In this document: positions 1 to 64,000 of the stretch, one piece after another
Position numbering within the stretch: position 1 is the stretch's first letter
Layout: each line of letters begins with the position of its first letter
Assembly (NCBI GenBank): GCA_022771265.1
Contig: JALFCG010000072.1
Coordinates: 1,854 to 65,853 of the forward strand
Length of the DNA stretch: 64,000 nucleotides
Direction: 5' to 3'
Source of the DNA: Prevotella sp.
Lineage (GTDB): Bacteria > Bacteroidota > Bacteroidia > Bacteroidales > Bacteroidaceae
Position numbers and translations under genes: made by a program
The notes under the pieces: model-generated
What the model was told of the DNA's origin: nothing
Database searches by the model: none
What the model saw: the letters and a program-made list of their open reading frames with translations, nothing else

Positions 1-137
1 GCAAGGTCGATGCACTGGTATTCCATAGGTCCGGGGTTTCCGGAGCATGCCGCGTCAACAGCCCATGCGTCTGCCCTTACCTCTAAGGGCAACGGCAGCA
101 CTGTATCGTGTCTATAGTCGGGCGGATTCTGCATATA

Positions 138-1961
138 TTACATTCTCTCCGGCACTTCGATGCCGAGCAGTGCCATGCCGTTCTTTATAATCTTTGCCAC
201 ATTCTTGGCGAGCACGAGGCGGAGTGCCTTCTTGTTGGCATCTTCTTCCTTGAGGATGGAGTAGTCGTGATAGAACTGGTTGAACTCCTTGGTAAGCTCG
301 TAGCAGTAGTTGGCGATGCCGCTTGGGCTGTAGTCCTTGCCAGCCTGCTCGACGGCAGCCCCGAACTCGTTCATCTTCTGTATGAGGTCGATTTCCTTTT
401 GCGACAGCAGTCCTTCCTCGGTTGCTATGCCACTGAGTTCCGTCGTCTCGTCCTGTTCTGCCGCCTTGCGGAGGATGGAGCGGATGCGGGCGTAGGTGTA
501 TTGGATGAAGGGTCCGGTGTTGCCGTTGAAGTCGATGGACTCTTCGGGGTTGAAAAGCATGTTCTTGCGTGCATCGACTTTGAGGATGAAGTATTTCAGT
601 GCGCCCATGCCCACGATGCGTGCTATCTCTGAGCGTTCCTCGTCGGTCATGTCGCTGAACTTGCCCAGTTCCTCGCTTGTCTTCTTCGCATCGGCAATCA
701 TGGTCTCAACGAGGTCGTCAGCGTCAACGACTGTTCCCTCGCGGCTCTTCATTTTTCCGTTGGGCAGTTCCACCATACCATATGAGAAGTGGACGAGTTC
801 CTTGCCCCACTTGAATCCGAGGCGGTCGAGGAGTATGGAGAGTACCTGGAAATGGTAGTTTTGCTCGTTGCCCACAACATATATCATCTTGTCGATGGGG
901 AAGTCCTTGAAACGCATTTCGGCGGTGCCGATGTCCTGTGTCATATATACAGAGGTGCCGTCGGAGCGCAGAAGGAGCTTCTGGTCGAGCCCCTCGCCGG
1001 TGAGGTCTGCCCATACGGAGTTGTCGGCATGACGCTCGAAGAGTCCCTTGGCGAGTCCTTCCTCGACCTTTGCCTTTCCCTTGAGGTAAGTTTCCGACTC
1101 ATAGTAGATCTTGTCGAAGCCCACTCCGAGAGCCTTGTATGTCTCGTCGAAGCCTGCATACACCCAGTCGTTCATCTTCTTCCACAGGGCGCGAACTTCG
1201 GGGTCGTTCTGCTCCCACTTGACGAGCATCTCGTGAGCCTCCTTGATGAGCGGAGCCTCTTCCTTGGCTTTCTTCTCTGCCTCTTCCTCTCCTATGCCTT
1301 CAGTCACGTATTGTGCCGTTAGTTCCCTCACCTGCTCGCGGTAGTGCTTGTCGAAAGCCACGTAGTAGTCACCAATGAGGTGGTCGCCTTTCTTTCCGCT
1401 GGTCTCTGGTGTCTCGCCATTGCCGTATTTGAGCCATGCGAGCATCGACTTGCAGATGTGGATGCCTCGGTCGTTGACGATGTTGGTCTTCACCACCTTG
1501 TTGCCGTTGGCCTCCATAATCTGTGCCAACGACCATCCGAGCAGGTTGTTGCGCACGTGGCCGAGGTGGAGCGGCTTGTTGGTGTTGGGCGACGAGTATT
1601 CGATCATCACTAACGGTGAGTCGTCGCCTGCGGTTTTCTCTCCGAACTTCTCGTCGGCGTTGATTGAGGCGAGAAGCTCAATCCATGCTTCCTGTGCTAT
1701 GACGAGGTTGAGGAAGCCCTTCACCACGTTGAACGTAGCGACTGCCTTGCAGTTATCCTTCAGATACTGTCCTATTTCCTGTGCTGTATCTTCCGGTTTT
1801 TTCTTAGAAATCTTGAGGAATGGGAACACCACGAGAGTCAGGTTTCCCTCAAATTCACGTTTTGTCTTCTGTAGCTGTACCATCTTCTCGCCTGTTTCCT
1901 GACCGTAGAGGGTCTTGACGGCATCGATGACCGCGCTGCTAATCATGCTTTCTATCTTCAT
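138..1961 (-). CDS. argS: arginine--tRNA ligase
   Basis: 607-aa ORF with ATG at 1961. Class-I aaRS HIGH-type motif (SPNTNKPLHLGHVRN) and an ArgS-like C-terminal anticodon-binding region. Confidence 0.95.
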   Translation of the reverse strand: MKIESMISSAVIDAVKTLYGQETGEKMVQLQKTKREFEGNLTLVVFPFLKISKKKPEDTAQEIGQYLKDNCKAVATFNVVKGFLNLVIAQEAWIELLASINADEKFGEKTAGDDSPLVMIEYSSPNTNKPLHLGHVRNNLLGWSLAQIMEANGNKVVKTNIVNDRGIHICKSMLAWLKYGNGETPETSGKKGDHLIGDYYVAFDKHYREQVRELTAQYVTEGIGEEEAEKKAKEEAPLIKEAHEMLVKWEQNDPEVRALWKKMNDWVYAGFDETYKALGVGFDKIYYESETYLKGKAKVEEGLAKGLFERHADNSVWADLTGEGLDQKLLLRSDGTSVYMTQDIGTAEMRFKDFPIDKMIYVVGNEQNYHFQVLSILLDRLGFKWGKELVHFSYGMVELPNGKMKSREGTVVDADDLVETMIADAKKTSEELGKFSDMTDEERSEIARIVGMGALKYFILKVDARKNMLFNPEESIDFNGNTGPFIQYTYARIRSILRKAAEQDETTELSGIATEEGLLSQKEIDLIQKMNEFGAAVEQAGKDYSPSGIANYCYELTKEFNQFYHDYSILKEEDANKKALRLVLAKNVAKIIKNGMALLGIEVPERM

Positions 1962-2006
1962 TTCTTTATACTATAGTATCGTTGTTGATAATTTCGAAAT
2001 CGTCGG

Positions 2007-2014
2007 CAAAGTTA
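2007..2014 (-). promoter_or_regulatory. Bacteroidetes -7 promoter box TAACTTTG (TAnnTTTG)
   Basis: Plus strand reads CAAAGTTA, 46 nt upstream of the argS ATG. Confidence 0.6.
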
Positions 2015-2117
2015 CTGCTTTTTGCCGAGACTACAAAGAAAAAGCCCAGTTTTCTTTGCCGTCGTTGAAACAAAAAGCAAAAGCGAAGATACTGACAGTA
2101 CCTTCGCCTTGCTTTTG

Positions 2118-2191
2118 TCGGGATGACTGGACTTGAACCAGCGACCTCACGCCCCCCAGACGCGTGCGCTAACCAACTGCGCTACATCCCG
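2118..2191 (-). tRNA. tRNA-Pro (anticodon GGG)
   Basis: Reverse complement CGGGATGTAGCGCAGTTGGTTAGCGCACGCGTCTGGGGGGCGTGAGGTCGCTGGTTCAAGTCCAGTCATCCCGA folds as a 74-nt cloverleaf. Anticodon loop is CTGGGGG with U33; CCA is not encoded. Confidence 0.85.
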
Positions 2192-2226
2192 CACTCCTTT
2201 GCCAGCCCATTTGGGTTAAGCGGGTG

Positions 2227-2234
2227 CAAAGGTA
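2227..2234 (-). promoter_or_regulatory. -7 promoter box TACCTTTG for tRNA-Pro
   Basis: Plus strand reads CAAAGGTA, 36 nt upstream of the tRNA 5' end. Confidence 0.6.
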
Positions 2235-2329
2235 TATATATTTTATGAGATATGCAAGTTTTTGAGGATATTTTTTTCTTTTTATGCCATATTTACACTG
2301 CTTTTCTTGTATAAACGAAATAAAATAGT

Positions 2330-2337
2330 TACTTTTG
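2330..2337 (+). promoter_or_regulatory. -7 promoter box TACTTTTG
   Basis: Matches TAnnTTTG, 33 nt upstream of the aroA ATG. Confidence 0.6.
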
Positions 2338-2369
2338 CAGGTCGAAAACGTTGATACACATTTTTATAT

Positions 2370-3635
2370 ATGCAATACATCATCACTGCCCCTACGGCAA
2401 TAAACTATACTGTCGAGCTGCCGGCATCGAAAAGCATAAGCAACCGAGCGCTGATCATCAGTGCTCTCGCTGGAGGCGGCAAGTTGCCGGCTAACCTTTC
2501 CGACTGCGATGACACGGAAGTCATCGTCAATGCGCTACGCGACAATCCCGAGACTATCGACATTAAGGCCGCCGGCACAGCCATGCGGTTTATGACGGCA
2601 TATCTTTCGGTTACCGAAGGTGAGCACACCATCACCGGGACGGAGCGCATGAGGCACAGGCCCATAGGAGTGCTCGTCGATGCGCTGCGCTTCATAGGTG
2701 CCGACATCGCTTACGCGGGAGAGGAAGGATTTCCGCCGCTCCGCATAAAGGGGAAGAAACTGAGGGGAGGGGAAATGCACATAAAAGGGAATGTCAGTTC
2801 GCAGTATATTTCGGCTCTCTTGATGGTAGGGCCAAAGCTCGAAGGGGGACTGGAGCTGCACCTGGAGGGGGAAATAATCTCGCGCCCCTACATCGACCTC
2901 ACGTTGTGGACGATGAAGGAGTTCGGTGCTGACGCTGAATGGACAGGTGTCAACGTCATTACCGTTAAGGCCAAGCCATACACGGAAAGAAACTATTTTA
3001 TAGAAAACGACTGGAGCGCAGCCTCTTACTGGTATGAGATGATGGCAATAAACGCCAACACCGACGACAAGCTGACTTTGAAGGGACTGCACGACGGCAG
3101 CAAGCAGGGCGACTCCATAGCAAGATACCTGTTCAGTCTGCTCGGAGTGAAAACGTCATTTAAGGAAGGCGGGAACGGGCTTCCGGGCGACGTCTGTCTG
3201 AAATACTCAGGTCACTCGGTGGCACGCCTGGAATATGACTTCATCAGTTGTCCTGACCTGGCACAGACGTTCGTGGCAACCTGCGTTGCAAAGAATGTGC
3301 CGTTCCATTTCACAGGATTGCAAACGCTGAAGATTAAGGAGACCGACCGCATCGAGGCACTGAAGACCGAGATGAGAAAGCTGGGCTACGTGCTGGAGGA
3401 CCGCGATGGGAAGGAACTGCTGTGGGACGGGGCGCGGTGTAAGCCGGAAAAGGACAACCCGCTCGACATCGCCATCGACACCTACGAGGACCATCGCATG
3501 GCTCTCGCCTTTGCGCCCATGTCGTTGTCAAGAAACTATATGCGCGTCAACAACCCCCACGTCGTGACGAAGTCATACCCGCACTATTGGGAAAACCTCG
3601 TCGATGCTGGTTTTGAAATAACGGAAGAACAATGA
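2370..3635 (+). CDS. aroA: 3-phosphoshikimate 1-carboxyvinyltransferase (EPSP synthase)
   Basis: 421 aa. N-terminal LPASKSISNRALIISALA and overall EPSP-synthase architecture. Confidence 0.93.
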   Translation: MQYIITAPTAINYTVELPASKSISNRALIISALAGGGKLPANLSDCDDTEVIVNALRDNPETIDIKAAGTAMRFMTAYLSVTEGEHTITGTERMRHRPIGVLVDALRFIGADIAYAGEEGFPPLRIKGKKLRGGEMHIKGNVSSQYISALLMVGPKLEGGLELHLEGEIISRPYIDLTLWTMKEFGADAEWTGVNVITVKAKPYTERNYFIENDWSAASYWYEMMAINANTDDKLTLKGLHDGSKQGDSIARYLFSLLGVKTSFKEGGNGLPGDVCLKYSGHSVARLEYDFISCPDLAQTFVATCVAKNVPFHFTGLQTLKIKETDRIEALKTEMRKLGYVLEDRDGKELLWDGARCKPEKDNPLDIAIDTYEDHRMALAFAPMSLSRNYMRVNNPHVVTKSYPHYWENLVDAGFEITEEQ

Positions 3636-4033
3636 ACGTCAGCGTCATCGTCATATTGATATTGGTTCTTGCGGCAGGGGCAATCGTCGCCGGAGGATTG
3701 CAGTTCTTCTTCTCCACGAAAGAGGAGGATGAGCTACCAATACGGACAACGCCCACCTGCAGCACCTGCAACGGCGACGACAGCCGCTGCGAGCAGGAGT
3801 GCATGATGGAAGCAGCCACAAAACCTATTGAATATTACGACGACGAGGAGCTGGACCGCTTTGCCTTCCGCCCTTCCGACGCATACTCCGACGAGGAGGC
3901 GGAGGAATTCCGTGAAGTGCTTTACACCATGAGGCAGGAAGAGGCCAAGGGCTGGAACCGCAGCCTCGCGCTCAGAAGCATAAACGTGCCTGACCAACTG
4001 AAGGACGAGTTGAGAATGATGATTGAAGGTTGA
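3632..4033 (+). CDS. hypothetical membrane-anchored acidic protein
   Basis: 133 aa. ATGA overlap with the aroA stop suggests translational coupling. One N-terminal TM helix, a CxxC...C...C cluster and an acidic C-terminus. Confidence 0.55.
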   Translation: MNVSVIVILILVLAAGAIVAGGLQFFFSTKEEDELPIRTTPTCSTCNGDDSRCEQECMMEAATKPIEYYDDEELDRFAFRPSDAYSDEEAEEFREVLYTMRQEEAKGWNRSLALRSINVPDQLKDELRMMIEG

Positions 4034-4036
4034 GAA

Positions 4037-4834
4037 ATGTTTGAGATATTTGAATATACATTTTTCCGGAATGCCCTGCTGGGCGGATTGCTCGCGAGTT
4101 TACTCTGCGGGCTGGTGGGGACATATATCGTCACGCGACGACTGGTCTTCATCAGCGGCGGCATTACCCATGCATCTTTCGGAGGAGTTGGGCTGGGAGT
4201 TTTCCTCGGGCTCAACCCCATCCTGTCGGCAATGGTGTTCGCCATAGCAAGCGCATGCGGGGTGGAATGGATGTCGCACAGGCAGAAAGTGAGGGAAGAC
4301 AGCGCAATAGCCTTGTTCTGGACGCTTGGTATGAGCGTAGGCATCATCTGCAGCTTTCTGACACCGGGCTTCATGCCAGACCTTCCGTCGTTTCTTTTCG
4401 GCAATATCCTCACTATCGACACATCCGACATTGTCCTTCTGTCGTCACTGAGCATAGTGACGGTCACACTGTTCACCTTGTTTTCCGACACAATAATAAG
4501 CGTGGCATTCGACCCGATATTCGCAAAGACACAGAACATCCCGGTGAAGGCAGTTGAATACCTGATGATGACACTGATAGCCATGACCATAGTAAGCACC
4601 CTGCGCCTTGTGGGCATAGTGCTTGCCATCAGCCTTCTGACCATTCCGCAGATGACAGCCAACCTCTTCGCGAGCCGGTTCATGGGCATGGCGTGGCTCA
4701 GCGTAGTGTTCGGCACCATCTACTGTATGGCAGGCCTTACGGTTTCCTACCTTCTCAACGTGCCTTCCGGCGCGTCGATAATATTCGTTTCCATCCTGTC
4801 CTATGCAGCCATCAGGACATTCAAACGCAGATGA
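4037..4834 (+). CDS. metal (Zn/Mn-type) ABC transporter permease, ABC-3 family
   Basis: 265 aa, multi-TM. N-terminus FRNALLGGLLASLLCGLVGTYIVTRRLVFISGGITHASFGG is typical of ZnuB/TroCD-like permeases. Confidence 0.85.
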   Translation: MFEIFEYTFFRNALLGGLLASLLCGLVGTYIVTRRLVFISGGITHASFGGVGLGVFLGLNPILSAMVFAIASACGVEWMSHRQKVREDSAIALFWTLGMSVGIICSFLTPGFMPDLPSFLFGNILTIDTSDIVLLSSLSIVTVTLFTLFSDTIISVAFDPIFAKTQNIPVKAVEYLMMTLIAMTIVSTLRLVGIVLAISLLTIPQMTANLFASRFMGMAWLSVVFGTIYCMAGLTVSYLLNVPSGASIIFVSILSYAAIRTFKRR

Positions 4835-4840
4835 CGCCCT

Positions 4841-7750
4841 ATGGAAAAACGTAGGGATGCTAAACGTTTGACACTTTTCGCCGCGGTTGCGGCAATACTG
4901 TCGCTCACCGCCTGTTCAACGCAAAAAAACACGTCGGCAAGCAGATGGTGGCACGCCTTTAACGCAAGATACAACACCTATTTCAACGGCAGCCAGGCAT
5001 TCATCGAGGGGTCACAGGAAAAGGAAGACGGACACCACGACAACTTCACAGAACAGCTGCCGCTCTATCCTGCAGGAACGAAAAGCGGAAAAGACATCGG
5101 CAAGGAAAAGTTTGACAGGGCTATCGAAAAGGTAGAGAAAGCCATCAAAAGGCACAGCATAAAGCGAAGGCCACAATGGACCAAAAGCCGCAGAAAGACC
5201 AAACAGGACCTCGAGTGGCTCGGACGAAAGGAGTACAACCCGTTTATATGGAAGGCATGGCTGCTGCTGGGCAAGTCGCAATTTCAGAAAGGAGAGTTTG
5301 AAGAAGCCGCATCCACATTCTCATACATGTCGCGACTATATGCCACGCAACCTGCAATAAGCGGCATATCAAGGGCTTGGCTCACAAAAAGCTATGCAGA
5401 ACTCGGATGGCTCTACGAGGCGGAGGACGTGATAACGAAGATGAGGCGCGACTCGATGGACTATCGGGCGGTGACCGACTGGGACTATGCCTACTGCGAC
5501 TACTACCTTCACAACGGCAACAGGAAAGAAGCAATAAGATACCTGAAAAAAGTCATAGGCCACGAGCGCAGAAGAAAACTACGAGCAAGACAATGGTACC
5601 TGCTCGGACAGCTCGAAGCCGCAGAAGGCAACAGGAAGGCTGCCGACAAGGCTTTCAGGAAAGTAATCAGCATGAGCCCTCCATACGAGCTTTCATTTAA
5701 CGCACGCATTGCAATGACCGAGGTGGCGGCAAAAGGGAAGGCAAAAACCATGGTAAGCCGACTGAAAAGGATGGCAGCGTCTGACAACAACAAGAACTAC
5801 CTTGAGCAGGTCTATTACGCCATAGGCAACATCTACCTGGCACAACACGACACGCTCAAGGCCATAAGCGCCTACGAAGAAGGCAACAGGAAGGCTACAA
5901 GAAACGGAATAGAGAAAGGAGTGCTGCTGCTCAACCTCGGAAACATCTACTGGACTCGAAAGGACTATGCTAACGCCCAGCGGTGCTACAACGAGGCGAT
6001 TGGCCTGCTCGACAAGGACCGTTGCGACTACGACCAACTGTCGAGACGCTCGGTTGTGCTTGGCCGACTCGTACCTCACGTTGAAACCATACACCTTCAG
6101 GACTCACTCCTATATCTTGCCCAATCGTCTGAGTCAGAACGCATTGCAGCCGCTGACAGACAAATCGCGCTGCTTAGGAAACAGGAAAAGGAAGCCCGCG
6201 AGGCAGCTCTCGACCAAGAAGCGGAGAAACTTCAGCAACAGAACACTGCCGGACAGGAGGCAAGCAACATAAAGCCCACCGTCACACCGAAAACCGACGC
6301 CGCACTGTGGTACTTCTACAACCCTACAGCAGTGGCGCAAGGCAAGGCAGCCTTCGAGAGGAAATGGGGAAGAAGGGAAAACATCGACAACTGGCGACGT
6401 TCCAATCAGACTGTCGTCAAGCTCGACAGCGAAGAAAGCGAAGCCCTGCATGACCCAGAGTCGCAACAAGAGAAGGAGGACACCGCTTCACCTGCGGCAA
6501 CCAGCGACAGTGAACCACAAAAGTCCAAGGACAGCGACGACCCGCACCAGCGAGCCTATTACCTGGCGCAAATCCCGCTCACCAAGGAGCAGAAGGCAGA
6601 GGCAGAGGAGAAACTGAAAGAAGCATTGCTCAATGCCGGCATCGTGATGAAAGACGATATGGACGAGATAGAAGAATCACGAAGGCATCTCGAACGGCTC
6701 TCGAACACATGGCATGACTTCCGGCGCGATGACGAGACCTGCTACCACCTGTTCCTTATTTACCTTCGAAAGGGTGAAGGGCATAAGGCTGACCAAATGG
6801 TCGCCAGACTGAAGGAACGTCATCCCGAAAGCCAATACACCAAGTTGCTCTCCAACCCCTACTACATAGAAGACTCACGATGGGGGGAACATATCGAGGA
6901 CTCCATCTATACCGCCACTTACGAAGCCTTCAAGCAAGGCAGGAACGACGTGGTTAAAGCAAACTTAGGCATCTCCGACCAGCGGTTTGAACAAGGCGAC
7001 AACAGACCGCGCTTCCTCTTTATCGGAGCGTTGACAATGCTCAATGAAGGCGACGCAGAAGGCTGCATAAGAAGAATGACCGAGGTGGTCGAGAAACATC
7101 CTAAGTCGGAAATAGCTGAAATGGCAGGAATGATAGTAAAAGGTGTCAGGCAAGGGAGAAAGCTAAATGGCGTAGGACTTGATGTCGGCGAATTATGGGA
7201 GAGAAGAAGCCACGAGACGCTACGCGACACCACGACAGCCGACACGCTCAGTCTGAATCACGACCAGCCACACGTCGTAATGCTGGCATTCCGCACAGAC
7301 TCCGTAAACAGCAACCAGCTGCTCTACGAGCTGGCAAAACACAACTTCACCAACTACCTCGTGAGGAATTTCGAGATAAAGGTCGAGGACATGGAGGGTA
7401 TCACACGCATGACCGTCAGCGGGTTCCTCAACTACGACGAGGCCTCGCTCTACCGGCGACAGCTCGTCACGTCGTTCCCGCCCATACGGCGACAAGAGTC
7501 GGGCATAAGGCTCTACGTCGTCAGTGAATCGAACATCAAACAGCTCGGCACTACATTCAGCTATGCCGACTACGAAACATTCTTCAACGAGAACATCGCC
7601 CCTGCAGAACCGCCTCAGGAACTGTCGCTCGACGAGCCTGTGGAAGTGGTAGTAAAGGAACAAACGGAAGAAGATGTCGACACAAGCGACAACGGCGAGA
7701 AAGAAGAAACAGAAGAAACATTTGACTTTGACGAAGATTTCTACAGATGA
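4841..7750 (+). CDS. porW: TPR lipoprotein, T9SS PorW/SprE-like
   Basis: 969 aa with lipobox LSLTAC. N-terminal CSTQKNTSASRWWHAFNARYNTYFNG pattern resembles SprE/PorW. TPR-rich and translationally coupled to porX. Confidence 0.65.
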   Translation: MEKRRDAKRLTLFAAVAAILSLTACSTQKNTSASRWWHAFNARYNTYFNGSQAFIEGSQEKEDGHHDNFTEQLPLYPAGTKSGKDIGKEKFDRAIEKVEKAIKRHSIKRRPQWTKSRRKTKQDLEWLGRKEYNPFIWKAWLLLGKSQFQKGEFEEAASTFSYMSRLYATQPAISGISRAWLTKSYAELGWLYEAEDVITKMRRDSMDYRAVTDWDYAYCDYYLHNGNRKEAIRYLKKVIGHERRRKLRARQWYLLGQLEAAEGNRKAADKAFRKVISMSPPYELSFNARIAMTEVAAKGKAKTMVSRLKRMAASDNNKNYLEQVYYAIGNIYLAQHDTLKAISAYEEGNRKATRNGIEKGVLLLNLGNIYWTRKDYANAQRCYNEAIGLLDKDRCDYDQLSRRSVVLGRLVPHVETIHLQDSLLYLAQSSESERIAAADRQIALLRKQEKEAREAALDQEAEKLQQQNTAGQEASNIKPTVTPKTDAALWYFYNPTAVAQGKAAFERKWGRRENIDNWRRSNQTVVKLDSEESEALHDPESQQEKEDTASPAATSDSEPQKSKDSDDPHQRAYYLAQIPLTKEQKAEAEEKLKEALLNAGIVMKDDMDEIEESRRHLERLSNTWHDFRRDDETCYHLFLIYLRKGEGHKADQMVARLKERHPESQYTKLLSNPYYIEDSRWGEHIEDSIYTATYEAFKQGRNDVVKANLGISDQRFEQGDNRPRFLFIGALTMLNEGDAEGCIRRMTEVVEKHPKSEIAEMAGMIVKGVRQGRKLNGVGLDVGELWERRSHETLRDTTTADTLSLNHDQPHVVMLAFRTDSVNSNQLLYELAKHNFTNYLVRNFEIKVEDMEGITRMTVSGFLNYDEASLYRRQLVTSFPPIRRQESGIRLYVVSESNIKQLGTTFSYADYETFFNENIAPAEPPQELSLDEPVEVVVKEQTEEDVDTSDNGEKEETEETFDFDEDFYR

Positions 7751-9333
7751 CAAACGGACTGCTACTTTGGGCTGACGACGAAATAGAACAGTTGAAAGCC
7801 CACGTCATGTTCCTTAAGAAAAAGGGATATGAGATAATCACGGTGAGCAACGGCCGTGATGCCATTGCGCAGTGCAAGGAACGGACGTTCGACCTTGTAC
7901 TGCTCGACGAGATGATGCCTGGCCTATCGGGCATCGAGACCCTTCAGCGGATTAAGGAAGTGCAGCCGTCGGTGCCTGTGGTAATGGTCACCAAAAGCGA
8001 GGAAGAGGACATCATGGACCAGGCTGTCGGCAAGAACATCGCCGACTACCTGATAAAACCCGTCAACCCCAACCAGATACTGCTATCGCTGAAGAAGAAC
8101 ATCCATCACAAGGAACTCATCGCCGAGATGACCCAAATGGACTACCGGCAGGACTTCCAGAACATCTCCATGCGGATAGACGATTGCAGGACATGGCAGG
8201 ACTGGGTTGAAATCTACAAGATACTCGTACGGTGGGAACTTGATTTTTCGCAGCTCCCCACCAACGCCTCACCGATGCCCGACATCCTGGCGATGCAAAA
8301 AGAGGATGCCAACAAGGGGTTCGCGAAGTTCGTGACAAGGAACTACGAGACATGGATGGACGAATTGGGAAAGCCCGGACAACACAGCCAGAACCGCCCG
8401 CTGCTCAGTCCGGAGGTGATGAAGAATGCCGTGTTCCCTACCATCGACAAGGGCGAGAAGGTGTTTCTCGTCGTATTCGACAATTTCAGGTACGACCAGT
8501 GGCGAATGATGGCAAAGGAGATTGGCGAGCTTTTCGACATTGACGAGCAACTGTACTTCAGCATCCTTCCCACTTCCACACAATATTCGCGTAACGCACT
8601 GTTCAGCGGACTTATGCCCGACAGCATCTCAAGGATGTTCCCCTCATTGTGGGTTGACGAGGACGAAGAGGAAGGCAAGAACCTCAACGAAGAACCGCTG
8701 ATAGGCACCCATCTGGAACGCTATCGCCGAAAGGACAGCTTTTCCTACACAAAAGTCAACGACTCAGCTGCAGCTGAAAAGCTTATCCAGCGGTTCAACG
8801 AACTGAAAGGCAAAGACCTTAACGTTGTTGTGTTTAACTTCATCGACATGTTAAGTCACGCACGCACCGAGTCGAAAATGGTGCGGGAACTTGCCAACAA
8901 CGAGAAAGCCTACCGAAGCCTCACGATGAGCTGGTTCAGGAACTCGGTGGTTTACGATTTCTTCAAGACGCTTGCATCCTGTGATTTTCACGTTGTCGTG
9001 ACTACCGACCATGGGTCTATACGTGTCAACAAACCAATAAAGATTGTAGGCGAACGCAACACCAACACCAACCTTCGCTACAAGCTCGGCAGAAACCTCG
9101 GCTACGACTCCCGTGACCTCTTCATCGTTAAGGACCCGAAGCGCATCCACCTCCCGCAACCCAATGTCAGCACGAGCTACGTGTTCGCGCAAGGCTCCCA
9201 ATTCTTCGCCTATCCTAACAACTTCAACTATTACGTCCAATACTATAAGGATACATTCCAGCATGGCGGAATATCCATGGAAGAGATCATCATACCATTA
9301 GTGAAACTTAAACCCAGGAGAAAATGGAACTGA
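7747..9333 (+). CDS. porX: T9SS response regulator PorX (receiver + PglZ/alkaline-phosphatase-like domain)
   Basis: 528 aa. N-terminal CheY-like receiver (LLWADDE...[11 protein letters not shown]...KP) followed by a long PglZ-type domain. ATGA overlap with the upstream gene. Confidence 0.8.
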
Positions 9334-9737
9334 AAATAGAAAACTTGGAAAAAATCAGCGAGGCGGCACATGACTTTGTCGCCAACATCGGAGAAAACAC
9401 CGTCTTTGCCTTTTACGGCAAGATGGGAGCAGGCAAAACCACTTTCGTAAAGGCCGTCTGTGAGGAACTGGGAGTTGATGAAGTCATCACCTCTCCAACC
9501 TTCTCCATCGTCAACGAGTACAGGTCAGCAACGACCGACGAGCTCATATACCACTTCGACTTCTACCGTATAAAGAAGATTGAAGAAGTCTATGACATGG
9601 GCTTTGAGGACTACTTCTACAGCGGTGCGCTATGTTTCATTGAATGGCCCGAGCTTGTCGAGGAAGTGCTGCCCGACGATGCGGTGAAGGTGAGCATTGA
9701 GGAACAGGCTGACGGAAGCAGGACCGTGACATTCTGA
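9324..9737 (+). CDS. tsaE: tRNA t6A37 biosynthesis ATPase TsaE
   Basis: 137 aa. P-loop [10 protein letters not shown] and [10 protein letters not shown] motif. Confidence 0.9.
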
Positions 9738-9760
9738 ACAAGCCACGCCTTGCCACGGAA

Positions 9761-9805
9761 GAAAAAAGAAGCCTTGCCACGGAGAACGACTCTCCAGGGC
9801 AAGGC
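9761..9805 (-). terminator. rho-independent terminator of trxA
   Basis: On the minus strand, the GCCTTGCC...GGCAAGGC interrupted hairpin (inner GGAGA/TCTCC) is followed by TTCTTTTTTC. Confidence 0.6.
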
Positions 9806-9836
9806 ATTATTGTTGAAAGGATTGGGAATCCGTTGG

Positions 9837-10151
9837 TTACAGAAGAGCCTTGAACTTGTCCTCAATCTTTGACTTTGAAGCGGCTCCGACCATCTTGTCA
9901 ACCACTTCACCTCCCTTGAAGAAAAGGATTGTCGGAATGTTGCGTATGCCATATTCAGAGGCGATGTCATCACATTCCTCAACGTCACACTTTCCGACGT
10001 TGATTTTTCCGTCATACTCTTTAGCCAACTCCTCGATGATAGGAGCAATCATGCGGCATGGTCCGCACCATGTTGCCCAGAAGTCAACAACCAATGGCAG
10101 TTCGCCATTCTTCAACTCTTCGAAATTGCTTGATGTGATTTTTGTTTCCAT
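9837..10151 (-). CDS. trxA: thioredoxin
   Basis: 104 aa with WCGPC active site. Confidence 0.93.
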
Positions 10152-10196
10152 TTTGTAAAAATGATTATTATGTTAATGAATTAATGATTTCTATTA

Positions 10197-13100
10197 TCAA
10201 TTGATTTTGTATTCCAAGCCTTCTTGCTGGTCGATGTAGTTTATCAGACGGCTTCTGACATCGACAGTCCTTGTACGGCTTTTCAGCAACACGTGCTTTT
10301 TCCCTTGTGAATCACGTAACTGGAAGAACAGCTGTGTCTTACCGGGATATTCCTTTATCAGCTCGTTCAGCTCTTCCACCACCTGCGAGTCAAGTTTGTC
10401 GGTGTTGATGGAGATGGTAAGCTTCGTAAGGATTTTGTCCTTGACTGTCTGCATATAATTGACATCCGTCACCTTAAGATCAAAGATATTGCTGTCGCGG
10501 AACCTTTGCTTCAGCTCTCCAAGTACATATACTGTGGAGCCTTCGACAAACATTCCTGCCCATCGTCCCCAGTCCTCGCCGAACAAAGCCAGCACTCCGC
10601 TGCCATTAAAGTCCTCGATGGTGATGAAACCGCATGGTTTTCCTGTCTTGGTGTATTTCTGGCGTATTCCTGTGACGATACCTCCAAGGACGACCTGTTC
10701 GCGGTCGCTCAGCTTCTGAATGTCCTCCAGTTCCTGGCAAGAGGTGTTGCAAAGGCTGTCGAGTATCACCTTATACTCATCGAGAGGATGTGCTGAGAGG
10801 TATATGCCGACGAGGTCGCGCTCGCGGTTCAGTCGCTCAATGTCGCTCCACCGCTCACCTTTTATTATTGGAGGTGTGGCAATCTCCACGGCGTTGTCGT
10901 CACCGAAGAGAGAGTTTTTTGCCTGCGACATCTCTGCCTGGTAGAGCTGCCCGTATCGCATTAGCGTGTCGATAAACATGTCGCCCTTGTTGTTCTTGGC
11001 GAAAAAATCCTCACGTTTTATTTCGGCGAAGCTGTCGAAGCCTCCGCTGAGCACAAGCGACTCCACGCACTTTCGGTTACAGTTGGAAAGGTTTACGCGC
11101 TGTATGAAGTCGAAGATGTTCTTGTAAGGGCCGTTTTTCTCGCGCTCCTTGATTATCGACTCTGCAGCCGCACCGCCCACGCCCTTTATCGCGCTTATGC
11201 CGAAGCGTATTTCACCCTTTTTGTTGGCGCTGAACTTGCCGCGGCTTTCGTTGACATCGGGTCCGAGGGTAGGTATTCCCATTGCCCTGCACTCGTCCAT
11301 GAGCTTCGTTATTTCACTTATGTTGTCAAGGTTTCGACTCATCACGGCAGCCATGTATTCCGCCGGATAATGCGCCTTGAGGTAAGCCGTCTGGTATGAC
11401 ACCCATGAATAGCACGTGGCGTGACTCTTGTTGAAAGCGTAGGAAGCGAACTTCTCCCAGTCTCCCCAAATTTTTTCCAACACCTTCGGGTCGTGGCCGT
11501 TTTTCTGTCCGCCTTCAATGAACTTTGGCTTCATCGCGTCAACGATAGCTTTTTTCTTCTTTCCCATTGCCTTTCTCAAGGCGTCACTCTCTCCACGTGT
11601 GAAGTCGGCGAGCTGGCGTGAGAGCAACATCACCTGCTCCTGATAGACGGTGATGCCGTAGGTGTCCTTAAGATACTTCTCCATGCACGGGATGTCATAC
11701 TTAATCTCTTCTCTTCCGTTCTTTCGGGCAATGAATGAAGGGATGTAGTCCATAGGTCCCGGTCGGTAGAGTGCATTCATTGCTATAAGGTCCTCAAACA
11801 CAGTTGGATGCAGCTCTCTCAGGTATTTCTGCATACCAGGCGACTCAAACTGGAACGTACCAATGGTCCTTCCGTCGCAATAGAGCTTGTAGGTCAGTTC
11901 GTCGTCGATAGGTATAGTGTCGAGGTCGATGATTTCGCCTTGAGTGATTCTGATGTTCTCGACAGCTTCCTTCATAATCGACAGTGTCTTCAGTCCGAGG
12001 AAGTCCATCTTGATAAGTCCTGTTGACTCGATGACGTGACCGTCGTACTGCGTACATCGCAACTTATGCCCGGGGTCGTTTTTGTCCTCCGCCACCGACA
12101 CTGGCACCCAGTCGCTGATTTTGTCGCGGCAGATGATGAATCCGCAGGCGTGTATTCCCGTACCTCTTACCGTTCCCTCCAGCATCTTTGCATATTCCAT
12201 TGTGTTGTGGAGCTTCGGGTCGGAGCTTGCCTCTGCGTCCTTCAGTTCCGGGATGCACTTAATGGCGTTGCCAAGGTTCATCTTCAAGCCGTCGGGCAGC
12301 TTGTCGGGGATGAGCTTGCAGAGCCAGTTGGCTTTTTCCAATGGCAACTTTTCCACACGTGCCACGTCCTTTATGGAGTTTTTCGTTGCCATCGTGCCAT
12401 AGGTTATGATGTGTGCACAGTTCTCATGTCCGTACTTGTCCTCCACCCATTCGAGCACTCTCCCTCGACCGTCGTCATCGAAGTCGGTGTCGATATCGGG
12501 CAATGAAATACGGTCGGGATTGAGGAAACGCTCAAACAGGAGGTCGTACTTTATTGGGTCAATCTTTGTGATGCCAAGACAATAAGCCACCACGGAGCCC
12601 GCAGCGGAGCCACGTCCCGGTCCTACCATCACTCCAAGCTCGTCTCGTGCCGAGTTGATAAAGTCCTGAACGATAAGGAAGTATCCCGGGAAGCCCATTG
12701 TTTTCATGATGTGCAGCTCGAAACGAATGCGGTCGTCAACCTCTTTCGAGAGAGGCATGGGGTAAAGCTTCGCCGCCCCCTCGTACGCCAATTTAGAAAG
12801 ATAGTCCGCCTCAAACTTTATTCGATAGAGCTTGTCGTAGCCGCCGAGCTTGGCGATTTTTTTCTCACCCTCCTCTCGCAGCAGCTGGTTCTCGCCGTTC
12901 TCGTCCGACGTGAACTCCTTGAACAAGTCCTCTTCCGTGAACCTTGCCCTCCACTGCTCTTCCGTTCCGAACTCCTCCGGTATAGGGAAGAACGGCATGA
13001 TGGGTGGATTTTCGATGTTGTAGAACTCCACCTTGTCAAGAATCTCTATAGTGTTGGAGAGCGCTTCTGGCACATCGGCGAACACCTCGTTCATCTCCTC

Positions 13101-13919
13101 TCTTGTCTTGAACCATTCTTGTTTCGAGTAGAGCATTCTTGTCGGGTCGTCAAGGTCCTTTCCTGTCGAGAGACATAGCAGGTGGTCGTGCGCCTCGGCG
13201 TTTTCCTGGTCAACAAAGTGCGCGTCGTTTGAGCAGATGACCTTTATGCCGTATTCCTTTGCAAGTTCCAAAAGCACCTTGTTGGCTTTCTGCTGCAAAG
13301 GGAAGGTGTCGCGGTTCGCTCTTATCGACGGGTCTTTCACCTCGTGCCTTTGCAACTCGAGGTAATAGTCATCACCGAACACTCTCTTGTACCACTCTAT
13401 AGCTTCTCGTGCTCCCTCGATGTCGTCCTGTAGAATTTTCCTTGGCACTTCTCCTGCGATGCATGCCGAGCAAACGATAAGGTCCTCGTGATATTTTTCA
13501 AGTTCAAATCGGTCGGTACGCGGCCTCCCGTAGAATCCATCGACCCATGCGTTCGAGACGAGTTTGATAAGATTCTTATAGCCGTTATAGTTTTTTGCCA
13601 GCACGATGAGGTGGTACCCGCTTCTGTCCCCGTTGTCCTTGTTTTTGTCCTCCTTTCTGTGACGTGCCACATACATCTCACATCCGAAGATGGGCTTGAA
13701 CGGTTCAAGTCCATCTTTCTTTCTCCCTCCATTGACCTTGTTGCAATAGTCGAAGAATTCCTTTATTCCAAACATGTCTCCATGGTCAGTGACAGCCATT
13801 CCCTTCATGCCGTTGGCAACAGCCTTATCTACGAGCTTGGCAATACTCGACTGTCCGTCAAGTATGGAGTAGTATGTGTGTACGTGAAGATGTATAAAAT
13901 CTTGCATTTTTCGCGTCAT
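10197..13919 (-). CDS. dnaE: DNA polymerase III subunit alpha
   Basis: 1240 aa. N-terminal PHP domain (HLHVHTYYSILDG) and a full-length DnaE-like sequence. Alternative ATG lies 4 codons in. Confidence 0.97.
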   Translation of the reverse strand: MTRKMQDFIHLHVHTYYSILDGQSSIAKLVDKAVANGMKGMAVTDHGDMFGIKEFFDYCNKVNGGRKKDGLEPFKPIFGCEMYVARHRKEDKNKDNGDRSGYHLIVLAKNYNGYKNLIKLVSNAWVDGFYGRPRTDRFELEKYHEDLIVCSACIAGEVPRKILQDDIEGAREAIEWYKRVFGDDYYLELQRHEVKDPSIRANRDTFPLQQKANKVLLELAKEYGIKVICSNDAHFVDQENAEAHDHLLCLSTGKDLDDPTRMLYSKQEWFKTREEMNEVFADVPEALSNTIEILDKVEFYNIENPPIMPFFPIPEEFGTEEQWRARFTEEDLFKEFTSDENGENQLLREEGEKKIAKLGGYDKLYRIKFEADYLSKLAYEGAAKLYPMPLSKEVDDRIRFELHIMKTMGFPGYFLIVQDFINSARDELGVMVGPGRGSAAGSVVAYCLGITKIDPIKYDLLFERFLNPDRISLPDIDTDFDDDGRGRVLEWVEDKYGHENCAHIITYGTMATKNSIKDVARVEKLPLEKANWLCKLIPDKLPDGLKMNLGNAIKCIPELKDAEASSDPKLHNTMEYAKMLEGTVRGTGIHACGFIICRDKISDWVPVSVAEDKNDPGHKLRCTQYDGHVIESTGLIKMDFLGLKTLSIMKEAVENIRITQGEIIDLDTIPIDDELTYKLYCDGRTIGTFQFESPGMQKYLRELHPTVFEDLIAMNALYRPGPMDYIPSFIARKNGREEIKYDIPCMEKYLKDTYGITVYQEQVMLLSRQLADFTRGESDALRKAMGKKKKAIVDAMKPKFIEGGQKNGHDPKVLEKIWGDWEKFASYAFNKSHATCYSWVSYQTAYLKAHYPAEYMAAVMSRNLDNISEITKLMDECRAMGIPTLGPDVNESRGKFSANKKGEIRFGISAIKGVGGAAAESIIKEREKNGPYKNIFDFIQRVNLSNCNRKCVESLVLSGGFDSFAEIKREDFFAKNNKGDMFIDTLMRYGQLYQAEMSQAKNSLFGDDNAVEIATPPIIKGERWSDIERLNRERDLVGIYLSAHPLDEYKVILDSLCNTSCQELEDIQKLSDREQVVLGGIVTGIRQKYTKTGKPCGFITIEDFNGSGVLALFGEDWGRWAGMFVEGSTVYVLGELKQRFRDSNIFDLKVTDVNYMQTVKDKILTKLTISINTDKLDSQVVEELNELIKEYPGKTQLFFQLRDSQGKKHVLLKSRTRTVDVRSRLINYIDQQEGLEYKIN

Positions 13920-14007
13920 TTGTTGTTTTCAAGGTGTAAAGTTACGGTTATTCTGCGAAATAACCAAAAGAAATCGCAAAAAGTTTGCTTAATAGCCAAA
14001 AAAGATG

Positions 14008-14015
14008 TATCTTTG
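14008..14015 (+). promoter_or_regulatory. -7 promoter box TATCTTTG
   Basis: Matches TAnnTTTG, 31 nt upstream of the psd ATG. Confidence 0.6.
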
Positions 14016-14045
14016 CAGTGCAAATAACAATCAACGCGTTACCCC

Positions 14046-14738
14046 ATGGGAAAAAGAATAAGAAAACTAAAGAAACAAAGGATACACAGAGAAGGCACCG
14101 GAACACTAACGTACAGCATGGCTTGTATAGCTGCGGTAGCATTTCTGTTGCACTGGTTCGAGGTAGGTCCAGCGGTCTTTTGGGCGTTTGTGGCAGTCTT
14201 CGGCACTGTATGGGCTATAGTGCTGAATTTCTACCGTTGTCCGAAGCGTGAGTTCGCCGGCGATACCGAACTTGTTGTAGTGGCTCCTGCCGACGGAAAG
14301 GTGGTAGTTGTTGAGGAAGTCCAGGAGAATGAGTATTTCCACGACCGCCGCCTGATGATTTCGATTTTCATGAGTTTGTTTAACGTCCACGCCAACTGGT
14401 TTCCTGTTGACGGCAGGGTAAAGTTCGTGAAACACCGCGACGGCAACTTCCATAAGGCATGGCTTCCTAAGGCGAGCGAGGAGAACGAGCACGCCGACGT
14501 GATGATAACGACCCCAGAAGGCGAAGACATACTTTGCCGTCAGATTGCCGGTGCTATGGCTCGCCGCATCGTCACCTACGCCAAGGAAGGCGAGGAGTGC
14601 TTCATCGACGAGCACCTTGGCTTCATCAAGCTCGGCTCTCGTGTTGACGTTTATCTTCCACTTGGCAGCGAGCCTTGCGTAAAAGTGGGTCAATTCACCA
14701 CTGGCGACCTCACGGTTCTTGCCAAGCTGCCACAGTAA
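14046..14738 (+). CDS. psd: phosphatidylserine decarboxylase family protein
   Basis: 230 aa. N-terminal TM segments and an LGSRVD self-cleavage-type motif. Adjacent to pssA. Confidence 0.88.
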
Positions 14739-14759
14739 TCTATATAAAATAATGTATTA

Positions 14760-15473
14760 ATGGCAAACTGCATTACAAAGCATATACCCAACGCCCTCAC
14801 CTCAAGCAATCTTGTTTGTGGATGTATATCTACGGCGTTCGCCTTTGGCGGATGCTATGAAAAGGCGTTGCTGTTCATCATTCTCGGAGCCGCGTTCGAC
14901 TTTTTTGACGGCATGAGCGCCCGCCTGCTTAATGTGTCGTCGCCAATAGGCAAGGAGCTTGACTCTCTTGCCGACGATGTCACCTTTGGCGTTGCTCCGT
15001 CAGCCATGGTGTTCGGTGTGCTTTACACTCACGAATACCCGGAATGGCTTACATCCCTTAGCCCCCTCTTGCCCTATTTGGCATTCGTCATGGCAGCATT
15101 CTCCGCCATCCGTCTTGCCAAGTTCAATCTCGACGAGCGTCAGGCAACATCGTTCATCGGTGTCCCCACCCCAGCCAATGCCTTGTTCTGGGGAGCGTTG
15201 GTTGTTGGCTGCGACGGTCTTTTGTCCGCCTCGTCCTACATGGTGCTTGTCATTCTTGCGATGGTGTTCGTGAGCAGTTGGCTTCTTGTTGCAGAGTTGC
15301 CTCTTTTCGCCTTGAAATTCAAGCATTGGGGTTGGAAGGGCAACGAAGTGAAATATGTGTTCATCATCTCGTCTATTCCTCTCTTGCTTCTGCTTGGCGT
15401 GGCAGGTATTGCCGTTGTCATCGGATGGTACGTAGTTCTTTCAATTGTTTCCAACCAGTACAAATTGTCATGA
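14760..15473 (+). CDS. pssA: CDP-diacylglycerol--serine O-phosphatidyltransferase
   Basis: 237 aa. CDP-alcohol phosphatidyltransferase motif DFFDGMSAR...GKELDSLAD; multi-TM. Confidence 0.9.
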   Translation: MANCITKHIPNALTSSNLVCGCISTAFAFGGCYEKALLFIILGAAFDFFDGMSARLLNVSSPIGKELDSLADDVTFGVAPSAMVFGVLYTHEYPEWLTSLSPLLPYLAFVMAAFSAIRLAKFNLDERQATSFIGVPTPANALFWGALVVGCDGLLSASSYMVLVILAMVFVSSWLLVAELPLFALKFKHWGWKGNEVKYVFIISSIPLLLLLGVAGIAVVIGWYVVLSIVSNQYKLS

Positions 15474-15477
15474 CGCT

Positions 15478-15834
15478 ATGTTAAAAGGATTGTTGATGTT
15501 TATTGTGATCATACTGATAGTGGTCAGCATCATTGTGCTGATAGCTGTCAATTTCGTGTTAAGGCTTCTCAGGAGAATGAGGAAGATTGCCAACGGTGAC
15601 TTCGAGGCAGAGAAAGAACAGGAACGCCGTTCTACCTCACGTCATCAGAGCCAGTATGCTTTCCGCGGTGGCAAGAAGGCAGGTGCCAGTCAGGGTAGCC
15701 AAGGCGATGGTGGCTATCAACAGACCTACGATGCTGAAGGAAAGGTGATTATCGACAATCGTCGTCCTACGGAACGTAATCGTAAGATTATTTCCGACAA
15801 TGAGGGTGAATACGTGGAGTTTACTGAAGAGTAA
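15478..15834 (+). CDS. small membrane protein, DUF4834-like
   Basis: I prefer the ATG just after the pssA stop; the track ORF starts at 15445. One TM helix, a basic stretch and a C-terminal GEYVEFTEE tail typical of the family found after pssA in Bacteroidales. Confidence 0.65.
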   Translation: MLKGLLMFIVIILIVVSIIVLIAVNFVLRLLRRMRKIANGDFEAEKEQERRSTSRHQSQYAFRGGKKAGASQGSQGDGGYQQTYDAEGKVIIDNRRPTERNRKIISDNEGEYVEFTEE

Positions 15835-15892
15835 TAATTATCATAAGGGGGATAAAGTTATTATAAGCAGTAAGTTATGACTTACGCTTGCC

Positions 15893-15933
15893 ACCGGGAG
15901 CATGTGGAAATTCGCGCTCCCGGTGTTTTTTTT
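15893..15933 (+). terminator. rho-independent terminator
   Basis: CACCGGGAGC-N13-GCTCCCGGTG followed by T8. Confidence 0.75.
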
Positions 15934-15946
15934 GCATGTATTTCTG

Positions 15947-16657
15947 TCAGTTGTGAACCAAGGTGCCGATGGGTTCTCCGTCCATCACCTTTTTCAGGTT
16001 GCCCACGATGTCCATGTTGAAGACGTAGATAGGAAGGTTGTTTTCCTTGCACATGGTAGTGGCAGTAAGGTCCATGACCTTTAGCCCCCGAGTGTAGATT
16101 TCATCGTAGGTGATGTCGCTGAACTTTGTAGCTGAAGGGTCCTTTTCGGGGTCGGCAGTGTAGATTCCATCCACGCGTGTGCCTTTGAGCATGACGTCAG
16201 CCTCAATTTCTATACCCCTAAGCGACGACCCCGTGTCGGTAGTGAAGTAAGGGCTACCGGTTCCGGCAGAGAAGATGCATACATATCCGTTTTCCATTGC
16301 CTCAATAGCCTTCCACTTGGTGTAGAACTCACCTATCGGCTCCATTCGAATGGCAGTGAGCACTTTGGTTTTCACCCCGATGGCTCCGAGAGCGGAGCTG
16401 AGCGCGAGCGAGTTGATGACCGTTGCGCACATACCCATCTGGTCTCCCTTGACTCTGTCGAATCCTTTCTGCGACCCGCTGAGCCCCCTGAAAATGTTTC
16501 CACCTCCGATGACAATGCCTATTTGCACTCCCATGTCGCTTACTTCCTTTATCTGCCTTGCATAGTCAGCGAGGCGTTCTGGGTCGATGCCGAAATTCTG
16601 TTTGCCCATGAGGCTTTCACCGCTGAGCTTCAAAAGTATTCTTTTGTACTTTGCCAT
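15947..16657 (-). CDS. pyrH: UMP kinase
   Basis: 236 aa. KRILLKLSGE and GGGNIFRG motifs. Confidence 0.95.
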   Translation of the reverse strand: MAKYKRILLKLSGESLMGKQNFGIDPERLADYARQIKEVSDMGVQIGIVIGGGNIFRGLSGSQKGFDRVKGDQMGMCATVINSLALSSALGAIGVKTKVLTAIRMEPIGEFYTKWKAIEAMENGYVCIFSAGTGSPYFTTDTGSSLRGIEIEADVMLKGTRVDGIYTADPEKDPSATKFSDITYDEIYTRGLKVMDLTATTMCKENNLPIYVFNMDIVGNLKKVMDGEPIGTLVHN

Positions 16658-16674
16658 ATATAAGTAATTTAAAT

Positions 16675-16970
16675 AAAGTTTCCTACCCTTTAGTATAGCA
16701 TACTATATAATCTTTTCATAGCACCCCACTGCATGACAGTAATTTGGATCTCCCCCTAAGATAGGGGGAGTCCCCCAAAGGGGGGAGGGAGTATGAAAAC
16801 GTCAGCACTAGCTCGTTTGACAAATGCTTTTGCTGGAAGCTTGCGCTGAAGGCTCGTGCTGGAAGCTTCTGCTGGAAGGTCATACGCCCCCGTCACTTCG
16901 TGACACCCCCTCTATCTTAGAGGGGGAGCAAGGTTCCCTACTGCATTGAAAATGGCGGGAAAGTTCAGTA
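16675..16970 (+). mobile_element. MITE-like palindromic repeat, copy A (full length, 4 central 13-nt subrepeats)
   Basis: Aligns end to end with copies at 30951-31242, 26637-26894(-), 26233-26423(-), 35308-35493 and 63973-64000. Flanked by TAATTTAA / TAATTTTG. Confidence 0.7.
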
Positions 16971-17011
16971 ATTTTGATTTCGCAAGTTCTCAATATTTCG
17001 GGAATTACTGA

Positions 17012-17072
17012 GTTACGGTGTTACGCAGTTACACTGTTACGCAGTTACAGTGTTACGCAGTTACGGTGTTAC
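17012..17072 (+). repeat. tandem array (GTTACNNN) x8
   Basis: GTTAC at 17012, 17020, 17028 ... 17068, with exact 8-nt period. Spacers are GGT GCA ACT GCA AGT GCA GGT. The last units encode the birA C-terminus and stop. Confidence 0.9.
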
Positions 17073-17822
17073 TCTGAACATCACTTCCTTGAAGGCGTAT
17101 TCCGAGATCTTACCGTCACGTCGGTGTAGAAGGAGGTGGCCGTTGGGCATGATGTCGGCGATTTCAGCCTCAAAGCAGCCTGTGGAGTCTTCGTAGGGGA
17201 AGAAGCCATGGCTGCGGTAGAGGTTCTGCTTGTATGCATCGTCGATGGCAGCATAGTCGCCGTTGTCGATAATGTCAAGATAGTGCCCCATCCTTTCGAT
17301 GATGTCTTTCAACAACAGTTCCCGCTCTGTTTCCCTGCCTGTTATCAGGATGACTGAGACGGGGTTTGGAGCGTCGCTGATGAATAGTTGCTGATTAACG
17401 TTGACACCAATTCCGAGTATGCAAGTCTTGATACCCTCTCCGGCGACCGAACATTCCGACAGCGTTCCGCTGACCTTGAAGTCCTTCCAGTAGATGTCGT
17501 TAGGCCACTTGATAGTGAAGTTGTCATCGTCAGTCAACGCTTTCAATGCGTCTCTGACGGCGAGCGCCCCAGCCTCAAGCATGACATACTGCCTTGCCGC
17601 AGGTAGTTTATTGGGATGACACATGATGCTGAACGTGAGGTTTTTTCCCTTTTCGCTCTCCCAGTGGTTTTTTCCCTGTCCGCGTCCTGCAGTCTGGAAG
17701 TCAGCGACAGCCACCGTCATCCGTTTTCCCTGCAGTCCTTTGTAGGAATGCAGGAAAGCGTTGGTTGAGTTGACCTCGTCAAGATGTAACAGTACTGTAT
17801 TCTGAGCCATTGTCGTCACCAT
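17061..17822 (-). CDS. birA: biotin--[acetyl-CoA-carboxylase] ligase (no N-terminal HTH)
   Basis: 253 aa with GRGQGKNHWES motif. Alternative ATG at 17810. Confidence 0.85.
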   Translation of the reverse strand: MVTTMAQNTVLLHLDEVNSTNAFLHSYKGLQGKRMTVAVADFQTAGRGQGKNHWESEKGKNLTFSIMCHPNKLPAARQYVMLEAGALAVRDALKALTDDDNFTIKWPNDIYWKDFKVSGTLSECSVAGEGIKTCILGIGVNVNQQLFISDAPNPVSVILITGRETERELLLKDIIERMGHYLDIIDNGDYAAIDDAYKQNLYRSHGFFPYEDSTGCFEAEIADIMPNGHLLLHRRDGKISEYAFKEVMFRVTP

Positions 17823-17826
17823 CGTG

Positions 17827-18015
17827 TCACCTGTGCCTGTTGGCCCGCTGTTCCCGGTATTTTGCCTTTTGCTTTGCCGACCCGCTTCCGTGAGCTCCAG
17901 TGATGTATTTTTTCTTTTTCGCTTTTGTCTTTACCTTTCCGGCATTATTGTCATCCCTGGGCTTTCCCTTGAACACGAGTCCTCCTCCGGCGATTATTTC
18001 GTCGATGTCAGCCAT
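17827..18015 (-). CDS. hypothetical small basic protein
   Basis: 62 aa, Lys/Arg-rich. Tightly packed between the AICARFT stop (18026) and the birA start (17822). No recognisable domain. Confidence 0.4.
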   Translation of the reverse strand: MADIDEIIAGGGLVFKGKPRDDNNAGKVKTKAKKKKYITGAHGSGSAKQKAKYREQRANRHR

Positions 18016-18025
18016 AAGCCACAGA

Positions 18026-19207
18026 TTAATGATGGAATAGTCTTACCCCTGTGAATGCCATTGCGATGCCGTACTTGTCGCATGTCTCTATGACATTGTC
18101 GTCGCGTACAGAGCCTCCGGCCTGTGCTATGAACTTCACTCCACTCTTGTGTGCCCGCTCAATGTTGTCGCCGAACGGGAAGAAAGCGTCGCTTCCGAGC
18201 GCTACGTTGGTGTTTTTTGCTATCCATTCTTTCTTTTCCTCGACGGTCAGCACCTCGGGTTTCTCTTTGAAGAACATCTGCCATGTTCCTTCACGCAGCA
18301 CGTCGTCGTGGTCTTCACTGATATATACGTCGATGGTGTTGTCCCTGTCGGCTCGTCTTATTTTGTCGATGAAAGGGAGGTTCATCACCTTCGGATGCTG
18401 TCTTAGCCACCAGATGTCGGCTTTGTTTCCTGCGAGCCTTGTGCAGTGTATTCTGCTTTGCTGTCCTGCTCCGATTCCGATGGCCTGTCCGTCCTTCACG
18501 TAGCATACGGAGTTGCTCTGTGTGTATTTAAGGGTGATGAGAGCGATGATGAGGTCTCTTTTTGCCTCGTCGGTAAAAGACTTGTTGGCAGTTGGAATGT
18601 TCTCAAAGAGTGCCGGGTCGTCAAGTTTCACCTCGTTTCTTCCCTGTTCGAAAGTGATGCCGAACACCTGTTTTCTTTCTATTGGCTCAGGCACATAGTC
18701 GGGGTCAATCTTTATGACATTGTAAGTGCCTTTTCTCTTATCCTTGAGTATTTCGAGTGCCTCGGGAGTATAGTCAGGAGCGATGACTCCGTCGCTGACC
18801 TCTCTTTTGATGAGCAGTGCCGTAGCCTTGTCGCATGTGTCGCTCAGAGCCACGAAGTCACCATACGAGCTCATTCTGTCGGCGCCTCTTGCCCTTGCGT
18901 ATGCGCAAGCGACGGGTGACAGTTCCACGTTGATGTCATCGACGAAATACACCTTCTTCAGTGTGTCGTCCAGTGGCAGTCCGACGGCAGCTCCTGCTGG
19001 TGAGACGTGCTTGAAGGACGCAGCCGCCGGCAGTCCTGTAGCAGCCTTTAGTTCCTTGACGAGTTGCCAGCTGTTGAATGCGTCGAGGAAGTTTATGTAT
19101 CCCGGTCTTCCGTTGAGCACTTCAATAGGGAGTTCACCTTCAGTCATGTAAATACGTGAAGGCTTTTGGTTCGGATTGCATCCGTACTTCAATTCTAGTT
19201 CTTTCAT
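18026..19207 (-). CDS. phosphoribosylaminoimidazolecarboxamide formyltransferase (short AICARFT-only PurH-like form)
   Basis: 393 aa. N-terminus MKELELKYGCNPNQ is typical of the roughly 390-aa AICARFT family that lacks the MGS/IMP cyclohydrolase domain. Confidence 0.82.
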   Translation of the reverse strand: MKELELKYGCNPNQKPSRIYMTEGELPIEVLNGRPGYINFLDAFNSWQLVKELKAATGLPAAASFKHVSPAGAAVGLPLDDTLKKVYFVDDINVELSPVACAYARARGADRMSSYGDFVALSDTCDKATALLIKREVSDGVIAPDYTPEALEILKDKRKGTYNVIKIDPDYVPEPIERKQVFGITFEQGRNEVKLDDPALFENIPTANKSFTDEAKRDLIIALITLKYTQSNSVCYVKDGQAIGIGAGQQSRIHCTRLAGNKADIWWLRQHPKVMNLPFIDKIRRADRDNTIDVYISEDHDDVLREGTWQMFFKEKPEVLTVEEKKEWIAKNTNVALGSDAFFPFGDNIERAHKSGVKFIAQAGGSVRDDNVIETCDKYGIAMAFTGVRLFHH

Positions 19208-19241
19208 GTCAAAATTAATGTGTATTTATCGTATTTTGGCG

Positions 19242-19249
19242 CAAAGATA
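19242..19249 (-). promoter_or_regulatory. -7 promoter box TATCTTTG
   Basis: Plus strand reads CAAAGATA, 35 nt upstream of the ATG at 19207. Confidence 0.6.
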
Positions 19250-19323
19250 CTCATTTTTTTGCAATTGGCGTTCTTTTTGGCTTATTTTCTTCATTTTTTG
19301 TGGTATAAAAACTTTGCCGTGGC

Positions 19324-22300
19324 CTACTGAGGCTTAGTTTCCCTTGCCTTGTCCTTGATGTAGTCCCTTGGCGAGATGCCATACACCGCTTTGAATGCCG
19401 TTGAGAACGAGCTGGTGTTGTTGAAGCCCATGGCATACATCACCTCGTTGATGTTCTGATGTCCGTTGTCGAAGAGCCTTGCCGCCTCCTTCATTCTTAT
19501 GTTTCTGATGAAGTTGTGGGGCGACTGGTTTGTCAGGTCTTTCATTTTCCGGTAGAAGTGAACACGGCTCAATCCGACTTCTCGTGCTATGAAGTCAACG
19601 TTGAGCTCGGCGTTACCGATATTAGCGTTGATCACCTTCATCACTCTCTCCATGAGCTTGTCGTCAGCGGTCTGCATGTCGATATGTTCCATTTTGTCCT
19701 CCTGGCTCTCTTTGCCTGACGCTTTGTTTCGCATTATCTTCCTTGAGTCGAGCAGGTTAAGAACGGTGCGCTTTAGTATCTCGATGTTGAAAGGCTTCAC
19801 TATGTAGGCGTCGGCACCTGTCTCGAGTCCCTCGAGCATGTCCTCGTCACTCGACTTGGCGGTGAGCAGCACGATGGGCAGCGCGTTGGTGTTGACATTG
19901 TTTCTCAATCGTGTACAGAGCGTGGTACCGTCCATCACCGGCATCATGACATCGCTGATGACGAGGTCGGGCACGTCCTTGAGTATGGCAGTGAGCGCGT
20001 CTTGTCCGTTGCCGTAGGCTTTGACCTTGTAATATGGCGACAATTCGTTGACGAGATACTGCTGTATTTCGTTGTCGTCCTCCACGACGACTATCGACAG
20101 CCGCTTACCTTTTTGTGTTGTGGCAGGCGCAGGATTGGCGGGCTCGGTCTTCGGCAGTGTCTGATAGCTTTCCTCAAGCAGGTTGACGATGGAGTCGCGG
20201 TTGCCCTTTGGCTCTTCTTGCGTTATTTTCTCGTCCTCCTTCAGGTGTGCGCATCCTAACGGCAGTGTCACTTGGAAGGTTGCTCCTCCCTCGTCGTTGT
20301 TTTTTGCGGTGATGGAGCCGTGATGCAGCAGCACGAGCGAGTTGGTGAGGTCGAGCCCTATTCCCGTTCCGAAGTGTCGGTCGTTGGTGCGTGTCTCGCT
20401 TTGGTAGAACCGTTCAAATATTTTGTCGATCATGTCCTGCGGTATTCCCTCTCCGTTGTCCTTGACGTCGATTGTGATGTAGTTGCCGTCTTGTTTTACG
20501 GTCACCTCCACGTGCCCTCCCGCGGGTGTGTATTTGAATGCGTTGGACAGGAGGTTGACGACGACTTTGTCGAAGTTGGAGAGGTCAATCCACACGTTAA
20601 TTTTTTCGTCTTGGTGTATGAATTCGAACTTGATGTTTTTTGCCTTTGCCTGATATTCGAACATTCGGCAGATGTCATCGACGAATCCGATGATGTCGGT
20701 TTCCCTCATTCTCATTCTCATTTTTCCTTTTTCGATTTTCCTGAGGTCCATCATTTGGTTGATGAGATGCAGTATTCGCTCTGCGTTGCGCTTGATGGTC
20801 ATGTAAGCCCCTACCCTCTTCGGGTCGTTGTCGTCCTTGATGAGCGTCATCAGTGGCGCGACGATGAGCGTCATAGGCGTTCTGATTTCGTGGCTGATGT
20901 TCATGAAGAATTTAATCTTTGCCTCGTTGAGCTCTTCCGCGTGCTTGTGTTCCTGCATGCGCAGCCGGTCCTGGTATTTCTGCCTTCTCTGCCTGAGGAA
21001 GTTATAGATGAGCGCTGCAATGATTGCCATATAGACGAGGTAGGCGACGGTTGACCTGTACCATGGCGAGCGTACTACCACGGTGAACTCCTTCACCTTC
21101 GACTCCTGCTTGTTTTTCGTTGCCTTTACCCGGAACTTGTAGGTTCCCGGTGGCATGAGGCTGAAGTTGAGCTCGTTTTGCCCGGGATGGAGTGATGTCC
21201 ATCCGTCGTTGTTGACGCTGTAGGAATAGGTTATCTGTTCCGGCGAGCCGTAGGTGAGCGTTGAGAGCTGTATGGCGAAGGTGTTGTCCCGATAGGCGAG
21301 GCTGAATCGGTTGCTGTGGAGCACCGGTTTGTCGGTGACTGTAAAGAATCCCGACTTGTCGCCTGCCGCGACGTCCTTTCCGTTGACGACGAGGTTTGTC
21401 AGCAGCACTTCGGCATTCCACGTCTGCTGCTTGATTTTCTGCGGGTTGAACCATGTCACTCCGCCGACTCCTCCGAGCACTATTTCTCCCGTCAGTCCCT
21501 GTGCTATGGCACCTTCGCTGAACTCGTTACTCTGCAGTCCGTCGTCGGCGTAGAAGCAGCTTTTCACTTCTCCTGTCGTTAGTTCAGCCTGGCATAATCC
21601 GTGGTCGGTGGCAGCCCAAAGGTTGCCTGCCTTGTCGGCGAGCAGTGCCGCGATGCTGTTGTCGGGCAGTCCGTCGTCCTCGGTCATCTTCACCGTCTGC
21701 CTCGTCTTCATGTCGTAGCGGAAGAGCCCGTCGTAGGTGCCGACCCACAGGATGTTGCCCGGTGCTTCCGCCACTGTGCGCACGTTGTTGCCGTAAAGCA
21801 ATGCGTTTGCGCCGAAGGTGTTTGTCCACGACTTTTTCCTGATGTCGTAGCAGCACAGTCCCATGGTTGTGGCGATGTATAGCCGTTGCCCGTCGGATGA
21901 GAGGGCGAGTTGCGATATGTAGTTGTTGACGAGCGAGTTGACCTTTCTGTCGTTTGCCGCCGCTTCGTTCGACTTGAACTGTTCCGCCTTTCCGGTCAGC
22001 ATGTCGTATTTTATGAGTCCATGTCCCATGGTGGCGATCCATGCGAAGCCTTGTCTGTCGATGGCGATGTCAAACACGTCGAGTCGTTCGAGTCCTGCCA
22101 CGTCAACGTGTTCGGGAGCGTTCATCGACCTGTCGATGACAAACAGTCCGCGCATGTACGCCCCTGCCCATATCCTTCCTTGGCTGTCCTCGGCGAGGGC
22201 GAGCACGGTGTATGGGTAGTCGAAATGTCGCAGGCACCGTCGGTTGGCGTCGAGCACGTACAGTCCGTCACTGTCCGTTCCGACCCATGTGAGCCCCCTG

Positions 22301-23352
22301 CTGTCAATGAGAGTGCTTGTCACGCAGCAGTCGCCGACCTGGTTTTTGTCGCCCTGCTTGTATCCGGCATATTCAAACCCGAGAGGCTTCTCCGTCTGCA
22401 TGAGCACACCCTTCTGCAGCATGCTGACCCACAGGTTTCCCGCCTTGTCCTCGACGAAGCAGTTCACCTTTGCGTGGCGCAGGTCAACCTCATGGCTGTA
22501 AAGTGGGTTCATCAGCAGCTGTCCCGTGGCAGGGTTCATCACCGCCATTCCTCCTCCGTCAAATCCCACGAGCACATTTCCGCTTCTGGAGGTGTATAGC
22601 GCCGTGACGTGCATGTCGGCAGTCGATGGCAGTGGCTGGAACTTGTCGGCGTGCTTTTCCTTAACCCACACGCCCTTGTCGTTGGTGCCGACGTAGATGT
22701 TGCCATTGAGGTCCTCGCAGATGGATGTCAGTGCGGAGCTCATTGTTCCTTTGTTGAACCACTGCTTCTTTTGCCCTTTCCTCGTGCTCAAGAGTCCTCC
22801 CCTCTCGGTGAGCATCCAAAGCCATCCCTGTGAGTCCTCCATCATTTTCCTTACGCTCCTTACCTCTTTGAGCTCCTTGCACCGGTGTGCCTCAGTGAGG
22901 TTCTTAAGCCTGTAAATTCCGTTGTTTGACGTTCCGATATATACCGTTCCGTCAGCCGTTTCGGCAATGCAGTCCACGAACGAGATAATTTTCTCGCCCT
23001 GATAGCCGTAGAGAGTAAGGTCGTGGAACCGGTCGTCGTAGTAGGCCTGGACTCCTCGTTGGTTGCCTACGAGCAGCACCTTGTCGCTGCGCTGCATGAC
23101 GGTGTTGACATAGTTTGACGACATGCCTTCGCACCCGTCGTTGCCTTTCTTGAACACCTTGAAGTTGTAGCCGTCGTAACGGTTGAGCCCGTTGCGCGTT
23201 GAAATCCAAATAAAGCCGTCATGGTCCTGATAGACATGCAGCGCGAAACTGCTGGAAAGCATCTTGTCGGTGTTGAAGAGCTTGCCCGTCTGGGCTCTCA
23301 CGCCTGCCACCCATGCGAGCAGCAGAAGTACTACATAGAATGTTTTATTCAT
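19324..23352 (-). CDS. hybrid two-component system sensor kinase/response regulator with AraC-type HTH (HTCS)
   Basis: 1342 aa. Order: signal peptide, beta-propeller/Y_Y_Y periplasmic region, TM, HisKA (SHEIRTPM), HATPase, receiver, then HTH_AraC C-terminus. Confidence 0.92.
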   Translation of the reverse strand: MNKTFYVVLLLLAWVAGVRAQTGKLFNTDKMLSSSFALHVYQDHDGFIWISTRNGLNRYDGYNFKVFKKGNDGCEGMSSNYVNTVMQRSDKVLLVGNQRGVQAYYDDRFHDLTLYGYQGEKIISFVDCIAETADGTVYIGTSNNGIYRLKNLTEAHRCKELKEVRSVRKMMEDSQGWLWMLTERGGLLSTRKGQKKQWFNKGTMSSALTSICEDLNGNIYVGTNDKGVWVKEKHADKFQPLPSTADMHVTALYTSRSGNVLVGFDGGGMAVMNPATGQLLMNPLYSHEVDLRHAKVNCFVEDKAGNLWVSMLQKGVLMQTEKPLGFEYAGYKQGDKNQVGDCCVTSTLIDSRGLTWVGTDSDGLYVLDANRRCLRHFDYPYTVLALAEDSQGRIWAGAYMRGLFVIDRSMNAPEHVDVAGLERLDVFDIAIDRQGFAWIATMGHGLIKYDMLTGKAEQFKSNEAAANDRKVNSLVNNYISQLALSSDGQRLYIATTMGLCCYDIRKKSWTNTFGANALLYGNNVRTVAEAPGNILWVGTYDGLFRYDMKTRQTVKMTEDDGLPDNSIAALLADKAGNLWAATDHGLCQAELTTGEVKSCFYADDGLQSNEFSEGAIAQGLTGEIVLGGVGGVTWFNPQKIKQQTWNAEVLLTNLVVNGKDVAAGDKSGFFTVTDKPVLHSNRFSLAYRDNTFAIQLSTLTYGSPEQITYSYSVNNDGWTSLHPGQNELNFSLMPPGTYKFRVKATKNKQESKVKEFTVVVRSPWYRSTVAYLVYMAIIAALIYNFLRQRRQKYQDRLRMQEHKHAEELNEAKIKFFMNISHEIRTPMTLIVAPLMTLIKDDNDPKRVGAYMTIKRNAERILHLINQMMDLRKIEKGKMRMRMRETDIIGFVDDICRMFEYQAKAKNIKFEFIHQDEKINVWIDLSNFDKVVVNLLSNAFKYTPAGGHVEVTVKQDGNYITIDVKDNGEGIPQDMIDKIFERFYQSETRTNDRHFGTGIGLDLTNSLVLLHHGSITAKNNDEGGATFQVTLPLGCAHLKEDEKITQEEPKGNRDSIVNLLEESYQTLPKTEPANPAPATTQKGKRLSIVVVEDDNEIQQYLVNELSPYYKVKAYGNGQDALTAILKDVPDLVISDVMMPVMDGTTLCTRLRNNVNTNALPIVLLTAKSSDEDMLEGLETGADAYIVKPFNIEILKRTVLNLLDSRKIMRNKASGKESQEDKMEHIDMQTADDKLMERVMKVINANIGNAELNVDFIAREVGLSRVHFYRKMKDLTNQSPHNFIRNIRMKEAARLFDNGHQNINEVMYAMGFNNTSSFSTAFKAVYGISPRDYIKDKARETKPQ

Positions 23353-23397
23353 TAGGTTCTTCCCTTAGGTTCAGTTAAAATTAGTTGTACGTGGCGA

Positions 23398-23405
23398 CAA
23401 AGTTA
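23398..23405 (-). promoter_or_regulatory. -7 promoter box TAACTTTG
   Basis: Plus strand reads CAAAGTTA, 46 nt upstream of the HTCS ATG. Confidence 0.55.
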
Positions 23406-23523
23406 CAAAAAAAACCTTATTCGCCAAAGGAATCAAGATTTTTTAACATTCCTGTCCGCTTTCTATCTTCATCTAAAGGAAAAAAATAGTAATTTCGCAT
23501 CGTAAAAGAATAATAACGAAATC

Positions 23524-24420
23524 ATGAAAAAAGTACATCTTCTTATTGCCGTGACTGCCTTGGGCATGACCGGTATCGCCTCCTGCAAGCAGCAAGCCCC
23601 AAAGGGGCAGGAGACGGCAGACAGCATCAGCATTGCATCCAACAACAATACGGTGGAAACGCCCATACCATTCACTTCCGACAGTGTTGCAACGAAGCTC
23701 TCGGGCGAGGGCTACGAATGTAAGGTCGAGGTTGACTATCCCACGTCGAAGGGGCTGCTTGCCGACAGCGTTAGGCAGGCTTTGCTACACGTGCTCAACC
23801 ACACCTCGCCGACAGGAGGCCTGAGCCCGGAGCAACCGCAGACGGCGTTCAAGGGCAAAGCCGGCAACGGGAAAGCCGTGGCTGACTTCTTCGCCAAGGC
23901 GTATGCTGACCAGCTGAAGAAGTCATACGACGAGATCTTGAAGCTCAACGAGGACCGGGAAGCCCCCGCTCCCTACTCGTTCGACATCTCGCTGAAAAAG
24001 TCGTGCGAGACCGGCAAATACGTGACCTACAACGTCTTTTCCTACAGTTATCTTGGCGGAGCCCACGGCTCGTCGATGCAGTACGCGCTCAACATTGCCA
24101 AGTCCACGGGCAAGGCTGTCGGCACGGTCATCGACAACTCCATGACGAAAGCGATGCAAAAGCTCCTTCGCCATGGAGTGGCAGAATATTTCAAGGCGCA
24201 GGGTGAAACCATTGCCGACAAGGACCTCGACGGCCACCTGTTCATCGACAACGGCATCATCCCGCTGCCTGCTTACAATCCGGAATTGACTCCCGAGGGC
24301 CTCCGCTTCGTCTATCAACAGTACGAAATCGGGCCTTATGCCATCGGCATGGTCACCTTCACCGTTCCTTACGACAAGGTGAAGCCGTTCATGACCGGCG
24401 AAGCCCTCGAGCTGCTTTGA
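23524..24420 (+). CDS. lipoprotein, DUF3298/DUF4163-like
   Basis: 298 aa with lipobox GIASC. YLGGAHGS motif is characteristic of DUF3298. Confidence 0.7.
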   Translation: MKKVHLLIAVTALGMTGIASCKQQAPKGQETADSISIASNNNTVETPIPFTSDSVATKLSGEGYECKVEVDYPTSKGLLADSVRQALLHVLNHTSPTGGLSPEQPQTAFKGKAGNGKAVADFFAKAYADQLKKSYDEILKLNEDREAPAPYSFDISLKKSCETGKYVTYNVFSYSYLGGAHGSSMQYALNIAKSTGKAVGTVIDNSMTKAMQKLLRHGVAEYFKAQGETIADKDLDGHLFIDNGIIPLPAYNPELTPEGLRFVYQQYEIGPYAIGMVTFTVPYDKVKPFMTGEALELL

Positions 24421-24421
24421 T

Positions 24422-26164
24422 TCAGCGGGTGAACCTTATCCAGTCGACGTCGAGGAACGCGCCGTCGTTGCTCACCGCCGAGCGGCAGTTGAAATAGCCC
24501 ACCTTGGCACCTATCCACTTGCCTTCCTTGACGGCGAACGGGGTGCCAATCTTCACGTATTTCTTTCCGTCGAGGCTATAGTAGAACTGTGCCGCCGAGG
24601 TGATGGCGTTGGCAACACCCGAACTCTTCACCACCGCGCGCACATAGACGTGAGGCGTGGCGTGGCGCGGCTGCGGTATGTCATCGACGGCATATCGCTG
24701 CGTGTAGGGCTTCTCCTGTTCCGTGAGCGTCACGGGCACCTCAGCCTCCACCGTTTCCTTGCCTCCGTTCTGAGCTTTGGCGCACTTCACGAAGCGCATG
24801 ACACAGCCTTCTTCGGTTGCCACGAACTTTATCGCCGCATAGTCAAGCCCCTTGATGATGAAGCCAGCCTCCTCGCCCTTTTTCTTGTTGGAGGGGTTGG
24901 GGATGAACTGCAGCTTGGAGGTGACGGTGAAGTTCTCGGCCGGGAACTTCTGCATCAGCGTGTTCTGCATGTCGGCGAGGTTCTTGTATCCCTCAGGCTG
25001 CTCGACACCGTAGAGGCGCAGCTTCGACTTCCTGGAGTCGCAGAAGTACCAGTAGTGGCTGAAGGGTCCCTCAAACTGCCATTGCAGTCCGAGGCTTGTG
25101 GAGTCGAACTCGTCGTTCTCTTGCGGCTGCACGCTGCCCGAGGACTTCAGTGCCGGCTTCTTCCATTCCGCCACGGGGTCGCCGCAGCCGTCGCCGTCGC
25201 GGTCGTCGCCGATGACGAGCCAGTCGTCAACCCATCGTGCGGGCTGAAGGTGGACGACGCGTCCATAGGCGTGCTTGTCCTGGAAGTGCAGGAACCAGTC
25301 CTCACCCGACGGCGTGTCAACCCATGCCCCCTGGTGCGGGCCGTTGACTTGTGTTTTTCCCTGAGCCAGCCCTACGTATTCCTCGTAAGGTCCGAAGGGG
25401 TCTCTCGATCGCAGTATGACCTGCCATCCGTATTTCACGCCTCCTGCAGGCGACATTATGTAGTAGTAGCCGTTGCGCTTGTAGAACTTCGTGCCTTCGA
25501 TGGTGGGCTGGTCCTCATGTCCGTCATAGACGATGCGCGAAGGACCGGTGACGGTGGTGCCGTCGGCTGACATCGGTGCGACAAAGAGCACCGACTTCAC
25601 TCCAGCCCTCGACCCTGCACAGCCATGTGAGAGATAGGCTTTCCCGTTGTCGTCCCAGAGCGGGCAGCAGTCGATCATTCCCTTTCCCTTCTTCACGCAC
25701 ACGGGCTTCGACCACGTTCCTGCCGGGTCCTGCGCCTTGGTCATGAACAATCCCTGGTCGGGGTCGCCCCAGTAGATGTAGAACCATCCCTCATGGAAGC
25801 GTATCGCGGGTGCCCACACGTAGTTGCCGTGCTGTATGCGCTTTCGCCAGTCGAGGCTGGTGCCGCGGAATTCGGGCAGCACGGGGTAGTCATCAACGAG
25901 TGCCGCTCCAATGATTTTCCAGTTGACGAGGTCGGTGCTGTGCAGCACCTGCAGTCCCGGGAAGCAGGCGAAGCTCGACGAGGTCATATAGTAGTCGTTG
26001 CCAACCCTGCAGACGTCGGGGTCGGAATAGTCGGCGTTAATCACCGGGTTTCTGTATTTTCCTCCGGGGAGGTTTGGGTTCCACGTCGCTGACTCTTGTG
26101 CCATCGACGCCATCGGCATGCTTCCCAAGGCAGCCGCAAGAAGGAGACTAATCGTTTTTTTCAT
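24422..26164 (-). CDS. glycoside hydrolase family 43 (beta-xylosidase/alpha-L-arabinofuranosidase-like) with C-terminal beta-sandwich domain
   Basis: NPVINADYSDPDVCRVGNDYYMTSSSF is a GH43 N-terminus. I prefer the ATG at 26164 (MKKTISLLLAAALG signal peptide) over the track start at 26212. Confidence 0.9.
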   Translation of the reverse strand: MKKTISLLLAAALGSMPMASMAQESATWNPNLPGGKYRNPVINADYSDPDVCRVGNDYYMTSSSFACFPGLQVLHSTDLVNWKIIGAALVDDYPVLPEFRGTSLDWRKRIQHGNYVWAPAIRFHEGWFYIYWGDPDQGLFMTKAQDPAGTWSKPVCVKKGKGMIDCCPLWDDNGKAYLSHGCAGSRAGVKSVLFVAPMSADGTTVTGPSRIVYDGHEDQPTIEGTKFYKRNGYYYIMSPAGGVKYGWQVILRSRDPFGPYEEYVGLAQGKTQVNGPHQGAWVDTPSGEDWFLHFQDKHAYGRVVHLQPARWVDDWLVIGDDRDGDGCGDPVAEWKKPALKSSGSVQPQENDEFDSTSLGLQWQFEGPFSHYWYFCDSRKSKLRLYGVEQPEGYKNLADMQNTLMQKFPAENFTVTSKLQFIPNPSNKKKGEEAGFIIKGLDYAAIKFVATEEGCVMRFVKCAKAQNGGKETVEAEVPVTLTEQEKPYTQRYAVDDIPQPRHATPHVYVRAVVKSSGVANAITSAAQFYYSLDGKKYVKIGTPFAVKEGKWIGAKVGYFNCRSAVSNDGAFLDVDWIRFTR

Positions 26165-26232
26165 TTGTTTTTTATTTGTTTGGTAAGATTTGTTATCTAT
26201 TTGTCTCAGCATTTCTACTGTCCTTCTCTTTT

Positions 26233-26423
26233 TTGTTCCCCCTCTAAGATAGAGGGGGTGTCACGAAGTGACGGGGGCGTATGACCTTCCAGCAGAAGCT
26301 TACAGCACGAGCCTTTAGCACGAGCTTCCTGCAAAAGCATTTGTCAAGCGAGATAATGCTGACGTTTTCATACTCCCTCCCCCCTTCGGGGACTCCCCCT
26401 ATCTTAGGGGGAGAGCCAAATTA
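26233..26423 (-). mobile_element. MITE-like repeat, copy B (both termini missing)
   Basis: The core aligns with copy C and has 4 central subrepeats. It lies in the 5' leader of the GH43 gene. Confidence 0.65.
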
Positions 26424-26572
26424 GTTATGAGCGCAGAGTGCTAAGACTTGGCATTCGTCTTGACTCCTTAACTTCTTTACTCCTTAACTACCAACTATTT
26501 CCTTTACTTCCGATAGTTGAGTTATATACTTAAGTTTCGCAAGCTGTTAAATGGACAGTCTTCTTTTTTCTG

Positions 26573-26604
26573 CAAAGATACTGCATTTCTTATAAACTGC
26601 CAAA
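26573..26604 (-). promoter_or_regulatory. complete Bacteroidetes promoter TTTG-N20-TATCTTTG
   Basis: On the minus strand, the -33 TTTG is at 26604-26601 and the -7 TATCTTTG at 26580-26573. It points toward MITE copy B and the GH43 gene. Confidence 0.6.
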
Positions 26605-26636
26605 CTTTTTACAGATTATTTTTTCAGGAGCCAACT

Positions 26637-26894
26637 TAACAGAACTTCCCCACCCTTTTCCATGCAGTTGAGTAACTTGTTCCCCCTCTAAGATAGAGGG
26701 GGTGTCACGAAGTGACGGGGGCGTATGACCTTCCAGCAGAAGCTTCCAGCACTAGCCTTCAGCACGAGCTTCCTGCAAAAGCATTTCTCAAGCGAGATAA
26801 TGCTGACGTTTTCATACTCCCTCCCCCCTTCGGGGGACTCCCCCTATCTTAGGGGGAGAGCCAAATTACTGTCATGCGGTGGAGGTGGTCTGAT
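26637..26894 (-). mobile_element. MITE-like repeat, copy C (one terminus truncated)
   Basis: Near-identical to copies A and D in reverse orientation. The terminal GAACTTCCCCACCC inverted repeat is present on one side only. Confidence 0.7.
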
Positions 26895-26929
26895 TTAACT
26901 CCTGAAAAAACTCCTTAACTCCTGAAAAG

Positions 26930-27175
26930 CTAAGTACTGTCTATCGCCTTCTGTTCGGTTGACACTTCGGCGGTGAAGTCGCCTTTCTTCAGGCGGATGG
27001 TCTTGCCGCCGGTGGCCGACTCGATGAAGGAGGGCACTTGCGACAGCGTTGCGAAGGCAAGCAGAAGGCCTACGGCTGTCAGCACACTGGAATCAATGAC
27101 CCCCATCGGTGGGCAGAAGAATCCACCCACGATGAGGAGCACTGAGAGAGTGAGGGTCAGATGAAACACACGCAT
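26930..27175 (-). CDS. small two-TM membrane protein (holin-like topology)
   Basis: 81 aa. Two hydrophobic helices and a charged C-terminal tail. Sits 19 nt downstream of the HU-like gene. Confidence 0.5.
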   Translation of the reverse strand: MRVFHLTLTLSVLLIVGGFFCPPMGVIDSSVLTAVGLLLAFATLSQVPSFIESATGGKTIRLKKGDFTAEVSTEQKAIDST

Positions 27176-27194
27176 GGCTCACAGTCGTTAAGTT

Positions 27195-27878
27195 TTATTC
27201 GCCTATGTCGCCAACGCCGCCTTCATCAGTGGTCCCGCCACCTGACGGGTTGCCGGAGCCACTGTCAGAGCCACTGCCCGAGCCGCTGTCAGAGCCGCTG
27301 CCCGAGCCGCTGCCGGAGTCGCTGCCCGACGGGGTGTCGGCTACGGTGAGGTCAACGGTGGTCTGCCCTGCCTTGATTGCCTTGAGCACGGCAGCCTGTG
27401 CGTTGCGGCTTGCTACGAGGTTGAACTCTGCGTCGGCGAGCAGGTTTTTGAACTCCATGCCCGGCTCCCACATGACGTTGACAGAGGTGATGTTCTGCGC
27501 AGAGAACTTGTCGGCAGTCTCCGCTCCCTTCGAGCTGAGGGTGATGTAGAAGTCGCCGAGGTCGCCCAAGCGTATCTTCTTCCCCTCTAAGAGCTGCTCA
27601 CGCATGCAATCGACGGCGAGGTAGAGGATGGCGGAGATGTCGGCGCGTGAATAGACGGTGCCGTGGGTTGCGATGTGGCGTGCAAACTTCTCGATGGTCA
27701 TCACGTCGGTGTACTGTGCGATAGCGAAGGCGTTCTGCACTTCGGTCTTGACGAGGTCGAGGTCTGCCTGTTCCGGCTCTTTTCCCTCGTTGCGGGCGAG
27801 TTTGATGCGAGCCTTTGCAAGGTTGATTTCGAAGAGGTTGGCGTTGACGCCACGCATTACGATGCTGTAGTTAATCAT
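27195..27878 (-). CDS. HU-like (histone-like) DNA-binding protein with Ser/Gly/Asp-rich C-terminal tail
   Basis: The track start at 27887 is TTG; I use the ATG at 27878 (MINYSIVMRG...). The Bacteroidales HU-like fold region is ...IEKFARHIATHGTVYSRADISAILYLAVDCMREQLLEGKKIRLGDLGDFY. The tail is SGSDSGSGSGSGSDSGSGSGSDSGSG, encoded by a 12-nt periodic DNA repeat. Confidence 0.75.
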   Translation of the reverse strand: MINYSIVMRGVNANLFEINLAKARIKLARNEGKEPEQADLDLVKTEVQNAFAIAQYTDVMTIEKFARHIATHGTVYSRADISAILYLAVDCMREQLLEGKKIRLGDLGDFYITLSSKGAETADKFSAQNITSVNVMWEPGMEFKNLLADAEFNLVASRNAQAAVLKAIKAGQTTVDLTVADTPSGSDSGSGSGSGSDSGSGSGSDSGSGNPSGGGTTDEGGVGDIGE

Positions 27879-28015
27879 GGTTGTCAAAGTGTTTTAGTTG
27901 TTAGTAATCGGTTGGTTTCTCGCTGTGACCTTCCTAGCTTTAACCTATGGCTTCAGGCTGTAATTACTTGTGGCCTCGCCTTGGCATAAGTAGCGGCCGT
28001 TTCCGGTTCACGTTG

Positions 28016-28023
28016 CAAAGGTA
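28016..28023 (-). promoter_or_regulatory. -7 promoter box TACCTTTG
   Basis: Plus strand reads CAAAGGTA, about 140 nt upstream of the HU-like gene. Confidence 0.5.
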
Positions 28024-28123
28024 CGAATTATTTTCTTACGTTCTCCGGTTTTCGCTGAGTTTGTTGGAAAAATGGTGCGACTTTTTTTGCGTGTCAAATG
28101 TTTTTACCTCCGAGGGAGTGGCA

Positions 28124-28166
28124 AAGCGTAACTCGTAACAGTGTAACTCGTGTTTTTCACTGTTAC
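28124..28166 (+). repeat. GTAAC module copy 1 (26-mer + hairpin)
   Basis: Exact AAGCGTAACTCGTAACAGTGTAACTC at 28124-28149. The hairpin pairs GTAACAGTG (28135-43) with CACTGTTAC (28158-66). Confidence 0.85.
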
Positions 28167-28225
28167 GCTTTCACTTAGCCTTATATACATTATTAATAAA
28201 TAATAATTAAATAAGTATAACTCTA

Positions 28226-28249
28226 GGAGTTAAGGAGTTAAGGAGTTAA
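28226..28249 (+). repeat. tandem array (GGAGTTAA) x3
   Basis: Perfect 8-nt repeats containing the 11-mer AGTTAAGGAGT twice. The same 11-mer occurs on the minus strand at 26463, 26479 and 26910. Confidence 0.85.
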
Positions 28250-28274
28250 GACATTTGTTTTGGGAGTTATGTGG

Positions 28275-28317
28275 GTGTAACTCAATTTTTGCAGTTACAC
28301 TGTTACGAGTTACGCTT
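28275..28317 (-). repeat. GTAAC module copy 2 (inverted)
   Basis: Minus strand AAGCGTAACTCGTAACAGTGTAACTG matches the 26-mer at 25/26 positions. It is followed by the hairpin GTGTAACT-N10-AGTTACAC. Its second TAA is the stop of CDS 28303..28977. Confidence 0.85.
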
Positions 28318-28977
28318 TTCGTCCTTTGTCGGGTCAAGCAGGTTGACCATTCGGTCGATGGCGGCTTTCGCCTTCTTCGGGGTCTTCTGCTTGTTCCAGG
28401 AACCAAACTGCCGACTGTCGCTATCGAGGAAATGACTGCCCGTGACTACCCATATCGAGCTGCCTTGCGGTAGGCTGATGAGCAGCTTCTCCTCAAGGGT
28501 CTTGACGAGATAGTAGAGATTGGCCTGCGGTGCCGTCCACTTCACCTTCACCGGGTTTGCCTCTCCCTCGAAGATGGCGTTGAAGTCGTCGGGCTTCGTA
28601 TCCTGGTGAATCCATCCTGCCCTGAGCAACGCCTTGTAAAGCTGCACCAGACGTGTGTAGCCGCCTTCGTGGTTGAGAAAGCGATAGGTGAACACTTCAT
28701 CGACCACACGTGGCTTCAAAGGCGTGCTGCGGCGCTTACGGGGAGCTGACGGCTGTGCGGAAGGCAGCTGTGCGGCTGTCTGCTGTGCGGAAGGCAGCTG
28801 TGCGGCTGGCTGCTGTGCTGCAGGCTCTGTAGCGTAGTTATAGACGTTCTGCACGGCAATGCCTCCGCTCTCGACGTTTCCTATTTCGTATTCGACGTTT
28901 TTCTCGAACACTATTTCCGTTTTAGAGGCGTCAACTCCCAACGCCTTCAGTATTTCGATTTTATCTTCCAGTTTCAT
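28303..28977 (-). CDS. hypothetical protein with Ala/Gln-rich repeat linker
   Basis: 224 aa. A small N-terminal domain, the linker AAQQPAAQLPSAQQTAAQLPSAQPSA (30-nt DNA repeat), then a roughly 140-aa C-terminal domain. No family recognised. Confidence 0.6.
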   Translation of the reverse strand: MKLEDKIEILKALGVDASKTEIVFEKNVEYEIGNVESGGIAVQNVYNYATEPAAQQPAAQLPSAQQTAAQLPSAQPSAPRKRRSTPLKPRVVDEVFTYRFLNHEGGYTRLVQLYKALLRAGWIHQDTKPDDFNAIFEGEANPVKVKWTAPQANLYYLVKTLEEKLLISLPQGSSIWVVTGSHFLDSDSRQFGSWNKQKTPKKAKAAIDRMVNLLDPTKDEKRNS

Positions 28978-29005
28978 AAGTCTTGTCTCTTAGTTTCGTA
29001 TGTGC

Positions 29006-30124
29006 TCAATTTTTCTTCACTCCTATTGCTCCCTGACTGACGTTGGCGATGTAGGACTCGACACTTTGCTCCAACACAAACTGCGCTCCTTGCTGCACGA
29101 CGATGAATCTTGCATCCACGTCCTGCAATCGCTTCTTGAGCTGCGCCCGCGCCTCTGCCCATTTTGGGTCGTCATTGCCGTAGAGTATTTCCATGAGCAT
29201 GTCATAGACGGGCTTGATCTCGTTGTAGCGTGACGTGCTATTCATGCAGTAGTTTACGATTCTGTCCAGTGTGAGAAGTTCCTCAAGCTTGGCGGGCTTC
29301 TTGGATGCTTCCGCTTCAGCGACTGCTTCTGAGGCAACCGGAGCTGCTTCCGGGGCTGCCGAAGCTGCTGCTTCCGAGGCAACCGGAGCTACTGACGGAG
29401 CTGCCTTGACCGCTGCTTTCTGAGCTGCCTTGACCGCTGCTTCTGGAGCAACCGGCTCTTTTTCTGCTGCTGCAATTATCGATGCTTTGGGCACCACTAT
29501 GGCTTCCGCGTTTTTGATAGCCTTTGCAGCCTTTTCCGCTGCTTTCTCTGCCAAGATTTTTTCACGGCTGCTGGCTTTGCTGTGGTTTATGGTCCACTCG
29601 CCGACAGTTACCGGTATTTTGACCGCAGGTGTAAGGTTCACCGTTGTCACCGGTATTTTTACCGCAAGCCTTTCTTTAGCAATACTGTTAATCGCTCGTT
29701 GTATCGACGGTGAAGTCTTTGCCTTCAATGCTAGGTCGGCGGCTTTCTTCCCGCTTTGTGCTCCCTTGTAGGTGGGGTCATAGACAGTGCTGGCTTTCAC
29801 GACTCCGACTGTCACCTGACCGTCAACGTGCTTGCCGTTGGACGTCATAGGCCGATGGTTGTTTTTCGCGCCGTTGACGTAGCGTGCGAGAATGTACTCT
29901 GCAAGCCGCTTGTTGTCGCCTTGACTTCGGATTTGAAAAGTAATCTGACTGATGATGCCAGCGTACTCGCTTGCTAAACGCTGCGAGAACATCAAGTTGG
30001 CAACTCGCTTCATAGCCATTCTGTCCGTCATCGCCCCAAGCAGAAGAGTGGACATTTTCATGATGGTAGGTGTCATGTTCGTCATAACTTCAGGTTTTAA
30101 TAAATTAGTTATAAAAAAGTCCAT
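29006..30124 (-). CDS. hypothetical protein with Ala-rich low-complexity linker
   Basis: 372 aa with an internal AVKIPVT duplication and an A/E/K/P/V-rich linker. The start is uncertain, with several in-frame ATGs in the first 24 codons. Confidence 0.55.
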   Translation of the reverse strand: MDFFITNLLKPEVMTNMTPTIMKMSTLLLGAMTDRMAMKRVANLMFSQRLASEYAGIISQITFQIRSQGDNKRLAEYILARYVNGAKNNHRPMTSNGKHVDGQVTVGVVKASTVYDPTYKGAQSGKKAADLALKAKTSPSIQRAINSIAKERLAVKIPVTTVNLTPAVKIPVTVGEWTINHSKASSREKILAEKAAEKAAKAIKNAEAIVVPKASIIAAAEKEPVAPEAAVKAAQKAAVKAAPSVAPVASEAAASAAPEAAPVASEAVAEAEASKKPAKLEELLTLDRIVNYCMNSTSRYNEIKPVYDMLMEILYGNDDPKWAEARAQLKKRLQDVDARFIVVQQGAQFVLEQSVESYIANVSQGAIGVKKN

Positions 30125-30375
30125 AATCTCTGAACAAGCTCATTGTCAACCACTTACGCTCTGCATCGCGCTCCCGTTCCGACCTTTCTGTATCAATTTT
30201 CGGCACGATTTCGCTTCGATGCCGAAAAAAAATGCAGTATAAGGGTAGAAGCCGTCACACGCAAGGCGAGAGGCCTCCAAGGCGCCAATGGGCTGACGTC
30301 GGGTCGTGTGGCGAGACAAGTCACCTGCTTCTGGTTGCAAAAATAATACTTTTTAATAAACAAACAAAGAAAATT

Positions 30376-30945
30376 ATGAAAAAATTGACTTTCAACCCAA
30401 AATTTCTTGTCAAGCCGTTCAGAAACGGCAGACTTTACCCTTGTTTCGGCACCAGTTTCGACATCACTACCGTCTTGTGCCAGCGAGTGATTAACCTTGA
30501 AGACTACCGCCAGGGCATCTGCGACATGACGGAAGACAAGGCAGAAGAGCTGCGCCACCACCAGCCGGTGTTCTACCTGCAGCAACAGGCTGATGCCTTC
30601 ACCGACAACGGCGACGGGGCAAGGCTACGCCACAGGTGGAACGGCCTGCTGCTCTTCTCAAAGCGCGACAAGAAGTGGACACGCATCACGGTGATGGAGA
30701 ACAGAAAGGAGTGGAACGTGGTGCTTTCATTCGAAGACCCCGACAAGGACCGCTACTGGTTTGTGGTTGACACAAAGGAGACGTCGTTCGACGAGGAGAC
30801 CTTCTGGTGTGACCGGGCGATGTGGAAGGCAAAGCTCGACGAGGACCTCGACAGCGTCACCGCCTACGACTACAGCTACTACGTACGCGCCCTCATGCCC
30901 GAACACTATGACATCGTTGACCGCGAGGTACTGTTTGGAGAATAA
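30376..30945 (+). CDS. hypothetical protein
   Basis: I prefer the ATG at 30376 (MKKLTFNPKF...) within track ORF 30232..30945. A-rich leader; 189 aa; no family recognised. Confidence 0.5.
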   Translation: MKKLTFNPKFLVKPFRNGRLYPCFGTSFDITTVLCQRVINLEDYRQGICDMTEDKAEELRHHQPVFYLQQQADAFTDNGDGARLRHRWNGLLLFSKRDKKWTRITVMENRKEWNVVLSFEDPDKDRYWFVVDTKETSFDEETFWCDRAMWKAKLDEDLDSVTAYDYSYYVRALMPEHYDIVDREVLFGE

Positions 30946-30950
30946 ACTCA

Positions 30951-31242
30951 ATTGAACTTTCCCACCCTTTTAGAATAGCATTACAATATGGTATTATCAG
31001 AGCACCTCCACTGCATGACAGTAATTTGGCTCTCCCCCTAAGATAGGGGGAGTCCCCCGAAGGGGGGAGGGAGTATGAAAAACGTCAGCACTATCTCGCT
31101 TGACAAATGCTTTTGCTGGAAGCTCGTACTGGAAGCTTCTGCTGGAAGGTCATACGCCCCCGTCACTTCGTGACACCCCCTCTATCTTAGAGGGGGAACA
31201 AGTTACTCAACTGCATGGAAAGGGGGTGGGAAAGTTCTGTAA
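30951..31242 (+). mobile_element. MITE-like repeat, copy D (full length, 3 central subrepeats)
   Basis: Terminal inverted repeats GAACTTTCCCACCC / GGGTGGGAAAGTTC. Flanked by TAAACTCA / TAAACTTA. Inserted between two same-strand genes of the accessory block. Confidence 0.75.
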
Positions 31243-31268
31243 ACTTAAACCACTAAAAAAAAACGACC

Positions 31269-31589
31269 ATGTACAAGAAAAAATTCCACAACGTCAGCCT
31301 TACATGCATGCTGCAGGGCGAGACAGAAGGCACACTGGAAAAGTGCCGCCACGGAGTGTTGACAAAGACCAACGACGGATTCCGCTTCGAAGAGTCGGTG
31401 AAGAGAACGAAATACGCTCCCAACCCGCAACTCTTCTCAGGAGACCACGTCAAACTCACACGCCTGAAAAACGGCAACTACCGCATCAACGTCAGGGAAA
31501 TCGACGCATCGACCATCACCGACGCCAACGCCCTCGCCTTCAGCATCTACTGCGAATTACAAACCGCCTACAGAACCATCGTATTATGA
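31269..31589 (+). CDS. hypothetical protein
   Basis: 106 aa. ATGA overlap with the downstream ATPase gene suggests coupling. Confidence 0.5.
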   Translation: MYKKKFHNVSLTCMLQGETEGTLEKCRHGVLTKTNDGFRFEESVKRTKYAPNPQLFSGDHVKLTRLKNGNYRINVREIDASTITDANALAFSIYCELQTAYRTIVL

Positions 31590-33001
31590 AAAAACCAGAA
31601 TCAATAGAAAAGAAAAGACGGCCCTCACTCACGGGGGCCGACTTCCCACCGGCAGTGCGCGTGTTCTGGGAAGGAGCACCCGACCAGTTCAAGAACGCAA
31701 GCGTGCTGGCTGCCATCACCTGCTACTGCGCACTCGGCACAAGGCTCAGGGCACGCTACGTCTATGACATCGACCTGCACGCACTGCTGCTGCAAGTGCT
31801 GATCATCGGAGAGCCTGGATCGGGAAAGTCGTTCACAAGGTCGATAGTAAAACAGCTGATGAGACCAATACGCATCAAGGACCAGGAGATGAAACGACTG
31901 GAACAGGCATACGCCGAACTCAAACGCACAATGGCGAAAAACAAGCAGCTGCCCGACGAACCCCTCACCGCCACTCGCATGGTGCAGACCATCACCAAGG
32001 CGAAACTCGTCAAGCGAGCCGACATGTTCGTAAGGAAATACGGCGAGACTCTTGCCTTCTTCTTCTTCTCGGAAGAGCTCTCGACCATGACCGAGTCAAA
32101 CAAGCGAGCCTTCGCCGACCTTAACACCATGGACCGCCTTGCCTACGACCTCGGAGCCGAATTCTCCTCCGACACCCTCTCTGACGCAAGCTACAACGCC
32201 GACGTTGACATCATCTACTGCAGCCTCTTCTGCGGCACGGAGAACGCGCTCAACGACTATATCAACAAGCGGGCGGTGGAAGGGGGCAACTGCACAAGAA
32301 AGGTCATCGTGCACATCGACGAGGACCTCATGGGAGAAGACGCTCCCGTGTTCCGCCAACAGACCGAAGAGGAGCGACAAGCCGTGGAAAAAGCCGTCAA
32401 CATGCTCATGGCTGAAACCTACACCGACGACGACCTGCTGCAGCCAGTACACGAGATACCCATGGAATGGATCGACACGGCTGTAAAGAAATGGTGCGCA
32501 CAGAAACGGCAGGAAGTGCTCAAGACCGGGTCAAGAGCCCTCAACTGCTTCTACAAGCGAGCATCGGTGTCGGCATTCCGCATGACCGCACTCATCTACC
32601 ACCTATGGGGCGAGGACAACGACAAGGACGCAACCGACAACATTCAGAAACGGTGCATTCGCTTCTACCGCTACATGGCACAGTTCATACTCGACGGACT
32701 CTTGGCAAAATGGGGAAGGCAGTACGAAGTGCTGCACAAAGGCGACGTGCAGGACGACGGCAACCGAGTCACCCTCTTCGACCAGCTCCCCGACCGCTTC
32801 AGCCGCGACCAGCTGCGCGAACTCATCGTCAAGCTCGACCTCTCGTCACCCGACCGCATCTTCATCGCAAAATGGAAAAAGATGAAACTGGTCAACCAGC
32901 CTGACGAGAAACAGGAAATCTACTACAAAACAAATCCACAACAAAAAAACCAACCATCATGCAACCCACCGACATCAACCGACTCCGGGGGCTGCCAATA
33001 G
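31586..33001 (+). CDS. P-loop NTPase, putative replicative helicase (DUF3987-like)
   Basis: I use the ATG at 31586 (MKKPESIEKK...); the longer track ORF from 31100 reads through MITE copy D. Walker A is IIGEPGSGKS and Walker B-like is FFFFSEE. Immediately upstream of, and overlapping, a primase gene. Confidence 0.65.
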   Translation: MKKPESIEKKRRPSLTGADFPPAVRVFWEGAPDQFKNASVLAAITCYCALGTRLRARYVYDIDLHALLLQVLIIGEPGSGKSFTRSIVKQLMRPIRIKDQEMKRLEQAYAELKRTMAKNKQLPDEPLTATRMVQTITKAKLVKRADMFVRKYGETLAFFFFSEELSTMTESNKRAFADLNTMDRLAYDLGAEFSSDTLSDASYNADVDIIYCSLFCGTENALNDYINKRAVEGGNCTRKVIVHIDEDLMGEDAPVFRQQTEEERQAVEKAVNMLMAETYTDDDLLQPVHEIPMEWIDTAVKKWCAQKRQEVLKTGSRALNCFYKRASVSAFRMTALIYHLWGEDNDKDATDNIQKRCIRFYRYMAQFILDGLLAKWGRQYEVLHKGDVQDDGNRVTLFDQLPDRFSRDQLRELIVKLDLSSPDRIFIAKWKKMKLVNQPDEKQEIYYKTNPQQKNQPSCNPPTSTDSGGCQ

Positions 33002-33915
33002 AAGAGGTGGCAAAAAGGCTTGGCGTCGGCATCTCACGGCACCAGGCCCTTTGCCCCTTCCACGACGACAGCCACCCCTCGCTACACTTCAGCGAGAAAA
33101 GAAACACATTCAAGTGCTTCGTATGCGGAGCCCACGGCAGCTCCATCGACCTCGCCATGCGCGTACTCGCGAAAAACTTCACCGAGGCTTGCCAATGGCT
33201 TGCCGACGAACACAACATCATCATCGCCACAACGCCTACAACCACTGACACGGAAAAGAAAGGCAACACCACCTTCGACCCGGCACGCTACCTGCCATAC
33301 ATCGACCACCCGACACTAAGCCCCAAGGCACGGCAATTCCTCTACGACCAAAGGGAAATCGACCCAAGGGTGGCACAATGGTGCAGGCTCAGCTCATGGA
33401 AAGACAAAAAAGGCGTCAACTGGCTGTTCATACCCTACTTCGACATCGAAGGAAAACTCATAGGGGTGCAGAACCGAAACCTCGACTACCGCAAGGACAA
33501 GCCCGACGCCACCGGAGCACCACGATTCCGCTTTCCACGAGGATGCAAGTGCGCCATCTACAACCTGCCCGTGCTGAAAATGCTCAAGAAAGACGAGCCC
33601 CTATTCATCACAGAAGGTACTTCCGACTGCTGGGCGATGCTCTCAAGCGGACACAAGGCTATTGCAATACCAAGCGCAACGGCGCTCGGAAGGGACGGAC
33701 GCATGACGCTCAGGCAATTCACCGACAACTACGGACCGCTAAACCTGCACATGTATCCCGACGCCGACATCCCCGGCGAAAAACTGTACCTCGAACTCGT
33801 GGCGCTGGCAACCGAACTTAAGTCGTGCATCACACGACACTCGCTGCCCTACGGATGCAAGGACTTCGCCGAATACTTCATCAGCAAGCATCAAAACAAC
33901 ATTCAACTATCTTAA
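32959..33915 (+). CDS. DNA primase, CHC2 zinc finger + Toprim domain
   Basis: 318 aa. Zinc finger is CPFHDDSHPSLHFSEKRNTFKCFVCGAHG. Toprim motifs are FITEGTSDCWAM and YPDADIPGE. Confidence 0.85.
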   Translation: MQPTDINRLRGLPIEEVAKRLGVGISRHQALCPFHDDSHPSLHFSEKRNTFKCFVCGAHGSSIDLAMRVLAKNFTEACQWLADEHNIIIATTPTTTDTEKKGNTTFDPARYLPYIDHPTLSPKARQFLYDQREIDPRVAQWCRLSSWKDKKGVNWLFIPYFDIEGKLIGVQNRNLDYRKDKPDATGAPRFRFPRGCKCAIYNLPVLKMLKKDEPLFITEGTSDCWAMLSSGHKAIAIPSATALGRDGRMTLRQFTDNYGPLNLHMYPDADIPGEKLYLELVALATELKSCITRHSLPYGCKDFAEYFISKHQNNIQLS

Positions 33916-33928
33916 ACTCAACAAGACC

Positions 33929-34801
33929 ATGGACATAACAATTAAAAGAACAACAACCAACCTTCTGTTCACCACAGGGGAAATATTCATCAACGGCAAG
34001 CGACAGGCCTTCACCGTCGAACCTACGCAGACAATGCTGCCCAACGGCATCTACACCGTCAGATACGCTCAAAAGGCTAAGCTGGAACGAAGACTGCAAA
34101 TCGTAGGCAAAAACAAACAGGCTGACGGCACAAAAACGGAAAGACAACACAAAGGATGGGCTATCGGAGCGGTCAACTCGTGGATTGACGCAAGGAAGAC
34201 AAAAACGATTGGCATTGGCGAACCTCTCATTCCGGGAGTGGTGACGCAATCGGCAAAAGTGACAAGGCGAATAACCAACAGGCTCGAGAAATGCAAGCAA
34301 AGAGGAGAAACCGCCACTCTCGTCATCACAGGACTAAAGGAACTAAAATGCGTGCCACGCTTCTGGAACCGCTTCACAAGCATCCTCACAACAGCTGCAC
34401 TCACCGCCACACTGGCACTGACGCTCACGGCATGCTCCTCACAACGCCACTTGCAGCAGGACATCGGCAGGTCAAGCCGCGACTCCGTCAGCATGAGAAC
34501 ACTACGCTACGACTCCATCTTCATCTACGAAAGCCACACCACCGACTACCGTCATGCCGCCGACACCTCCATGACCAACGACGGCATACGCGTCGATACC
34601 GTCTTCGTGAACGACAAAAGCATCGAATACCGCTACCGCATCAAGAAAGACACCGTCGTCAAGACGGCTATCGACACGATACCTGTCGTGCACGACGTAG
34701 TGACCGTAAAGGAAGTGGCACGCACACCTCTGCTGACCCAAATGCTCGCCATCGTCGGCATATTCGCATTGGCTATAGGCGCAGTGAAATACATCAAATA
34801 A
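33929..34801 (+). CDS. hypothetical two-part protein: N-terminal DUF5675-like domain, internal lipoprotein signal, C-terminal TM anchor
   Basis: 290 aa. An internal in-frame GTG at 34352 is followed by PRFWNRFTSILTTAALTATLALTLTAC (lipobox). C-terminal TM is LLTQMLAIVGIFALAIGAV. Confidence 0.55.
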   Translation: MDITIKRTTTNLLFTTGEIFINGKRQAFTVEPTQTMLPNGIYTVRYAQKAKLERRLQIVGKNKQADGTKTERQHKGWAIGAVNSWIDARKTKTIGIGEPLIPGVVTQSAKVTRRITNRLEKCKQRGETATLVITGLKELKCVPRFWNRFTSILTTAALTATLALTLTACSSQRHLQQDIGRSSRDSVSMRTLRYDSIFIYESHTTDYRHAADTSMTNDGIRVDTVFVNDKSIEYRYRIKKDTVVKTAIDTIPVVHDVVTVKEVARTPLLTQMLAIVGIFALAIGAVKYIK

Positions 34802-34825
34802 CAAAACATTAACTCACAAAAAAAC

Positions 34826-35272
34826 ATGACCAAACTCACAACTCACTTCACACTGGCGGAGTTCACACGCTCCGCCACTGCCTTGTCAAAAGGCATCGAT
34901 AACACGCCATCCAACGAGGCAATAGCCAACATGCGCCACCTCTGCGAGGAAGTGCTCGAACCGCTCAGGGATGCATTCGGAGAGCCCGTGACCGTGTCAA
35001 GCGGCTACCGTTCGAAGACGCTGAACGCCGCTGTTGGTGGAAGTCCTACAAGCCAGCACATGCGTGGTGAGGCTGCCGACATAGCTCCAACCGCCACTGC
35101 CGAAGGGAAGAAGCGGCTGAAGGAATGGATGAGATGGATTATCGACAACACCGACTTCGACCAGTGCATCTTCGAGCGCAACTCATCCGGCACCTGTTGG
35201 ATTCACGTCTCAGCCTGTCGTAACCCGTCGCGCAACCGCCACCACGTCATCTCCTCGCTCAAGAAAGCGTAA
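34826..35272 (+). CDS. peptidase M15 family (D-Ala-D-Ala carboxypeptidase/endolysin-like) metallopeptidase
   Basis: 148 aa. SGYRS...SQHMRGEAADI...WIHVS zinc-ligand pattern of Peptidase_M15A-type cell-wall hydrolases. Confidence 0.85.
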   Translation: MTKLTTHFTLAEFTRSATALSKGIDNTPSNEAIANMRHLCEEVLEPLRDAFGEPVTVSSGYRSKTLNAAVGGSPTSQHMRGEAADIAPTATAEGKKRLKEWMRWIIDNTDFDQCIFERNSSGTCWIHVSACRNPSRNRHHVISSLKKA

Positions 35273-35307
35273 CTCGTAACAGTGTAACTCAAAAAAAACA
35301 GTTACAT
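35265..35307 (+). repeat. GTAAC module copy 3
   Basis: Exact 26-mer at 35265-35290. Its first TAA is the stop of the M15 peptidase. The hairpin is GTGTAACT-CAAAAAAAAC-AGTTACAT. Confidence 0.85.
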
Positions 35308-35493
35308 ATTGAACTTTCCCACCCTTTTAGAATAGCATTACAATATGGTATTATCAGAGCACCTCCACTGCATGACAGTAATTTGGCTCTCCCCCTAAGG
35401 GTCATACGCCCCCGTCACTTCGTGACACCCCCTCTATCTTAGAGGGGGAACAAGTTACTCAACTGCATGGAAAAGGGTGGGGAAGTTCAGTTA
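35308..35493 (+). mobile_element. MITE-like repeat, copy E (internal deletion of about 105 bp)
   Basis: Both termini are intact and the centre is missing, with the junction at CCCCCTAAG|GTCATACG. Flanked by TTACATAT on both sides. Confidence 0.75.
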
Positions 35494-35502
35494 CATATAT
35501 TT

Positions 35503-35542
35503 CAAGTTGACAAGTTGACGAGTTGACAAGTGGACAAGTGGA
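35503..35542 (+). repeat. tandem array (CAAGTTGA-like) x5
   Basis: Units are CAAGTTGA CAAGTTGA CGAGTTGA CAAGTGGA CAAGTGGA, with 8-nt period. Confidence 0.85.
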
Positions 35543-35630
35543 CAGCATGTCACATATATGGGAATTTTGAGTCAGTTACACAAAAAAGACAGAGAGATGC
35601 TGACCATCACGGTTCATCCGTGCGTCATAG

Positions 35631-35673
35631 AAGCGTAACTCGTAACAGTGTAACTCGAAATTTTCAGTTACAC
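35631..35673 (+). repeat. GTAAC module copy 4
   Basis: Exact 26-mer at 35631-35656 plus the hairpin GTGTAACT-CGAAATTTTC-AGTTACAC. Not preceded by a credible gene. Confidence 0.85.
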
Positions 35674-35764
35674 TAAAGAAATTCTTCATTAAAAAAAACA
35701 GAGGGCGCTAACCTTCACGGTCGACGCCCCATGTTATTTATAAAAAGTAGCTTTTGTCCAAAAA

Positions 35765-37186
35765 TTACAGACCGAGAACCTGCTTTGCAACGGCATTCTC
35801 GGGGTCGATCTCAGCCAGCTTGGTGGCACACTCCTTAGCCTTGGTCATGTCGTCGGCAACACGGGCATAGTAGGAGATGAGGTAGAGATAAGACTCCTTC
35901 AGACGGCTCTTGTCGGAATTGTTAAGCTCTGTGCGAGAGCTGTAGAGTTCGATGAGCTTCTCGTAGTAAGGCTTGGCAAGAGCATCCTTCTGCTCGTTGT
36001 CCATGGCGTTGTTCACGCGGGCACGCCAGAAGGTGGCATACTCGATGGCGTCGGTATACTTCTCTGCAAGCTGACCGTAGAGCTCGTCGGCCTTCTTCAA
36101 CGATGCCTTCATGGCGTCGCCAGTTTCCTTGCTCGCCTTGTAGTAGTAGAGCTGTGGCAGGCCGGCATAGTCGGTGGCAGTCGGTGTAGAGTAGGTGTTG
36201 AGGTACTCCTCGTAGTACTTGATGGCGTCGTCGTACTTCTCCTGTGAGCTGAGCGCGTCAGACAGGGTCTTTATCACACCAGCCTTCTTGTCCTTGGAGT
36301 CGAACTCCTGGTCGAGTGCCTTCTTGAACATCTCGATAGCCTCCTCATACTTCTTCGCGCCGTTGAGGGCGTTGCCGTAGTAGGTGTAGTCGAAGTAAGA
36401 GAACTTGGCGCTGTCGGACTTGTTGAACAGGGCGTCGGCATAGAGTAGAGCCTGGTCGTAGTTCTTAAGGTCGGTGCTGTTGAAGAAGGCAAGACGGTTG
36501 AAAGCTGCGTCGCGGGGCTTCTTCTTCAGTCCGTACTGAGCTACCTCAAGACTCTCCTGATTCTTCTGCTTGAAGTAGAGAGCCATGGCATACTCGGTGA
36601 TGTCGCGCTCCTCCATCTTGGTGATGTCGGCCTTCTTGTAGGCGGTGATTGCCTTGTCGAACTCGTTGGACATGTAGTAGATGCGTCCGGCGAGAGCGTC
36701 AACGGCAACGTCAGGACGCTGCTTGCGGAGCTCCTCAAGCTTCATCACTGCCACCGTGGGGCTTACCTTACGATAGACGTTGGCATACTTGTAGTAAGGC
36801 TCAGGGTTCTTCGGGTCGAAGCTGATGGCCTGCTGGTAGTGCTGGGCTGCAGCACCGCCGTCCTCCGACATGGCGGAGAGGTCGCCCAGAAGGACGTAAG
36901 CCTGAGCGCACTTGTACTTGGCTGCCTTATTGGCGAAGTCGGCATATACGCGTGCCTTGGCAGTGTCCTTTACCTCGAAGTAAGCGCGTGCGATACCCAC
37001 GAGCACCTCCGGGTTCTTCTTGTTCTTCTTGTAAACGTCCTTCACCTGGGCATCCACGTCGCCGGTGTTGCCCTTAATCACTTTTGCTATAGACTCAACC
37101 ACGGCCTTGTTGTCCTGCTGAGCTACAGCGGGAACGCTGAGTCCTAACATCAGCGCACCTGCCAATACATATTTCATCTGTCTCAT
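35765..37186 (-). CDS. tetratricopeptide repeat protein (secreted), last gene of the ExbBD-TonB cluster
   Basis: The track start at 37192 is TTG. ATGs lie at 37186 and 37177 (MKYVLAGALMLGLSVPAVAQ signal peptide). TPR-rich. Confidence 0.8.
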   Translation of the reverse strand: MRQMKYVLAGALMLGLSVPAVAQQDNKAVVESIAKVIKGNTGDVDAQVKDVYKKNKKNPEVLVGIARAYFEVKDTAKARVYADFANKAAKYKCAQAYVLLGDLSAMSEDGGAAAQHYQQAISFDPKNPEPYYKYANVYRKVSPTVAVMKLEELRKQRPDVAVDALAGRIYYMSNEFDKAITAYKKADITKMEERDITEYAMALYFKQKNQESLEVAQYGLKKKPRDAAFNRLAFFNSTDLKNYDQALLYADALFNKSDSAKFSYFDYTYYGNALNGAKKYEEAIEMFKKALDQEFDSKDKKAGVIKTLSDALSSQEKYDDAIKYYEEYLNTYSTPTATDYAGLPQLYYYKASKETGDAMKASLKKADELYGQLAEKYTDAIEYATFWRARVNNAMDNEQKDALAKPYYEKLIELYSSRTELNNSDKSRLKESYLYLISYYARVADDMTKAKECATKLAEIDPENAVAKQVLGL

Positions 37187-37258
37187 AATCAATAGAATTT
37201 TTTAATTAATATCTTTTTTACCGTATGACGTATGTCGAATCAAAGGGTTTAAGCAAAA

Positions 37259-37327
37259 ACGCCTCGCGACTTCAAGAAGCGACGCTTCACGACATCGAGG
37301 AGCTACGCTTTACGACATCAAGGAGGT
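37259..37327 (+). repeat. tandem 23-nt repeat x3
   Basis: Units are ACGCCTCGCGACTTCAAGAAGCG / ACGCTTCACGACATCGAGGAGCT / ACGCTTTACGACATCAAGGAGGT, with 17/23 and 20/23 identity. The array abuts the stop codon of the PstS-like gene. Confidence 0.8.
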
Positions 37328-38289
37328 CATTCCCGATTTACGTTGACCTCGCGGACGTTGAGCTGGCCGCGAGCGGGCAGGAGTCCGGACTTGAAGAAGA
37401 TGAGCTGTCCCTTGGGCGACTGCAGGAAGGAGGCGAAGCCCCACGGCAGGCCGTTGCGGGTGTCGTTAAGCAGCGCGTAGATGGTGCGCACCAAGGCGTA
37501 GTTGCCGTTGTATATATAGTACTGGTAGGGTTTCCAACTGTTCATGGGCGTTGCCTTGTCCAGTCGGCTTACCGATACCACACGTATGTTCTTCTTGAAA
37601 GTGACGTTGGTGGAGTCACGCTTGTCGTTTAGCCAGTTGGAGCCAATCACTCCGAGAGCGTTTTCATGGCGCGAGACGTAGTTGATGACTTCCTCGCTCT
37701 TCTTCACGGCAGTGATGTTGGGGCTGTTGATGGGCTTGCCTCCAAGGATGGAGTCGGCACAGTAGTGTACGGTGCTCGACTTGGCATTGTCGAAAACGAC
37801 ATCGAATTCTCCTAACTTCGAGTCAGGAAACACGTCTTTCCAGTTCTTTACCTCGCCACCGAGGATGCGCCTTATGTCCTTGACGGAAAGGCAGGTGTCG
37901 GGATTGGCGTTGTTGACTATCAGCGCCAGGCCGTCGTAGGCAAGGGGGATGACACGTGGCAGGAAAGCGCGGTCTTTGAGGTTCTTCTCTTCTTTGGGCG
38001 TCAAACGTCGAGTGGTGATGGCAAGCCACACCTTCTCGGTCATCAGCTTGTTGACGGCGTCAAGCTCGTTGGTGTAGAGCGGCTTTACCTCCGCCGTCGG
38101 ATACATGTTGTGGAACACGTCGAGTTGTTCGCCGATGATAGGACTGAAACTGTCGTCGCAGGTGAAGGCAATCTTCCCCGAGGCGTAGGTGTCAGTTCTA
38201 TTACTTTTAGGTTTGTTGTTGCCACAAGACAACAACAAACCTAAAGTGAGAGTCAGTCCAACTAATATGTTGAAGCTGTTTTTTGTCAT
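37327..38289 (-). CDS. PstS-family phosphate-binding-like periplasmic protein (lipoprotein)
   Basis: 320 aa with lipobox LLSC. PBP-type fold and the conserved position downstream of tonB in Bacteroidetes ExbBD-TonB clusters. Confidence 0.7.
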   Translation of the reverse strand: MTKNSFNILVGLTLTLGLLLSCGNNKPKSNRTDTYASGKIAFTCDDSFSPIIGEQLDVFHNMYPTAEVKPLYTNELDAVNKLMTEKVWLAITTRRLTPKEEKNLKDRAFLPRVIPLAYDGLALIVNNANPDTCLSVKDIRRILGGEVKNWKDVFPDSKLGEFDVVFDNAKSSTVHYCADSILGGKPINSPNITAVKKSEEVINYVSRHENALGVIGSNWLNDKRDSTNVTFKKNIRVVSVSRLDKATPMNSWKPYQYYIYNGNYALVRTIYALLNDTRNGLPWGFASFLQSPKGQLIFFKSGLLPARGQLNVREVNVNRE

Positions 38290-38322
38290 ATTACCGTAAT
38301 TAATCGTTATGCAATTAATTGA

Positions 38323-39156
38323 CTACTGCAATCTGAAGGTTACAGGCAGTGTGAACTTCACACGCACCGGTCCACCGTTCTGCATACCAGGATTCCAGTG
38401 AGGCATGCTCTTGGTCACGCGTACGGCTTCCTTGTCGAGTGACGGGTCAACAGACTTCGCAACGCGTACGTCGGTGATTGAACCGTCGCGCTCAACGACG
38501 AATGTCACGATTACACGACCCTGGATACCGTTCTCCTCGGCAACAACCGGGTAGCGGATGTTCTTGGAGAGGAATTCGAAGAGAGCTGCCTGTCCACCTG
38601 GGAACGAAGGCATCTGCTCAACGACCTCGAAAATCTTGGTCTCCTCTTCCTTCGGCGGCTCTGGCTGGGCGATTACTTCCTTAGCCTTGAGCACCTCACC
38701 TCCGGCCTCGTCGTTACCTTTCACGTCGAACGAACCGATGGCAGTGTTGGTCTTGTTGAGGTCTTCCTGGCTCTTGAGCTCCTCTTCAGGCTTCACCTCG
38801 TCGTCCTTCTTGATGACAGGCGGTGTGAACTTCACAGAGCTCTTCACCTTCTCAACGACCTTCTGCTCTTCAACCTTTACCGGAGCCTTCTTCTCAACCT
38901 TTGCCTCTTTCTTCTGGGCAAGCTTTGAGAGCTCGACATCCGTCTCCATAGCTACTTTCTTGGGGAAAGCGTTCTCGATGGCGACCTTTGCCCAAACGCC
39001 TACCATGATCGCGATGATGACAGCGAACACGATGACCATGGACTTCAAGTTACGCTTGCCGGTATCTCTACGGAGAGTATAGGCACCGTACTCCTTGTTG
39101 CGTCCCTCGAATACGAGTTCAACCCAATTTTTATCTAAAAGATCTACTTTTGACAT
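38323..39156 (-). CDS. tonB: energy transducer TonB
   Basis: 277 aa. N-terminal TM, a Lys/Glu/Pro-rich linker and a C-terminal TonB domain (PSFPGG...GRVIVTFVV...NGGPVRVKFTLPVTF). Confidence 0.85.
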   Translation of the reverse strand: MSKVDLLDKNWVELVFEGRNKEYGAYTLRRDTGKRNLKSMVIVFAVIIAIMVGVWAKVAIENAFPKKVAMETDVELSKLAQKKEAKVEKKAPVKVEEQKVVEKVKSSVKFTPPVIKKDDEVKPEEELKSQEDLNKTNTAIGSFDVKGNDEAGGEVLKAKEVIAQPEPPKEEETKIFEVVEQMPSFPGGQAALFEFLSKNIRYPVVAEENGIQGRVIVTFVVERDGSITDVRVAKSVDPSLDKEAVRVTKSMPHWNPGMQNGGPVRVKFTLPVTFRLQ

Positions 39157-39181
39157 TGTTCTTTACCTTTTTTAATTGTTG

Positions 39182-39823
39182 TTACTTTACACCCTTCAAC
39201 GCAAGCAGCTTCATGTCGTTTTCGTTGATCTTGTCGATCACGTAAGTACCGATGCTGCATATCTGCATCTCGTCGAGAGCGTCAACCATATTCTTATAAG
39301 AAGCAGTGTCAAGAGGCTTTATGATGATAGTAAGCTTTGGAACTTTCTCTCCTTCGAGATTACCGTTCTTGATTTCGGCAAGCTCTTTCTGGTAGAGAGA
39401 GTCAGCCATGTTGTACTTCAGCTTCTTCTCATCCAACTTCTGTTTTGCCAACATAATCTTCGCAACCGGCGCTATGCCTTCCTCGGTCATGTGCTCGATG
39501 AGGACCTTGCGGATACCGTTCTTTCCCCATGTCGTTTCCTTCAGGCAGGTCGGGTCTTCATAATTTGGCAGTCCATCAATGTGATAAATCTTATCATTGC
39601 CGGCAAGCACGATGGTGATGGTGTGGGAAGCCTTCGTTGCAGACTTGTCCTCATCCTGCACGTTCTTGTCGTTGCTCGGCATCGTCAACTGCATAGCCTG
39701 AGGCTTGCTCAGAGTCGTACACAGCATGAAGAAGGTGATAAGAAGCATCATCATGTCCACCATCGGCGTGAAGTCCACGCGGGTGTTCATCTTTTTCTGC
39801 TTGCTTTCTTTTTTCTTTGCCAT
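39182..39823 (-). CDS. exbD: biopolymer transporter ExbD/TolR family
   Basis: 213 aa. N-terminal FTPMVDMMMLLITFFM is an ExbD signature. Confidence 0.85.
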   Translation of the reverse strand: MAKKKESKQKKMNTRVDFTPMVDMMMLLITFFMLCTTLSKPQAMQLTMPSNDKNVQDEDKSATKASHTITIVLAGNDKIYHIDGLPNYEDPTCLKETTWGKNGIRKVLIEHMTEEGIAPVAKIMLAKQKLDEKKLKYNMADSLYQKELAEIKNGNLEGEKVPKLTIIIKPLDTASYKNMVDALDEMQICSIGTYVIDKINENDMKLLALKGVK

Positions 39824-39825
39824 GA

Positions 39826-40440
39826 TTAATCCTCCGATGACGTTTTAAGATTTGTAATCAGCTGGTAACGGTTCTGGTTCATATCCTGAAGCTCGGACAT
39901 CACCGACTTTACAACCTTGTAAGGGGTCTTCGAGTCGCACTTGATGGCGAGACGGATGTCAGGATTGTTGTCCACAGCAGCCTGTACCCACTCTTGAAAT
40001 TCACTCTTGCCTCCATCGATACTGTCGGTGGGGACACCCAGTTTCTGGATCACCTCTGCCATCTTCTCAGGTTCAAGGTTGAGGTAGTCTGGCATCTTGC
40101 TCACTGGCACGCCTACCATAGACTCTTCCTTAAACTTCTTAATCTGTGCCGCGTTCAGCGATACGCCGAACTTGTCGGTAACAGTCTGCATGATGGCCAA
40201 CATGTCGTTCTTATTGTCAGTCCCGACGAAAATCTTGCCTTCCGGGCTTACAAGAATGTTCAGCACATTCTTCTCCGGAACCTTGACTTCCGACACGGAG
40301 CTTGGCGTTGTGACCTGGATAGGCTCTGGCTGCAGGAATGTTGATGTCAACATGAAGAAGCACAGAAGCAGGGTCATAACGTCTGACATAGGAGTCATGT
40401 CAATCCAGACGTCTTTTTTCTGTATTTTTATTTTACCCAT
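39826..40440 (-). CDS. exbD: biopolymer transporter ExbD/TolR family
   Basis: 204 aa. DMTPMSDVMTLLLCFFM is an ExbD signature. Confidence 0.85.
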   Translation of the reverse strand: MGKIKIQKKDVWIDMTPMSDVMTLLLCFFMLTSTFLQPEPIQVTTPSSVSEVKVPEKNVLNILVSPEGKIFVGTDNKNDMLAIMQTVTDKFGVSLNAAQIKKFKEESMVGVPVSKMPDYLNLEPEKMAEVIQKLGVPTDSIDGGKSEFQEWVQAAVDNNPDIRLAIKCDSKTPYKVVKSVMSELQDMNQNRYQLITNLKTSSED

Positions 40441-40469
40441 TATTATTCACTAATTAAAAGGTAAAACAA

Positions 40470-41300
40470 TTAAGCTTCCTCTGTGTGGTTAACGTCGTAT
40501 GTTGCAGCAATTGTGTAACCAACCTCGTCGAGAGCGTATGTCAGCTTGTCGATCTTGTTTGTGAAGAAGTTATAGATAACTACAGCGAACCATGATGTCA
40601 AAATACCTGATGCTGTGTTTACAAGTGCCTCAGAAATACCGGCTGAGAGTGCCATAGAGTCTGCACCACCACCTGCTGACAGAGCCTGGAATGAACGGAT
40701 CATACCGAGCACGGTTCCGAACAGAGCGGTAAGAGTACCGAGGGTTACGATGGTTGCCACGATCGGGAGGTTCATCTGAAGGGTTGGCATCTCAAGCTGG
40801 GTTGCCTCCTCGTGAGCCTGCTGGATCTTTGCAATCTTCTGGGCCTTCTTCAGGGTGTTGTTGGTCTCTGCGTCCTTGTAAGCGTTGATAGAAGCGAGAA
40901 CCACGTTAGCTACAGAACCCTTCATCTTGTTGCAAAGAGCGGTAGCCTCGTCGAACTTGCGGGCCTTGATGAGCTCCTTAACCTGGGTGGTGAACTTGCC
41001 GAGGCTCATTGTACCGAATGCTGAGCGGAGAGCGAAGAAGCGCTCTACACCAAGGCAGATAACTGAGAGGAGAAGAGTCAAGATAAGACCTACTACGAAA
41101 CCTCCCTTATAGACAGTACCCATAAGGTTTACTGGGTGACCAGCTGGGTCGCCGCCGGCGAAGTTGTCGGCTGCACCGAGAACCTGGAAGTAGAATGTGT
41201 AAGCTACTATACCACAGATAACGAGGATCCAGATAGCGTTCTTAACTCCTTTGAAGCCCGATTTCTTTGCTGGGGCTGCAGCATTTTTTGTTGTTGCCAT
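40470..41300 (-). CDS. exbB: MotA/TolQ/ExbB proton channel protein
   Basis: 276 aa, three TM. C-terminal GTLTALFGTVLGMIRSF...AGISEALVNTASG motif. Confidence 0.9.
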   Translation of the reverse strand: MATTKNAAAPAKKSGFKGVKNAIWILVICGIVAYTFYFQVLGAADNFAGGDPAGHPVNLMGTVYKGGFVVGLILTLLLSVICLGVERFFALRSAFGTMSLGKFTTQVKELIKARKFDEATALCNKMKGSVANVVLASINAYKDAETNNTLKKAQKIAKIQQAHEEATQLEMPTLQMNLPIVATIVTLGTLTALFGTVLGMIRSFQALSAGGGADSMALSAGISEALVNTASGILTSWFAVVIYNFFTNKIDKLTYALDEVGYTIAATYDVNHTEEA

Positions 41301-41403
41301 AATTGATAATTTTAAATTTTTGTTATTTATGAATAATATTAATTTTAGTTTCTTTTCCTCCGCTTTTCAGTATTTTTAGTTTCCTATGCCTCCAATCAAG
41401 GGA

Positions 41404-41411
41404 CAAAGATA
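41404..41411 (-). promoter_or_regulatory. -7 promoter box TATCTTTG
   Basis: Plus strand reads CAAAGATA, about 104 nt upstream of the exbB ATG. Confidence 0.5.
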
Positions 41412-41504
41412 ACAAATTACAAAGAAAACAAGAAGGAATTAGCAAGTTTTAACACTGACTTTTTTTATTATTAATAAAGAAAGGTGCTCTTTAAGGCGCT
41501 TTTG

Positions 41505-42698
41505 CTACTTCAGCAGAGACAATGCGTCCTTGATTCGGCGCATGGCCTCACGGATGTTGTCGTCGCTCGTGGCGTAGCTCATGCGGAAACAGTCGGGGTC
41601 GCCGAAGGCGTCGCCGCCTACGGTTGCAACGTGGGCTTTCTCCAAAAGGTAAAGGGCGAAGTCGGTGGAGTTGTTGACCGTGGTCACGCCGTCGCTCTTG
41701 CCGAAGAAGCTGCTGCACTTGGGGAACAGGTAGAATGCGCCTTCAGGAACGTTGACCTCAAGGCCGGGGATGGACTTAGCCAATTCGACAATGAGATTGC
41801 GGCGGCGCTCAAAGGCCTGGCGCATCTCCTCAACGCAGTCCTGCGACGCGGTGTAGGCAAGCTCGGCTGCCTTCTGGCTGACGGAGCAGGGACCGCTGGT
41901 GTATTGGCCCTGGAGCTTGTTGCAGCCCTTGACAATCCACTCGGGGGCGGCGATGTATCCTATGCGCCAACCGGTCATGGCGTATGCCTTCGACACGCCG
42001 TTGACGATAATCGAGCGTTCCTTCATGCCTTCAAACTGGGCGATGCTCTCGTGATGGCCAACGTAGTTGATGTGCTCGTAAATCTCGTCAGCAAGCACGA
42101 AGAGGTCCTCATGGCTCTTAATCACGTCGGCAAGGCCCTTCAGCTCGTCCTTGGAATAGACGCTGCCCGTAGGGTTGCTCGGAGAGCAGAGGATTATAAG
42201 GCGGGTCTTGGGAGTGATGGCTGCCTCGAGCTGGGCGGGCGTCATCTTGAAGTTCTGGTCGAACCCTGCCTCAACGATTACGGGGTTGCCTCCGGCGAGC
42301 TTCACCATCTGAGGATATGACACCCAATAGGGGGCGGGGATGATGACCTCGTCGCCGGGGTTGACCAAAGCCATGACGGTGTTGCAGACGCTTTGCTTCG
42401 CTCCGTTTGACACAAGCACTTCTGCAGTGGTGTAGTCAAGTCCGTTCTCGTTCTTCAGCTTTGCCACGATAGCCTTTCTCAGGTCGGGATAGCCCGGTAC
42501 GGGCGAGTACCTTGAATAGTTATCGTCAACAGCTTTCTTGGCTGCCTCCTTGATATGGTCGGGGGTGTTAAAGTCTGGCTCGCCAACGCTCAGGTTGATG
42601 ACGTCGATGCCTTGGGCCTTCATCTCGCTGCTTTTTTGTGACATTGCCAAGGTGGCAGAAGGTGCCAGTCTTTGCAGTCTTTCTGATAATTGTGCCAT
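41505..42698 (-). CDS. PLP-dependent aminotransferase (aspartate aminotransferase-like, class I)
   Basis: 397 aa. The SKAYAMTGWRIGY lysine motif is present. Confidence 0.9.
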   Translation of the reverse strand: MAQLSERLQRLAPSATLAMSQKSSEMKAQGIDVINLSVGEPDFNTPDHIKEAAKKAVDDNYSRYSPVPGYPDLRKAIVAKLKNENGLDYTTAEVLVSNGAKQSVCNTVMALVNPGDEVIIPAPYWVSYPQMVKLAGGNPVIVEAGFDQNFKMTPAQLEAAITPKTRLIILCSPSNPTGSVYSKDELKGLADVIKSHEDLFVLADEIYEHINYVGHHESIAQFEGMKERSIIVNGVSKAYAMTGWRIGYIAAPEWIVKGCNKLQGQYTSGPCSVSQKAAELAYTASQDCVEEMRQAFERRRNLIVELAKSIPGLEVNVPEGAFYLFPKCSSFFGKSDGVTTVNNSTDFALYLLEKAHVATVGGDAFGDPDCFRMSYATSDDNIREAMRRIKDALSLLK

Positions 42699-42725
42699 AT
42701 ATTCAGTTTTTTGTTATATTTTGTG

Positions 42726-42733
42726 CAAAAGTA
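42726..42733 (-). promoter_or_regulatory. -7 promoter box TACTTTTG
   Basis: Plus strand reads CAAAAGTA, 28 nt upstream of the ATG at 42698. Confidence 0.6.
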
Positions 42734-42816
42734 ATAATTTTATTCGTTAACACGAAAGATTTCGTCGTTTTTTTTGTGATTGAAACGGAAATTTATCAAA
42801 AAGTGAAGTTTTTCGA

Positions 42817-44025
42817 CTATAAGTGAAGGTTATGACCCATGCGGTCTTTCTTCGTCTTCAGGTATTTGTAGTCGTACTCGTTGGGCTCGACCTCGATGGC
42901 GACGTTCTCCACAATCTCCAGGCCGTAGGCTTCCAGTCCCACACGCTTCGTGGGATTGTTGGTCAGAAGGCGCATCTTGTGGATGCCGAGATGGCGGAGC
43001 ATCTGGGCGCCGCATCCATAGTCGCGCTCGTCGGGCTTGAAGCCGAGGTGGATGTTTGCCTCGACAGTGTCAAGGCCTTCTTCCTGAAGCTTGTAGGCGG
43101 CAATCTTGTTCATAAGGCCGATGCCGCGCCCTTCCTGCTGCATGTAGATGACCACGCCCTTGCCTTCGCGCTCAATCATCTCCATTGCCTTGTGGAGCTG
43201 CTCGCCACAGTCGCAGCGCTTGCTGCCGAGGATGTCGCCAGTGGCGCAGGAGGAATGGACGCGAACAAGCACGGGCTCGTCCTCGCCCCACTCGCCCTTG
43301 ATGAGCGCCATGTGCTCAAGGCCGTTCGACTTCTGACGGAACGGGATGAGCCTGAAGTGGCCGTAGCGCGTGGGCATGTCTGCCTCGTTGCCGACCTCTA
43401 TCAGCGACTCCTTGGAAAGACGGTAGGCGATGAGGTCCTTGATGGTGATGATGTGCAGGCCGTGGACGGCGGCAAACTCCTTAAGGTCGGGCATGCGGGC
43501 CATGGTGCCGTCGTCGTTCATTATCTCCATCAGGGCGGCGGCGGGATAGAGCCCCGACAGCTTGCACAGGTCAACGGCTGCCTCGGTGTGGCCCGAACGG
43601 CGCAGCACTCCCATGTCCTGGGCGTAAAGGGGGTTAATATGTCCGGGGCGGCCAAAGGTTTCCGGACGCGACTCCGGGTCGGCAAGTGCCTTGATGGTGG
43701 CGGCACGGTCGTGGGCGGACACTCCTGTCGAGCAGCCTTCGAGCTTGTCGATGGTGACGGTGAACGGGGTGCCGAGCATGGAGGTGTTGTCAGCTACTTG
43801 ATGCGGGAGGTCGAGTTCCTCACTTCTCTTTATGGTGATTGGCGCGCAAAGCACTCCACGGGCATACTTCAGCATGAAGTTCACCTTCTCGGGAGTGATT
43901 TTCTCTGCCGCGATGATGAGGTCGCCTTCGTTTTCGCGGTCCTCATCGTCAACTACAATGACGAAGCGTCCCTCACGAAAGTCGTCGAGGGCTTCCTCAA
44001 TGCTGCTTATCTTGATTTCTGACAT
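42817..44025 (-). CDS. ribBA: bifunctional 3,4-dihydroxy-2-butanone-4-phosphate synthase / GTP cyclohydrolase II
   Basis: 402 aa. The DHBP synthase N-terminal half ([11 protein letters not shown]) is fused to a GCH-II half ([19 protein letters not shown]). Confidence 0.95.
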
Positions 44026-44050
44026 GTTTTATATATATAATAATGTGTAA

Positions 44051-46123
44051 CTACTCTTTTTCTTGTTCTTTATCGCTCTTTTCGATTGTTTCCTCTGCCT
44101 CGGCATTCACCTCGGGCTCGAAGTTCATCTCTGCTTCGGCATTCACTTCAGGCTCGAAGTTCATCTCGGGCTCGAAGTTGTTGTCCACCTCGTCCTTTTC
44201 CTTCTTATCGACTTCTTCCTTTGCGACGGTCATCTCTTCCACACGCTTGCATATGTCGGCGTTGGTTGCCTTGATGACGCGGAGGTCGCGGAGCAGGCGG
44301 AGACGGAAACGCCACATCCTCAGATAGAAAAACAAACCCAGGGGAAGGATGATGCCAGTCAGGGCGTTGAGCCAACGACGGCGGAACGGACGCGTATGGG
44401 CGTGGGTGGCAATGACAGGATAGCGGTTAAGGCACGCCAGGACAGTCTTGTCCTTCGTGTTCGACAGGTCGTCGATAACCTCCTCCAGTTCCTGGTTGAT
44501 ATCCCTGATTGAGCGGTCGTCGCCCTCACGGAAGAACACCTTGATGGGGTTGGGGGCTTTCAGCAGGCTATGCCGGCGTGAATATTCGGTGATGTCGTCG
44601 CTGATGCGGTTGAGCTTTTCTGCATCGACGGCATAATCGGGGTCGTTGATAATCACCTCTTTCTTAAACACATGGCGCTTCATCCTTATGCCGAGCATCG
44701 ACATCAGCAGGTTCTTGTAGATGTCGATGTTGAACACCACCGAGTCGCTGTTTGCCTTATAGGTGAAGAACATTGCCAACGGTGTCAGCACTGCCATTGA
44801 GATCCACTTTCCGAAAAGCACCGTCCAGTTGTCATCGCGCGCCATTCTCATGCCGGAGAAGTTGAAGATGTAATAGACGATGAACACGAGGACGGAGACA
44901 ATCACCGGCACGCCGAGTCCGCCTTTGCGGATGATGGCACCAAGCGGAGCACCGATGAAGAAGAACACGATGCAAAGCAGCGACAGCGTGACCTTCTCGT
45001 AGGCTTCTATCTGATGGAGACGCTCCTGGCGGTTGATGGCGTAGGAATAGTCGCCCTTCATGTTTATCTCCGACGTGTTCATCTCAACACGGGAGAGGGC
45101 GTTGCGGGTGATGGCTTGCTTGTCCTCCGCCTTATGGGAGTAGTAAAGGCTGTCGATGTCGAGTTTCAGCACTGCCTTGGCAGCCTTGACGGAATCGTCC
45201 TTTGTCAGTCCCGACGCGGAGAAGAGGTTCTGTTTTGCCTCACGGTAATATGACCTTCCCACGGAGTCGTTGAACTCGCGGATGGAGTCGAGGTCGTGGC
45301 GTATCTTCGCCATGCTCTTAGACCTCGCGTCACTGGCAATGCCCGTCACGTCGGCAAGGTTGAAGCCACCGTCGAAGTCAAGGACGATGCGCTTTGAGGA
45401 GAACGTCTCACGGCGGTAGGGCACGCTGGCACTGCCCGCAAGGTCCTGCGACTTCATGTTCTCAAACCACTCTCCGCTGTAAAGCGTGAGCAGCAGGTGC
45501 TTTTTCTCCGCCGTTGACTGAAGCATGCCCGAGTCGGCAAGAATGATGGCGGCATCTTCATAGCCACCGTTCATCCTGTAGATCATGATGCCATAGAGCT
45601 TGCCGGTATTGAGGTCTTTCTTCTGGACATAAAGGTTGCAATTGGGTATCCCGTCGTAGAACACGCCTTCCGGAATCTCCAGTTCCGGGCTTTTCTGCTT
45701 CATCGAGAGCAGGAGCTGGGCAAACGACTTATGGGCCTCAGGACCAATGACATTCTGGAAATAAAACGAACAGAAACAGATGGTTATGACAATGACAATC
45801 AGCGAGCGGAACGCCTGCAAGAGCGAGATGCCCGCAGCCTTTATGGCTGTCAGCTCCGAACTTTCGCCAAGATTTCCGAAAGTGATGAGCGACGACAAGA
45901 GTATAGCCAACGGAAACGCCTGCGGCATGAGCATAAGGCCCATATACCAAAAGAACTGCGCAAGCACTTCCAACGACAGTCCTTTTCCTATCAGCTCTTC
46001 CACATAACGCCACAGGAACTGCATCATCAGCACAAACTGGCAGATGAAAAATGTTCCGACAAAAAGTATGCCGAACTGTTTGGCTATGAATATATCAAGT
46101 TTCTTTATTCGAATCATTCGCAT
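44051..46123 (-). CDS. LptF/LptG family permease with long C-terminal extension
   Basis: 690 aa. N-terminal YjgP/YjgQ-type TM domain, then a C-terminal cytoplasmic extension ending in an acidic tandem repeat. Confidence 0.8.
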   Translation of the reverse strand: MRMIRIKKLDIFIAKQFGILFVGTFFICQFVLMMQFLWRYVEELIGKGLSLEVLAQFFWYMGLMLMPQAFPLAILLSSLITFGNLGESSELTAIKAAGISLLQAFRSLIVIVITICFCSFYFQNVIGPEAHKSFAQLLLSMKQKSPELEIPEGVFYDGIPNCNLYVQKKDLNTGKLYGIMIYRMNGGYEDAAIILADSGMLQSTAEKKHLLLTLYSGEWFENMKSQDLAGSASVPYRRETFSSKRIVLDFDGGFNLADVTGIASDARSKSMAKIRHDLDSIREFNDSVGRSYYREAKQNLFSASGLTKDDSVKAAKAVLKLDIDSLYYSHKAEDKQAITRNALSRVEMNTSEINMKGDYSYAINRQERLHQIEAYEKVTLSLLCIVFFFIGAPLGAIIRKGGLGVPVIVSVLVFIVYYIFNFSGMRMARDDNWTVLFGKWISMAVLTPLAMFFTYKANSDSVVFNIDIYKNLLMSMLGIRMKRHVFKKEVIINDPDYAVDAEKLNRISDDITEYSRRHSLLKAPNPIKVFFREGDDRSIRDINQELEEVIDDLSNTKDKTVLACLNRYPVIATHAHTRPFRRRWLNALTGIILPLGLFFYLRMWRFRLRLLRDLRVIKATNADICKRVEEMTVAKEEVDKKEKDEVDNNFEPEMNFEPEVNAEAEMNFEPEVNAEAEETIEKSDKEQEKE
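44093..44179 (-). repeat. in-frame 36-nt tandem repeat (2.4 copies) in the LptF/G tail
   Basis: Encodes EMNFEPEVNAEA twice plus a partial NFEPE unit. Confidence 0.8.
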
Positions 46124-46157
46124 GCGACATCCTTATTATATAATAGGATTCGGGCTG

Positions 46158-46165
46158 CAAAGTTA
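46158..46165 (-). promoter_or_regulatory. -7 promoter box TAACTTTG
   Basis: Plus strand reads CAAAGTTA, 35 nt upstream of the ATG at 46123. Confidence 0.6.
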
Positions 46166-46263
46166 ACACAAAAAATCCGTATTGCGAAATAAATATGCCA
46201 CAAAATCCCAATTTAATAATGAGATTTTATGTCTATCGCCCGTAAAGAAACACTTTTTCACAC

Positions 46264-46662
46264 CTAAAGACCGCTGACATTATGCAAACGGGAGAGATTG
46301 TCGGCCCAAACGTCACGCATGTAGTCGTAGTCTTCCTCATCAACATGGTCAGTAATCAGCAATATCAGTTTTCCGCTGAACTCGCTCTTACCTATGCGAA
46401 GCTCCCAATAGTCGGCATCCGACGGGTTGACATCCCACTTCAGCCTGATAAAGAGATTCTCCTGACGGTCGATGATTACCGAGGTGCGCACGTCCTGCTG
46501 GGTCCACACCTCACCCCACTTGAAGGTCATCACCCCGTCGCTTTCCTCCACATAGTCTGCCATCCACTTGCTCAAACCGTGAGCGTTGCCAATAAGCCCC
46601 CACACGATTTGCGCCGATTTTGACGTCAATGGATATTCAACTTCAAGTTTCTTCTTGCTCAT
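46264..46662 (-). CDS. START-like (SRPBCC-type) small protein
   Basis: I prefer the ATG at 46662 (MSKKKLEVEYPL...). The longer track ORF would run over the tRNA promoter. 132 aa. Confidence 0.6.
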   Translation of the reverse strand: MSKKKLEVEYPLTSKSAQIVWGLIGNAHGLSKWMADYVEESDGVMTFKWGEVWTQQDVRTSVIIDRQENLFIRLKWDVNPSDADYWELRIGKSEFSGKLILLITDHVDEEDYDYMRDVWADNLSRLHNVSGL

Positions 46663-46783
46663 AACGGCATTTTTAGTTGTTGATAAATGGCTGTGTAGTT
46701 TATTTTCGGTACAAAAATACAAAAAAAATCCCAACCATAAGCATTTTTCCCCAAAAAAATTTGGTGGTTTAACAAAAATGTAG

Positions 46784-46791
46784 TACCTTTG
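46784..46791 (+). promoter_or_regulatory. -7 promoter box TACCTTTG for tRNA
   Basis: Matches TAnnTTTG, 20 nt upstream of the tRNA 5' end. Confidence 0.6.
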
Positions 46792-46810
46792 CACCCGCAA
46801 ACAAGAAAAT

Positions 46811-46884
46811 GGCGGGATAGCTCAGCTGGTTAGAGCGTCGGATTCATAATCCGGAGGTCGTGGGTTCGGGTCCCACCCCCGCTA
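46811..46884 (+). tRNA. tRNA with CAT anticodon (Met elongator, or Ile2 if lysidine-modified)
   Basis: GGCGGGATAGCTCAGCTGGTTAGAGCGTCGGATTCATAATCCGGAGGTCGTGGGTTCGGGTCCCACCCCCGCTA forms a 74-nt cloverleaf. Anticodon loop is TTCATAA. The acceptor stem has one G-U pair and one A-C mismatch. Confidence 0.8.
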
Positions 46885-46890
46885 CTTTTA

Positions 46891-46930
46891 GCACCCTGTA
46901 AACAACACGTTTACAGGGTGCTTTTCTTTT
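46891..46930 (+). terminator. rho-independent terminator
   Basis: A 13-bp stem GCACCCTGTAAAC / GTTTACAGGGTGC with a 5-nt loop, followed by TTTTCTTTT. Confidence 0.85.
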
Positions 46931-47050
46931 ATCTTGCTTTATCTGACTCTTTTTTGTACACTTTTTATATTTAATAAGGTGGAGATGTTAACAATATGTT
47001 AAAGTCGAAAAAAAGTTGCCGAAATATTTGGAGCGTATTTATAATTGCAC

Positions 47051-47058
47051 TACCTTTG
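47051..47058 (+). promoter_or_regulatory. -7 promoter box TACCTTTG
   Basis: Matches TAnnTTTG, 88 nt upstream of the ATG at 47146. Confidence 0.55.
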
Positions 47059-47145
47059 CAGTGTTCTATTAAAGTAGTACACTACTACAGACATAGACAC
47101 AGTGACTTTTAACAATGAAAATAAACAATTAAAAAGAATACGATT

Positions 47146-47631
47146 ATGAATACGATCATCACAGTTTCGACTATCATGTCAATGTACATGAACCTGACAA
47201 CCAACGTGGAAAACAGCAAGTTCTGCTATAACGCAGACATCGAAAACGGTTGTGTGAAATCAATCGAAGTATATGCCAACAACGGCGAATATCTCAAGGC
47301 TAACCTCAAGCGCCTCTACATCTATGACGAACAGAACCGGCTCGTCAAGCGCGAGACACTGAAGTGGAACAAGAAAAGAATGGCATGGGAAAACCACAGC
47401 TGCCTCTGCTACAACTATTCTGCCGAAGGCTACACTGTGGAAAAGCGCTTTTGGGACGAGGCAAGCAACAACTATGGAGAGGCAAAGGAATACAGCCACT
47501 ACACCATAATTATGGACAACGTGATTGCCGTGAACGAGTACACGAAGGACTTGGACAAAGGCGAATACGCTCTTGTCAAGAACACTCTCATAATGACTCC
47601 CGACACCAGCAAACTCATGGCTACTGAATAA
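47146..47631 (+). CDS. hypothetical protein (possibly DUF3836-like beta-rich protein)
   Basis: 161 aa. Repeated Y-x-Y / W patterns (LYIYDEQNRLVKRETLKWNKKRMAWE...CYNYSAEGY). The start is uncertain. Confidence 0.5.
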   Translation: MNTIITVSTIMSMYMNLTTNVENSKFCYNADIENGCVKSIEVYANNGEYLKANLKRLYIYDEQNRLVKRETLKWNKKRMAWENHSCLCYNYSAEGYTVEKRFWDEASNNYGEAKEYSHYTIIMDNVIAVNEYTKDLDKGEYALVKNTLIMTPDTSKLMATE

Positions 47632-47673
47632 GGACAAGAACAATAACAACAAAAAAAAGAAAGGAATACAACC

Positions 47674-48483
47674 ATGATTGAAGTAAACAACATCAGTTTC
47701 AGATACCCCGGCTCAAAGCGCCAGGTGTTCAACGACTTCAGCCTTAAGCTCGACTCTAACAACATCTACGGCCTGCTCGGAAAGAACGGCACAGGAAAGT
47801 CAACACTGCTCTACCTCATCAGCGGACTGTTGCGTCCATCGAAAGGAGAGGTCATTGTGGACGGGAACCCTGCAATGAAGCGGCGACCGGAAATGCTTCA
47901 GGAATTGTTCATCGTGCCGGAAGAGTTCGATCTGCCTGCCGTGACGCTCGACAACTATGTCAAGATGAACGAGCCGTTCTACCCGAAGTTCAACCGGGAG
48001 GTGATGGAAAGCTGCCTCAAGGACTTCGACATGCCGCTCTTCCACAAGCTCAACGAGCTCTCGATGGGACAGAAGAAAAAGGTGTTCATGAGCTTCGCAC
48101 TGGCAGCCGGAACACGCTACCTCTTCATGGACGAGCCAACCAACGGCCTTGACATTCCCTCGAAGACGCAGTTCCGCCGTGCCGTGGCAAACAATATGAC
48201 CGACGACCGCACGCTCATCATCTCCACCCACCAGGTTCACGACGTTGAAACGCTCCTCGACCACATTCTCATCCTCAGCGAGAGCCGCATGTTGCTTGAC
48301 GCTTCAATAGGAGATATTTGCGGGAAATACTCATTCGAGTTCCGTCAGCCACAGGAAATGGACGACACTGTAGTTTATGCCGAGCCAACGCTTCAGGGCA
48401 ACGCCGTGATAGCCAAACGTCAAGCTGGCAGTTCCGAGACTCAGGTAAACCTTGAGCTCCTGTTCAACTACATCAACAAATAA
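47674..48483 (+). CDS. ABC transporter ATP-binding protein
   Basis: 269 aa. Walker A GKNGTGKST, signature LSMGQKKK and Walker B LFMDEP. Confidence 0.9.
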   Translation: MIEVNNISFRYPGSKRQVFNDFSLKLDSNNIYGLLGKNGTGKSTLLYLISGLLRPSKGEVIVDGNPAMKRRPEMLQELFIVPEEFDLPAVTLDNYVKMNEPFYPKFNREVMESCLKDFDMPLFHKLNELSMGQKKKVFMSFALAAGTRYLFMDEPTNGLDIPSKTQFRRAVANNMTDDRTLIISTHQVHDVETLLDHILILSESRMLLDASIGDICGKYSFEFRQPQEMDDTVVYAEPTLQGNAVIAKRQAGSSETQVNLELLFNYINK

Positions 48484-48520
48484 AGCTCTTTCATTGTCAA
48501 ACATTAAAAAACAAAGAAAA

Positions 48521-49363
48521 ATGAATACAACATTCGACATAAACAGATTCAAGAACCTCGCACGATTTGTGATAGTTTCTGAACACAGGAACTTCTTGCG
48601 CGGACTGATAGGCTTCACCGTGGCGGCAGCCTTCTTCTTCGGTTTCAACTTCTATCTCAAGAAAGATTCGCTCTTGTTTTATCCCGACTCGACAGAATTC
48701 ATCTATGGCAACCTCGCAGGAGTGGCAGCGTTCATGGGCTTCATGATCATGTTAGTCGCAGGCTGCAGCCTCTTCAAGAACATGCTCACCAAGCAACAGC
48801 GCATCGCCTTCCTCTCACTGCCTGCCTCAAACATGGAGAAATACCTCGTGAGACTGCTTTGGAGCAACATCGGCTATTTCCTGCTTTTCGTCATTGGCGT
48901 CTGCCTTGCCGACGCATTGCTCGCCCTGTTCACCATTTCCCTTGGCTTTGGCATCCCAGGCTCTGTCGTAGGCAATATCTGCAAAGCGCTCTTCTGCAAC
49001 GGTTCTTCATCAATAAGGATTGATGGTGTCATGCTGCCAGGTTATTATCTATATGTCCTCATGACCACATTCGCACTTTTCATCCATTCGTCATGGACAA
49101 TCCTCGGAACTCTTTTCCGCAAGAACGCCTGGCTGTGGACCATCTGCATCCAAGTCGGCCTGGGAACTCTATGGGGCGTGATTGTTATCGATAATCCTTC
49201 GTTAGACATCTTCTTTGAAAACATTTACAACCTTATCGGTATCAAACCGATGTTCTGGATTGGCATCGTAACCGGACTGTCACTCGCATCGCTCATGTAC
49301 TGGGGAAGCTACAGGCTGTTCTGCCGCATGCAAGTTATCAACAACAAAATTGTAAACCTTTAA
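48521..49363 (+). CDS. multi-pass membrane protein (putative ABC-2-type permease partner)
   Basis: I prefer the ATG at 48521 (MNTTFDINRF...). About 6 TM helices, between an ABC ATPase and a YtrA-type regulator. Confidence 0.65.
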   Translation: MNTTFDINRFKNLARFVIVSEHRNFLRGLIGFTVAAAFFFGFNFYLKKDSLLFYPDSTEFIYGNLAGVAAFMGFMIMLVAGCSLFKNMLTKQQRIAFLSLPASNMEKYLVRLLWSNIGYFLLFVIGVCLADALLALFTISLGFGIPGSVVGNICKALFCNGSSSIRIDGVMLPGYYLYVLMTTFALFIHSSWTILGTLFRKNAWLWTICIQVGLGTLWGVIVIDNPSLDIFFENIYNLIGIKPMFWIGIVTGLSLASLMYWGSYRLFCRMQVINNKIVNL

Positions 49364-49375
49364 GTTTCAGAAGAT

Positions 49376-49729
49376 ATGAATTTCAGTAACGACAAAGCAA
49401 TATACATACAGATGGCAGACCGGCTGTGTGACGAAATCATTGCCGGCACTTACAAGGACGACGACCGAATACCAAGCGTACGCGAATATGCAGTAATGCT
49501 ACAGGTCAACACCAACACTGCGGTGAAAGCTTACGACCAGCTGGCACGCGATGGCATCATCTACAACAAGCGAGGCCTCGGCTACTTCGTCACTGCAGGA
49601 GCGTCAAAGGAAATCAAGAAGGCGAGAAAGGCCGAATTTATGAAACAAACCCTGCCCGAGCTGTTCCGGCAGATGCGCCTTCTCGACATAACACTGGAGG
49701 ATATTGAGAAAAAATGGCAACAGGAATAG
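49376..49729 (+). CDS. GntR family transcriptional regulator, YtrA subfamily
   Basis: 117 aa. Winged-helix segment is DRIPSVREYAVMLQVNTNTAVKAYDQL, with a short C-terminal region. Confidence 0.85.
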   Translation: MNFSNDKAIYIQMADRLCDEIIAGTYKDDDRIPSVREYAVMLQVNTNTAVKAYDQLARDGIIYNKRGLGYFVTAGASKEIKKARKAEFMKQTLPELFRQMRLLDITLEDIEKKWQQE

Positions 49730-49817
49730 TATTTTTAACATTAATTACATTCTGTTTTGCAGCTTTTTGCTGACAAGATGAGTCTAACGGACGTAACAGA
49801 ATAATTCAAATAAGAAC

Positions 49818-50522
49818 ATGATTCATCTCAGAGACATCAACAAAACCTATCAGGGAGCGCAGCCGCTTCATGTGCTCAAGGGCATCAATCTCGACATCGA
49901 GAAGGGCGAGTTCGTTTCCATTATGGGCGCGTCAGGTTCAGGAAAATCGACATTGTTAAACATTCTCGGCATTCTCGACAACTACGACTCCGGCGAATAC
50001 CTGCTCAACAATGTCCCTATATGGAACCTCAGCGAGACGCGTGCCGCGGAATACCGCAACCGAATGATAGGCTTCATTTTCCAGTCGTTCAATCTCATAC
50101 CATTCAAGACTGCCGTAGAAAACGTCGAGCTGCCACTTTTTTACCAAGGTGTCAGCCGACGCAAACGGCAACAGATGGCAATGGAATACCTCGACCGCCT
50201 CGGACTCGCACAATGGGCAAACCACTACCCCAACGAGATGTCAGGCGGACAGAAACAGCGAGTGGCAATAGCCAGGGCTCTCATCACAAAACCTCAAATC
50301 ATACTTGCCGACGAACCTACGGGAGCCCTCGACTCAAAGACCAGCAAGGAAGTGATGGACCTTCTCAAGAAGCTCAACAACGACGAGGGAATAACCATCG
50401 TTGTGGTGACACACGAAGGAGGCGTTGCCAACGAGACTAACAAAATCGTACACATAAAGGACGGACTCATTGGCAACATCGAGGAGAACTTCGACCATCA
50501 CGCCAACAGAGGATTCAAGTAA
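49818..50522 (+). CDS. ABC transporter ATP-binding protein (MacB/LolD-type)
   Basis: 234 aa. Motifs GASGSGKST, LSGGQKQRVAIARAL and ILADEPTGALD. Confidence 0.9.
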   Translation: MIHLRDINKTYQGAQPLHVLKGINLDIEKGEFVSIMGASGSGKSTLLNILGILDNYDSGEYLLNNVPIWNLSETRAAEYRNRMIGFIFQSFNLIPFKTAVENVELPLFYQGVSRRKRQQMAMEYLDRLGLAQWANHYPNEMSGGQKQRVAIARALITKPQIILADEPTGALDSKTSKEVMDLLKKLNNDEGITIVVVTHEGGVANETNKIVHIKDGLIGNIEENFDHHANRGFK

Positions 50523-50532
50523 ATTAACATCT

Positions 50533-51792
50533 ATGATAGAACTCTTCAAGGAAATATGGAGCACCGCCAAGCGCAACAAGCTCCGCACTTCACTCACAGG
50601 CTTTGCCGTGGCATGGGGAATTTTCATGATCATATTCCTCCTCGGAGCGGGCAACGGGCTTATCAACGCTCAGCTCGACCAGCAAAACAGGCATCTCGCC
50701 AACTCGATGAAGATATTCAGCGGAAACACTTCCAAACCGTTCAAAGGGCTGAAGGAAGGACGATACATTCCGCTTAAAGAAAAAGATGTTGACATCACTG
50801 AGAAAACATTCAGGGATAACACAACCAATGTCGGCTCAGAACTGACCGTGGGAGGACTAAACATATCGTTTGGCGACAAATACATTTCAGCACAGAACCT
50901 CAATGGTGTCTATCCCTCGGAAAAAGACATCAACAAGCGCGAGATGATTGCTGGACGTTTCATCAACGACATCGACATGAAACAGCAGCGCAAGGTCATC
51001 GCCCTTTGGCAAGAACAGGCAAAGGAACTGACCCACGACCCTAACTCCCTTATAGGCAAGTACATAAAGGTTGGCGACTTGGCATTCAAGGTCATAGGAT
51101 TGCTGAAAGACGACAAGCAAAACCAAAACGTGTCGGCTTTCATCCCCTACACCACCTTAAAAACCATTTATTCCAAGGGCGACGAGGCAGGAAGCATACA
51201 GTTTGAGATAAAGGATCTCATTACCAAGGAGCAGAACGAAGAGTTTGAAAAACGCTATCGGGCGCACATCAACATACAGCACCAGGCTGACCCTAACGAC
51301 GAGTCAGCACTATACATCTGGAACCGTTACACTCAAAACATACAGATGCAAACCGGTATAGGCATAATAAGGACAGGTCTCTGGATCATAGGACTTTTCA
51401 CCCTGCTGAGCGGAGTCGTCGGAGTGTCAAACATAATGCTCATTACGGTAAAGGAACGCACTCGGGAATTTGGGGTACGCAAGGCCATTGGAGCCAAGCC
51501 GTGGCAAATCCTTAAGCTCATAATCACCGAAAGCATCATCACGACAGCCATCTTTGGTTATTTCGGCATGCTTTGCGGTATTGCCGCCAACGAATATATG
51601 AATGCGACGATAGGCAACGAAGTGGTTGACACCGGAATATTCCAGGCCACGATGTTCCTCGACCCCACCGTAGGGCTTGACGTGTGCATAAACGCCACTC
51701 TCGTCATCATCCTCGCAGGAACAGTGGCAGGCCTCATTCCCGCCATCAAGGCAGCAAAAGTCCGCCCGATAGAAGCCCTGAGAGCAGAATAA
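50533..51792 (+). CDS. ABC transporter permease, FtsX/MacB family
   Basis: I prefer the ATG at 50533 (MIELFKEIWSTAKRNKLRT...). MacB periplasmic core domain plus a C-terminal FtsX 3-TM bundle. Confidence 0.85.
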   Translation: MIELFKEIWSTAKRNKLRTSLTGFAVAWGIFMIIFLLGAGNGLINAQLDQQNRHLANSMKIFSGNTSKPFKGLKEGRYIPLKEKDVDITEKTFRDNTTNVGSELTVGGLNISFGDKYISAQNLNGVYPSEKDINKREMIAGRFINDIDMKQQRKVIALWQEQAKELTHDPNSLIGKYIKVGDLAFKVIGLLKDDKQNQNVSAFIPYTTLKTIYSKGDEAGSIQFEIKDLITKEQNEEFEKRYRAHINIQHQADPNDESALYIWNRYTQNIQMQTGIGIIRTGLWIIGLFTLLSGVVGVSNIMLITVKERTREFGVRKAIGAKPWQILKLIITESIITTAIFGYFGMLCGIAANEYMNATIGNEVVDTGIFQATMFLDPTVGLDVCINATLVIILAGTVAGLIPAIKAAKVRPIEALRAE

Positions 51793-51829
51793 CGTTTCAT
51801 CATTCCCATTTTCAACAAATTAAAGAAAT

Positions 51830-53074
51830 ATGAGATTCGACATAGATACATACAGGGAAATCATCGACACCATAACAAGAAACAAGACGAGGTCATTCCT
51901 GACCGGGTTCGGAGTGTTTTGGGGAGTGTTCATGCTTATCTTCCTCATCGGAGGAGGAAACGGCTTTAAGGAAACCCTGCAAAACAACTTTGCCGGCTTT
52001 GCCACCAACTCTGCAATGATATGGACACAGAACACCACTAAGCCATACAAGGGATTCAGGAAAGGCAGATATTTCTCAATGGTGGAAAAAGACATTGAGC
52101 GCCTTAGACAGCAAGTGCCGGAACTTGACGTCATCACGCCGGTGATGTTCGGAGGAAAGAAAGATGCTGTCATGGACGACAAGTCTTTCTCGGCAAACGT
52201 CTCTGGGGTTAGTTTCGACTATCCGCATATCAATCCTCCCATAATGTACTACGGACGTTTCCTTAACGAGATGGACATTCGTGAAGGAAGGAAAGTATGC
52301 GTCATTGGCAAGGAGGTGTATAAAAAACTCTTTCCTGGAGTTGGCGACCCTTGCGGGAAAAGCATAAGAATCGACGGGACATACTATAAGGTGGTAGGTG
52401 TTGACTACAAGGTCAACGGCATTAACATCAACGGCCGACCTGACGAGCTCGTCACCATCCCCTACACCCTTTTCCGGAAGATATACAACACTGGCGACCA
52501 AATACACAGCCTTGCCGTGACAGCCAAGCCCGGAGTAGTGATGAGCTCCATCACCGACCGTATGAGAACGGTAATAGCCCGCGCCCATACCGTTGACCCT
52601 ACAGACGAGAAGGCGGTGACCCTGTTCAACACCGAGTTGCTCTTCGCAATGCTTGACAACCTCTTCAACGGTGTCAACTTTCTCATTTGGCTCATCGGCA
52701 TCGGCACCCTTCTCGCAGGAGCCATTGGTGTGTCTAACATCATGATGGTCACTGTCAAGGAGAGAACCACCGAGATTGGAATACGTCGCGCCATTGGTGC
52801 CACACCAAGGACAATCCTCTCGCAGATTATCTCTGAAAGCATCCTGCTGACGGCGGTGGCTGGAATGAGCGGAATCCTTTTCGGAGTCAGTTTGTTGCAA
52901 ATGATAGAACTGGCAAACACAACCGACGGCATCCTTTCCGCTCACTTCCAAATTAACTTCTGGACAGCTATTGCCGCAGCGGTATTGTTAAGTGTACTCG
53001 GCGGACTTGCAGGCCTCGCTCCTGCATGGCGGGCCATGAGCATCAAACCTGTAGATGCGATGAGAGACGAGTAA
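51830..53074 (+). CDS. ABC transporter permease, FtsX/MacB family
   Basis: 414 aa, paralogous to the preceding permease (ERTTEIGIRRAIGA motif). Confidence 0.85.
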   Translation: MRFDIDTYREIIDTITRNKTRSFLTGFGVFWGVFMLIFLIGGGNGFKETLQNNFAGFATNSAMIWTQNTTKPYKGFRKGRYFSMVEKDIERLRQQVPELDVITPVMFGGKKDAVMDDKSFSANVSGVSFDYPHINPPIMYYGRFLNEMDIREGRKVCVIGKEVYKKLFPGVGDPCGKSIRIDGTYYKVVGVDYKVNGININGRPDELVTIPYTLFRKIYNTGDQIHSLAVTAKPGVVMSSITDRMRTVIARAHTVDPTDEKAVTLFNTELLFAMLDNLFNGVNFLIWLIGIGTLLAGAIGVSNIMMVTVKERTTEIGIRRAIGATPRTILSQIISESILLTAVAGMSGILFGVSLLQMIELANTTDGILSAHFQINFWTAIAAAVLLSVLGGLAGLAPAWRAMSIKPVDAMRDE

Positions 53075-53094
53075 AAGCTATCGTTTTTTTCCTG

Positions 53095-53157
53095 AAAGTC
53101 TAGAAAGTCTAGAAAATCTAGAAAATCTAGAAAATCTAGAAAGTCTAGAAAGTCTAG
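53095..53157 (+). repeat. tandem 9-nt array (AAARTCTAG) x7
   Basis: Units are AAAGTCTAG x2, AAAATCTAG x3, AAAGTCTAG x2, a mirror-symmetric order. Each unit carries the palindrome TCTAGA. The array is followed by an A-rich tract. Confidence 0.9.
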
Positions 53158-53203
53158 AAAAAAAAATCAACCATAGAAAAAAAACAAAAAAAAAGATAAT
53201 AAT

Positions 53204-54319
53204 ATGAACAAGTACAGCAAATTGATTATTGCGGCGATAATCGCCTTGATTTTCATCGGAACATTCGTGTTCCTATACCAAAAGTCGCAACCCAAAGCGG
53301 TGGTTTACAATGAGTTCACGCCTTCTGTCAGCGACATCAGCAAAACCACGGTCATCACAGGTAAAATAGAGCCTCGTGACGAGGTCAGCGTAAAGCCGCA
53401 AATCAGTGGAATCATTACCGACCTTTACAAGGAGGCTGGTGACAGAGTAGAGGCTGGTGAGGTGATAGCAAAGGTTAAGGTCATTCCTGACATGGGACAA
53501 CTTAGCTCTGCAGAAGCACGTGTACGCCTTGCAGCCATCAACCTCAAGCAAGCAAAAGTTGACTTCAAGCGAGAGGAAAGCCTTTATAACCAGAAACTCG
53601 TCTCCGACGACGAATTCGACAAAATAAAGCAGGCTCTCAAACAGGCAGAAGAGGAAGCCGTTGCCGCCAACGACGCCCTTGAGGTGGTGCGCGACGGCGT
53701 GTCGAAAAGCAACGCCAACGCCAGCTCAACACTTATCCGTTCCACCATTTCAGGCATCATCCTTGACATTCCCGTAAAAGTGGGAAATACTGTCGTGCTG
53801 AGCAACACCTTCAACGACGGAACGACAATAGCCACCGTAGCCGACATGAACGACCTTATATTCCGCGGAAACATCGATGAGACAGAGGTGGGAAGCCTTG
53901 TCCAGGGCATGCCCATGAAAATCACCATCGGAGCACTTCAGAACCTTAACTTCGAGGCTACACTGGAATACATATCTCCAAAGGCAGTTGAAAACAACGG
54001 TGCCAACCAGTTTGAGGTCAAGGCTGCGGTAAAGGTTGCGAAAGGCGACAAGATTCGTGCCGGCTACAGCGCAAATGCGGAAATTGTGCTTGGAAAGGTT
54101 GAAAAAGTATTAACCCTGCCTGAAAGCGCAATAGAATTCAGCGGCGATTCCACCTTCGTATATATTGTAAAAGGTGAAGGTGAGAAAAAGACCTACGACA
54201 AGCGTGTGGTCACCACAGGACTCAGCGACGGAGTGAACATTGAGATTAAAAAAGGCATCACTGCCAAGGACAAAATCCGTGGTCCACAGAAAGTTGCCGA
54301 CAATAACAACAAGGAGTGA
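53204..54319 (+). CDS. efflux transporter periplasmic adaptor subunit (HlyD/MacA family)
   Basis: 371 aa. N-terminal TM, coiled-coil hairpin and beta-barrel regions. Context is between MacB-like permeases and TolC. Confidence 0.85.
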   Translation: MNKYSKLIIAAIIALIFIGTFVFLYQKSQPKAVVYNEFTPSVSDISKTTVITGKIEPRDEVSVKPQISGIITDLYKEAGDRVEAGEVIAKVKVIPDMGQLSSAEARVRLAAINLKQAKVDFKREESLYNQKLVSDDEFDKIKQALKQAEEEAVAANDALEVVRDGVSKSNANASSTLIRSTISGIILDIPVKVGNTVVLSNTFNDGTTIATVADMNDLIFRGNIDETEVGSLVQGMPMKITIGALQNLNFEATLEYISPKAVENNGANQFEVKAAVKVAKGDKIRAGYSANAEIVLGKVEKVLTLPESAIEFSGDSTFVYIVKGEGEKKTYDKRVVTTGLSDGVNIEIKKGITAKDKIRGPQKVADNNNKE

Positions 54320-54340
54320 AACAACAAATAGTTCATACTT

Positions 54341-55681
54341 ATGAAAAGACTGGTATTTTCCATAGGCTTAATCGCCGCCGCCATCACAGTGTCTGCCGAG
54401 ACACGACAGTGGTCACTGCGCCAGTGCATCGACTATGCCATTGACCACAACATCCAGGTCAAGCAGCAACAGAACATCACCCGACAGCAGCAGATACAGC
54501 TCGACGACAACCGCGGCAACCACCTTCCATCGGTTGACGCTTCCGTTGGTCAGAATTTCTCTTTCGGACGTGGACTCACAGCCCAAAACACTTACGAGAA
54601 CACCAATACGAGCAACACCTCCTTCCAGCTCAGCGCCTCCGTCCCGATATTTTCCGGCAACAGGATTGTCAATGCCGTAAAGCTCTCACAGCTTAACCTC
54701 GACGCGTCGCTCGCCGACCTTGAGAAAGCCAAGGACGACATACGCACACAGGTGGCAAAGGCCTACGTGCAGATTCTTTACGACATGGAAGTGGCGGAAG
54801 TGGCACAACGTCAGATTGCCATCGACTCCATGCAGGTCTATCGTCTCCAACGAATGTTGGAATCAGGGAAGGCAAGCCCCGCGGAAGTGTCACAGCAAAA
54901 GGCCACTCTCGCACAAAGCCGGCTCACAGCCACCAATGCCGACAACAACTACCGCCTGTCGCTACTCGCACTTAGCCAGCTGCTCGAACTTCCCTCACCA
55001 GAAGGTTTTGCGATAGTGCGCCCTGACGCGGAATCAATAATCCTTCCCGTGACGGCAAAGGGGAAAGCAGCCCTGCCCTCTCCCGACATCGTCTATGAGG
55101 AAGCTCTCGGCATCAAGCCCCAGATAAAGGCAGAACAGCTGCGCCTCTCAGGCACCGACTACAACATAAAGATTGCACGCGGCGAATATATGCCCTCACT
55201 TTCCTTCTCTGCCGGACTTGGCACTAATTACTACAAGACATCAGGCTCGCCGACTGACGGATTTGGCAAGCAGCTCAACAATAACTTCAGCCAATATCTC
55301 GGAGTGAACCTCTCCATCCCCGTGTTCAACCATTTCTCCACCCGCAACAAGATTCGCACCGCGAAAATCGACCGTGAGAACCAGGTGCTGAAACTCGAAA
55401 ACACGAAGAAGGACCTGTATAAAGAGATTCAACAGGTCTATTACAACGCTGTCGCTTCCTGCTGCAAGTACGAAAGCAGCCTTGAGGCAGAGAAAAGCAA
55501 CAACGACGCCTTCGAACTGACACGTGCGAAATACGAGAACGGCAAGGCGACCATCACTGAGTTCAACGAACAGAAGAACAACCTTCTGAAAGCCCAAAGC
55601 GACCTTGTCCAGGCAAAGTACGAGTATCTTTACCAGACATCCCTACTCGACTTCTACCGCGGGCGACAACTTGAATTTTAA
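54341..55681 (+). CDS. TolC family outer membrane efflux protein
   Basis: 446 aa. Signal peptide and a duplicated OEP repeat architecture. Confidence 0.85.
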   Translation: MKRLVFSIGLIAAAITVSAETRQWSLRQCIDYAIDHNIQVKQQQNITRQQQIQLDDNRGNHLPSVDASVGQNFSFGRGLTAQNTYENTNTSNTSFQLSASVPIFSGNRIVNAVKLSQLNLDASLADLEKAKDDIRTQVAKAYVQILYDMEVAEVAQRQIAIDSMQVYRLQRMLESGKASPAEVSQQKATLAQSRLTATNADNNYRLSLLALSQLLELPSPEGFAIVRPDAESIILPVTAKGKAALPSPDIVYEEALGIKPQIKAEQLRLSGTDYNIKIARGEYMPSLSFSAGLGTNYYKTSGSPTDGFGKQLNNNFSQYLGVNLSIPVFNHFSTRNKIRTAKIDRENQVLKLENTKKDLYKEIQQVYYNAVASCCKYESSLEAEKSNNDAFELTRAKYENGKATITEFNEQKNNLLKAQSDLVQAKYEYLYQTSLLDFYRGRQLEF

Positions 55682-55693
55682 ATTTTTGAAAAA

Positions 55694-55731
55694 GGGCGAG
55701 TGGTTGAGAAACCACCCGCCCTTTGTTTCTT
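55694..55731. terminator. bidirectional rho-independent terminator
   Basis: GGGCGAGTGGTT-GAGA-AACCACCCGCCC has one mismatch. TTTGTTTCTT follows on the plus strand and TTTTTC on the minus strand. It sits between the convergent TolC and ferredoxin genes. Confidence 0.75.
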
Positions 55732-55748
55732 CCATTAAGAAGCATCCA

Positions 55749-55919
55749 TTATGCCGGAAGGCTGATTGCCTCAGATGGGCAAACATCAGCACATGTGCCG
55801 CACTCTGTGCAGACATCAGGATTGATTGAATACTTCTCGCCCTCAGAGATTGCTCCTGCTGGGCACTCATCGATACATGTACCGCAAGCGATACAGTCGT
55901 CACCAATTACGTAAGCCAT
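55749..55919 (-). CDS. 2x[4Fe-4S] ferredoxin (56 aa; absent from the supplied ORF track because it is under 60 aa)
   Basis: Minus-strand translation is MAYVIGDDCIACGTCIDECPAGAISEGEKYSINPDVCTECGTCADVCPSEAISLPA. It has two CxxCxxCxxxCP motifs, its own TACTTTTG promoter box and the downstream terminator. Confidence 0.88.
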   Translation of the reverse strand: MAYVIGDDCIACGTCIDECPAGAISEGEKYSINPDVCTECGTCADVCPSEAISLPA

Positions 55920-55960
55920 AATAATATTCTTTTAAAAATTAATACCAAAAAATTGTGATG

Positions 55961-55968
55961 CAAAAGTA
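55961..55968 (-). promoter_or_regulatory. -7 promoter box TACTTTTG
   Basis: Plus strand reads CAAAAGTA, 42 nt upstream of the ferredoxin ATG. Confidence 0.6.
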
Positions 55969-56078
55969 CACAATATTTTTCAAATATACCACATTTTAGG
56001 TAGATAATTTCACTATTTATACGAAATCAAAATAAGGAGCGACACAATAAACAACGTTATTTGTTCGTTTATACCAAT

Positions 56079-56825
56079 ATGAAACGACTTGCAATAAGCA
56101 TATTATTAACCTGTTGCGCTCTCTTGTCAGCAACAGCCCAAGACCGCCAGGTGGAAAACAAGCCCTACATCGACTTGCGACCGCTACACTTTGGCATATT
56201 GGTAGGATTCCACGTTCAAGACGTTGACTTTGAAAACGTGGGACCTCAAACCATAGCTCAACCCGACGGCACCACCTCCGAGCAAACCATTCTCTGCGAT
56301 GCAGCCAAATGGAATCCGGGACTCAGTGTTGGAGTGCTTGCCGACCTTAGGCTTAACGACTATCTATCCCTGCGCCTGTCGCCTACGATGCATTTTGGCT
56401 CGAAGCAGCTCGTGTTCCGCAATCTTTCACAAACTGACGAGAAAGGAAGGCCTGTCGAAAAGACACAAGACCTTAAGAACACATACGTTTCCCTGCCTCT
56501 CGACCTGAAGTTCAGTTCTAAGCGCAACGGCAACTACAGGCCTTACGTCATGGCTGGCATCAACCCGATGATAAACCTTACGGCAAAGAGCGAGGACATC
56601 ATCCAGCTAAAACGCTACGACACGTTCCTTGAGGTCGGCATAGGCTGCGACCTTTACCTTCCCTTCTTCAAGCTCATCCCTGAGCTTAAGTTCTGCTACA
56701 GTCTTACCAACAGTCTGGCGAAGTCCCATGTCAACGACCTTAAGGACGAGGCGCTGAAGCCCTATGCCAATTCCGTCAGCTCCGCCCACAGCAAGATGAT
56801 TGTTCTCACGTTCAACTTCGAATAG
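56079..56825 (+). CDS. outer membrane beta-barrel protein, PorT/SprT-like
   Basis: I prefer the ATG at 56079 (MKRLAISILLTCCALLSATAQ). The early LHFGILVGFHVQDVDF motif and a size of about 248 aa resemble the PorT family. The call is tentative. Confidence 0.6.
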   Translation: MKRLAISILLTCCALLSATAQDRQVENKPYIDLRPLHFGILVGFHVQDVDFENVGPQTIAQPDGTTSEQTILCDAAKWNPGLSVGVLADLRLNDYLSLRLSPTMHFGSKQLVFRNLSQTDEKGRPVEKTQDLKNTYVSLPLDLKFSSKRNGNYRPYVMAGINPMINLTAKSEDIIQLKRYDTFLEVGIGCDLYLPFFKLIPELKFCYSLTNSLAKSHVNDLKDEALKPYANSVSSAHSKMIVLTFNFE

Positions 56826-56839
56826 GACGTTTGGCGATT

Positions 56840-57691
56840 TCAATTGTCGGAAATCACAAATGTCACGTGATAACCAGCCAAAGGCACTGCCGCAAGTGTC
56901 AGTTCGTAGCCTTGCATAAGCAACACCTGGCGCGAGAAAGGCAACCCGATGCCTGAGCCATGGCTCTTCGTGGTATAAAAAGGTACGAAGAGGTCACGTA
57001 TGTTTTCAGGCTGTATCGGTGCTCCATCGTTGCTGATGTATAGTTTTCCACCCCACCTCACTCCTATGTTCCCCGCTCCTGCCTCTACTGCATTTTTCAC
57101 TATGTTTATCAGCGCCTGGCGCAACAGGTTTGCGTCGATGAATAACGTTTGGGCAGAAGGAATGTCAATGTGCCATCGTTGTGAAGGATACATGCAGGCT
57201 ACACTTGCCACAAAGTCGTGCAGGTTAAGTTCCACAGGTTCAGGTTTCTGTATTTGGGTCATCTTACGATAACTGTCAACGAAGACGTTGAGAGCCGAAC
57301 TGGTGTCATGTATTGCCTCGATGCCCTCCCGATATGGAGAGGAGTTGATGGATGGCGAGGCGAGATACGACTGGCATATACTGAGTATTGGCGTAGTGGC
57401 ATTGTTAATCTCGTGGGTAAGCACTCTTGTAAGCTTTTCCCACGACTCCACCTCGCTCTGTGCCGTGAGCCTTCCGATATTGTTCTCCATGTCGTTGAGA
57501 GCCTTGAGCAATGCCCTCTCTCCGAATGCCATCCGCTTGCATGGCACACGGAAGGTGAAGTCGCCGTTGCGCACTGCCTCACGCATGAGGAACGCCATCT
57601 CCCTAAGGCGGCACTGATGGCGGTAGAACATGTACAGAGCTATCATTGCGACTACGGCAATTGCCAATACCATTATTATAAATATATTCAT
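56840..57691 (-). CDS. sensor histidine kinase (short; TM + HisKA + HATPase, no PAS)
   Basis: 283 aa. H-box SWEKLTRVLTHEINN, N-box IVKNAVEAGA and G-box GSGIGL. Paralogous to CDS 62835..63959. Confidence 0.82.
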   Translation of the reverse strand: MNIFIIMVLAIAVVAMIALYMFYRHQCRLREMAFLMREAVRNGDFTFRVPCKRMAFGERALLKALNDMENNIGRLTAQSEVESWEKLTRVLTHEINNATTPILSICQSYLASPSINSSPYREGIEAIHDTSSALNVFVDSYRKMTQIQKPEPVELNLHDFVASVACMYPSQRWHIDIPSAQTLFIDANLLRQALINIVKNAVEAGAGNIGVRWGGKLYISNDGAPIQPENIRDLFVPFYTTKSHGSGIGLPFSRQVLLMQGYELTLAAVPLAGYHVTFVISDN

Positions 57692-58206
57692 TTTTTTATT
57701 TTTGAATACAGTGTCTGCCTCGTGATGCCAAGCAGTTCTGCGGCACGCGAGATGTTACCATGACACTTGTCAACCACCTTTCTTACGTGTTGTGCCTCAA
57801 CGGTTTCGAGAGTGTCTATGCGGTTGTTGTTGTCGATGGCGTCCTTCAGCGTGCGTATGAGTTCATCGTTGTCCCAGGGCTTGGTGATAAAGTCGGCAGC
57901 ACCAGCCTTCAGTCCCTTCACTGCAAGCTGCACATCGGCAAAGGCCGTTACGAGCACAACAGGAATGTCAGCATGAAGCCTGTGTATCGTGCGGAGCCAT
58001 GTTAGTCCCTCCTGCCCGTTGTTCATGCCCATGGTAAAGTTCATGTCGAGCAGTACCACGTCCACCCTCTCCTGCTGGAGTTTCGCGAGCACTCCATCGG
58101 GATTTGGCAGTGTTATTATATGGTCAAACACGTCGGCGAGACATATCTTCAATGCCGTAAGTATTGACGCGTTGTCATCCACTATTAATATTGTTCCGTA
58201 TTTCAT
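57688..58206 (-). CDS. response regulator: receiver + Fis-type HTH, lacking the sigma54 AAA+ domain
   Basis: I prefer the ATG at 58206 (MKYGTILIVDDN); the track start is 58227. A TAATTTTG box on the minus strand (58222-58215) lies between the two ATGs. The C-terminal HTH is GNISRAAELLGITRQTLYSKIKK. Confidence 0.78.
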   Translation of the reverse strand: MKYGTILIVDDNASILTALKICLADVFDHIITLPNPDGVLAKLQQERVDVVLLDMNFTMGMNNGQEGLTWLRTIHRLHADIPVVLVTAFADVQLAVKGLKAGAADFITKPWDNDELIRTLKDAIDNNNRIDTLETVEAQHVRKVVDKCHGNISRAAELLGITRQTLYSKIKK

Positions 58207-58260
58207 ATCTGGTGCAAAATTAATCATTTCCCATGTTTTGACGAAATATTTTGATGGAAA

Positions 58261-58300
58261 TGTATGATTATCACACAGAAGTCTGTATGATTTTCATACA
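58261..58300. promoter_or_regulatory. two 17-bp imperfect palindromes, candidate regulator binding sites
   Basis: TGTATGATTATCACACA (58261-77) and TGTATGATTTTCATACA (58284-300) have centres 23 bp apart. They lie in the divergent region between the response regulator and the ABC operon. Confidence 0.5.
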
Positions 58301-58348
58301 ATCAGCCATTGCCTAAAGAAAAACGTTGGTCGTTTGGTGGCGAAGATG

Positions 58349-58356
58349 TAATTTTG
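58349..58356 (+). promoter_or_regulatory. -7 promoter box TAATTTTG
   Basis: Matches TAnnTTTG, 30 nt upstream of the ATG at 58386. Confidence 0.6.
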
Positions 58357-58385
58357 CAGTACGAAAACAACAATAACGACAAAAT

Positions 58386-59051
58386 ATGATAAGAACAGAA
58401 AACATCACACGAGTTTTCCGCACAGAAGAAGTGGAAACAGTAGCACTCAACGGAGTGACCATCGAGGTGGACAACGGCGAGTTTGTTGCCATCATGGGGC
58501 CATCGGGCTGCGGCAAATCGACATTGCTCAACATTCTCGGACTGCTCGACAGCCCCACAGAGGGCAAGTACTGGCTCGCCGAGGAGGAAGTGGGACATCT
58601 TAAGGAGCGCAAGCGCACAGCTTATCGCAAGGGGCGCATCGGCTTCGTGTTTCAGTCGTTCAACCTCATCGACGAACTCACCGTGGAGGAAAACATCGAG
58701 CTCCAGCTGAAATATCTCGGTGTGGAAAAGAATGAGCGCAAGCAACGAGTGCTCGACATACTGCGTAAGGTAAAACTGAGCCATCGTATGAAGCACTATC
58801 CCCACCAGCTCTCGGGAGGCCAACAGCAGAGGGTAGCCATAGCTCGTGCCGTGGTGGGCAGGCCCAGCATCATACTCGCCGACGAGCCTACTGGCAATCT
58901 CGACTCTAAAAACGGACAGGAGGTGATGGAATTGCTTTCAGAACTCAATCGCGAAGGCACAACGATTGTCATGGTGACCCACTCCCAGCACGATGCCACG
59001 TATGCAGGAAGGATTATTAATCTGTTTGATGGACAAGTGGTGGAATTATGA
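58386..59051 (+). CDS. ABC transporter ATP-binding protein (MacB/BceA-type)
   Basis: 221 aa. Motifs GPSGCGKST, LSGGQQQRVAIARAV and ILADEPTGNLD. Confidence 0.9.
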   Translation: MIRTENITRVFRTEEVETVALNGVTIEVDNGEFVAIMGPSGCGKSTLLNILGLLDSPTEGKYWLAEEEVGHLKERKRTAYRKGRIGFVFQSFNLIDELTVEENIELQLKYLGVEKNERKQRVLDILRKVKLSHRMKHYPHQLSGGQQQRVAIARAVVGRPSIILADEPTGNLDSKNGQEVMELLSELNREGTTIVMVTHSQHDATYAGRIINLFDGQVVEL

Positions 59052-61390
59052 AATCATATATTAAGTTTTTATCCCGCAATAAGCTATATGCTGCCATCGA
59101 AGCGTTCGGACTGTCGGTTGCCCTCGGCTTTGTGATAATCCTCGGAGCCTATGCCACGATGGAATACAGTGTGGGCAAGGTCAACGAGAGGTCGAGGGAG
59201 ATTTATGCTGTAGGCTGGGGCGACTACCTCGGCATGACATGGGGCACGGCACAGGAGTTTTTCCCGTCCATACCCGAAATTGAGGAGTGGACAAGAGTGG
59301 CTACTGCCGACCGCTTTCCTGGTTTTACTGTCGGCGACAACTTTTTCCCGACCCAAGCATATGCCATCGACCCCAACTTCTTCGAGTTTTTCGGCTATGA
59401 GGTCAGAGGAGGCGACAAGGGACGCGCTGTCGCCAACCTCAACGAGGCCATCATCAGCGAGTCGTTCGCCACAAAGGCTTTCGGCAACGACAATCCCATA
59501 GGCAAGACCATCAAGTGCGACACCCTGACATTTAAGATCACGGGAGTGATGCCCGATTTTGGCAAGTCCGACATTTTCCAACCCTTTGAGGTGATGGTAT
59601 CAATGAAACACAAGGAGGCGAGAGGCCAGCGAATGGACAGCTTCGGCGAGACCACTCCTTTCGTGCGCCTTGCCAAGGGTGCCAATCCTGACAAAGTGGC
59701 AGAAAAACTGCTCGATAAGTACGTGAAATACTGGGAGAGATTCCATTATCAGAGGGAAAACGACGGAAAAAGCTTTCTTTGGGGCTCGACGTTGACACGC
59801 ATGGACAAGCTTTATTTCTCTGACATAAACAACTGGTACATGCGCAACGGCGACAAGAAGCTGGTTGACATACTGCTTGCTGTAGCCCTCGTACTCCTCG
59901 TCTGCGCTATCTTCAACTACATCAACCTCACCGTGGCACAATCTGGGAAACGTGCCAAGGAGATGGCCACTCGACGTATTCTGGGCGAGAGCATTTGGGG
60001 TGTAATGTTGAGATATTTCAAAGAGTCAACACTATTCACGTCTGCCAGTTTCCTCTTCGGCTTGCTGCTGGCTCTATGCCTGATGCCATTGTTCAACGAC
60101 ATTCTCTCCACGAAAATCGCCTTCAATGTTTCTCCCGTGGTGCTACTTTCCACTGCGGCAGCCCTCATCGCCATATCGTTCGTCTGCGGCATAGTCCCTG
60201 CAACAGTCGTCTCACGCTATAACCCCATCGACGTGGTGAAGGGCAGTTTGACGATAAAGAACAAAATGTGGTTCAGCAAGATGTTCATCACGGCACAGGG
60301 CGTTGTCAGCACTACGCTCATCGCCGTAGGACTGACGATGACCCTTCAGATGCACCATCTTTACACCCTGCCCTATGGCTACAACAAGGATGGCATCATC
60401 GAGGCTATGACCAAAGCAATAGGCTTGGGGCTTGACCGCCAACAGTTTTTGGCAGATAAACTGAAAGCACTGCCAGAGGTGGCGGAAGCCATTCCCTGCG
60501 GTAGTTTACCTACAAGCACTGGCGCAAACGGCGTTCATAACGAGCAAGGCGAAACCACGTCGTGGGTGAGGATATGCCGACTTGACTCCACTGCGATGAA
60601 CCTCCTCGGTATCAAGGTCTTAGAGAGATATTGCGAACCCACAGAAGGGAAAATATGGGTCACGGAGAGCGGAAAACGCTTTTGGGGTGTGTCGGCGAAG
60701 AAGCCCTATTTTGGTGTCACCGACTCGAAACCTGAATATGAGTGTTGTGGAGTGATTGCCGACTTTCGCACTGGCAACGCCCTGCCACAAAAAAGGGAAT
60801 TAACCTACAACGCCGTAATGGTCATCCCGCGAGACTACTATTACCACAGCATGCTGATAAAGACGCAAGGCGACAAGGACAAGGCTCTTGCATCTGTAAA
60901 GAAAGTTTTAACAGAGGTGACAAAGGAGTTCACAGGCCTTCCTCTTGACATGCCATGTGACTATATAGACAACATACTCAGCGACTCACTGAAGTCACAA
61001 CGCAACACGATGACGCTCGTCCTTGCCTTCATGCTCGTCTCAATACTCATATCCGCCCTCGGCATGTTTGCCATGTCGGTATATTATGGTGAGCAGCAGC
61101 GCAAGCAGATAGCCTTGCGCAAGGTGATGGGAGCCACGGTGGCGAGTGCCTCATGGACTCTCTCGCGTCGCTTCCTAATGATGTCGGCAGTGTCAATCGT
61201 CATCTCCATCCCCTTGAGTGTCAAGGCAATGCGTCACTATCTCAGCGACTTCGTCTATCAGATTCCGATGCCTTGGTGGGTACTGGCCGCAGCAGCCTTC
61301 TTCACCCTCGCCATCGCCCTCCTCTCCATCGTCAGCCGCACGCTGAAAGCAGCTTCCTCCAATCCTGTGGAGAGCATCAAGGCGGAGTGA
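59048..61390 (+). CDS. ABC transporter permease with duplicated FtsX domains (about 780 aa, MacB/BceB-like)
   Basis: 780 aa. Two MacB_PCD-like extracytoplasmic regions, each followed by an FtsX TM bundle. ATGA overlap with the ATPase gene. Confidence 0.85.
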   Translation: MKSYIKFLSRNKLYAAIEAFGLSVALGFVIILGAYATMEYSVGKVNERSREIYAVGWGDYLGMTWGTAQEFFPSIPEIEEWTRVATADRFPGFTVGDNFFPTQAYAIDPNFFEFFGYEVRGGDKGRAVANLNEAIISESFATKAFGNDNPIGKTIKCDTLTFKITGVMPDFGKSDIFQPFEVMVSMKHKEARGQRMDSFGETTPFVRLAKGANPDKVAEKLLDKYVKYWERFHYQRENDGKSFLWGSTLTRMDKLYFSDINNWYMRNGDKKLVDILLAVALVLLVCAIFNYINLTVAQSGKRAKEMATRRILGESIWGVMLRYFKESTLFTSASFLFGLLLALCLMPLFNDILSTKIAFNVSPVVLLSTAAALIAISFVCGIVPATVVSRYNPIDVVKGSLTIKNKMWFSKMFITAQGVVSTTLIAVGLTMTLQMHHLYTLPYGYNKDGIIEAMTKAIGLGLDRQQFLADKLKALPEVAEAIPCGSLPTSTGANGVHNEQGETTSWVRICRLDSTAMNLLGIKVLERYCEPTEGKIWVTESGKRFWGVSAKKPYFGVTDSKPEYECCGVIADFRTGNALPQKRELTYNAVMVIPRDYYYHSMLIKTQGDKDKALASVKKVLTEVTKEFTGLPLDMPCDYIDNILSDSLKSQRNTMTLVLAFMLVSILISALGMFAMSVYYGEQQRKQIALRKVMGATVASASWTLSRRFLMMSAVSIVISIPLSVKAMRHYLSDFVYQIPMPWWVLAAAAFFTLAIALLSIVSRTLKAASSNPVESIKAE

Positions 61391-61503
61391 TATGGATTAA
61401 GTATTAAAAATTAAGAAGATAGGGGAAGAACCTATTTGTTAAAAAACAATAAGGCAACCAAGATTGTCGGACGCATTCTTGTCTGCCTTATCGTTTTTTT
61501 TTG

Positions 61504-61511
61504 TACTTTTG
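61504..61511 (+). promoter_or_regulatory. -7 promoter box TACTTTTG
   Basis: Matches TAnnTTTG, 36 nt upstream of the ATG at 61547. This supports the shorter start. Confidence 0.6.
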
Positions 61512-61546
61512 CAAAAGTTTTGGCATCATTCGGCAATTTCAAGACA

Positions 61547-62845
61547 ATGAAGAAAAAAGGCAACATACTTATCATCGACGACAACGAGGCAATGCTCGTG
61601 TCGCTAAGGATGTTACTGAAAAATGTGTTTGAGGACGTTCAGACATCAACCAACCCCAACGCCATTCCTACGCTCATGCGGAGGAAAAGACCCGACGTGG
61701 TGCTTCTCGACATGAACTTCGGACGAGGCATCAACAACGGCAACGAGGGACTCTTCTGGCTGAAGGAGATAAAGCGACAGGAGCCTGACGTGGCTGTAGT
61801 GCTCTTCACCGCCTATGCCGACATCGACCTTGCCGTAAGGGGTATAAAAGACGGGGCAGCCGACTTTATCGTGAAACCGTTTGAAAACGAAGTGCTGATA
61901 GAAAAACTTAGGGCTGTCGTGCCACGCGACGGAGGTGCGGCACATCACGACAACGCGACGCAGCTATTCCCCACGTCAAAAGGAAGCGGGGAACTGATGG
62001 AAATGGTGAGCAAAGTAGCTCCTACTGACGCTAACATTCTCATCACAGGCGAGAACGGCACAGGAAAAGAGGTGCTGGCAAGGGAGATTCACCGACTGTC
62101 AAAACGACACGCCAAGCAGATGGTCACCGTCGATATGGGAGCCATCACCGAGACTCTCTTTGAAAGCGAGCTGTTCGGACATGTGAAGGGGGCGTTCACC
62201 GACGCCAAGACCGACAAACCTGGAAAGATGGAGCTGGCTGCTGGCAGCACGCTCTTCATGGACGAAATCGGCAACCTCTCCTACCCCCTTCAGGCAAAGC
62301 TGCTCTCAGCCCTGCAACGACGCACTGTCACTCGCATCGGCGGCACAAAGGAAACGCCCATCGACATACGCCTCATCTCCGCCACCAACCGCAACCTTCA
62401 GGAAATGGTCAAGGAGGGAACGTTCCGCGAAGACCTGCTCTATCGCATGAACACCATCTGCCTTCACCTTCCCCCGCTGCGGGAACGCAAAGAGGAAATC
62501 ATCCCTCTCGCGGAACAGTTTATAAGAAAATTTTCAACCTTCTACAACAAAACCCCGATAGAAATCGACGACAAGGTCCGCCGACAGCTGCTCGACTACC
62601 AGTGGCCAGGCAACATCCGCGAGCTGGAGCACACGATGGAAAGGGCTGTGATAATCGGGGAGATAAGCATTCCTCGCTCCTCCTCTTCTCCCTCACCCAC
62701 TCCCTCGTCGTCCCTCGCCTCCATGGAACGCGACGTCATTGCCCGCGCCATCCACGACTGCGAGGGCAACCTCTCCCTCGTCGCCCAGCGCTTGGACATC
62801 TCCCGCCAGACTCTCTACAACAAAATAAAGAAATATGGACTCTAA
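61547..62845 (+). CDS. sigma-54-dependent Fis family response regulator (NtrC-type)
   Basis: I prefer the ATG at 61547 (MKKKGNILIIDDN). Domains are receiver, AAA+ (GENGTGKE, GAFTDA, ESELFGH) and a Fis HTH (LDISRQTLYNKIKK). Confidence 0.9.
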   Translation: MKKKGNILIIDDNEAMLVSLRMLLKNVFEDVQTSTNPNAIPTLMRRKRPDVVLLDMNFGRGINNGNEGLFWLKEIKRQEPDVAVVLFTAYADIDLAVRGIKDGAADFIVKPFENEVLIEKLRAVVPRDGGAAHHDNATQLFPTSKGSGELMEMVSKVAPTDANILITGENGTGKEVLAREIHRLSKRHAKQMVTVDMGAITETLFESELFGHVKGAFTDAKTDKPGKMELAAGSTLFMDEIGNLSYPLQAKLLSALQRRTVTRIGGTKETPIDIRLISATNRNLQEMVKEGTFREDLLYRMNTICLHLPPLRERKEEIIPLAEQFIRKFSTFYNKTPIEIDDKVRRQLLDYQWPGNIRELEHTMERAVIIGEISIPRSSSSPSPTPSSSLASMERDVIARAIHDCEGNLSLVAQRLDISRQTLYNKIKKYGL

Positions 62846-63959
62846 CGTTCTCCTTGCCGTCATCGCCACCGCAGCCTTGGCTTCCGTCGGCTACTGGTTG
62901 CTCTACCGGCGCTATCGCAAAACGATAGGCAAGGTGACGTTCTTGTTCAACGCCATCGACAATCTCGACTTCTCGTTCAACTTCCCGGAAGACGGGAAGG
63001 AACGACTCGTCAACGAGTCGCTCAACCGCATACGACGCATCATCGAGAAGGCACGCCACGACCTGGCAGAGCGGGAACGCTATTACGAGCAGATCATCAA
63101 CGCCGTGTCAACAGGCATCATGGTCGTTGACGAGAGGGGAAGCGTCATGCAGCACAACGAGGCCGCACTAAGGCTGCTCGGGGTGGAAGTGCTGTCGTTT
63201 GAGAGCCAGGTGAAGAAGCAACTCGCCTCCGACAACTTCTCACGACGCGACACCACCGCGCTGCTCAACGGCAAGAAAGTGCGCATCATCGCCTTCAGCG
63301 ACATCCGCAGCGAACTGTCGTCGCGAGAGCTTGAGTCGTGGACAAAACTCATACGCGTGCTCACACATGAGATTATGAACAACGTGGCACCGATAACGTC
63401 GCTCAGCGAGACGCTGAGCCACAAGGCCGGCGACGAAGAGGTAAAAGAGGGGCTCGCGGTCATCAACTCCACAGGCAAGCAGCTGCTTAACTTCATCGAC
63501 AGCTACCGCCGCATGACCCTCATGCCCCAGCCGCAGCCTAAGCTCTTCTACGTCAAGCCGTTCCTTGAGCGTATGGCGGCAATATGTTCGGAATACTCGA
63601 AGGATGTCTCCTTCTACATTTCCACTGCCGACGACGCCCTGCTTCTCTATGCCGACGAAAGCCTCGTCGCCCACGTCGTCACCAACATGCTGAAAAATGC
63701 CGTGGAGGCAGGCGCTACCGCCATCACCCTTTGCGCCTACACCACTCCCGACGACTCCATCCTCATCGACATCGGCAACAACGGCAAACCCATTCCGCCC
63801 GACGAGGCATCACAGATTTTCGTGCCTTTCTTCACCACCAAGCCCACTGGCAGCGGCATCGGACTGAGTGTCTCAAGGCAGATTATGAAACAGAGCGGCG
63901 GAGGCATCGAACTGATAACGTCGGACGCGACAACCACCATGTTCCGTCTGACGTTCTGA
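62835..63959 (+). CDS. sensor histidine kinase (TM + PAS + HisKA + HATPase)
   Basis: 374 aa. H-box SWTKLIRVLTHEIMN, N-box MLKNAVEAGA and G-box GSGIGL. Overlaps the regulator gene by 11 nt. Confidence 0.85.
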   Translation: MDSNVLLAVIATAALASVGYWLLYRRYRKTIGKVTFLFNAIDNLDFSFNFPEDGKERLVNESLNRIRRIIEKARHDLAERERYYEQIINAVSTGIMVVDERGSVMQHNEAALRLLGVEVLSFESQVKKQLASDNFSRRDTTALLNGKKVRIIAFSDIRSELSSRELESWTKLIRVLTHEIMNNVAPITSLSETLSHKAGDEEVKEGLAVINSTGKQLLNFIDSYRRMTLMPQPQPKLFYVKPFLERMAAICSEYSKDVSFYISTADDALLLYADESLVAHVVTNMLKNAVEAGATAITLCAYTTPDDSILIDIGNNGKPIPPDEASQIFVPFFTTKPTGSGIGLSVSRQIMKQSGGGIELITSDATTTMFRLTF

Positions 63960-63972
63960 GAAATATAAAAAA

Positions 63973-64000
63973 ATTGAACTTTCCCACCCTTTAGAATAGC
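63973..64000 (+). mobile_element. MITE-like repeat, copy F (left end only; cut by the window edge)
   Basis: ATTGAACTTTCCCACCCTTTAGAATAGC matches the left ends of copies D and E. Confidence 0.6.

Follow-up and report, generated by a model that had tools for sequence, protein, structure and literature searches.

A widespread chromosomal gene cassette of gut Bacteroidales that joins satellite-like replication genes, origin-like repeats and cell-wall-cutting genes

Introduction

The 64,000-nucleotide stretch of Prevotella sp. DNA analyzed here (the window) contains at 26930-35307 a block of ten ORFs in which replication-type genes lie together with genes of the kind that cut cell walls, and this raises the question of what sort of element it is. 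A first-pass annotation had proposed either a decayed phage or satellite-like replicon, or an uncharacterised Bacteroidales cassette coupling DNA priming to cell-wall hydrolysis. Here we report that the block represents an undescribed gene cassette, widespread in the chromosomes of gut Bacteroidales, and that it is neither a one-off nor a decaying prophage. Judged from its sequence, the cassette combines phage-satellite-like replication genes, origin-like repeats and cell-wall-cutting genes without integrase or virus-particle genes.

Results and discussion

Gene content of the block

The ten ORFs of the first-pass annotation were all found at the coordinates it had given (Table 1), and its observation that integrase, transposase and virion genes are missing held true for the window ORFs examined. 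Pfam, NCBIfam, PHROG and PADLOC searches gave no family match for the 81-, 224-, 372-, 189- and 106-aa ORFs. A polysaccharide-synthesis locus on the left of the block was considered and rejected, as the genes found there are of the glycan-utilisation type (HTCS, GH43).

Table 1. Features of the cassette and its surroundings in the window
Feature	Position	Strand	Remarks
81-aa protein, two hydrophobic segments	26930..27175	-	downstream of HU gene; holin-like by topology only
HU-HIG DNA-binding protein, SG-rich tail	27195..27887	-	PF18291 1e-20, TIGR01201
GTAAC module A	28123..28165	+	three GTAAC words and hairpin; left half of opposed pair
AT-rich spacer, putative unwinding region	28166..28274	.	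between opposed modules A and B
GTAAC module B	28275..28318	-	right half of opposed pair; 224-aa ORF stop codon inside
224-aa protein	28303..28977	-	short N-domain, AQ/P-rich repeat linker, conserved ~130-aa C-domain
372-aa protein	29006..30124	-	A/E/P/V-rich repeat linker
189-aa protein, first gene of rightward operon	30376..30945	+	
106-aa protein	31269..31589	+	coupled to helicase
DUF3987 (SF6, MCM-like) helicase, putative initiator	31586..33001	+	PF13148 3e-7
DnaG-type primase, CHC2 zinc ribbon and Toprim	32959..33915	+	PF01807 1e-16, weak Toprim_2 match
290-aa protein, DUF5675-like (about 1-140) and lipoprotein half	33929..34801	+	DUF5675 1e-4, sub-threshold
M15_3 zinc peptidase, endolysin-like	34826..35272	+	PF08291 (Peptidase_M15_3) 3e-22, phrog_894 endolysin 2e-38
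GTAAC module C	35264..35306	+	M15 gene stop codon inside
GTAAC module D	35631..35673	+	right edge of cassette
MITE copies	26233-26423, 26633-26894, 30951-31247, 35307-35493, 16666-16971		

The first gene of the rightward operon (pN/pS = 0.07) has homologues at the same position in six loci. The 106-aa gene lies directly upstream of the helicase gene in 25/41 clade-1 loci and its product has 833 relatives; an AF2 model predicts six strands and one helix (pLDDT 87), a fold for which no match was obtained in PDB or BFVD. The ORF previously read as a Walker A/B ATPase encodes the helicase, in which the Walker A motif GEPGSGKS and a Walker B-like stretch, FFFFSEE, are both conserved in 12 homologues. 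It has 756 relatives, and those of the two clades of the family share only ~35% identity. The coupling to the 106-aa ORF that had been noted was confirmed as a 4-nt ATGA overlap, and so was the 43-nt overlap with the primase reading frame. DUF3987 proteins belong to the SF6 helicases, have a wHTH at the C-terminus and are linked to primases (PMC4889955); one member has proved to be a helicase and to bind its primase (PMC11724360).

Of the 79 related loci examined (L010-L088), 68 have the primase gene after the helicase gene. Besides phrog_47 (9e-28), the primase matches the defence-associated RTasDnaG-like profile of PADLOC (4e-58), its best one, which brings in an anti-phage system of the abortive-infection type, where primase and helicase would detect invading DNA or act on it, with the lysis genes killing the cell. 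DnaG-type primases are companions of the UG6, UG24 and UG29 reverse transcriptases (PMC9226505), it has been suggested that HU-HIG proteins intercept invading DNA (PMC5499826) and the cassette flanks are rich in defence-type genes. However, there is no reverse transcriptase or nitrilase partner nearby, the other nine proteins lack any PADLOC model match and the conserved iteron-like DNA architecture described below is not a known feature of defence systems, which leaves this role improbable.

Among the leftward genes, HU (pN/pS = 0.09) has copies 70-75% identical in 10 other species, on the strand opposite the helicase and 1.4-6.4 kb upstream of it, mostly about 2 kb. As had been noticed, tandem DNA repeats encode the low-complexity linkers of three proteins, namely HU, whose SG-rich tail comes from a 12/24-nt repeat at 27251-27329, and the 224- and 372-aa proteins. 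In L042, L044 and L046, homologues of the 81-aa protein (51-64% identity) adjoin HU or lie as far upstream of the helicase as in the window, while a 34-aa DUF6486 protein occupies this place in L012. The 224-aa protein (pN/pS = 0.46), with homologues in 16 loci, showed no PDB or Pfam match; in L029 and L032 its type of C-domain is fused to that of the 372-aa protein.

Behind the primase, the 290-aa ORF had been described as a lipoprotein with a C-terminal TM anchor. This is correct for its C-terminal half, but the N-terminal half is DUF5675-like, a domain that follows the primase in 48 loci of both clades and is matched more strongly in L062 (2.5e-12). It has no invariant Cys or His and a peptidase role is therefore unproven. 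A lipoprotein with a C-terminal TM segment is the architecture of a unimolecular spanin, and the C-terminal half is u-spanin-like in this sense. It forms a separate gene in L010, L013, L040, L044 and P0123/P0124, and an in-frame GTG at 34352 is a possible start for it in the window. The M15 protein (pN/pS = 0.13), noted earlier as a cell-wall peptidase, has the SQHMRGEAAD and WIHV motifs. In L010 its place is taken by an Amidase_2, and not all of the family has an M15 or amidase gene: the hydrolase is missing in many members.

A recurrent cassette without integrase

The cassette core, formed by the DUF3987 helicase, the DnaG-type primase and the DUF5675-like protein, recurs together with the HU-HIG gene, upstream on the opposite strand, in 76 species-level genomes (76 loci, counted from species representatives) of Prevotella, Segatella copri, Bacteroides and Parabacteroides. 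The helicase-primase-DUF5675 order is co-linear in both clades; often, genes for a hydrolase of M15 or amidase type and for a lipoprotein that ends in a TM segment accompany it. The linkage of helicase-primase, HU-like and hydrolase genes across the family agrees with the uncharacterised cassette suggested at first. No integrase or recombinase family was recurrent in the flanks, where defence-type and cargo genes (AAA_15/21, Abi_2, HipA, Fic, RhuM, ars-like) were found, a likeness to what is seen on known satellites. The relatives L010-L012 adjoin glycosyltransferase and epimerase genes. Searches for helicase relatives found none in IMG/VR and PLSDB and, among GenBank phages, only one unverified scaffold.

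That the block is accessory, as had been supposed, follows from two sister-species contigs (L090 and L089) that carry the TPR/TonB genes without the cassette alongside. Four same-species contigs are co-linear across the cassette and show no sign of excision or inversion at the modules. The MITE copies said to frame the block are real, but they are independent, polymorphic mobile insertions unrelated to the cassette and not intrinsic to it: those at 30951..31247 and 35307..35493, the latter directly behind module C, are absent from the same-species contig L002.

Phage-like replication and lysis genes, the absence of integrase and structural genes and MITE insertions within the block would all fit an inert, decaying remnant of a prophage or satellite that had lost its integrase and virion genes. 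Yet all ORFs are intact with their catalytic motifs kept, the same integrase-less layout is maintained in 76 species down to 32% helicase identity, and pN/pS values of 0.07-0.23 for HU, p189, M15, primase and p290 indicate purifying selection within the species. Since the non-coding modules and their internal box are also conserved across clades, the decayed element of the first-pass annotation is not upheld; such a remnant is already unlikely, and we give it very little credence.

GTAAC modules and their opposed pair

The four GTAAC modules pointed out earlier correspond to exactly four copies of a 23-nt sequence (28126+, 28315-, 35267+ and 35633+) against 0 expected in the window. Four of the five GTAAC sites of the window lie within 14% of the sequence; outside the block, a GTAAC x9 array is located at 17010-17075, behind a housekeeping ligase-family gene. 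Module D is also present in L002, about 190 bp after module C. The modules are an intrinsic, family-wide feature of the cassette, each consisting of three copies of a species-specific pentamer: the word varies by lineage (GTAAC, GCAAC, GTGAC, GAAAC, TTAAC, GTGAA, GGTCA) and the layout is kept. The first-pass annotation had missed that the modules are intrinsic and family-wide, with a word proper to each species and an opposed arrangement like that of an origin; their family-wide nature and this arrangement are what is new here.

By a strict pair definition, an opposed pair of triple pentamers occurs upstream of the helicase in 30/54 eligible loci and in 0/270 shuffled loci. The pair has the HU gene on one side and the helicase operon on the other; its distance upstream of the helicase is 0.4-3.6 kb in most loci and 7.5-8.8 kb in four, and after the primase there are only single half-sets. 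The spacers of the family measure 115-185 bp and are AT-rich (69% AT vs 52% for the loci, with 40-nt stretches at 80-97%), and they contain a conserved GCGTACCTTATTATA box, present in 32 of the 79 loci against 2.9 expected and in both clades. In the window, alignment with 12 other loci identified a degenerate form of this box, CCTTATATA, in the spacer, which also holds (AGGAGTTA)x3; the region between the triple repeats (28150-28292) is 71% AT vs 49% for the window and its richest 40-nt stretch reaches 95%. With two opposed sets around an AT-rich spacer, this sequence arrangement resembles an origin. Single module sets are placed directly behind gene stops, beginning within about 4 nt of the stop codon and on the strand of the gene. 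The 16 S. copri-complex loci have 2-3 GTGAA modules each and zero in 204 kb of flanks; in 15 of them the number is exactly three, with one module at the primase stop in addition to the pair. RNA hairpins of the modules in other species are not stable (z near 0), and therefore the modules look like DNA-level sites.

Single modules also stand behind many unrelated cargo genes in L018 and L021, which a pure origin model does not predict. There, six to ten same-strand modules part an ars-like operon, Abi_2 and ORF6N. The modules could instead be portable recombination or boundary sites of an integron- or shufflon-like array that gains, loses and reshuffles module-ended gene blocks, the helicase-primase pair serving this reshuffling or riding along. 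Their position and strand at stop codons would suit such sites, as would the unrelated cargo they separate, nucleotide homology that ends just past a module (L021 vs L018 and L020), a 1.8-kb unit of gene plus module that L016 carries as an insertion when compared with L037, and the p224/p372 genes, whose side of the operon in L016 is not the one they have in the window. But this explanation, which we consider rather unlikely, lacks a recurrent recombinase family in the flanks and rearranged variants among the four same-species contigs, and it leaves the opposed pair with its conserved internal box unexplained. Since the hairpin spacers or loops differ between the window copies, exchange between modules by a tyrosine recombinase is also argued against.

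Since the stretch between HU and the operon, where the opposed pair is found, is a divergent promoter region, the pair could be an operator instead. This would accord with a host-domesticated module without replication of its own, in which the hydrolases, the spanin-like lipoprotein and the small TM protein would remodel or open the envelope for vesicles, DNA release or autolysis, helicase, primase and HU would act in repair or regulation, and the repeats would be operators or terminator-like control sites. In its favour, the genes are under purifying selection, the cassette keeps its place and its flanks in about 15 S. copri-complex species, and the helicase is nearly absent from phage, plasmid and IMG/VR collections. 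Against it, however, the insertion places are non-syntenic between genera and the locus is empty in the two sister-species contigs, more than one copy per genome is possible (L039 and L044 come from the same MAG), the neighbours are typical island cargo, the M15/amidase genes occur in only part of the family, and an AT-rich spacer flanked by iteron-like sets next to a helicase-primase pair is what characterises a replicon. We regard domestication as unlikely.

A possible satellite-like replicon

As a best explanation, to which we assign a probability of roughly 0.45, the block may belong to a family of chromosomally anchored, integrase-less, satellite-like Bacteroidales replicons with a lysis module; the satellite-like replicon of the first-pass annotation is the best functional analogy. 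The pentamers would be iterons, bound by the MCM-like helicase through its fast-evolving C-terminal domain. With core identity allowed for, the similarity of helicase residues 344-471 is 6 points higher when two loci have the same word, a weak and phylogeny-confounded signal. The helicase would be self-loading, on either flank of the AT-rich spacer; the neighbouring HU-like protein would bend the DNA and aid melting, and the primase, translationally coupled to the helicase, would prime synthesis. With neither an integrase nor an att-type junction in evidence, replication would begin in situ, as a local amplification, or else once a factor supplied in trans, for example from a helper phage, had excised the cassette. 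The hydrolase, spanin-like and small-TM genes could then open the envelope and release the amplified DNA.

Comparison with known systems

The modules of L018 and L021 recall integron arrays in that a short structured repeat follows several unrelated same-strand ORFs. However, the cassette lacks an integrase and an attI or Pc arrangement, its repeat is a triple pentamer plus box rather than an attC-type imperfect palindrome, and exchange events were not observed. With phage lysis cassettes it shares an M15_3 protein that matches a PHROG endolysin family, a lipoprotein of spanin architecture and a small two-TM protein, the holin and spanin assignments being made from topology alone. Here, in contrast, the genes are non-contiguous, with the small TM gene at the far end behind HU, and the hydrolase varies in type (M15_3 or Amidase_2) and is often missing.

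In satellite phage P4, the alpha protein unites primase, helicase (SF3) and origin-binding functions in one polypeptide, and its repeated binding sites, ori and crr, flank the replication gene several kb apart. P4 carries an integrase, immunity genes and capsid-size genes. The cassette likewise would combine primase, helicase and, putatively, origin binding in its replication module, with short repeats at two separate places, but its primase and helicase are separate proteins and it has no integrase.

A gene combination like that of the cassette, by description, is found in the HU-like/DUF3987 (VirE)/amidase groups of Bacteroides and Parabacteroides, often beside capsule loci. These groups use AEP-type (VirE/BT4734-like) primases, not DnaG-type ones; no origin-like repeats have been reported for them, whereas the cassette has the opposed pair, and the window copy is not beside a polysaccharide-synthesis locus. 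They include the B. thetaiotaomicron group with the BT0706 amidase and the BT0709 DUF3987 gene (PMC10434189) and the amidase 'phage insertions' of P. distasonis CPS loci (PMC9409006).

In staphylococcal pathogenicity islands (SaPIs), the iterons that make up the origin are penta- or hexanucleotides, divided equally between the two sides of an AT-rich region and opposite in direction. A self-loading MCM-like Rep, whose gene adjoins the primase gene, binds them through its winged-helix C-terminal domain; the iteron sequence varies between islands (PMC9371898). Compared with SaPIs and other PICIs, the cassette lacks an integrase, a Stl-type repressor, terS and capsid-remodelling genes, its helicase profile shows no detectable sequence similarity to solved Rep structures, and it has a DnaG-type primase, cell-wall hydrolase genes, extra single iteron sets behind other genes and hosts of the phylum Bacteroidota. 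The SaPI origin is immediately downstream of rep, whereas the opposed pair of the cassette is upstream of the helicase and beside a dedicated HU-like gene. By analogy, nonetheless, the cassette layout matches the pri-rep-ori replicon of these islands: a primase gene adjoins that of an MCM-like helicase and putative initiator, two opposed groups of short repeats, variable in sequence between elements, surround an AT-rich region, and accessory or defence cargo is carried without virion genes.

Gene content of the cassette

All ten ORFs proposed for the block in the first-pass annotation were present (coordinates of the assigned genes and of the other features are collected in the table below). 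The HU-like product, with its SG-rich tail visible in the translation, matched PF18291 (9.8e-21) and, above cut-off, TIGR01201. The HU-HIG clade is characterized by a modified HU domain and a glycine-rich C-terminal tail and, as defined, has been reported to show almost no conserved gene linkage (PMC5499826). The Walker A/B ATPase proved to be a DUF3987 P-loop protein (30.3 bits against a cut-off of 27), in which GEPGSGKS and the acidic pair after FFFFS were invariant in 12 of the 12 sequences aligned. About 125 conserved residues lie C-terminal to the PF13148 match, and a Pfam scan of this part at E<=5 returned no match. DUF3987 proteins have been classed as SF6 (MCM-like) helicases with a C-terminal winged helix, regularly associated with primases (PMC4889955), and for one of them, from a Bacteroidota mobile element, DNA unwinding and binding of its own primase have been demonstrated (PMC11724360). 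The predicted CHC2/Toprim primase showed the CHC2 zinc ribbon (PF01807, 1.4e-16) and a Toprim_2 match below the cut-off (1.2e-3). Both the ATGA coupling between the helicase gene and that of p106 (block proteins are named by their length in amino acids) and the 43-nt helicase/primase overlap were as claimed.

The primase scored highest against the PADLOC RTasDnaG-like model (195 bits in two stretches, 4e-58), ahead of the best PHROG phage-primase family, phrog_47 (98 bits, covering residues 5-240), and of cellular DnaG, TIGR01391 (79 bits). As this best profile is defence-associated (PMC9226505), an abortive-infection role for the cassette is possible, against which stands that an RT partner was not found among the window or flank ORFs. 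A defence RT system (UG6/UG24/UG29) was rejected: of the ten proteins only the primase matches PADLOC, and no reverse transcriptase family occurs in the window or flank ORFs.

The M15 peptidase was recovered with PF08291 (79 bits, 3e-22) and with the PHROG endolysin family phrog_894 (2e-38), and its translation contains the zinc-ligand motifs SQHMRGEAAD and WIHV (H-x6-D ... H). Tandem Repeats Finder confirmed DNA repeats as the source of the low-complexity linkers in three consecutive proteins. Six ORFs had been described as family-less. Of these p81, p224, p372, p189 and p106 gave no match in Pfam, NCBIfam, PHROGs or PADLOC, and nothing when scanned whole and by domain, including Pfam at E<=5 on the domains. 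The N-terminus of p290 gave a DUF5675 match (PF18925) of 22.5 bits, below the 26.7 cut-off, and its orthologue in the related locus L062 scored 47.1 bits (2.5e-12). Profile searches of the PDB, seeded with alignments of p106, p224, the helicase and the DUF5675-like proteins, found no credible match, and the AF2 model of p106 (pLDDT 87) no fold match in PDB or BFVD. The p290 model, from a 5-sequence alignment, had a pLDDT of 36. The C-terminal domains of p372 and p224 types were found fused in one protein in two species, which suggests that p372 and p224 act together.

The p290 protein is a fusion of a DUF5675-like domain and a lipoprotein; the lipoprotein half exists elsewhere as stand-alone proteins (P0123, P0124, cluster C38), and an in-frame GTG at 34352 within p290 would begin a typical lipoprotein signal. 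The DUF5675 domain has been proposed as a C82-like lysin (2026 preprint, bioRxiv 10.64898/2026.04.11.717860). When the catalytic Cys and His of C82 peptidases were looked for, no Cys or His was invariant among 29 DUF5675-like family members. The latter half of the cassette resembles a lysis module, in which the solid assignment is that of the M15 peptidase alone; judged by architecture only, the lipoprotein with its C-terminal TM segment and the two-TM p81 would be candidates for lysis roles. A host-domesticated envelope function for the cassette is possible.

Features of the window and of related contigs (window coordinates unless a contig is named)
Feature	Location	Strand	Remarks
HU-HIG protein, serine/glycine tail	27195-27887	-	PF18291, TIGR01201
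DUF3987 helicase	31586-33001	+	PF13148
DnaG-type primase	32959-33915	+	PF01807, phrog_47, PADLOC RTasDnaG-like
Peptidase_M15_3	34826-35272	+	PF08291, phrog_894
Module A	28123-28165	+	three GTAAC words
Module B	28275-28318	-	three GTAAC words
Module C	35264-35306	+	three GTAAC words
Module D	35631-35673	+	three GTAAC words
Opposed pair	28123-28318		modules A and B
GTAAC array	17010-17075	-	nine words, 8-bp period; beside MITE, outside block
Biotin/lipoate-ligase-family gene	17061-17822	-	stop codon inside the nine-word array
MITE-like copies	16666-16971; 26233-26423; 26633-26894; 30951-31247; 35307-35493		190-300 bp, internal palindromes
8-bp tandem repeat, (C)AAGTTGA	35503-35544; L089 2737-2790		at least 5 copies, behind TPR gene
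Polbeta/NTP_transf_2 gene, 97 aa	L002 5078-5371		where the window has two MITE copies (26233-26894)
MITE junction	L001 9370-9654		window 16971 joined to 30955
p372-type/p224-type C-domain fusion	L029 10360-11139; L032 12576-13235
AAA_14/DUF4143 ATPase genes (examples)	L016 1011-2360; L016 13498-14919; L067 12939-14285; L027 200-1537
Opposed pairs, S. copri	L072 1519-1735; L075 2259-2475		~10-11 kb from the module at the primase stop
Region of the faecal scaffold MT838840.1	L009 1490-2497		scaffold has an apparent IS110-type transposase, judged by eye from its sequence

Distribution within the species and its sister species

Same-species contigs (L001-L004) were chosen by an identical helicase and are 96-99% identical to the window. 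The whole block was present in L002, L003 and L004; it sits between the GH43 and TPR/TonB genes in L002 and adjoins the TPR/TonB genes in L003 and L004, whose contigs end left of the p81 gene. L090, a contig from a sister species whose TPR protein is 86% and whose neighbouring genes are 88-97% identical, has the HTCS gene directly after the TPR gene and lacks DUF3298, GH43 and the whole block (window ~23.5-35.7 kb); between the two genes there are only a terminator and a Bacteroides-type promoter. In L089, also from a sister species (TPR 90%), the block is likewise missing beside TPR. The block is therefore accessory, as had been proposed, rather than being present at the same locus with the same borders in all relatives. 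All window genes examined outside it were cellular and non-mobile: ArgRS, EPSP synthase, DNA pol III alpha, PSD, pyrH, a biotin/lipoate-ligase-family protein, PurH, the HTCS regulator, GH43, TPR, TonB-ExbBD, RibBA, LptFG and MacB-type efflux sets. In agreement with the first reading, no integrase or transposase was found among the window ORFs examined, and an Rfam search on 25.5-36.5 kb gave nothing meaningful.

Within the species the block genes are under purifying selection, with pN/pS values of 0.09 (HU), 0.07 (p189), 0.13 (M15), 0.21 (primase), 0.23 (p290), 0.46 (p224) and 0.51 (p372); the value of 0 for the helicase is an artefact because the contigs were selected for identity of this protein. 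The description of the block as a decayed phage or satellite was not sustained, since its genes and its non-coding elements are both conserved, which makes simple decay very unlikely.

The MITE-like copies are real, and no transposase was found in the window. They do not frame the block as had been supposed: L002 lacks the copies at 30951 and 35307, so the MITEs are independent polymorphic insertions and not element borders, and the family is mobile now or was so recently. Strains differ in the short stretch between GH43 and the p81 gene, at the left cassette edge; it is here that L002 carries its Polbeta/NTP_transf_2 gene. In L001, a MEGAHIT contig, a join via a MITE puts pyrH against the right half of the block and skips 14 kb in which PurH, HTCS, GH43 and the block's left half lie; this is either a MITE-mediated 14-kb deletion or an assembly chimera, the two being indistinguishable. 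The (C)AAGTTGA repeat behind the TPR gene predates the insertion of the cassette, as it also occurs in the sister species without it (L089).

A cassette family in Bacteroidales

Detectable relatives numbered 756 for the helicase and 833 for p106. Scanning one genome per species with the helicase alignment yielded 76 loci from Prevotella, Segatella, Bacteroides, other Bacteroidaceae, Parabacteroides, Cryptobacteroides and Mediterranea, in line with the suggestion of an uncharacterised Bacteroidales cassette, and a description of the unit was not found in the literature. Annotation tables show that HU-like, DUF3987 and hydrolase genes occur together in Bacteroidales, and such gene groups near capsule loci have been termed 'phage insertion' (PMC10434189, PMC9409006). 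Our literature search for the gene combination, the DnaG-type variant and the repeat architecture found no paper, its coverage being incomplete and an earlier description possible.

ORFs were called in the related loci, clustered and compared with the window proteins. The related loci examined (79, L010-L088) fall into two clades, and in 68 of them the helicase gene is next to the primase gene. Clade 1 helicases mostly share 51-78% identity with that of the window (L048 alone has 42%), and the core of this clade comprises p106, the helicase, the primase and the DUF5675-like protein, often with a separate lipoprotein bearing a C-terminal TM segment and an M15_3 peptidase, replaced by Amidase_2 in L010. 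Its HU-HIG gene lies upstream on the opposite strand, with a product of 70-75% identity in ten loci, and 16 loci encode p224-type proteins. Clade 2, the S. copri complex, has helicases of 32-39% identity to the window and retains the helicase, primase, DUF5675 and HU-HIG genes beside other family-less proteins. Three loci, L072, L060 and L081, are on the chromosomes of S. copri HDD04, HDE04 and G8, respectively.

The clade 2 cassette has the same housekeeping genes on either side in about 15 species; synteny between the flanks of the window cassette and the 76 related loci was looked for and none was found. Genes for glycosyltransferases and epimerases, together with toxin-antitoxin pairs, surround the cassette in L010-L012. 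When 134 flank ORFs from 41 related loci were counted by family, AAA_15/AAA_21 and AAA_14/DUF4143 ATPases were the commonest; polysaccharide genes, Fic, ResIII and other families had two to three ORFs each, and no integrase family had at least two members. The AAA_14/DUF4143 genes adjoin cassettes of both clades (13 loci); the one in L016 that is inserted together with a module, as a 1.8-kb unit, is preceded by three 20-nt direct repeats (AAAAATCGTGTTTTGGTGCA).

Searches among phages and plasmids

No relatives of the helicase were found among the 2.9 million contigs of IMG/VR, and tblastn against 72,556 PLSDB plasmids gave no match, on which ground a plasmid replicon was rejected. The 50,697 GenBank phage records contained one relative, MT838840.1 (L009), an unverified, unannotated 5.5-kb faecal scaffold with S. 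copri-type cassette genes and a related helicase-primase pair, which may be chromosomal DNA in a virome preparation; it also carries an apparent IS110-type transposase gene. None of the ten block proteins matched capsid, portal, terminase or tail genes in Pfam or PHROGs, and these databases likewise gave no match to terS, cpm, ppi or a helper-responsive repressor among the ten, although the five family-less ones may include divergent analogues. A prophage, complete or defective, was rejected for its lack of virion genes and of IMG/VR helicase relatives.

Repeat modules and a putative origin

The four GTAAC modules of the first-pass annotation were confirmed: the 23-nt string GCGTAACTCGTAACAGTGTAACT occurs four times, always within 28.1-35.7 kb, where none is expected. 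When repeats flanking the helicase were searched in the related loci, nearly every cassette had its own version of the module, a pentamer repeated three times at 6-8-bp spacing, often followed by a TTTCATTGAAAATCA-like box.

Pentamer words of the modules
Word	Loci
GTAAC	window, L010, L012, L013, L015, L016, L033, L035, L037
GCAAC	L018-L021, L023, L045
GTGAC	L029-L032
GAAAC	L011, L014
TTAAC	L044
GGTCA	L051, L052
GTGAA	S. copri complex

The conserved layout consists of two facing modules 115-185 bp apart, with the HU-HIG gene on one side and the rightward helicase operon on the other. Among loci with at least 4 kb upstream, this opposed pair occurred, by a strict definition, in 30 of 54, against 0 of 270 shuffled loci. 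Its spacer is AT-rich (mean 69%, the loci as a whole having 52%; 40-nt stretches reach 80-97%; in the window 71% vs 49%, with a 40-nt peak of 95%) and contains a conserved box, GCGTACCTTATTATA, in 32 of the 79 loci against 2.9 expected. The box is found in both clades although their helicases are only ~35% identical, and the window has the degenerate form CCTTATATA. It is possible that the pair is purely regulatory, an operator between divergent promoters.

Single modules are found right at stop codons, on the coding strand: in the window the M15 and p224 stops are each inside a module, and a triple repeat was located at -40 to +120 nt from the primase stop in 35 of 65 loci. Each of 16 S. copri-complex loci has two to three GTGAA modules, 15 of them exactly three (the pair and one at the primase stop), and none was found in 204 kb of DNA flanking these loci. 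The pair lies ~6 kb from the primase-stop module in the other loci of the complex; the longer distance in L072 and L075 implies that a further 4-5 kb of cargo separates the helicase from the origin-like pair.

As single strands, modules of other species were as stable as shuffles (z near 0), whereas the window copies form an 8-bp hairpin (z -1.4 to -4.1). Because the copies of other species fold no better than shuffles, the modules look like candidate double-strand protein-binding sites and not intrinsic terminators; the latter reading was rejected, a generic terminator scan also being at background. An invertible promoter or shufflon, considered for the 26-nt perfect inverted repeat of modules A and B, was discarded as no flipped variant exists in four same-species contigs and no recombinase lies nearby. 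Invertible regions of B. fragilis may have a GTTAC-type inverted-repeat consensus. Considered as possible flanking att repeats, modules A and C/D form 26-nt direct repeats 7.1 kb apart; they are the same elements as the iteron-like sets, their loop or spacer sequences differ, and the four same-species contigs contain no junction variant.

GTAAC repeats are not strictly limited to the block, given the nine-word array at the end of the ligase-family gene; in L090 the intergenic space at its site is absent. The modules could also be boundary or recombination sites, a reading that we keep alive: this array lies outside the block, behind a gene and beside a MITE; six to ten same-strand modules stand between ars-like operon, Abi_2 and ORF6N genes in L018 and L021; the homology of related loci tends to stop just beyond a module; and a 1.8-kb unit of AAA_14/DUF4143 gene plus module is inserted in L016 relative to L037. 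However, a recurrent recombinase was not found, module spacers differ from copy to copy and rearranged variants were not seen. An integron was rejected, as an integrase was not found among the window ORFs examined or recurrent in the flanks, and each module consists of three pentamers, in most cases without single-strand structure, rather than an attC palindrome.

A candidate replicon and its relation to SaPI, PICI and P4

The SaPI origin consists of penta- or hexanucleotide iterons, half on either side of a central AT-rich region, with at least two per side in opposite directions and an island-specific sequence. Rep, a self-loading, MCM-related helicase whose gene adjoins that of a primase, recognises these iterons through its C-terminal winged-helix domain (PMC9371898). 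As far as sequence architecture goes, the repeats of the cassette match this published origin. An HU/IHF-type protein beside an origin is a classical melting accessory. From the origin match, the literature on DUF3987 proteins and primases and the position of the HU gene beside the putative origin, we read the cassette as a satellite-like replicon, in which the HU protein, the origin, a helicase-initiator and the primase would be the parts. The first-pass suggestion of such a replicon holds as a reading, and we give the mechanism a probability of about 0.45. In the helicase, the ATPase core evolves more slowly than residues 344-471, which are 6 points more similar between loci with the same word, core identity being allowed for, an effect confounded by phylogeny which may lend weak direct support to the replicon; the primase zinc ribbon showed no such effect. 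When the helicase, primase, HU, p106 and p290 proteins were searched for positions that track the iteron word, they showed no more than 0-4 scattered columns.

We consider it improbable that the cassette is a resident chromosomal origin that never excises, firing in situ on phage attack or stress, amplifying itself and neighbouring variable genes and lysing the cell. The neighbours amplified with it would be the capsule, defence and cargo blocks that these repeats delimit, and nearby cells could acquire the amplified DNA via transformation or a passing phage. In a variant, the repeats could double as capture sites, making the locus a helicase-primase-driven integron analogue. If true, such firing would represent an integrase-free route of gene transfer in the dominant phylum of the gut.

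Prevotella, Segatella copri and Bacteroides are dominant in the gut of humans and ruminants, and no phage-satellite family for them was described in the literature searched. The cassette has hundreds of detectable relatives, in variable islands with capsule and defence genes, and its parts are usually annotated singly (HU family, DUF3987, primase, peptidase) with no explanation at the level of the unit. With a SaPI-like origin, lineage-specific iterons and a dedicated HU-like protein, these co-occurring genes would become a testable replicon. The module architecture offers a DNA signature for finding further members and the pair a candidate origin for Prevotella genetic tools; the question raised is how the element persists and spreads without an integrase.

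The cassette differs from PICI and SaPI elements in having no integrase among the window ORFs examined or recurrent in the flanks, and no recognisable packaging or repressor genes. Its opposed pair lies upstream of the helicase, whereas the SaPI origin is directly behind rep. It shares with them adjacent genes for a primase and a putative helicase-initiator, which overlap here, and, in sequence architecture, two opposed groups of short iteron-like repeats round an AT-rich region. By this comparison it appears to resemble the replication module of PICI/SaPI or P4 yet to fall outside those families.

Follow-up and report, generated by a model that had tools for sequence, protein, structure and literature searches.

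GTAAC repeat modules as possible iteron-type sites of a replication-gene island in Prevotella

What role is played by a short GTAAC-rich module that recurs four times around one 7-kb gene block of a Prevotella genome and supplies the stop codons of two of its genes? A sequence-only reading of the locus had offered a terminator cassette, the termini of a mobile or rearranging block, and iteron-like protein-binding sites as possible roles. We analysed the module within a 64-kb stretch of DNA, referred to here as the window, and compared it with related loci. The features of the window are listed by coordinates and strand.

17011..17076, minus strand: fifth array, eight GTAAC units with a period of 8 or 16, 43 nt from a MITE copy
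27195..27878, minus strand: HU-HIG DNA-binding protein gene
28123..28171, plus strand: c1, the arm closest to the HU-HIG gene; AAAGC, three GTAAC, inverted GTTAC, GCTTT
28172..28274, unstranded: AT-rich core between the inverted arms c1 and c2, about 105 nt
28275..28318, minus strand: c2, the arm more distant from the HU-HIG gene; hairpin (28275-28300) plus 18-nt terminus AAAGCGTAACTCGTAACA
28301..35281, unstranded: 7-kb block of eight genes with inverted 18-nt termini on either side
28303..28977, minus strand: 224-aa protein with no assigned function; last five codons from the array
31586..33001, plus strand: DUF3987 (MCM-like) helicase, candidate initiator
32959..33915, plus strand: DnaG-type primase (CHC2 zinc finger and Toprim domain)
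34826..35272, plus strand: M15 peptidase gene
35264..35307, plus strand: c3, at the far end of the helicase-primase operon; holds the M15 stop codon; inverted to c2
35631..35673, plus strand: c4, an extra arm copy adjoining the TPR gene terminator

Module copies and their arrangement

The four GTAAC repeats are genuine, and most of what the sequence-only reading had described is correct. The 26-mer AAGCGTAACTCGTAACAGTGTAACTC was found exactly at 28124-28149(+), 35265-35290(+) and 35631-35656(+), and with one mismatch at 28292-28317(-), while none of 100 dinucleotide-preserving shuffles contained a match. The hairpins reported after c2, c3 and c4 are present behind each array as GTGTAACT-N10-AGTTACA(C/T), and the alternative pairing proposed for c1 was recovered as AAAGCGTAAC...GTTACGCTTT plus GTAACAGTG/CACTGTTAC. 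As the AAAGC and three GTAAC units of c1 are followed by an inverted GTTAC and GCTTT, the arm forms a 49-nt palindrome. The described inversion of c2 relative to c3 extends over 43 nt at 88% complementarity, with eight genes between them.

Several further features had been overlooked. Over 26 nt, c1 and c2 are perfect inverted repeats of each other (28123-28148 and 28293-28318), separated by 144 nt. Both c3 and c4 repeat c1 in direct orientation, and a fifth, related array of eight GTAAC units with period 8 lies outside the island at 17011-17076. GTAAC/GTTAC was rarer in the window than expected (61 occurrences against about 125), and 24 of the 61 fell into five clusters; mononucleotide shuffles gave a mean of 0.15 clusters and a maximum of 2. 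The 26-mer and the GTAAC clusters are therefore far above chance and represent a non-random repeat. A MITE-like repeat at 35308-35489 directly adjoins c3; it is unrelated to the module and is missing from the same site in other strains.

Stop codons and transcript ends

The claim that unrelated genes terminate inside the module was borne out by translation. The 224-aa gene (28303..28977, -) ends in GAA AAG CGT AAC TCG TAA (EKRNS*) and the M15 gene (34826..35272, +) in AAG AAA GCG TAA (KKA*), so each of them stops at a TAA triplet of its own within the module. For a birA-like gene (RVTP*), the stop codon likewise comes from the fifth array. Given that every pentamer contains a TAA and that the array adjoins gene 3' ends, the donation of stop codons is real but trivial. 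Proteins about 40% identical to the 224-aa product still end in ...RNS*, coded by CG(T/A)AACTCGTAA; the array has therefore long adjoined the end of this gene.

A role as terminator or 3'-end cassette was not supported. The RNA hairpins of the copies were weak (-7.6 to -12.4 kcal/mol; z-scores -1.6 to -2.9) and AU-rich, lacked a U tract, and no terminator-like site was called at any module copy. In related loci, several arm copies sit in divergent promoter regions (L066, position 15254; L069, position 7653). As they border both the origin-like AT-rich core and the termini of the 7-kb gene block, the modules are unlikely to be transcription terminators.

AT-rich core and the HU-HIG promoter

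On the sequence comparison, no feature of the locus is more conserved than the c1-c2 pair with the AT-rich core that it flanks next to the HU-HIG promoter; the sequence-only reading had missed it. The inter-arm region (28167-28274) is 72% A+T with a peak of 86%, and 28180-28239 is among the 0.2% of 60-nt windows richest in A+T. The core holds three tandem copies of the 8-mer GAGTTAAG (28225-28250), whose copy number is 3-5 among strains, together with a conserved TATATAAGG motif. Across loci, the inter-arm spacer measured 102-119 nt in seven of eight cases, with 70-84% A+T and peaks of 84-100%, and a TATATAAG motif was found near the HU-proximal arm in all lineages. The arms equivalent to c1 lie 241-572 nt upstream of the HU-HIG start (L066, L069, L072, L064, L156). 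The HU-HIG promoter GTAnCTTTGCAnCGTGA is common to the four lineages aligned through it, and TACCTTTG at 28016-28023(-), about 100 nt from c1, is, by the published consensus for Bacteroidetes promoters, presumably the -7 box of this gene.

Conservation across lineages

A search for the exact module across genomes, as the sequence-only reading had proposed, returned no match in 185,579 reference species genomes or in JGI metagenomes. The module architecture, on the other hand, is shared by at least six lineages that belong to a single island family and differ in genome context. The gene content of this family comprises the HU-HIG gene, two unknown genes, a DUF3987 helicase, a DnaG-type primase and an M15 peptidase. 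The pentamers of the lineages are as follows.

Window lineage with L062/L157, L160 and L164: GTAAC
L066: GTAAC; 224-aa homologue 54% identical
L069: GTAAC; spacing 6-7
L072: GTTAAC/GTAAC
L063, L064 and L156: GAAAC

Each arm consists of AAGC and three G(T/A)AAC pentamers set 6-8 bp apart, start to start, often followed by an inverted fourth pentamer that makes the hairpin. At least one further arm lies beyond the helicase-primase pair and is always inverted to the nearer arm. This architecture was retained at matching positions in islands whose proteins are just 38-54% identical, while the pentamer differed in concert between lineages (GTAAC, GAAAC, GTTAAC), the T-to-A switch extending to all units of all arms in the GAAAC lineage. 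Such a concerted change is as expected of sites that co-evolve with a binding protein. Copies within a genome were homogenised over about 40 nt, and solo copies were observed outside the islands in the window (17 kb), L066 (15254), L156 (16773) and L159.

Gain or loss of the block

The proposal that the modules mark the termini of the 7-kb block gained support from one conspecific allele without the island, L163. L163 has just one hairpin at a site that in the window consists, in order, of a hairpin, the 18-nt terminus, the 7-kb block, the inverted terminus and a second hairpin. The L163 hairpin is flanked by the same two sequences as in the window, S1 (the variable c3-c4 spacer) and S2 (the core-side segment of the c2 hairpin, with the GAGTTAAG 8-mers). 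Homology between the window and L163 stops at 28300/28301, exactly between the c2 array and the c2 hairpin, and L163 keeps this hairpin and the adjacent 8-mers without the arrays. In L159, agreement with the window breaks off precisely where c4 starts (35630/35631, its 5' end). c4 alone is present in L159 and is missing from L163, and the c3-c4 spacer varies among the strains compared.

Candidate binding proteins of the island

Published work describes DUF3987 proteins as replicative helicases of MCM-like type that carry a winged HTH at the C terminus and usually have a primase adjacent (PMC4889955). In the window, the C-terminal 55 residues of the helicase were modelled as a winged-helix-like beta-alpha-alpha-beta-beta unit, with pLDDT of 67-88 per 10-residue block over residues 395-450 in a model that is poor overall (mean pLDDT 55.6); its sequence matched no solved structure. 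The putative recognition helix reads PDRIFIAKWKK in GTAAC lineages and PERIFINKWKR in GAAAC lineages; as the three GAAAC loci are closely related, phylogeny confounds this substitution. The C-terminal domain of the 224-aa protein was modelled at pLDDT >90 and had no match in the PDB.

Discussion

The reading we favour, tentatively and at somewhat below even chances, is that a replication-gene island uses the module as the repeat unit of an iteron-type system for protein recognition, with c1-c2 as the origin and c2/c3 as the termini of the block. The iteron-like binding sites suggested by the sequence-only reading are supported by the cross-lineage comparison, in which arm positions were kept and the pentamer switched in concert; its block termini are supported by one island-free conspecific allele, and its terminator cassette is not supported. 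The inverted c1 and c2 around the roughly 105-bp AT-rich core beside the HU-HIG promoter would form the island's replication origin in the manner of staphylococcal pathogenicity islands (SaPIs). An island protein, most likely the C-terminal winged helix of the DUF3987 helicase-initiator, would bind the pentamers on either side and the AT-rich core would melt. The DnaG-type primase would then prime, and HU-HIG may serve as a bending factor. c3 and c4 would serve as further binding clusters and, at the same time, delimit the 7-kb block on its other side. Stop-codon donation would be a by-product of the TAA in every pentamer.

We infer origin activity of c1-core-c2 by analogy, along with protein binding to the arms and the choice of binder. 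SaPI origins carry 6-12 iterons of five or six nucleotides, which are split evenly between the two sides of an AT-rich region, run in opposite directions and serve as binding sites for the winged helix of Rep, the helicase (PMC9371898). The present locus resembles SaPI/PICI origins in its short iterons, several on each side of an AT-rich centre and oppositely directed, in coding for a primase together with a helicase-initiator that loads itself and has a winged helix at its C terminus (pri-rep; modelled here), and in an iteron sequence that varies between element lineages (PMC9371898). It differs in its Bacteroidota host, DUF3987 (MCM-like) helicase and DnaG-type primase, in the extra arm copies that bound the gene block, and in an island without integrase, repressor or packaging genes, its origin role being read from sequence. 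The SaPI ori is immediately downstream of rep, whereas the origin-like site here lies about 3.3 kb from the helicase gene, at the HU-HIG promoter. Iteron plasmids (R6K, RK2, F, P1, pPS10) similarly place repeated initiator-binding arrays next to an AT-rich unwinding element, and their additional iteron clusters away from the origin act in control, a likeness to the extra arms. Their iterons are 17-22 bp and mostly direct, unlike the pentamers with 6-8-bp phasing in inverted sets, and the initiator here would be a helicase and not a Rep/WH1-WH2 protein. Rolling-circle and CRESS-DNA virus origins also combine a run of three or four short direct iterons with an immediately adjoining stem-loop whose loop is rich in A/T, but the island has no recognisable HUH Rep endonuclease and the loop sequence varies among the copies.

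Some observations are left without explanation by the origin model. These are the extra copies, always past the helicase-primase pair in a fixed orientation, the solo copies outside the islands, and the structural-variant breakpoints exactly at module boundaries. The linkage of the arm pair is also tighter with the HU-HIG promoter than with the helicase gene, about 3.3 kb off, and the L163 hairpin and 8-mers without arrays are awkward if c1, core and c2 form one unit.

The main rival is a reading as site-specific recombination (att-type) sites, which we consider rather unlikely but the strongest of the alternatives. Here GTGTAACT-N10-AGTTACAC, the palindromic hairpin, would act as core site and the adjacent direct GTAAC units as arm-type sites; a recombinase coded elsewhere, for example a global Bacteroidales tyrosine recombinase, would insert or excise the 7-kb block and neighbouring cassettes, with HU-HIG as bending factor and c1 (array, core, array) resembling a joined attP-like site. 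As in lambda-type att and Bacteroides tyrosine-recombinase sites, a palindromic core is flanked by direct repeats, an HU/IHF-family protein is adjacent, and the core occurs once in the island-free allele (L163) and at both junctions of the filled one, here with the arrays on the element side. The L159 breakpoint at c4, the variable c3-c4 spacer, a HinfI-type restriction-modification cassette between two direct arm copies in L069, and an IMG/VR contig (L172) on which an L069-type arm pair precedes a tyrosine integrase gene by 460 nt point the same way. GTTAC/GTAAC pentamers are moreover the conserved core of known Bacteroides invertase sites (PMC4611039, PMC12118408), and related islands share the association with polysaccharide loci. 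The known motif, found at invertible promoters, is however GTTAC-N7-GTAAC and the one here GTAAC-N12-GTTAC. The loops, which would form the overlap region, disagree between c2 and c3 at 6 of their 10 positions, no arm lies beyond the HU-HIG gene on its outer side, and no inversion or excision product was seen. No recombinase domain was found in the island proteins, and homologues of the two L172 recombinases were absent from the 64-kb window and from within 10 kb of any island locus. The HU-HIG gene, arm pair and block occur together in all lineages, so the block seems not to move alone, and a deletion between the 9-bp direct repeats of two hairpins could yield the L163 junction without a dedicated enzyme.

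The tight conserved linkage of the arm pair to the HU-HIG promoter, even with rearranged gene order (L069, L072), would suit operator or enhancer sites of an ordinary transcription regulator that controls this promoter and acts as an operon-end roadblock, with no role in replication or mobility. The 7-8-bp phased arrays resemble the heptad operators of ribbon-helix-helix proteins. We nevertheless regard this as improbable: the arms do not cover the -7 box but are placed some 100-300 nt upstream of it, extra copies at gene 3' ends coincide with gain-or-loss boundaries, and no recognisable regulator was found in the island. The terminator, REP-element and invertible-switch readings are poorly supported. 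A small selfish or structural intergenic repeat (REP/BIME or MITE), or a hairpin that terminates or stabilises transcripts at the RNA 3' end, which would spread to gene ends and have no island-specific function, is a still smaller prospect. Copies in sense orientation at gene 3' ends overlap stop codons, including that of the housekeeping birA, and inverted pairs of short palindromic intergenic repeats recall the BIMEs of enterobacteria and pseudomonads; within-genome homogenisation and assemblies that break at module copies fit as well. REP elements likewise often follow or overlap stop codons but, unlike the module, number hundreds per genome and depend on a RAYT (REP-associated tyrosine transposase), and no RAYT-like gene was recognised among the window ORFs, most inspected by eye. 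The module is few-copy and island-linked: the 64 kb hold just five sites, of which four belong to a single island, and its exact form is absent from the searched genomes and metagenomes. Its weak hairpins without U tract and the copies in divergent promoter regions also speak against such a repeat, and neither positions kept at 38-54% protein identity nor a concerted pentamer change is expected of recent spread. Least probable is an invertible switch with c1 and c2 as its inverted repeats, a phase-variable promoter as at Bacteroides capsule loci. The perfect 26-bp inverted repeat around 144 bp, the invertase-like pentamer (PMC4611039, PMC12118408) and the related islands inside polysaccharide loci (L066, L156) are in its favour. 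Against it, all four independent conspecific assemblies had one orientation, TATATAAG keeps its place near the HU-proximal arm in all lineages, the TAnnTTTG promoter box is absent from the segment in both directions, and no invertase gene was found nearby.

Under the favoured reading of iteron-type arrays around a putative origin, the modules look like sites where proteins dock on a small gain-or-loss island with its own helicase and primase in pig-gut Prevotellaceae.

The GTAAC modules and the island

The window is a segment of a Prevotellaceae chromosome, with relatives in pig-gut metagenomes and a sister MAG (GCA_029099785.1) that is colinear with it. Four copies of the 43-nt GTAAC module (c1–c4) are located in an island, the features of which are listed below.

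Features of the island in the window (coordinates, strand, feature)
26930..27175, minus strand: 81-aa membrane protein
27195..27878, minus strand: HU-HIG DNA-binding protein
28123..28318, no strand: c1, AT-rich core (the interval between the inverted arms c1 and c2) and c2
28303..30124, minus strand: 224-aa and 372-aa unknown proteins
30367..31589, plus strand: 192-aa and 106-aa unknown proteins
31586..33001, plus strand: DUF3987 helicase
32959..33915, plus strand: DnaG-type primase
33929..34801, plus strand: DUF5675/TM protein, transmembrane segment judged by eye
34826..35272, plus strand: M15 peptidase
35264..35673, no strand: c3, variable spacer (S1) and c4

The module structure described in the sequence-only reading was recovered. 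The 26-mer AAGCGTAACTCGTAACAGTGTAACTC is found exactly at 28124, 35265 and 35631 on the plus strand and with one mismatch at 28292-28317 on the minus strand, and it did not occur in shuffled sequences. A hairpin with an 8-bp stem, GTGTAACT-N10-AGTTACA(C/T), follows c2, c3 and c4, while c1 pairs differently, as a longer palindrome (AAAGCGTAAC...GTTACGCTTT). As had been claimed, the 224-aa gene (EKRNS-stop) terminates at the second TAA of c2 and the M15 peptidase gene (KKA-stop) at the first TAA of c3, and these two copies are inverted relative to each other with eight genes between them. c1 is composed of three GTAAC units and one GTTAC, c2 is its mirror image, and c3 and c4 are direct repeats of it; c1 and c2 form a perfect inverted pair of 26 nt whose arms are 144 nt apart.

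A fifth related element, which the earlier reading had not seen, consists of eight GTAAC units with an 8-nt period (17011-17076) and gives its stop codon (RVTP-stop) to a birA-like housekeeping gene. GTAAC/GTTAC is rarer than expected in the window (61 observed vs about 125), and 24 of the 61 occurrences fall within the five clusters; shuffled sequences average 0.15 clusters. Between c3 and c4, a degenerate second copy (35590-35625) of the TPR gene's intrinsic terminator (35697-35735; CAGAG, hairpin, A/T run) was observed, and the duplicated unit there therefore exceeds the 43-nt module.

Island proteins

Searches of the unknown island proteins against Pfam, NCBIfam and PHROGs identified no recombinase, HUH Rep or regulator, even at E <= 10; the island contains no recognisable recombinase, nor was one noticed among the other ORFs of the window. 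The DUF3987 helicase had no relative among solved structures by sequence or profile, and its structure model (mean pLDDT 55.6) was too poor for a fold search. No homologue of the helicase was found on plasmids, and its single 'phage' match is an array-free, unannotated 5.5-kb virome scaffold with an IS110-like ORF. The C-terminal domain of the 224-aa protein (28303-28977; residues about 90-215) was modelled with pLDDT above 90 and showed no match in the PDB, the sole borderline match being an uncharacterised gut podovirus protein (E = 1.4e-3); this domain may therefore represent a new fold.

In-frame low-complexity repeats are present in three island genes, namely a GS-rich HU-HIG tail (27251-27329), AQ(Q/L)P repeats in the 224-aa protein (28745-28834) and an A/E/S-rich stretch in the 372-aa protein (29318-29476). 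Among strains, the length of the 224-aa protein ranges from 214 to 234 aa and that of HU-HIG from 181 to 231 aa as called.

Conservation of the arm architecture

The module core was absent from 185,579 species-representative genomes and from the JGI metagenomes in exact and degenerate searches, where the matches were chance-level and unrelated; the GTAAC version may be lineage-restricted. In IMG/VR, the primase recovered zinc-finger-level matches only and no island relatives, the exact arm was absent, and the degenerate arm pattern gave chance-level matches together with one true pair, on contig L172. Related islands were reached via homologues of the 224-aa protein and of the helicase. Across all of them it is the architecture, not the exact sequence, that is conserved.

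Related loci (identity of the 224-aa protein in brackets) and their arm copies
L066 (54%): a 205-aa gene ends EEA-stop within AAGCGTAACTCGTAACTCTGTAAC, with an inverted arm 330 nt on, ahead of the HU-HIG promoter; further copies are AAAGCGTAACCCGTAAC after the M15 gene and a solo copy 4 kb off
L069 (44%): AAGCGTAACCGTAACCCGTAAC arms around 114 nt upstream of HU-HIG, despite a rearranged gene order; two further direct copies around a HinfI-type restriction-modification cassette
L072 (38%): arms GTTAAC-GTTAAC-GTAAC; a third copy overlaps the primase stop codon
L063, L064 and L156 (about 41-42%, L063 and L064 only): GAAAC in every unit; in L156 a third copy lies within the 3' end of the last operon gene

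The arm consensus for all lineages is AAGC-G(T/A)AAC-N1-2-G(T/A)AAC-N2-3-G(T/A)AAC, and inverted iteron sets such as that of c1/c2 were also observed in L066, L069, L072, L063, L064 and L156. The inter-arm spacer measures 102-119 nt in seven of the eight loci and contains 70-84% A+T, with peaks of 84-100% per 50 nt. The arm nearest to HU-HIG is positioned about 100 nt or more upstream of the promoter form GTAnCTTTGCAnCGTGA, which is common to the four lineages aligned through it. In the window, L066, L069, L072 and L156, where the far copy was checked, it repeats the HU-proximal arm in the same orientation and the distal arm in the opposite one. The C-termini DEKRNS-stop, DEWRNA-stop and TETRNS-stop occur in proteins that are about 40% identical, which indicates that the overlap of the array with this gene end is long-standing.

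The HinfI-type cassette of L069 (3348-7670; methylase, endonuclease and HNH protein) is located between two direct GTAAC arm copies and adjoins the island, an arrangement which suggests that cassettes accrete between arm copies.

Probable protein-binding arrays and a candidate origin

Four observations, namely short phased units, an inverted arrangement of the arms, positions that are kept despite low protein identity and a pentamer that switches in concert from lineage to lineage, point to selected, sequence-specific protein-binding arrays and argue against a chance or freshly spreading repeat. The modules are thus probably island-linked protein-binding arrays, in agreement with one of the roles first suggested for them.

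Origins of staphylococcal pathogenicity islands (SaPIs) contain penta-/hexanucleotide iterons, half of them on each side of an AT-rich region and in opposite directions, which are bound by the C-terminal winged helix of a self-loading helicase encoded beside a primase (PMC9371898). The DUF3987 family is described as MCM-like replicative helicases that carry a winged HTH at the C-terminus and are accompanied by an adjacent primase (PMC4889955). By analogy, the c1–c2 pair could be an origin, and c3 and c4 additional iteron clusters that would also mark the far end of the block; we propose this tentatively, at somewhat less than even confidence. As in a SaPI origin, the c1/core/c2 region has at least two short iterons per side in opposite directions with an AT-rich region between the sets. 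The island encodes a primase and a DUF3987 helicase. Unlike in SaPIs, where the origin lies immediately downstream of rep, the arm pair precedes the helicase gene by about 3.3 kb, with a divergent operon in between, and only a single arm copy (c3) is found downstream of the island operon. The last 55 residues of the helicase, a putative winged helix, displayed pLDDT values of 67-88 by 10-residue block and a beta-alpha-alpha-beta-beta order, within a model that is poor overall. The putative recognition helix differs between the GTAAC and GAAAC lineages, a comparison that is confounded by phylogeny.

Structural variants within the species

Alleles were taken from contigs with an identical PstS-like neighbour. 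L163 is an island-free allele, the only empty allele found, and is diverged. From the TPR gene onwards it presents the TPR terminator, a diverged S1 (about 65% identity to the window, by eye), a single hairpin GTGTAACTGCAAAAATTGAGTTACAC, the 8-mers that follow c2, window 26624-26549 and the GH43 gene. The 8-mer stretch matches window 28300-28228 at 93% identity; that interval of the window (S2) borders the c2 hairpin towards the core. The window differs from L163 by a 7-kb block with inverted 18-nt termini (TGTTACGAGTTACGCTTT ... AAAGCGTAACTCGTAACA) plus a second hairpin, and by a separate 1.6-kb segment (26625-28227) comprising a MITE, the 81-aa gene, HU-HIG, c1 and the AT-rich core. As for an empty and a filled site, one core is present in L163, and a core is present at both junctions in the window and in the allele L164.

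Another allele, L159, retains c4 and departs from the window precisely at the c4 5' end (35630/35631), into a RadC gene. The c3–c4 spacer varies among the compared strains, and the MITE within it has inserted into the c3 hairpin arm, duplicating 9 bp (ATATGTAAC). The orientation of the c1–c2 interval is identical in all four independent conspecific assemblies.

Metagenome contig L158 (16900-17500) links the 106-aa/helicase operon to pyrH via a hybrid MITE (window 16677-16967 vs 30951-31238). Taken at face value, the 14-kb deletion would lose birA and purH, so that a rearrangement or misassembly at the 290-nt repeat is likelier, and L158 was set aside as evidence.

Alternative explanations for the modules

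The main rival explanation is that the modules are site-specific recombination sites for a trans-acting recombinase. Such sites would fit the L163 and L159 alleles as well as the restriction-modification cassette between direct copies in L069; a deletion between two hairpins, however, could need no enzyme. c1 has an attP-like form (array, core, array), and its pentamer recalls the GTTAC-N7-GTAAC core of Bacteroides invertase sites, but the geometry of the motif departs from the known Bacteroides one, and the junction loops that would form the overlap are unlike (CAATTTTTGC in c2 vs CAAAAAAAAC in c3, plus strand). In L172, 460 nt separate an L069-type arm pair from a tyrosine integrase gene downstream of it, yet tblastn with the L172 integrases returned nothing in the window or in nine related loci, no recombinase was found in or near any island, and a recombinase domain was absent from every island protein scanned. 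In addition, HU-HIG is always accompanied by both the arm pair and the block. The origin and recombination-site models are not mutually exclusive.

The terminator role proposed in the sequence-only reading is not supported, as the hairpins are weak (-7.6 to -12.4 kcal/mol), carry no U tract and were never called as terminators; the GC-rich stem and U tract of an intrinsic terminator were thus not found, and some copies are located in divergent promoter regions. Rfam identified two tRNAs and nothing else over the window. A Bacteroides invertible promoter would be expected to present GTTAC-N7-GTAAC repeats, whereas the module has direct GTAAC units and GTAAC-N12-GTTAC, and no inverted allele of a switch was seen in four conspecific assemblies (a small sample, of assemblies only). 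The colinearity of the sister MAG with the window likewise speaks against a switch. With regard to REP/BIME features, there are five sites in 64 kb and no RAYT-like ORF was recognised in the window.

L172 (IMGVR_UViG_3300018495_002707) is a 'viral' contig and the only case of arms beside a recombinase. Its arm pair (5033-5182) has a 107-nt AT-rich spacer and is preceded by the 8-mer GCATAAGC x3, and the contig also carries RadC and a second short recombinase-like ORF.

Other repeats in the intergenic DNA

The window contains six copies of a MITE-like element about 290 nt long: 16677-16967, 26233-26430 (partial), 26637-26894, 30951-31238, 35308-35489 (internally deleted) and 63973-64000 (cut by the window end). 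Bounded by terminal inverted repeats TGAACTTTCCCACCCTTTT, it contains GC hairpins (CCCCCTCTATCTTAGAGGGGG) as well as a 13-nt minisatellite, and about 9 bp are duplicated by it (ATATGTAAC in the case of c3). In conspecific contigs the element is missing from orthologous sites, at 30945-31246 for L160 and at 35308 for L164 and L005, and assemblies break at it.

The intergenic DNA around the islands is densely populated by many diverse tandem arrays of 8-nt period. In the window they are located at 28225-28250 (GAGTTAAG x3, in S2), 35503-35544 (CAAGTTGA x5) and 26458-26489, and in other loci at L064 6170-6370, L156 6769-6830, L072 4893-4931 and L163 3955-4090. The number of GAGTTAAG units ranges from 3 to 5 among four conspecific assemblies; the CAAGTTGA array, too, is strain-variable. 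One indel boundary of the island-free allele L163 lies within an 8-nt-period array. A 9-nt tandem repeat, GAAAGTCTA x7.4 with 96% identity, was also observed at 53094-53160, between two genes of an efflux/ABC-type cluster.

Biological significance

Cassettes with an HU-like gene, DUF3987 helicase, primase and cell-wall hydrolase are found very frequently among gut Bacteroidales; with the helicase alone, the search yielded more than 1,200 proteins. In Bacteroides, the cassettes are often located next to capsule loci, and the L066 and L156 islands sit within polysaccharide loci. In the literature, no description was found of the purpose, replication or movement of these cassettes, or of their repeats.

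A wider reading, which we consider improbable, is that the HU-HIG/DUF3987 helicase/primase/peptidase cassettes are an unrecognised class of integrase-less mobile replicon, in which one pentamer-array family provides both origin and termini. Such replicons would insert into palindromic GTAAC hairpins or via trans-acting host recombinases, and neighbouring cassettes (restriction-modification, glycosyltransferase blocks) would accrete between array copies. If this were true, the arrays would constitute a grammar of recombination that lets Prevotella and Bacteroides reshuffle their cassettes for surface polysaccharides and defence.

We regard the present system as a putative iteron-type origin or set of termini belonging to a Bacteroidota island that has no integrase. 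New here are an origin-like iteron architecture conserved across lineages, an iteron specificity that changes concertedly from one lineage to another, and an empty-site allele whose boundaries are placed at base-pair resolution. These three additions open concrete tests of a candidate binder, of island replication and of block excision. The analysis further indicates that genes can accommodate binding-site arrays in their final codons; under this constraint at the DNA level, C-terminal peptides such as ...RNS would be by-products.
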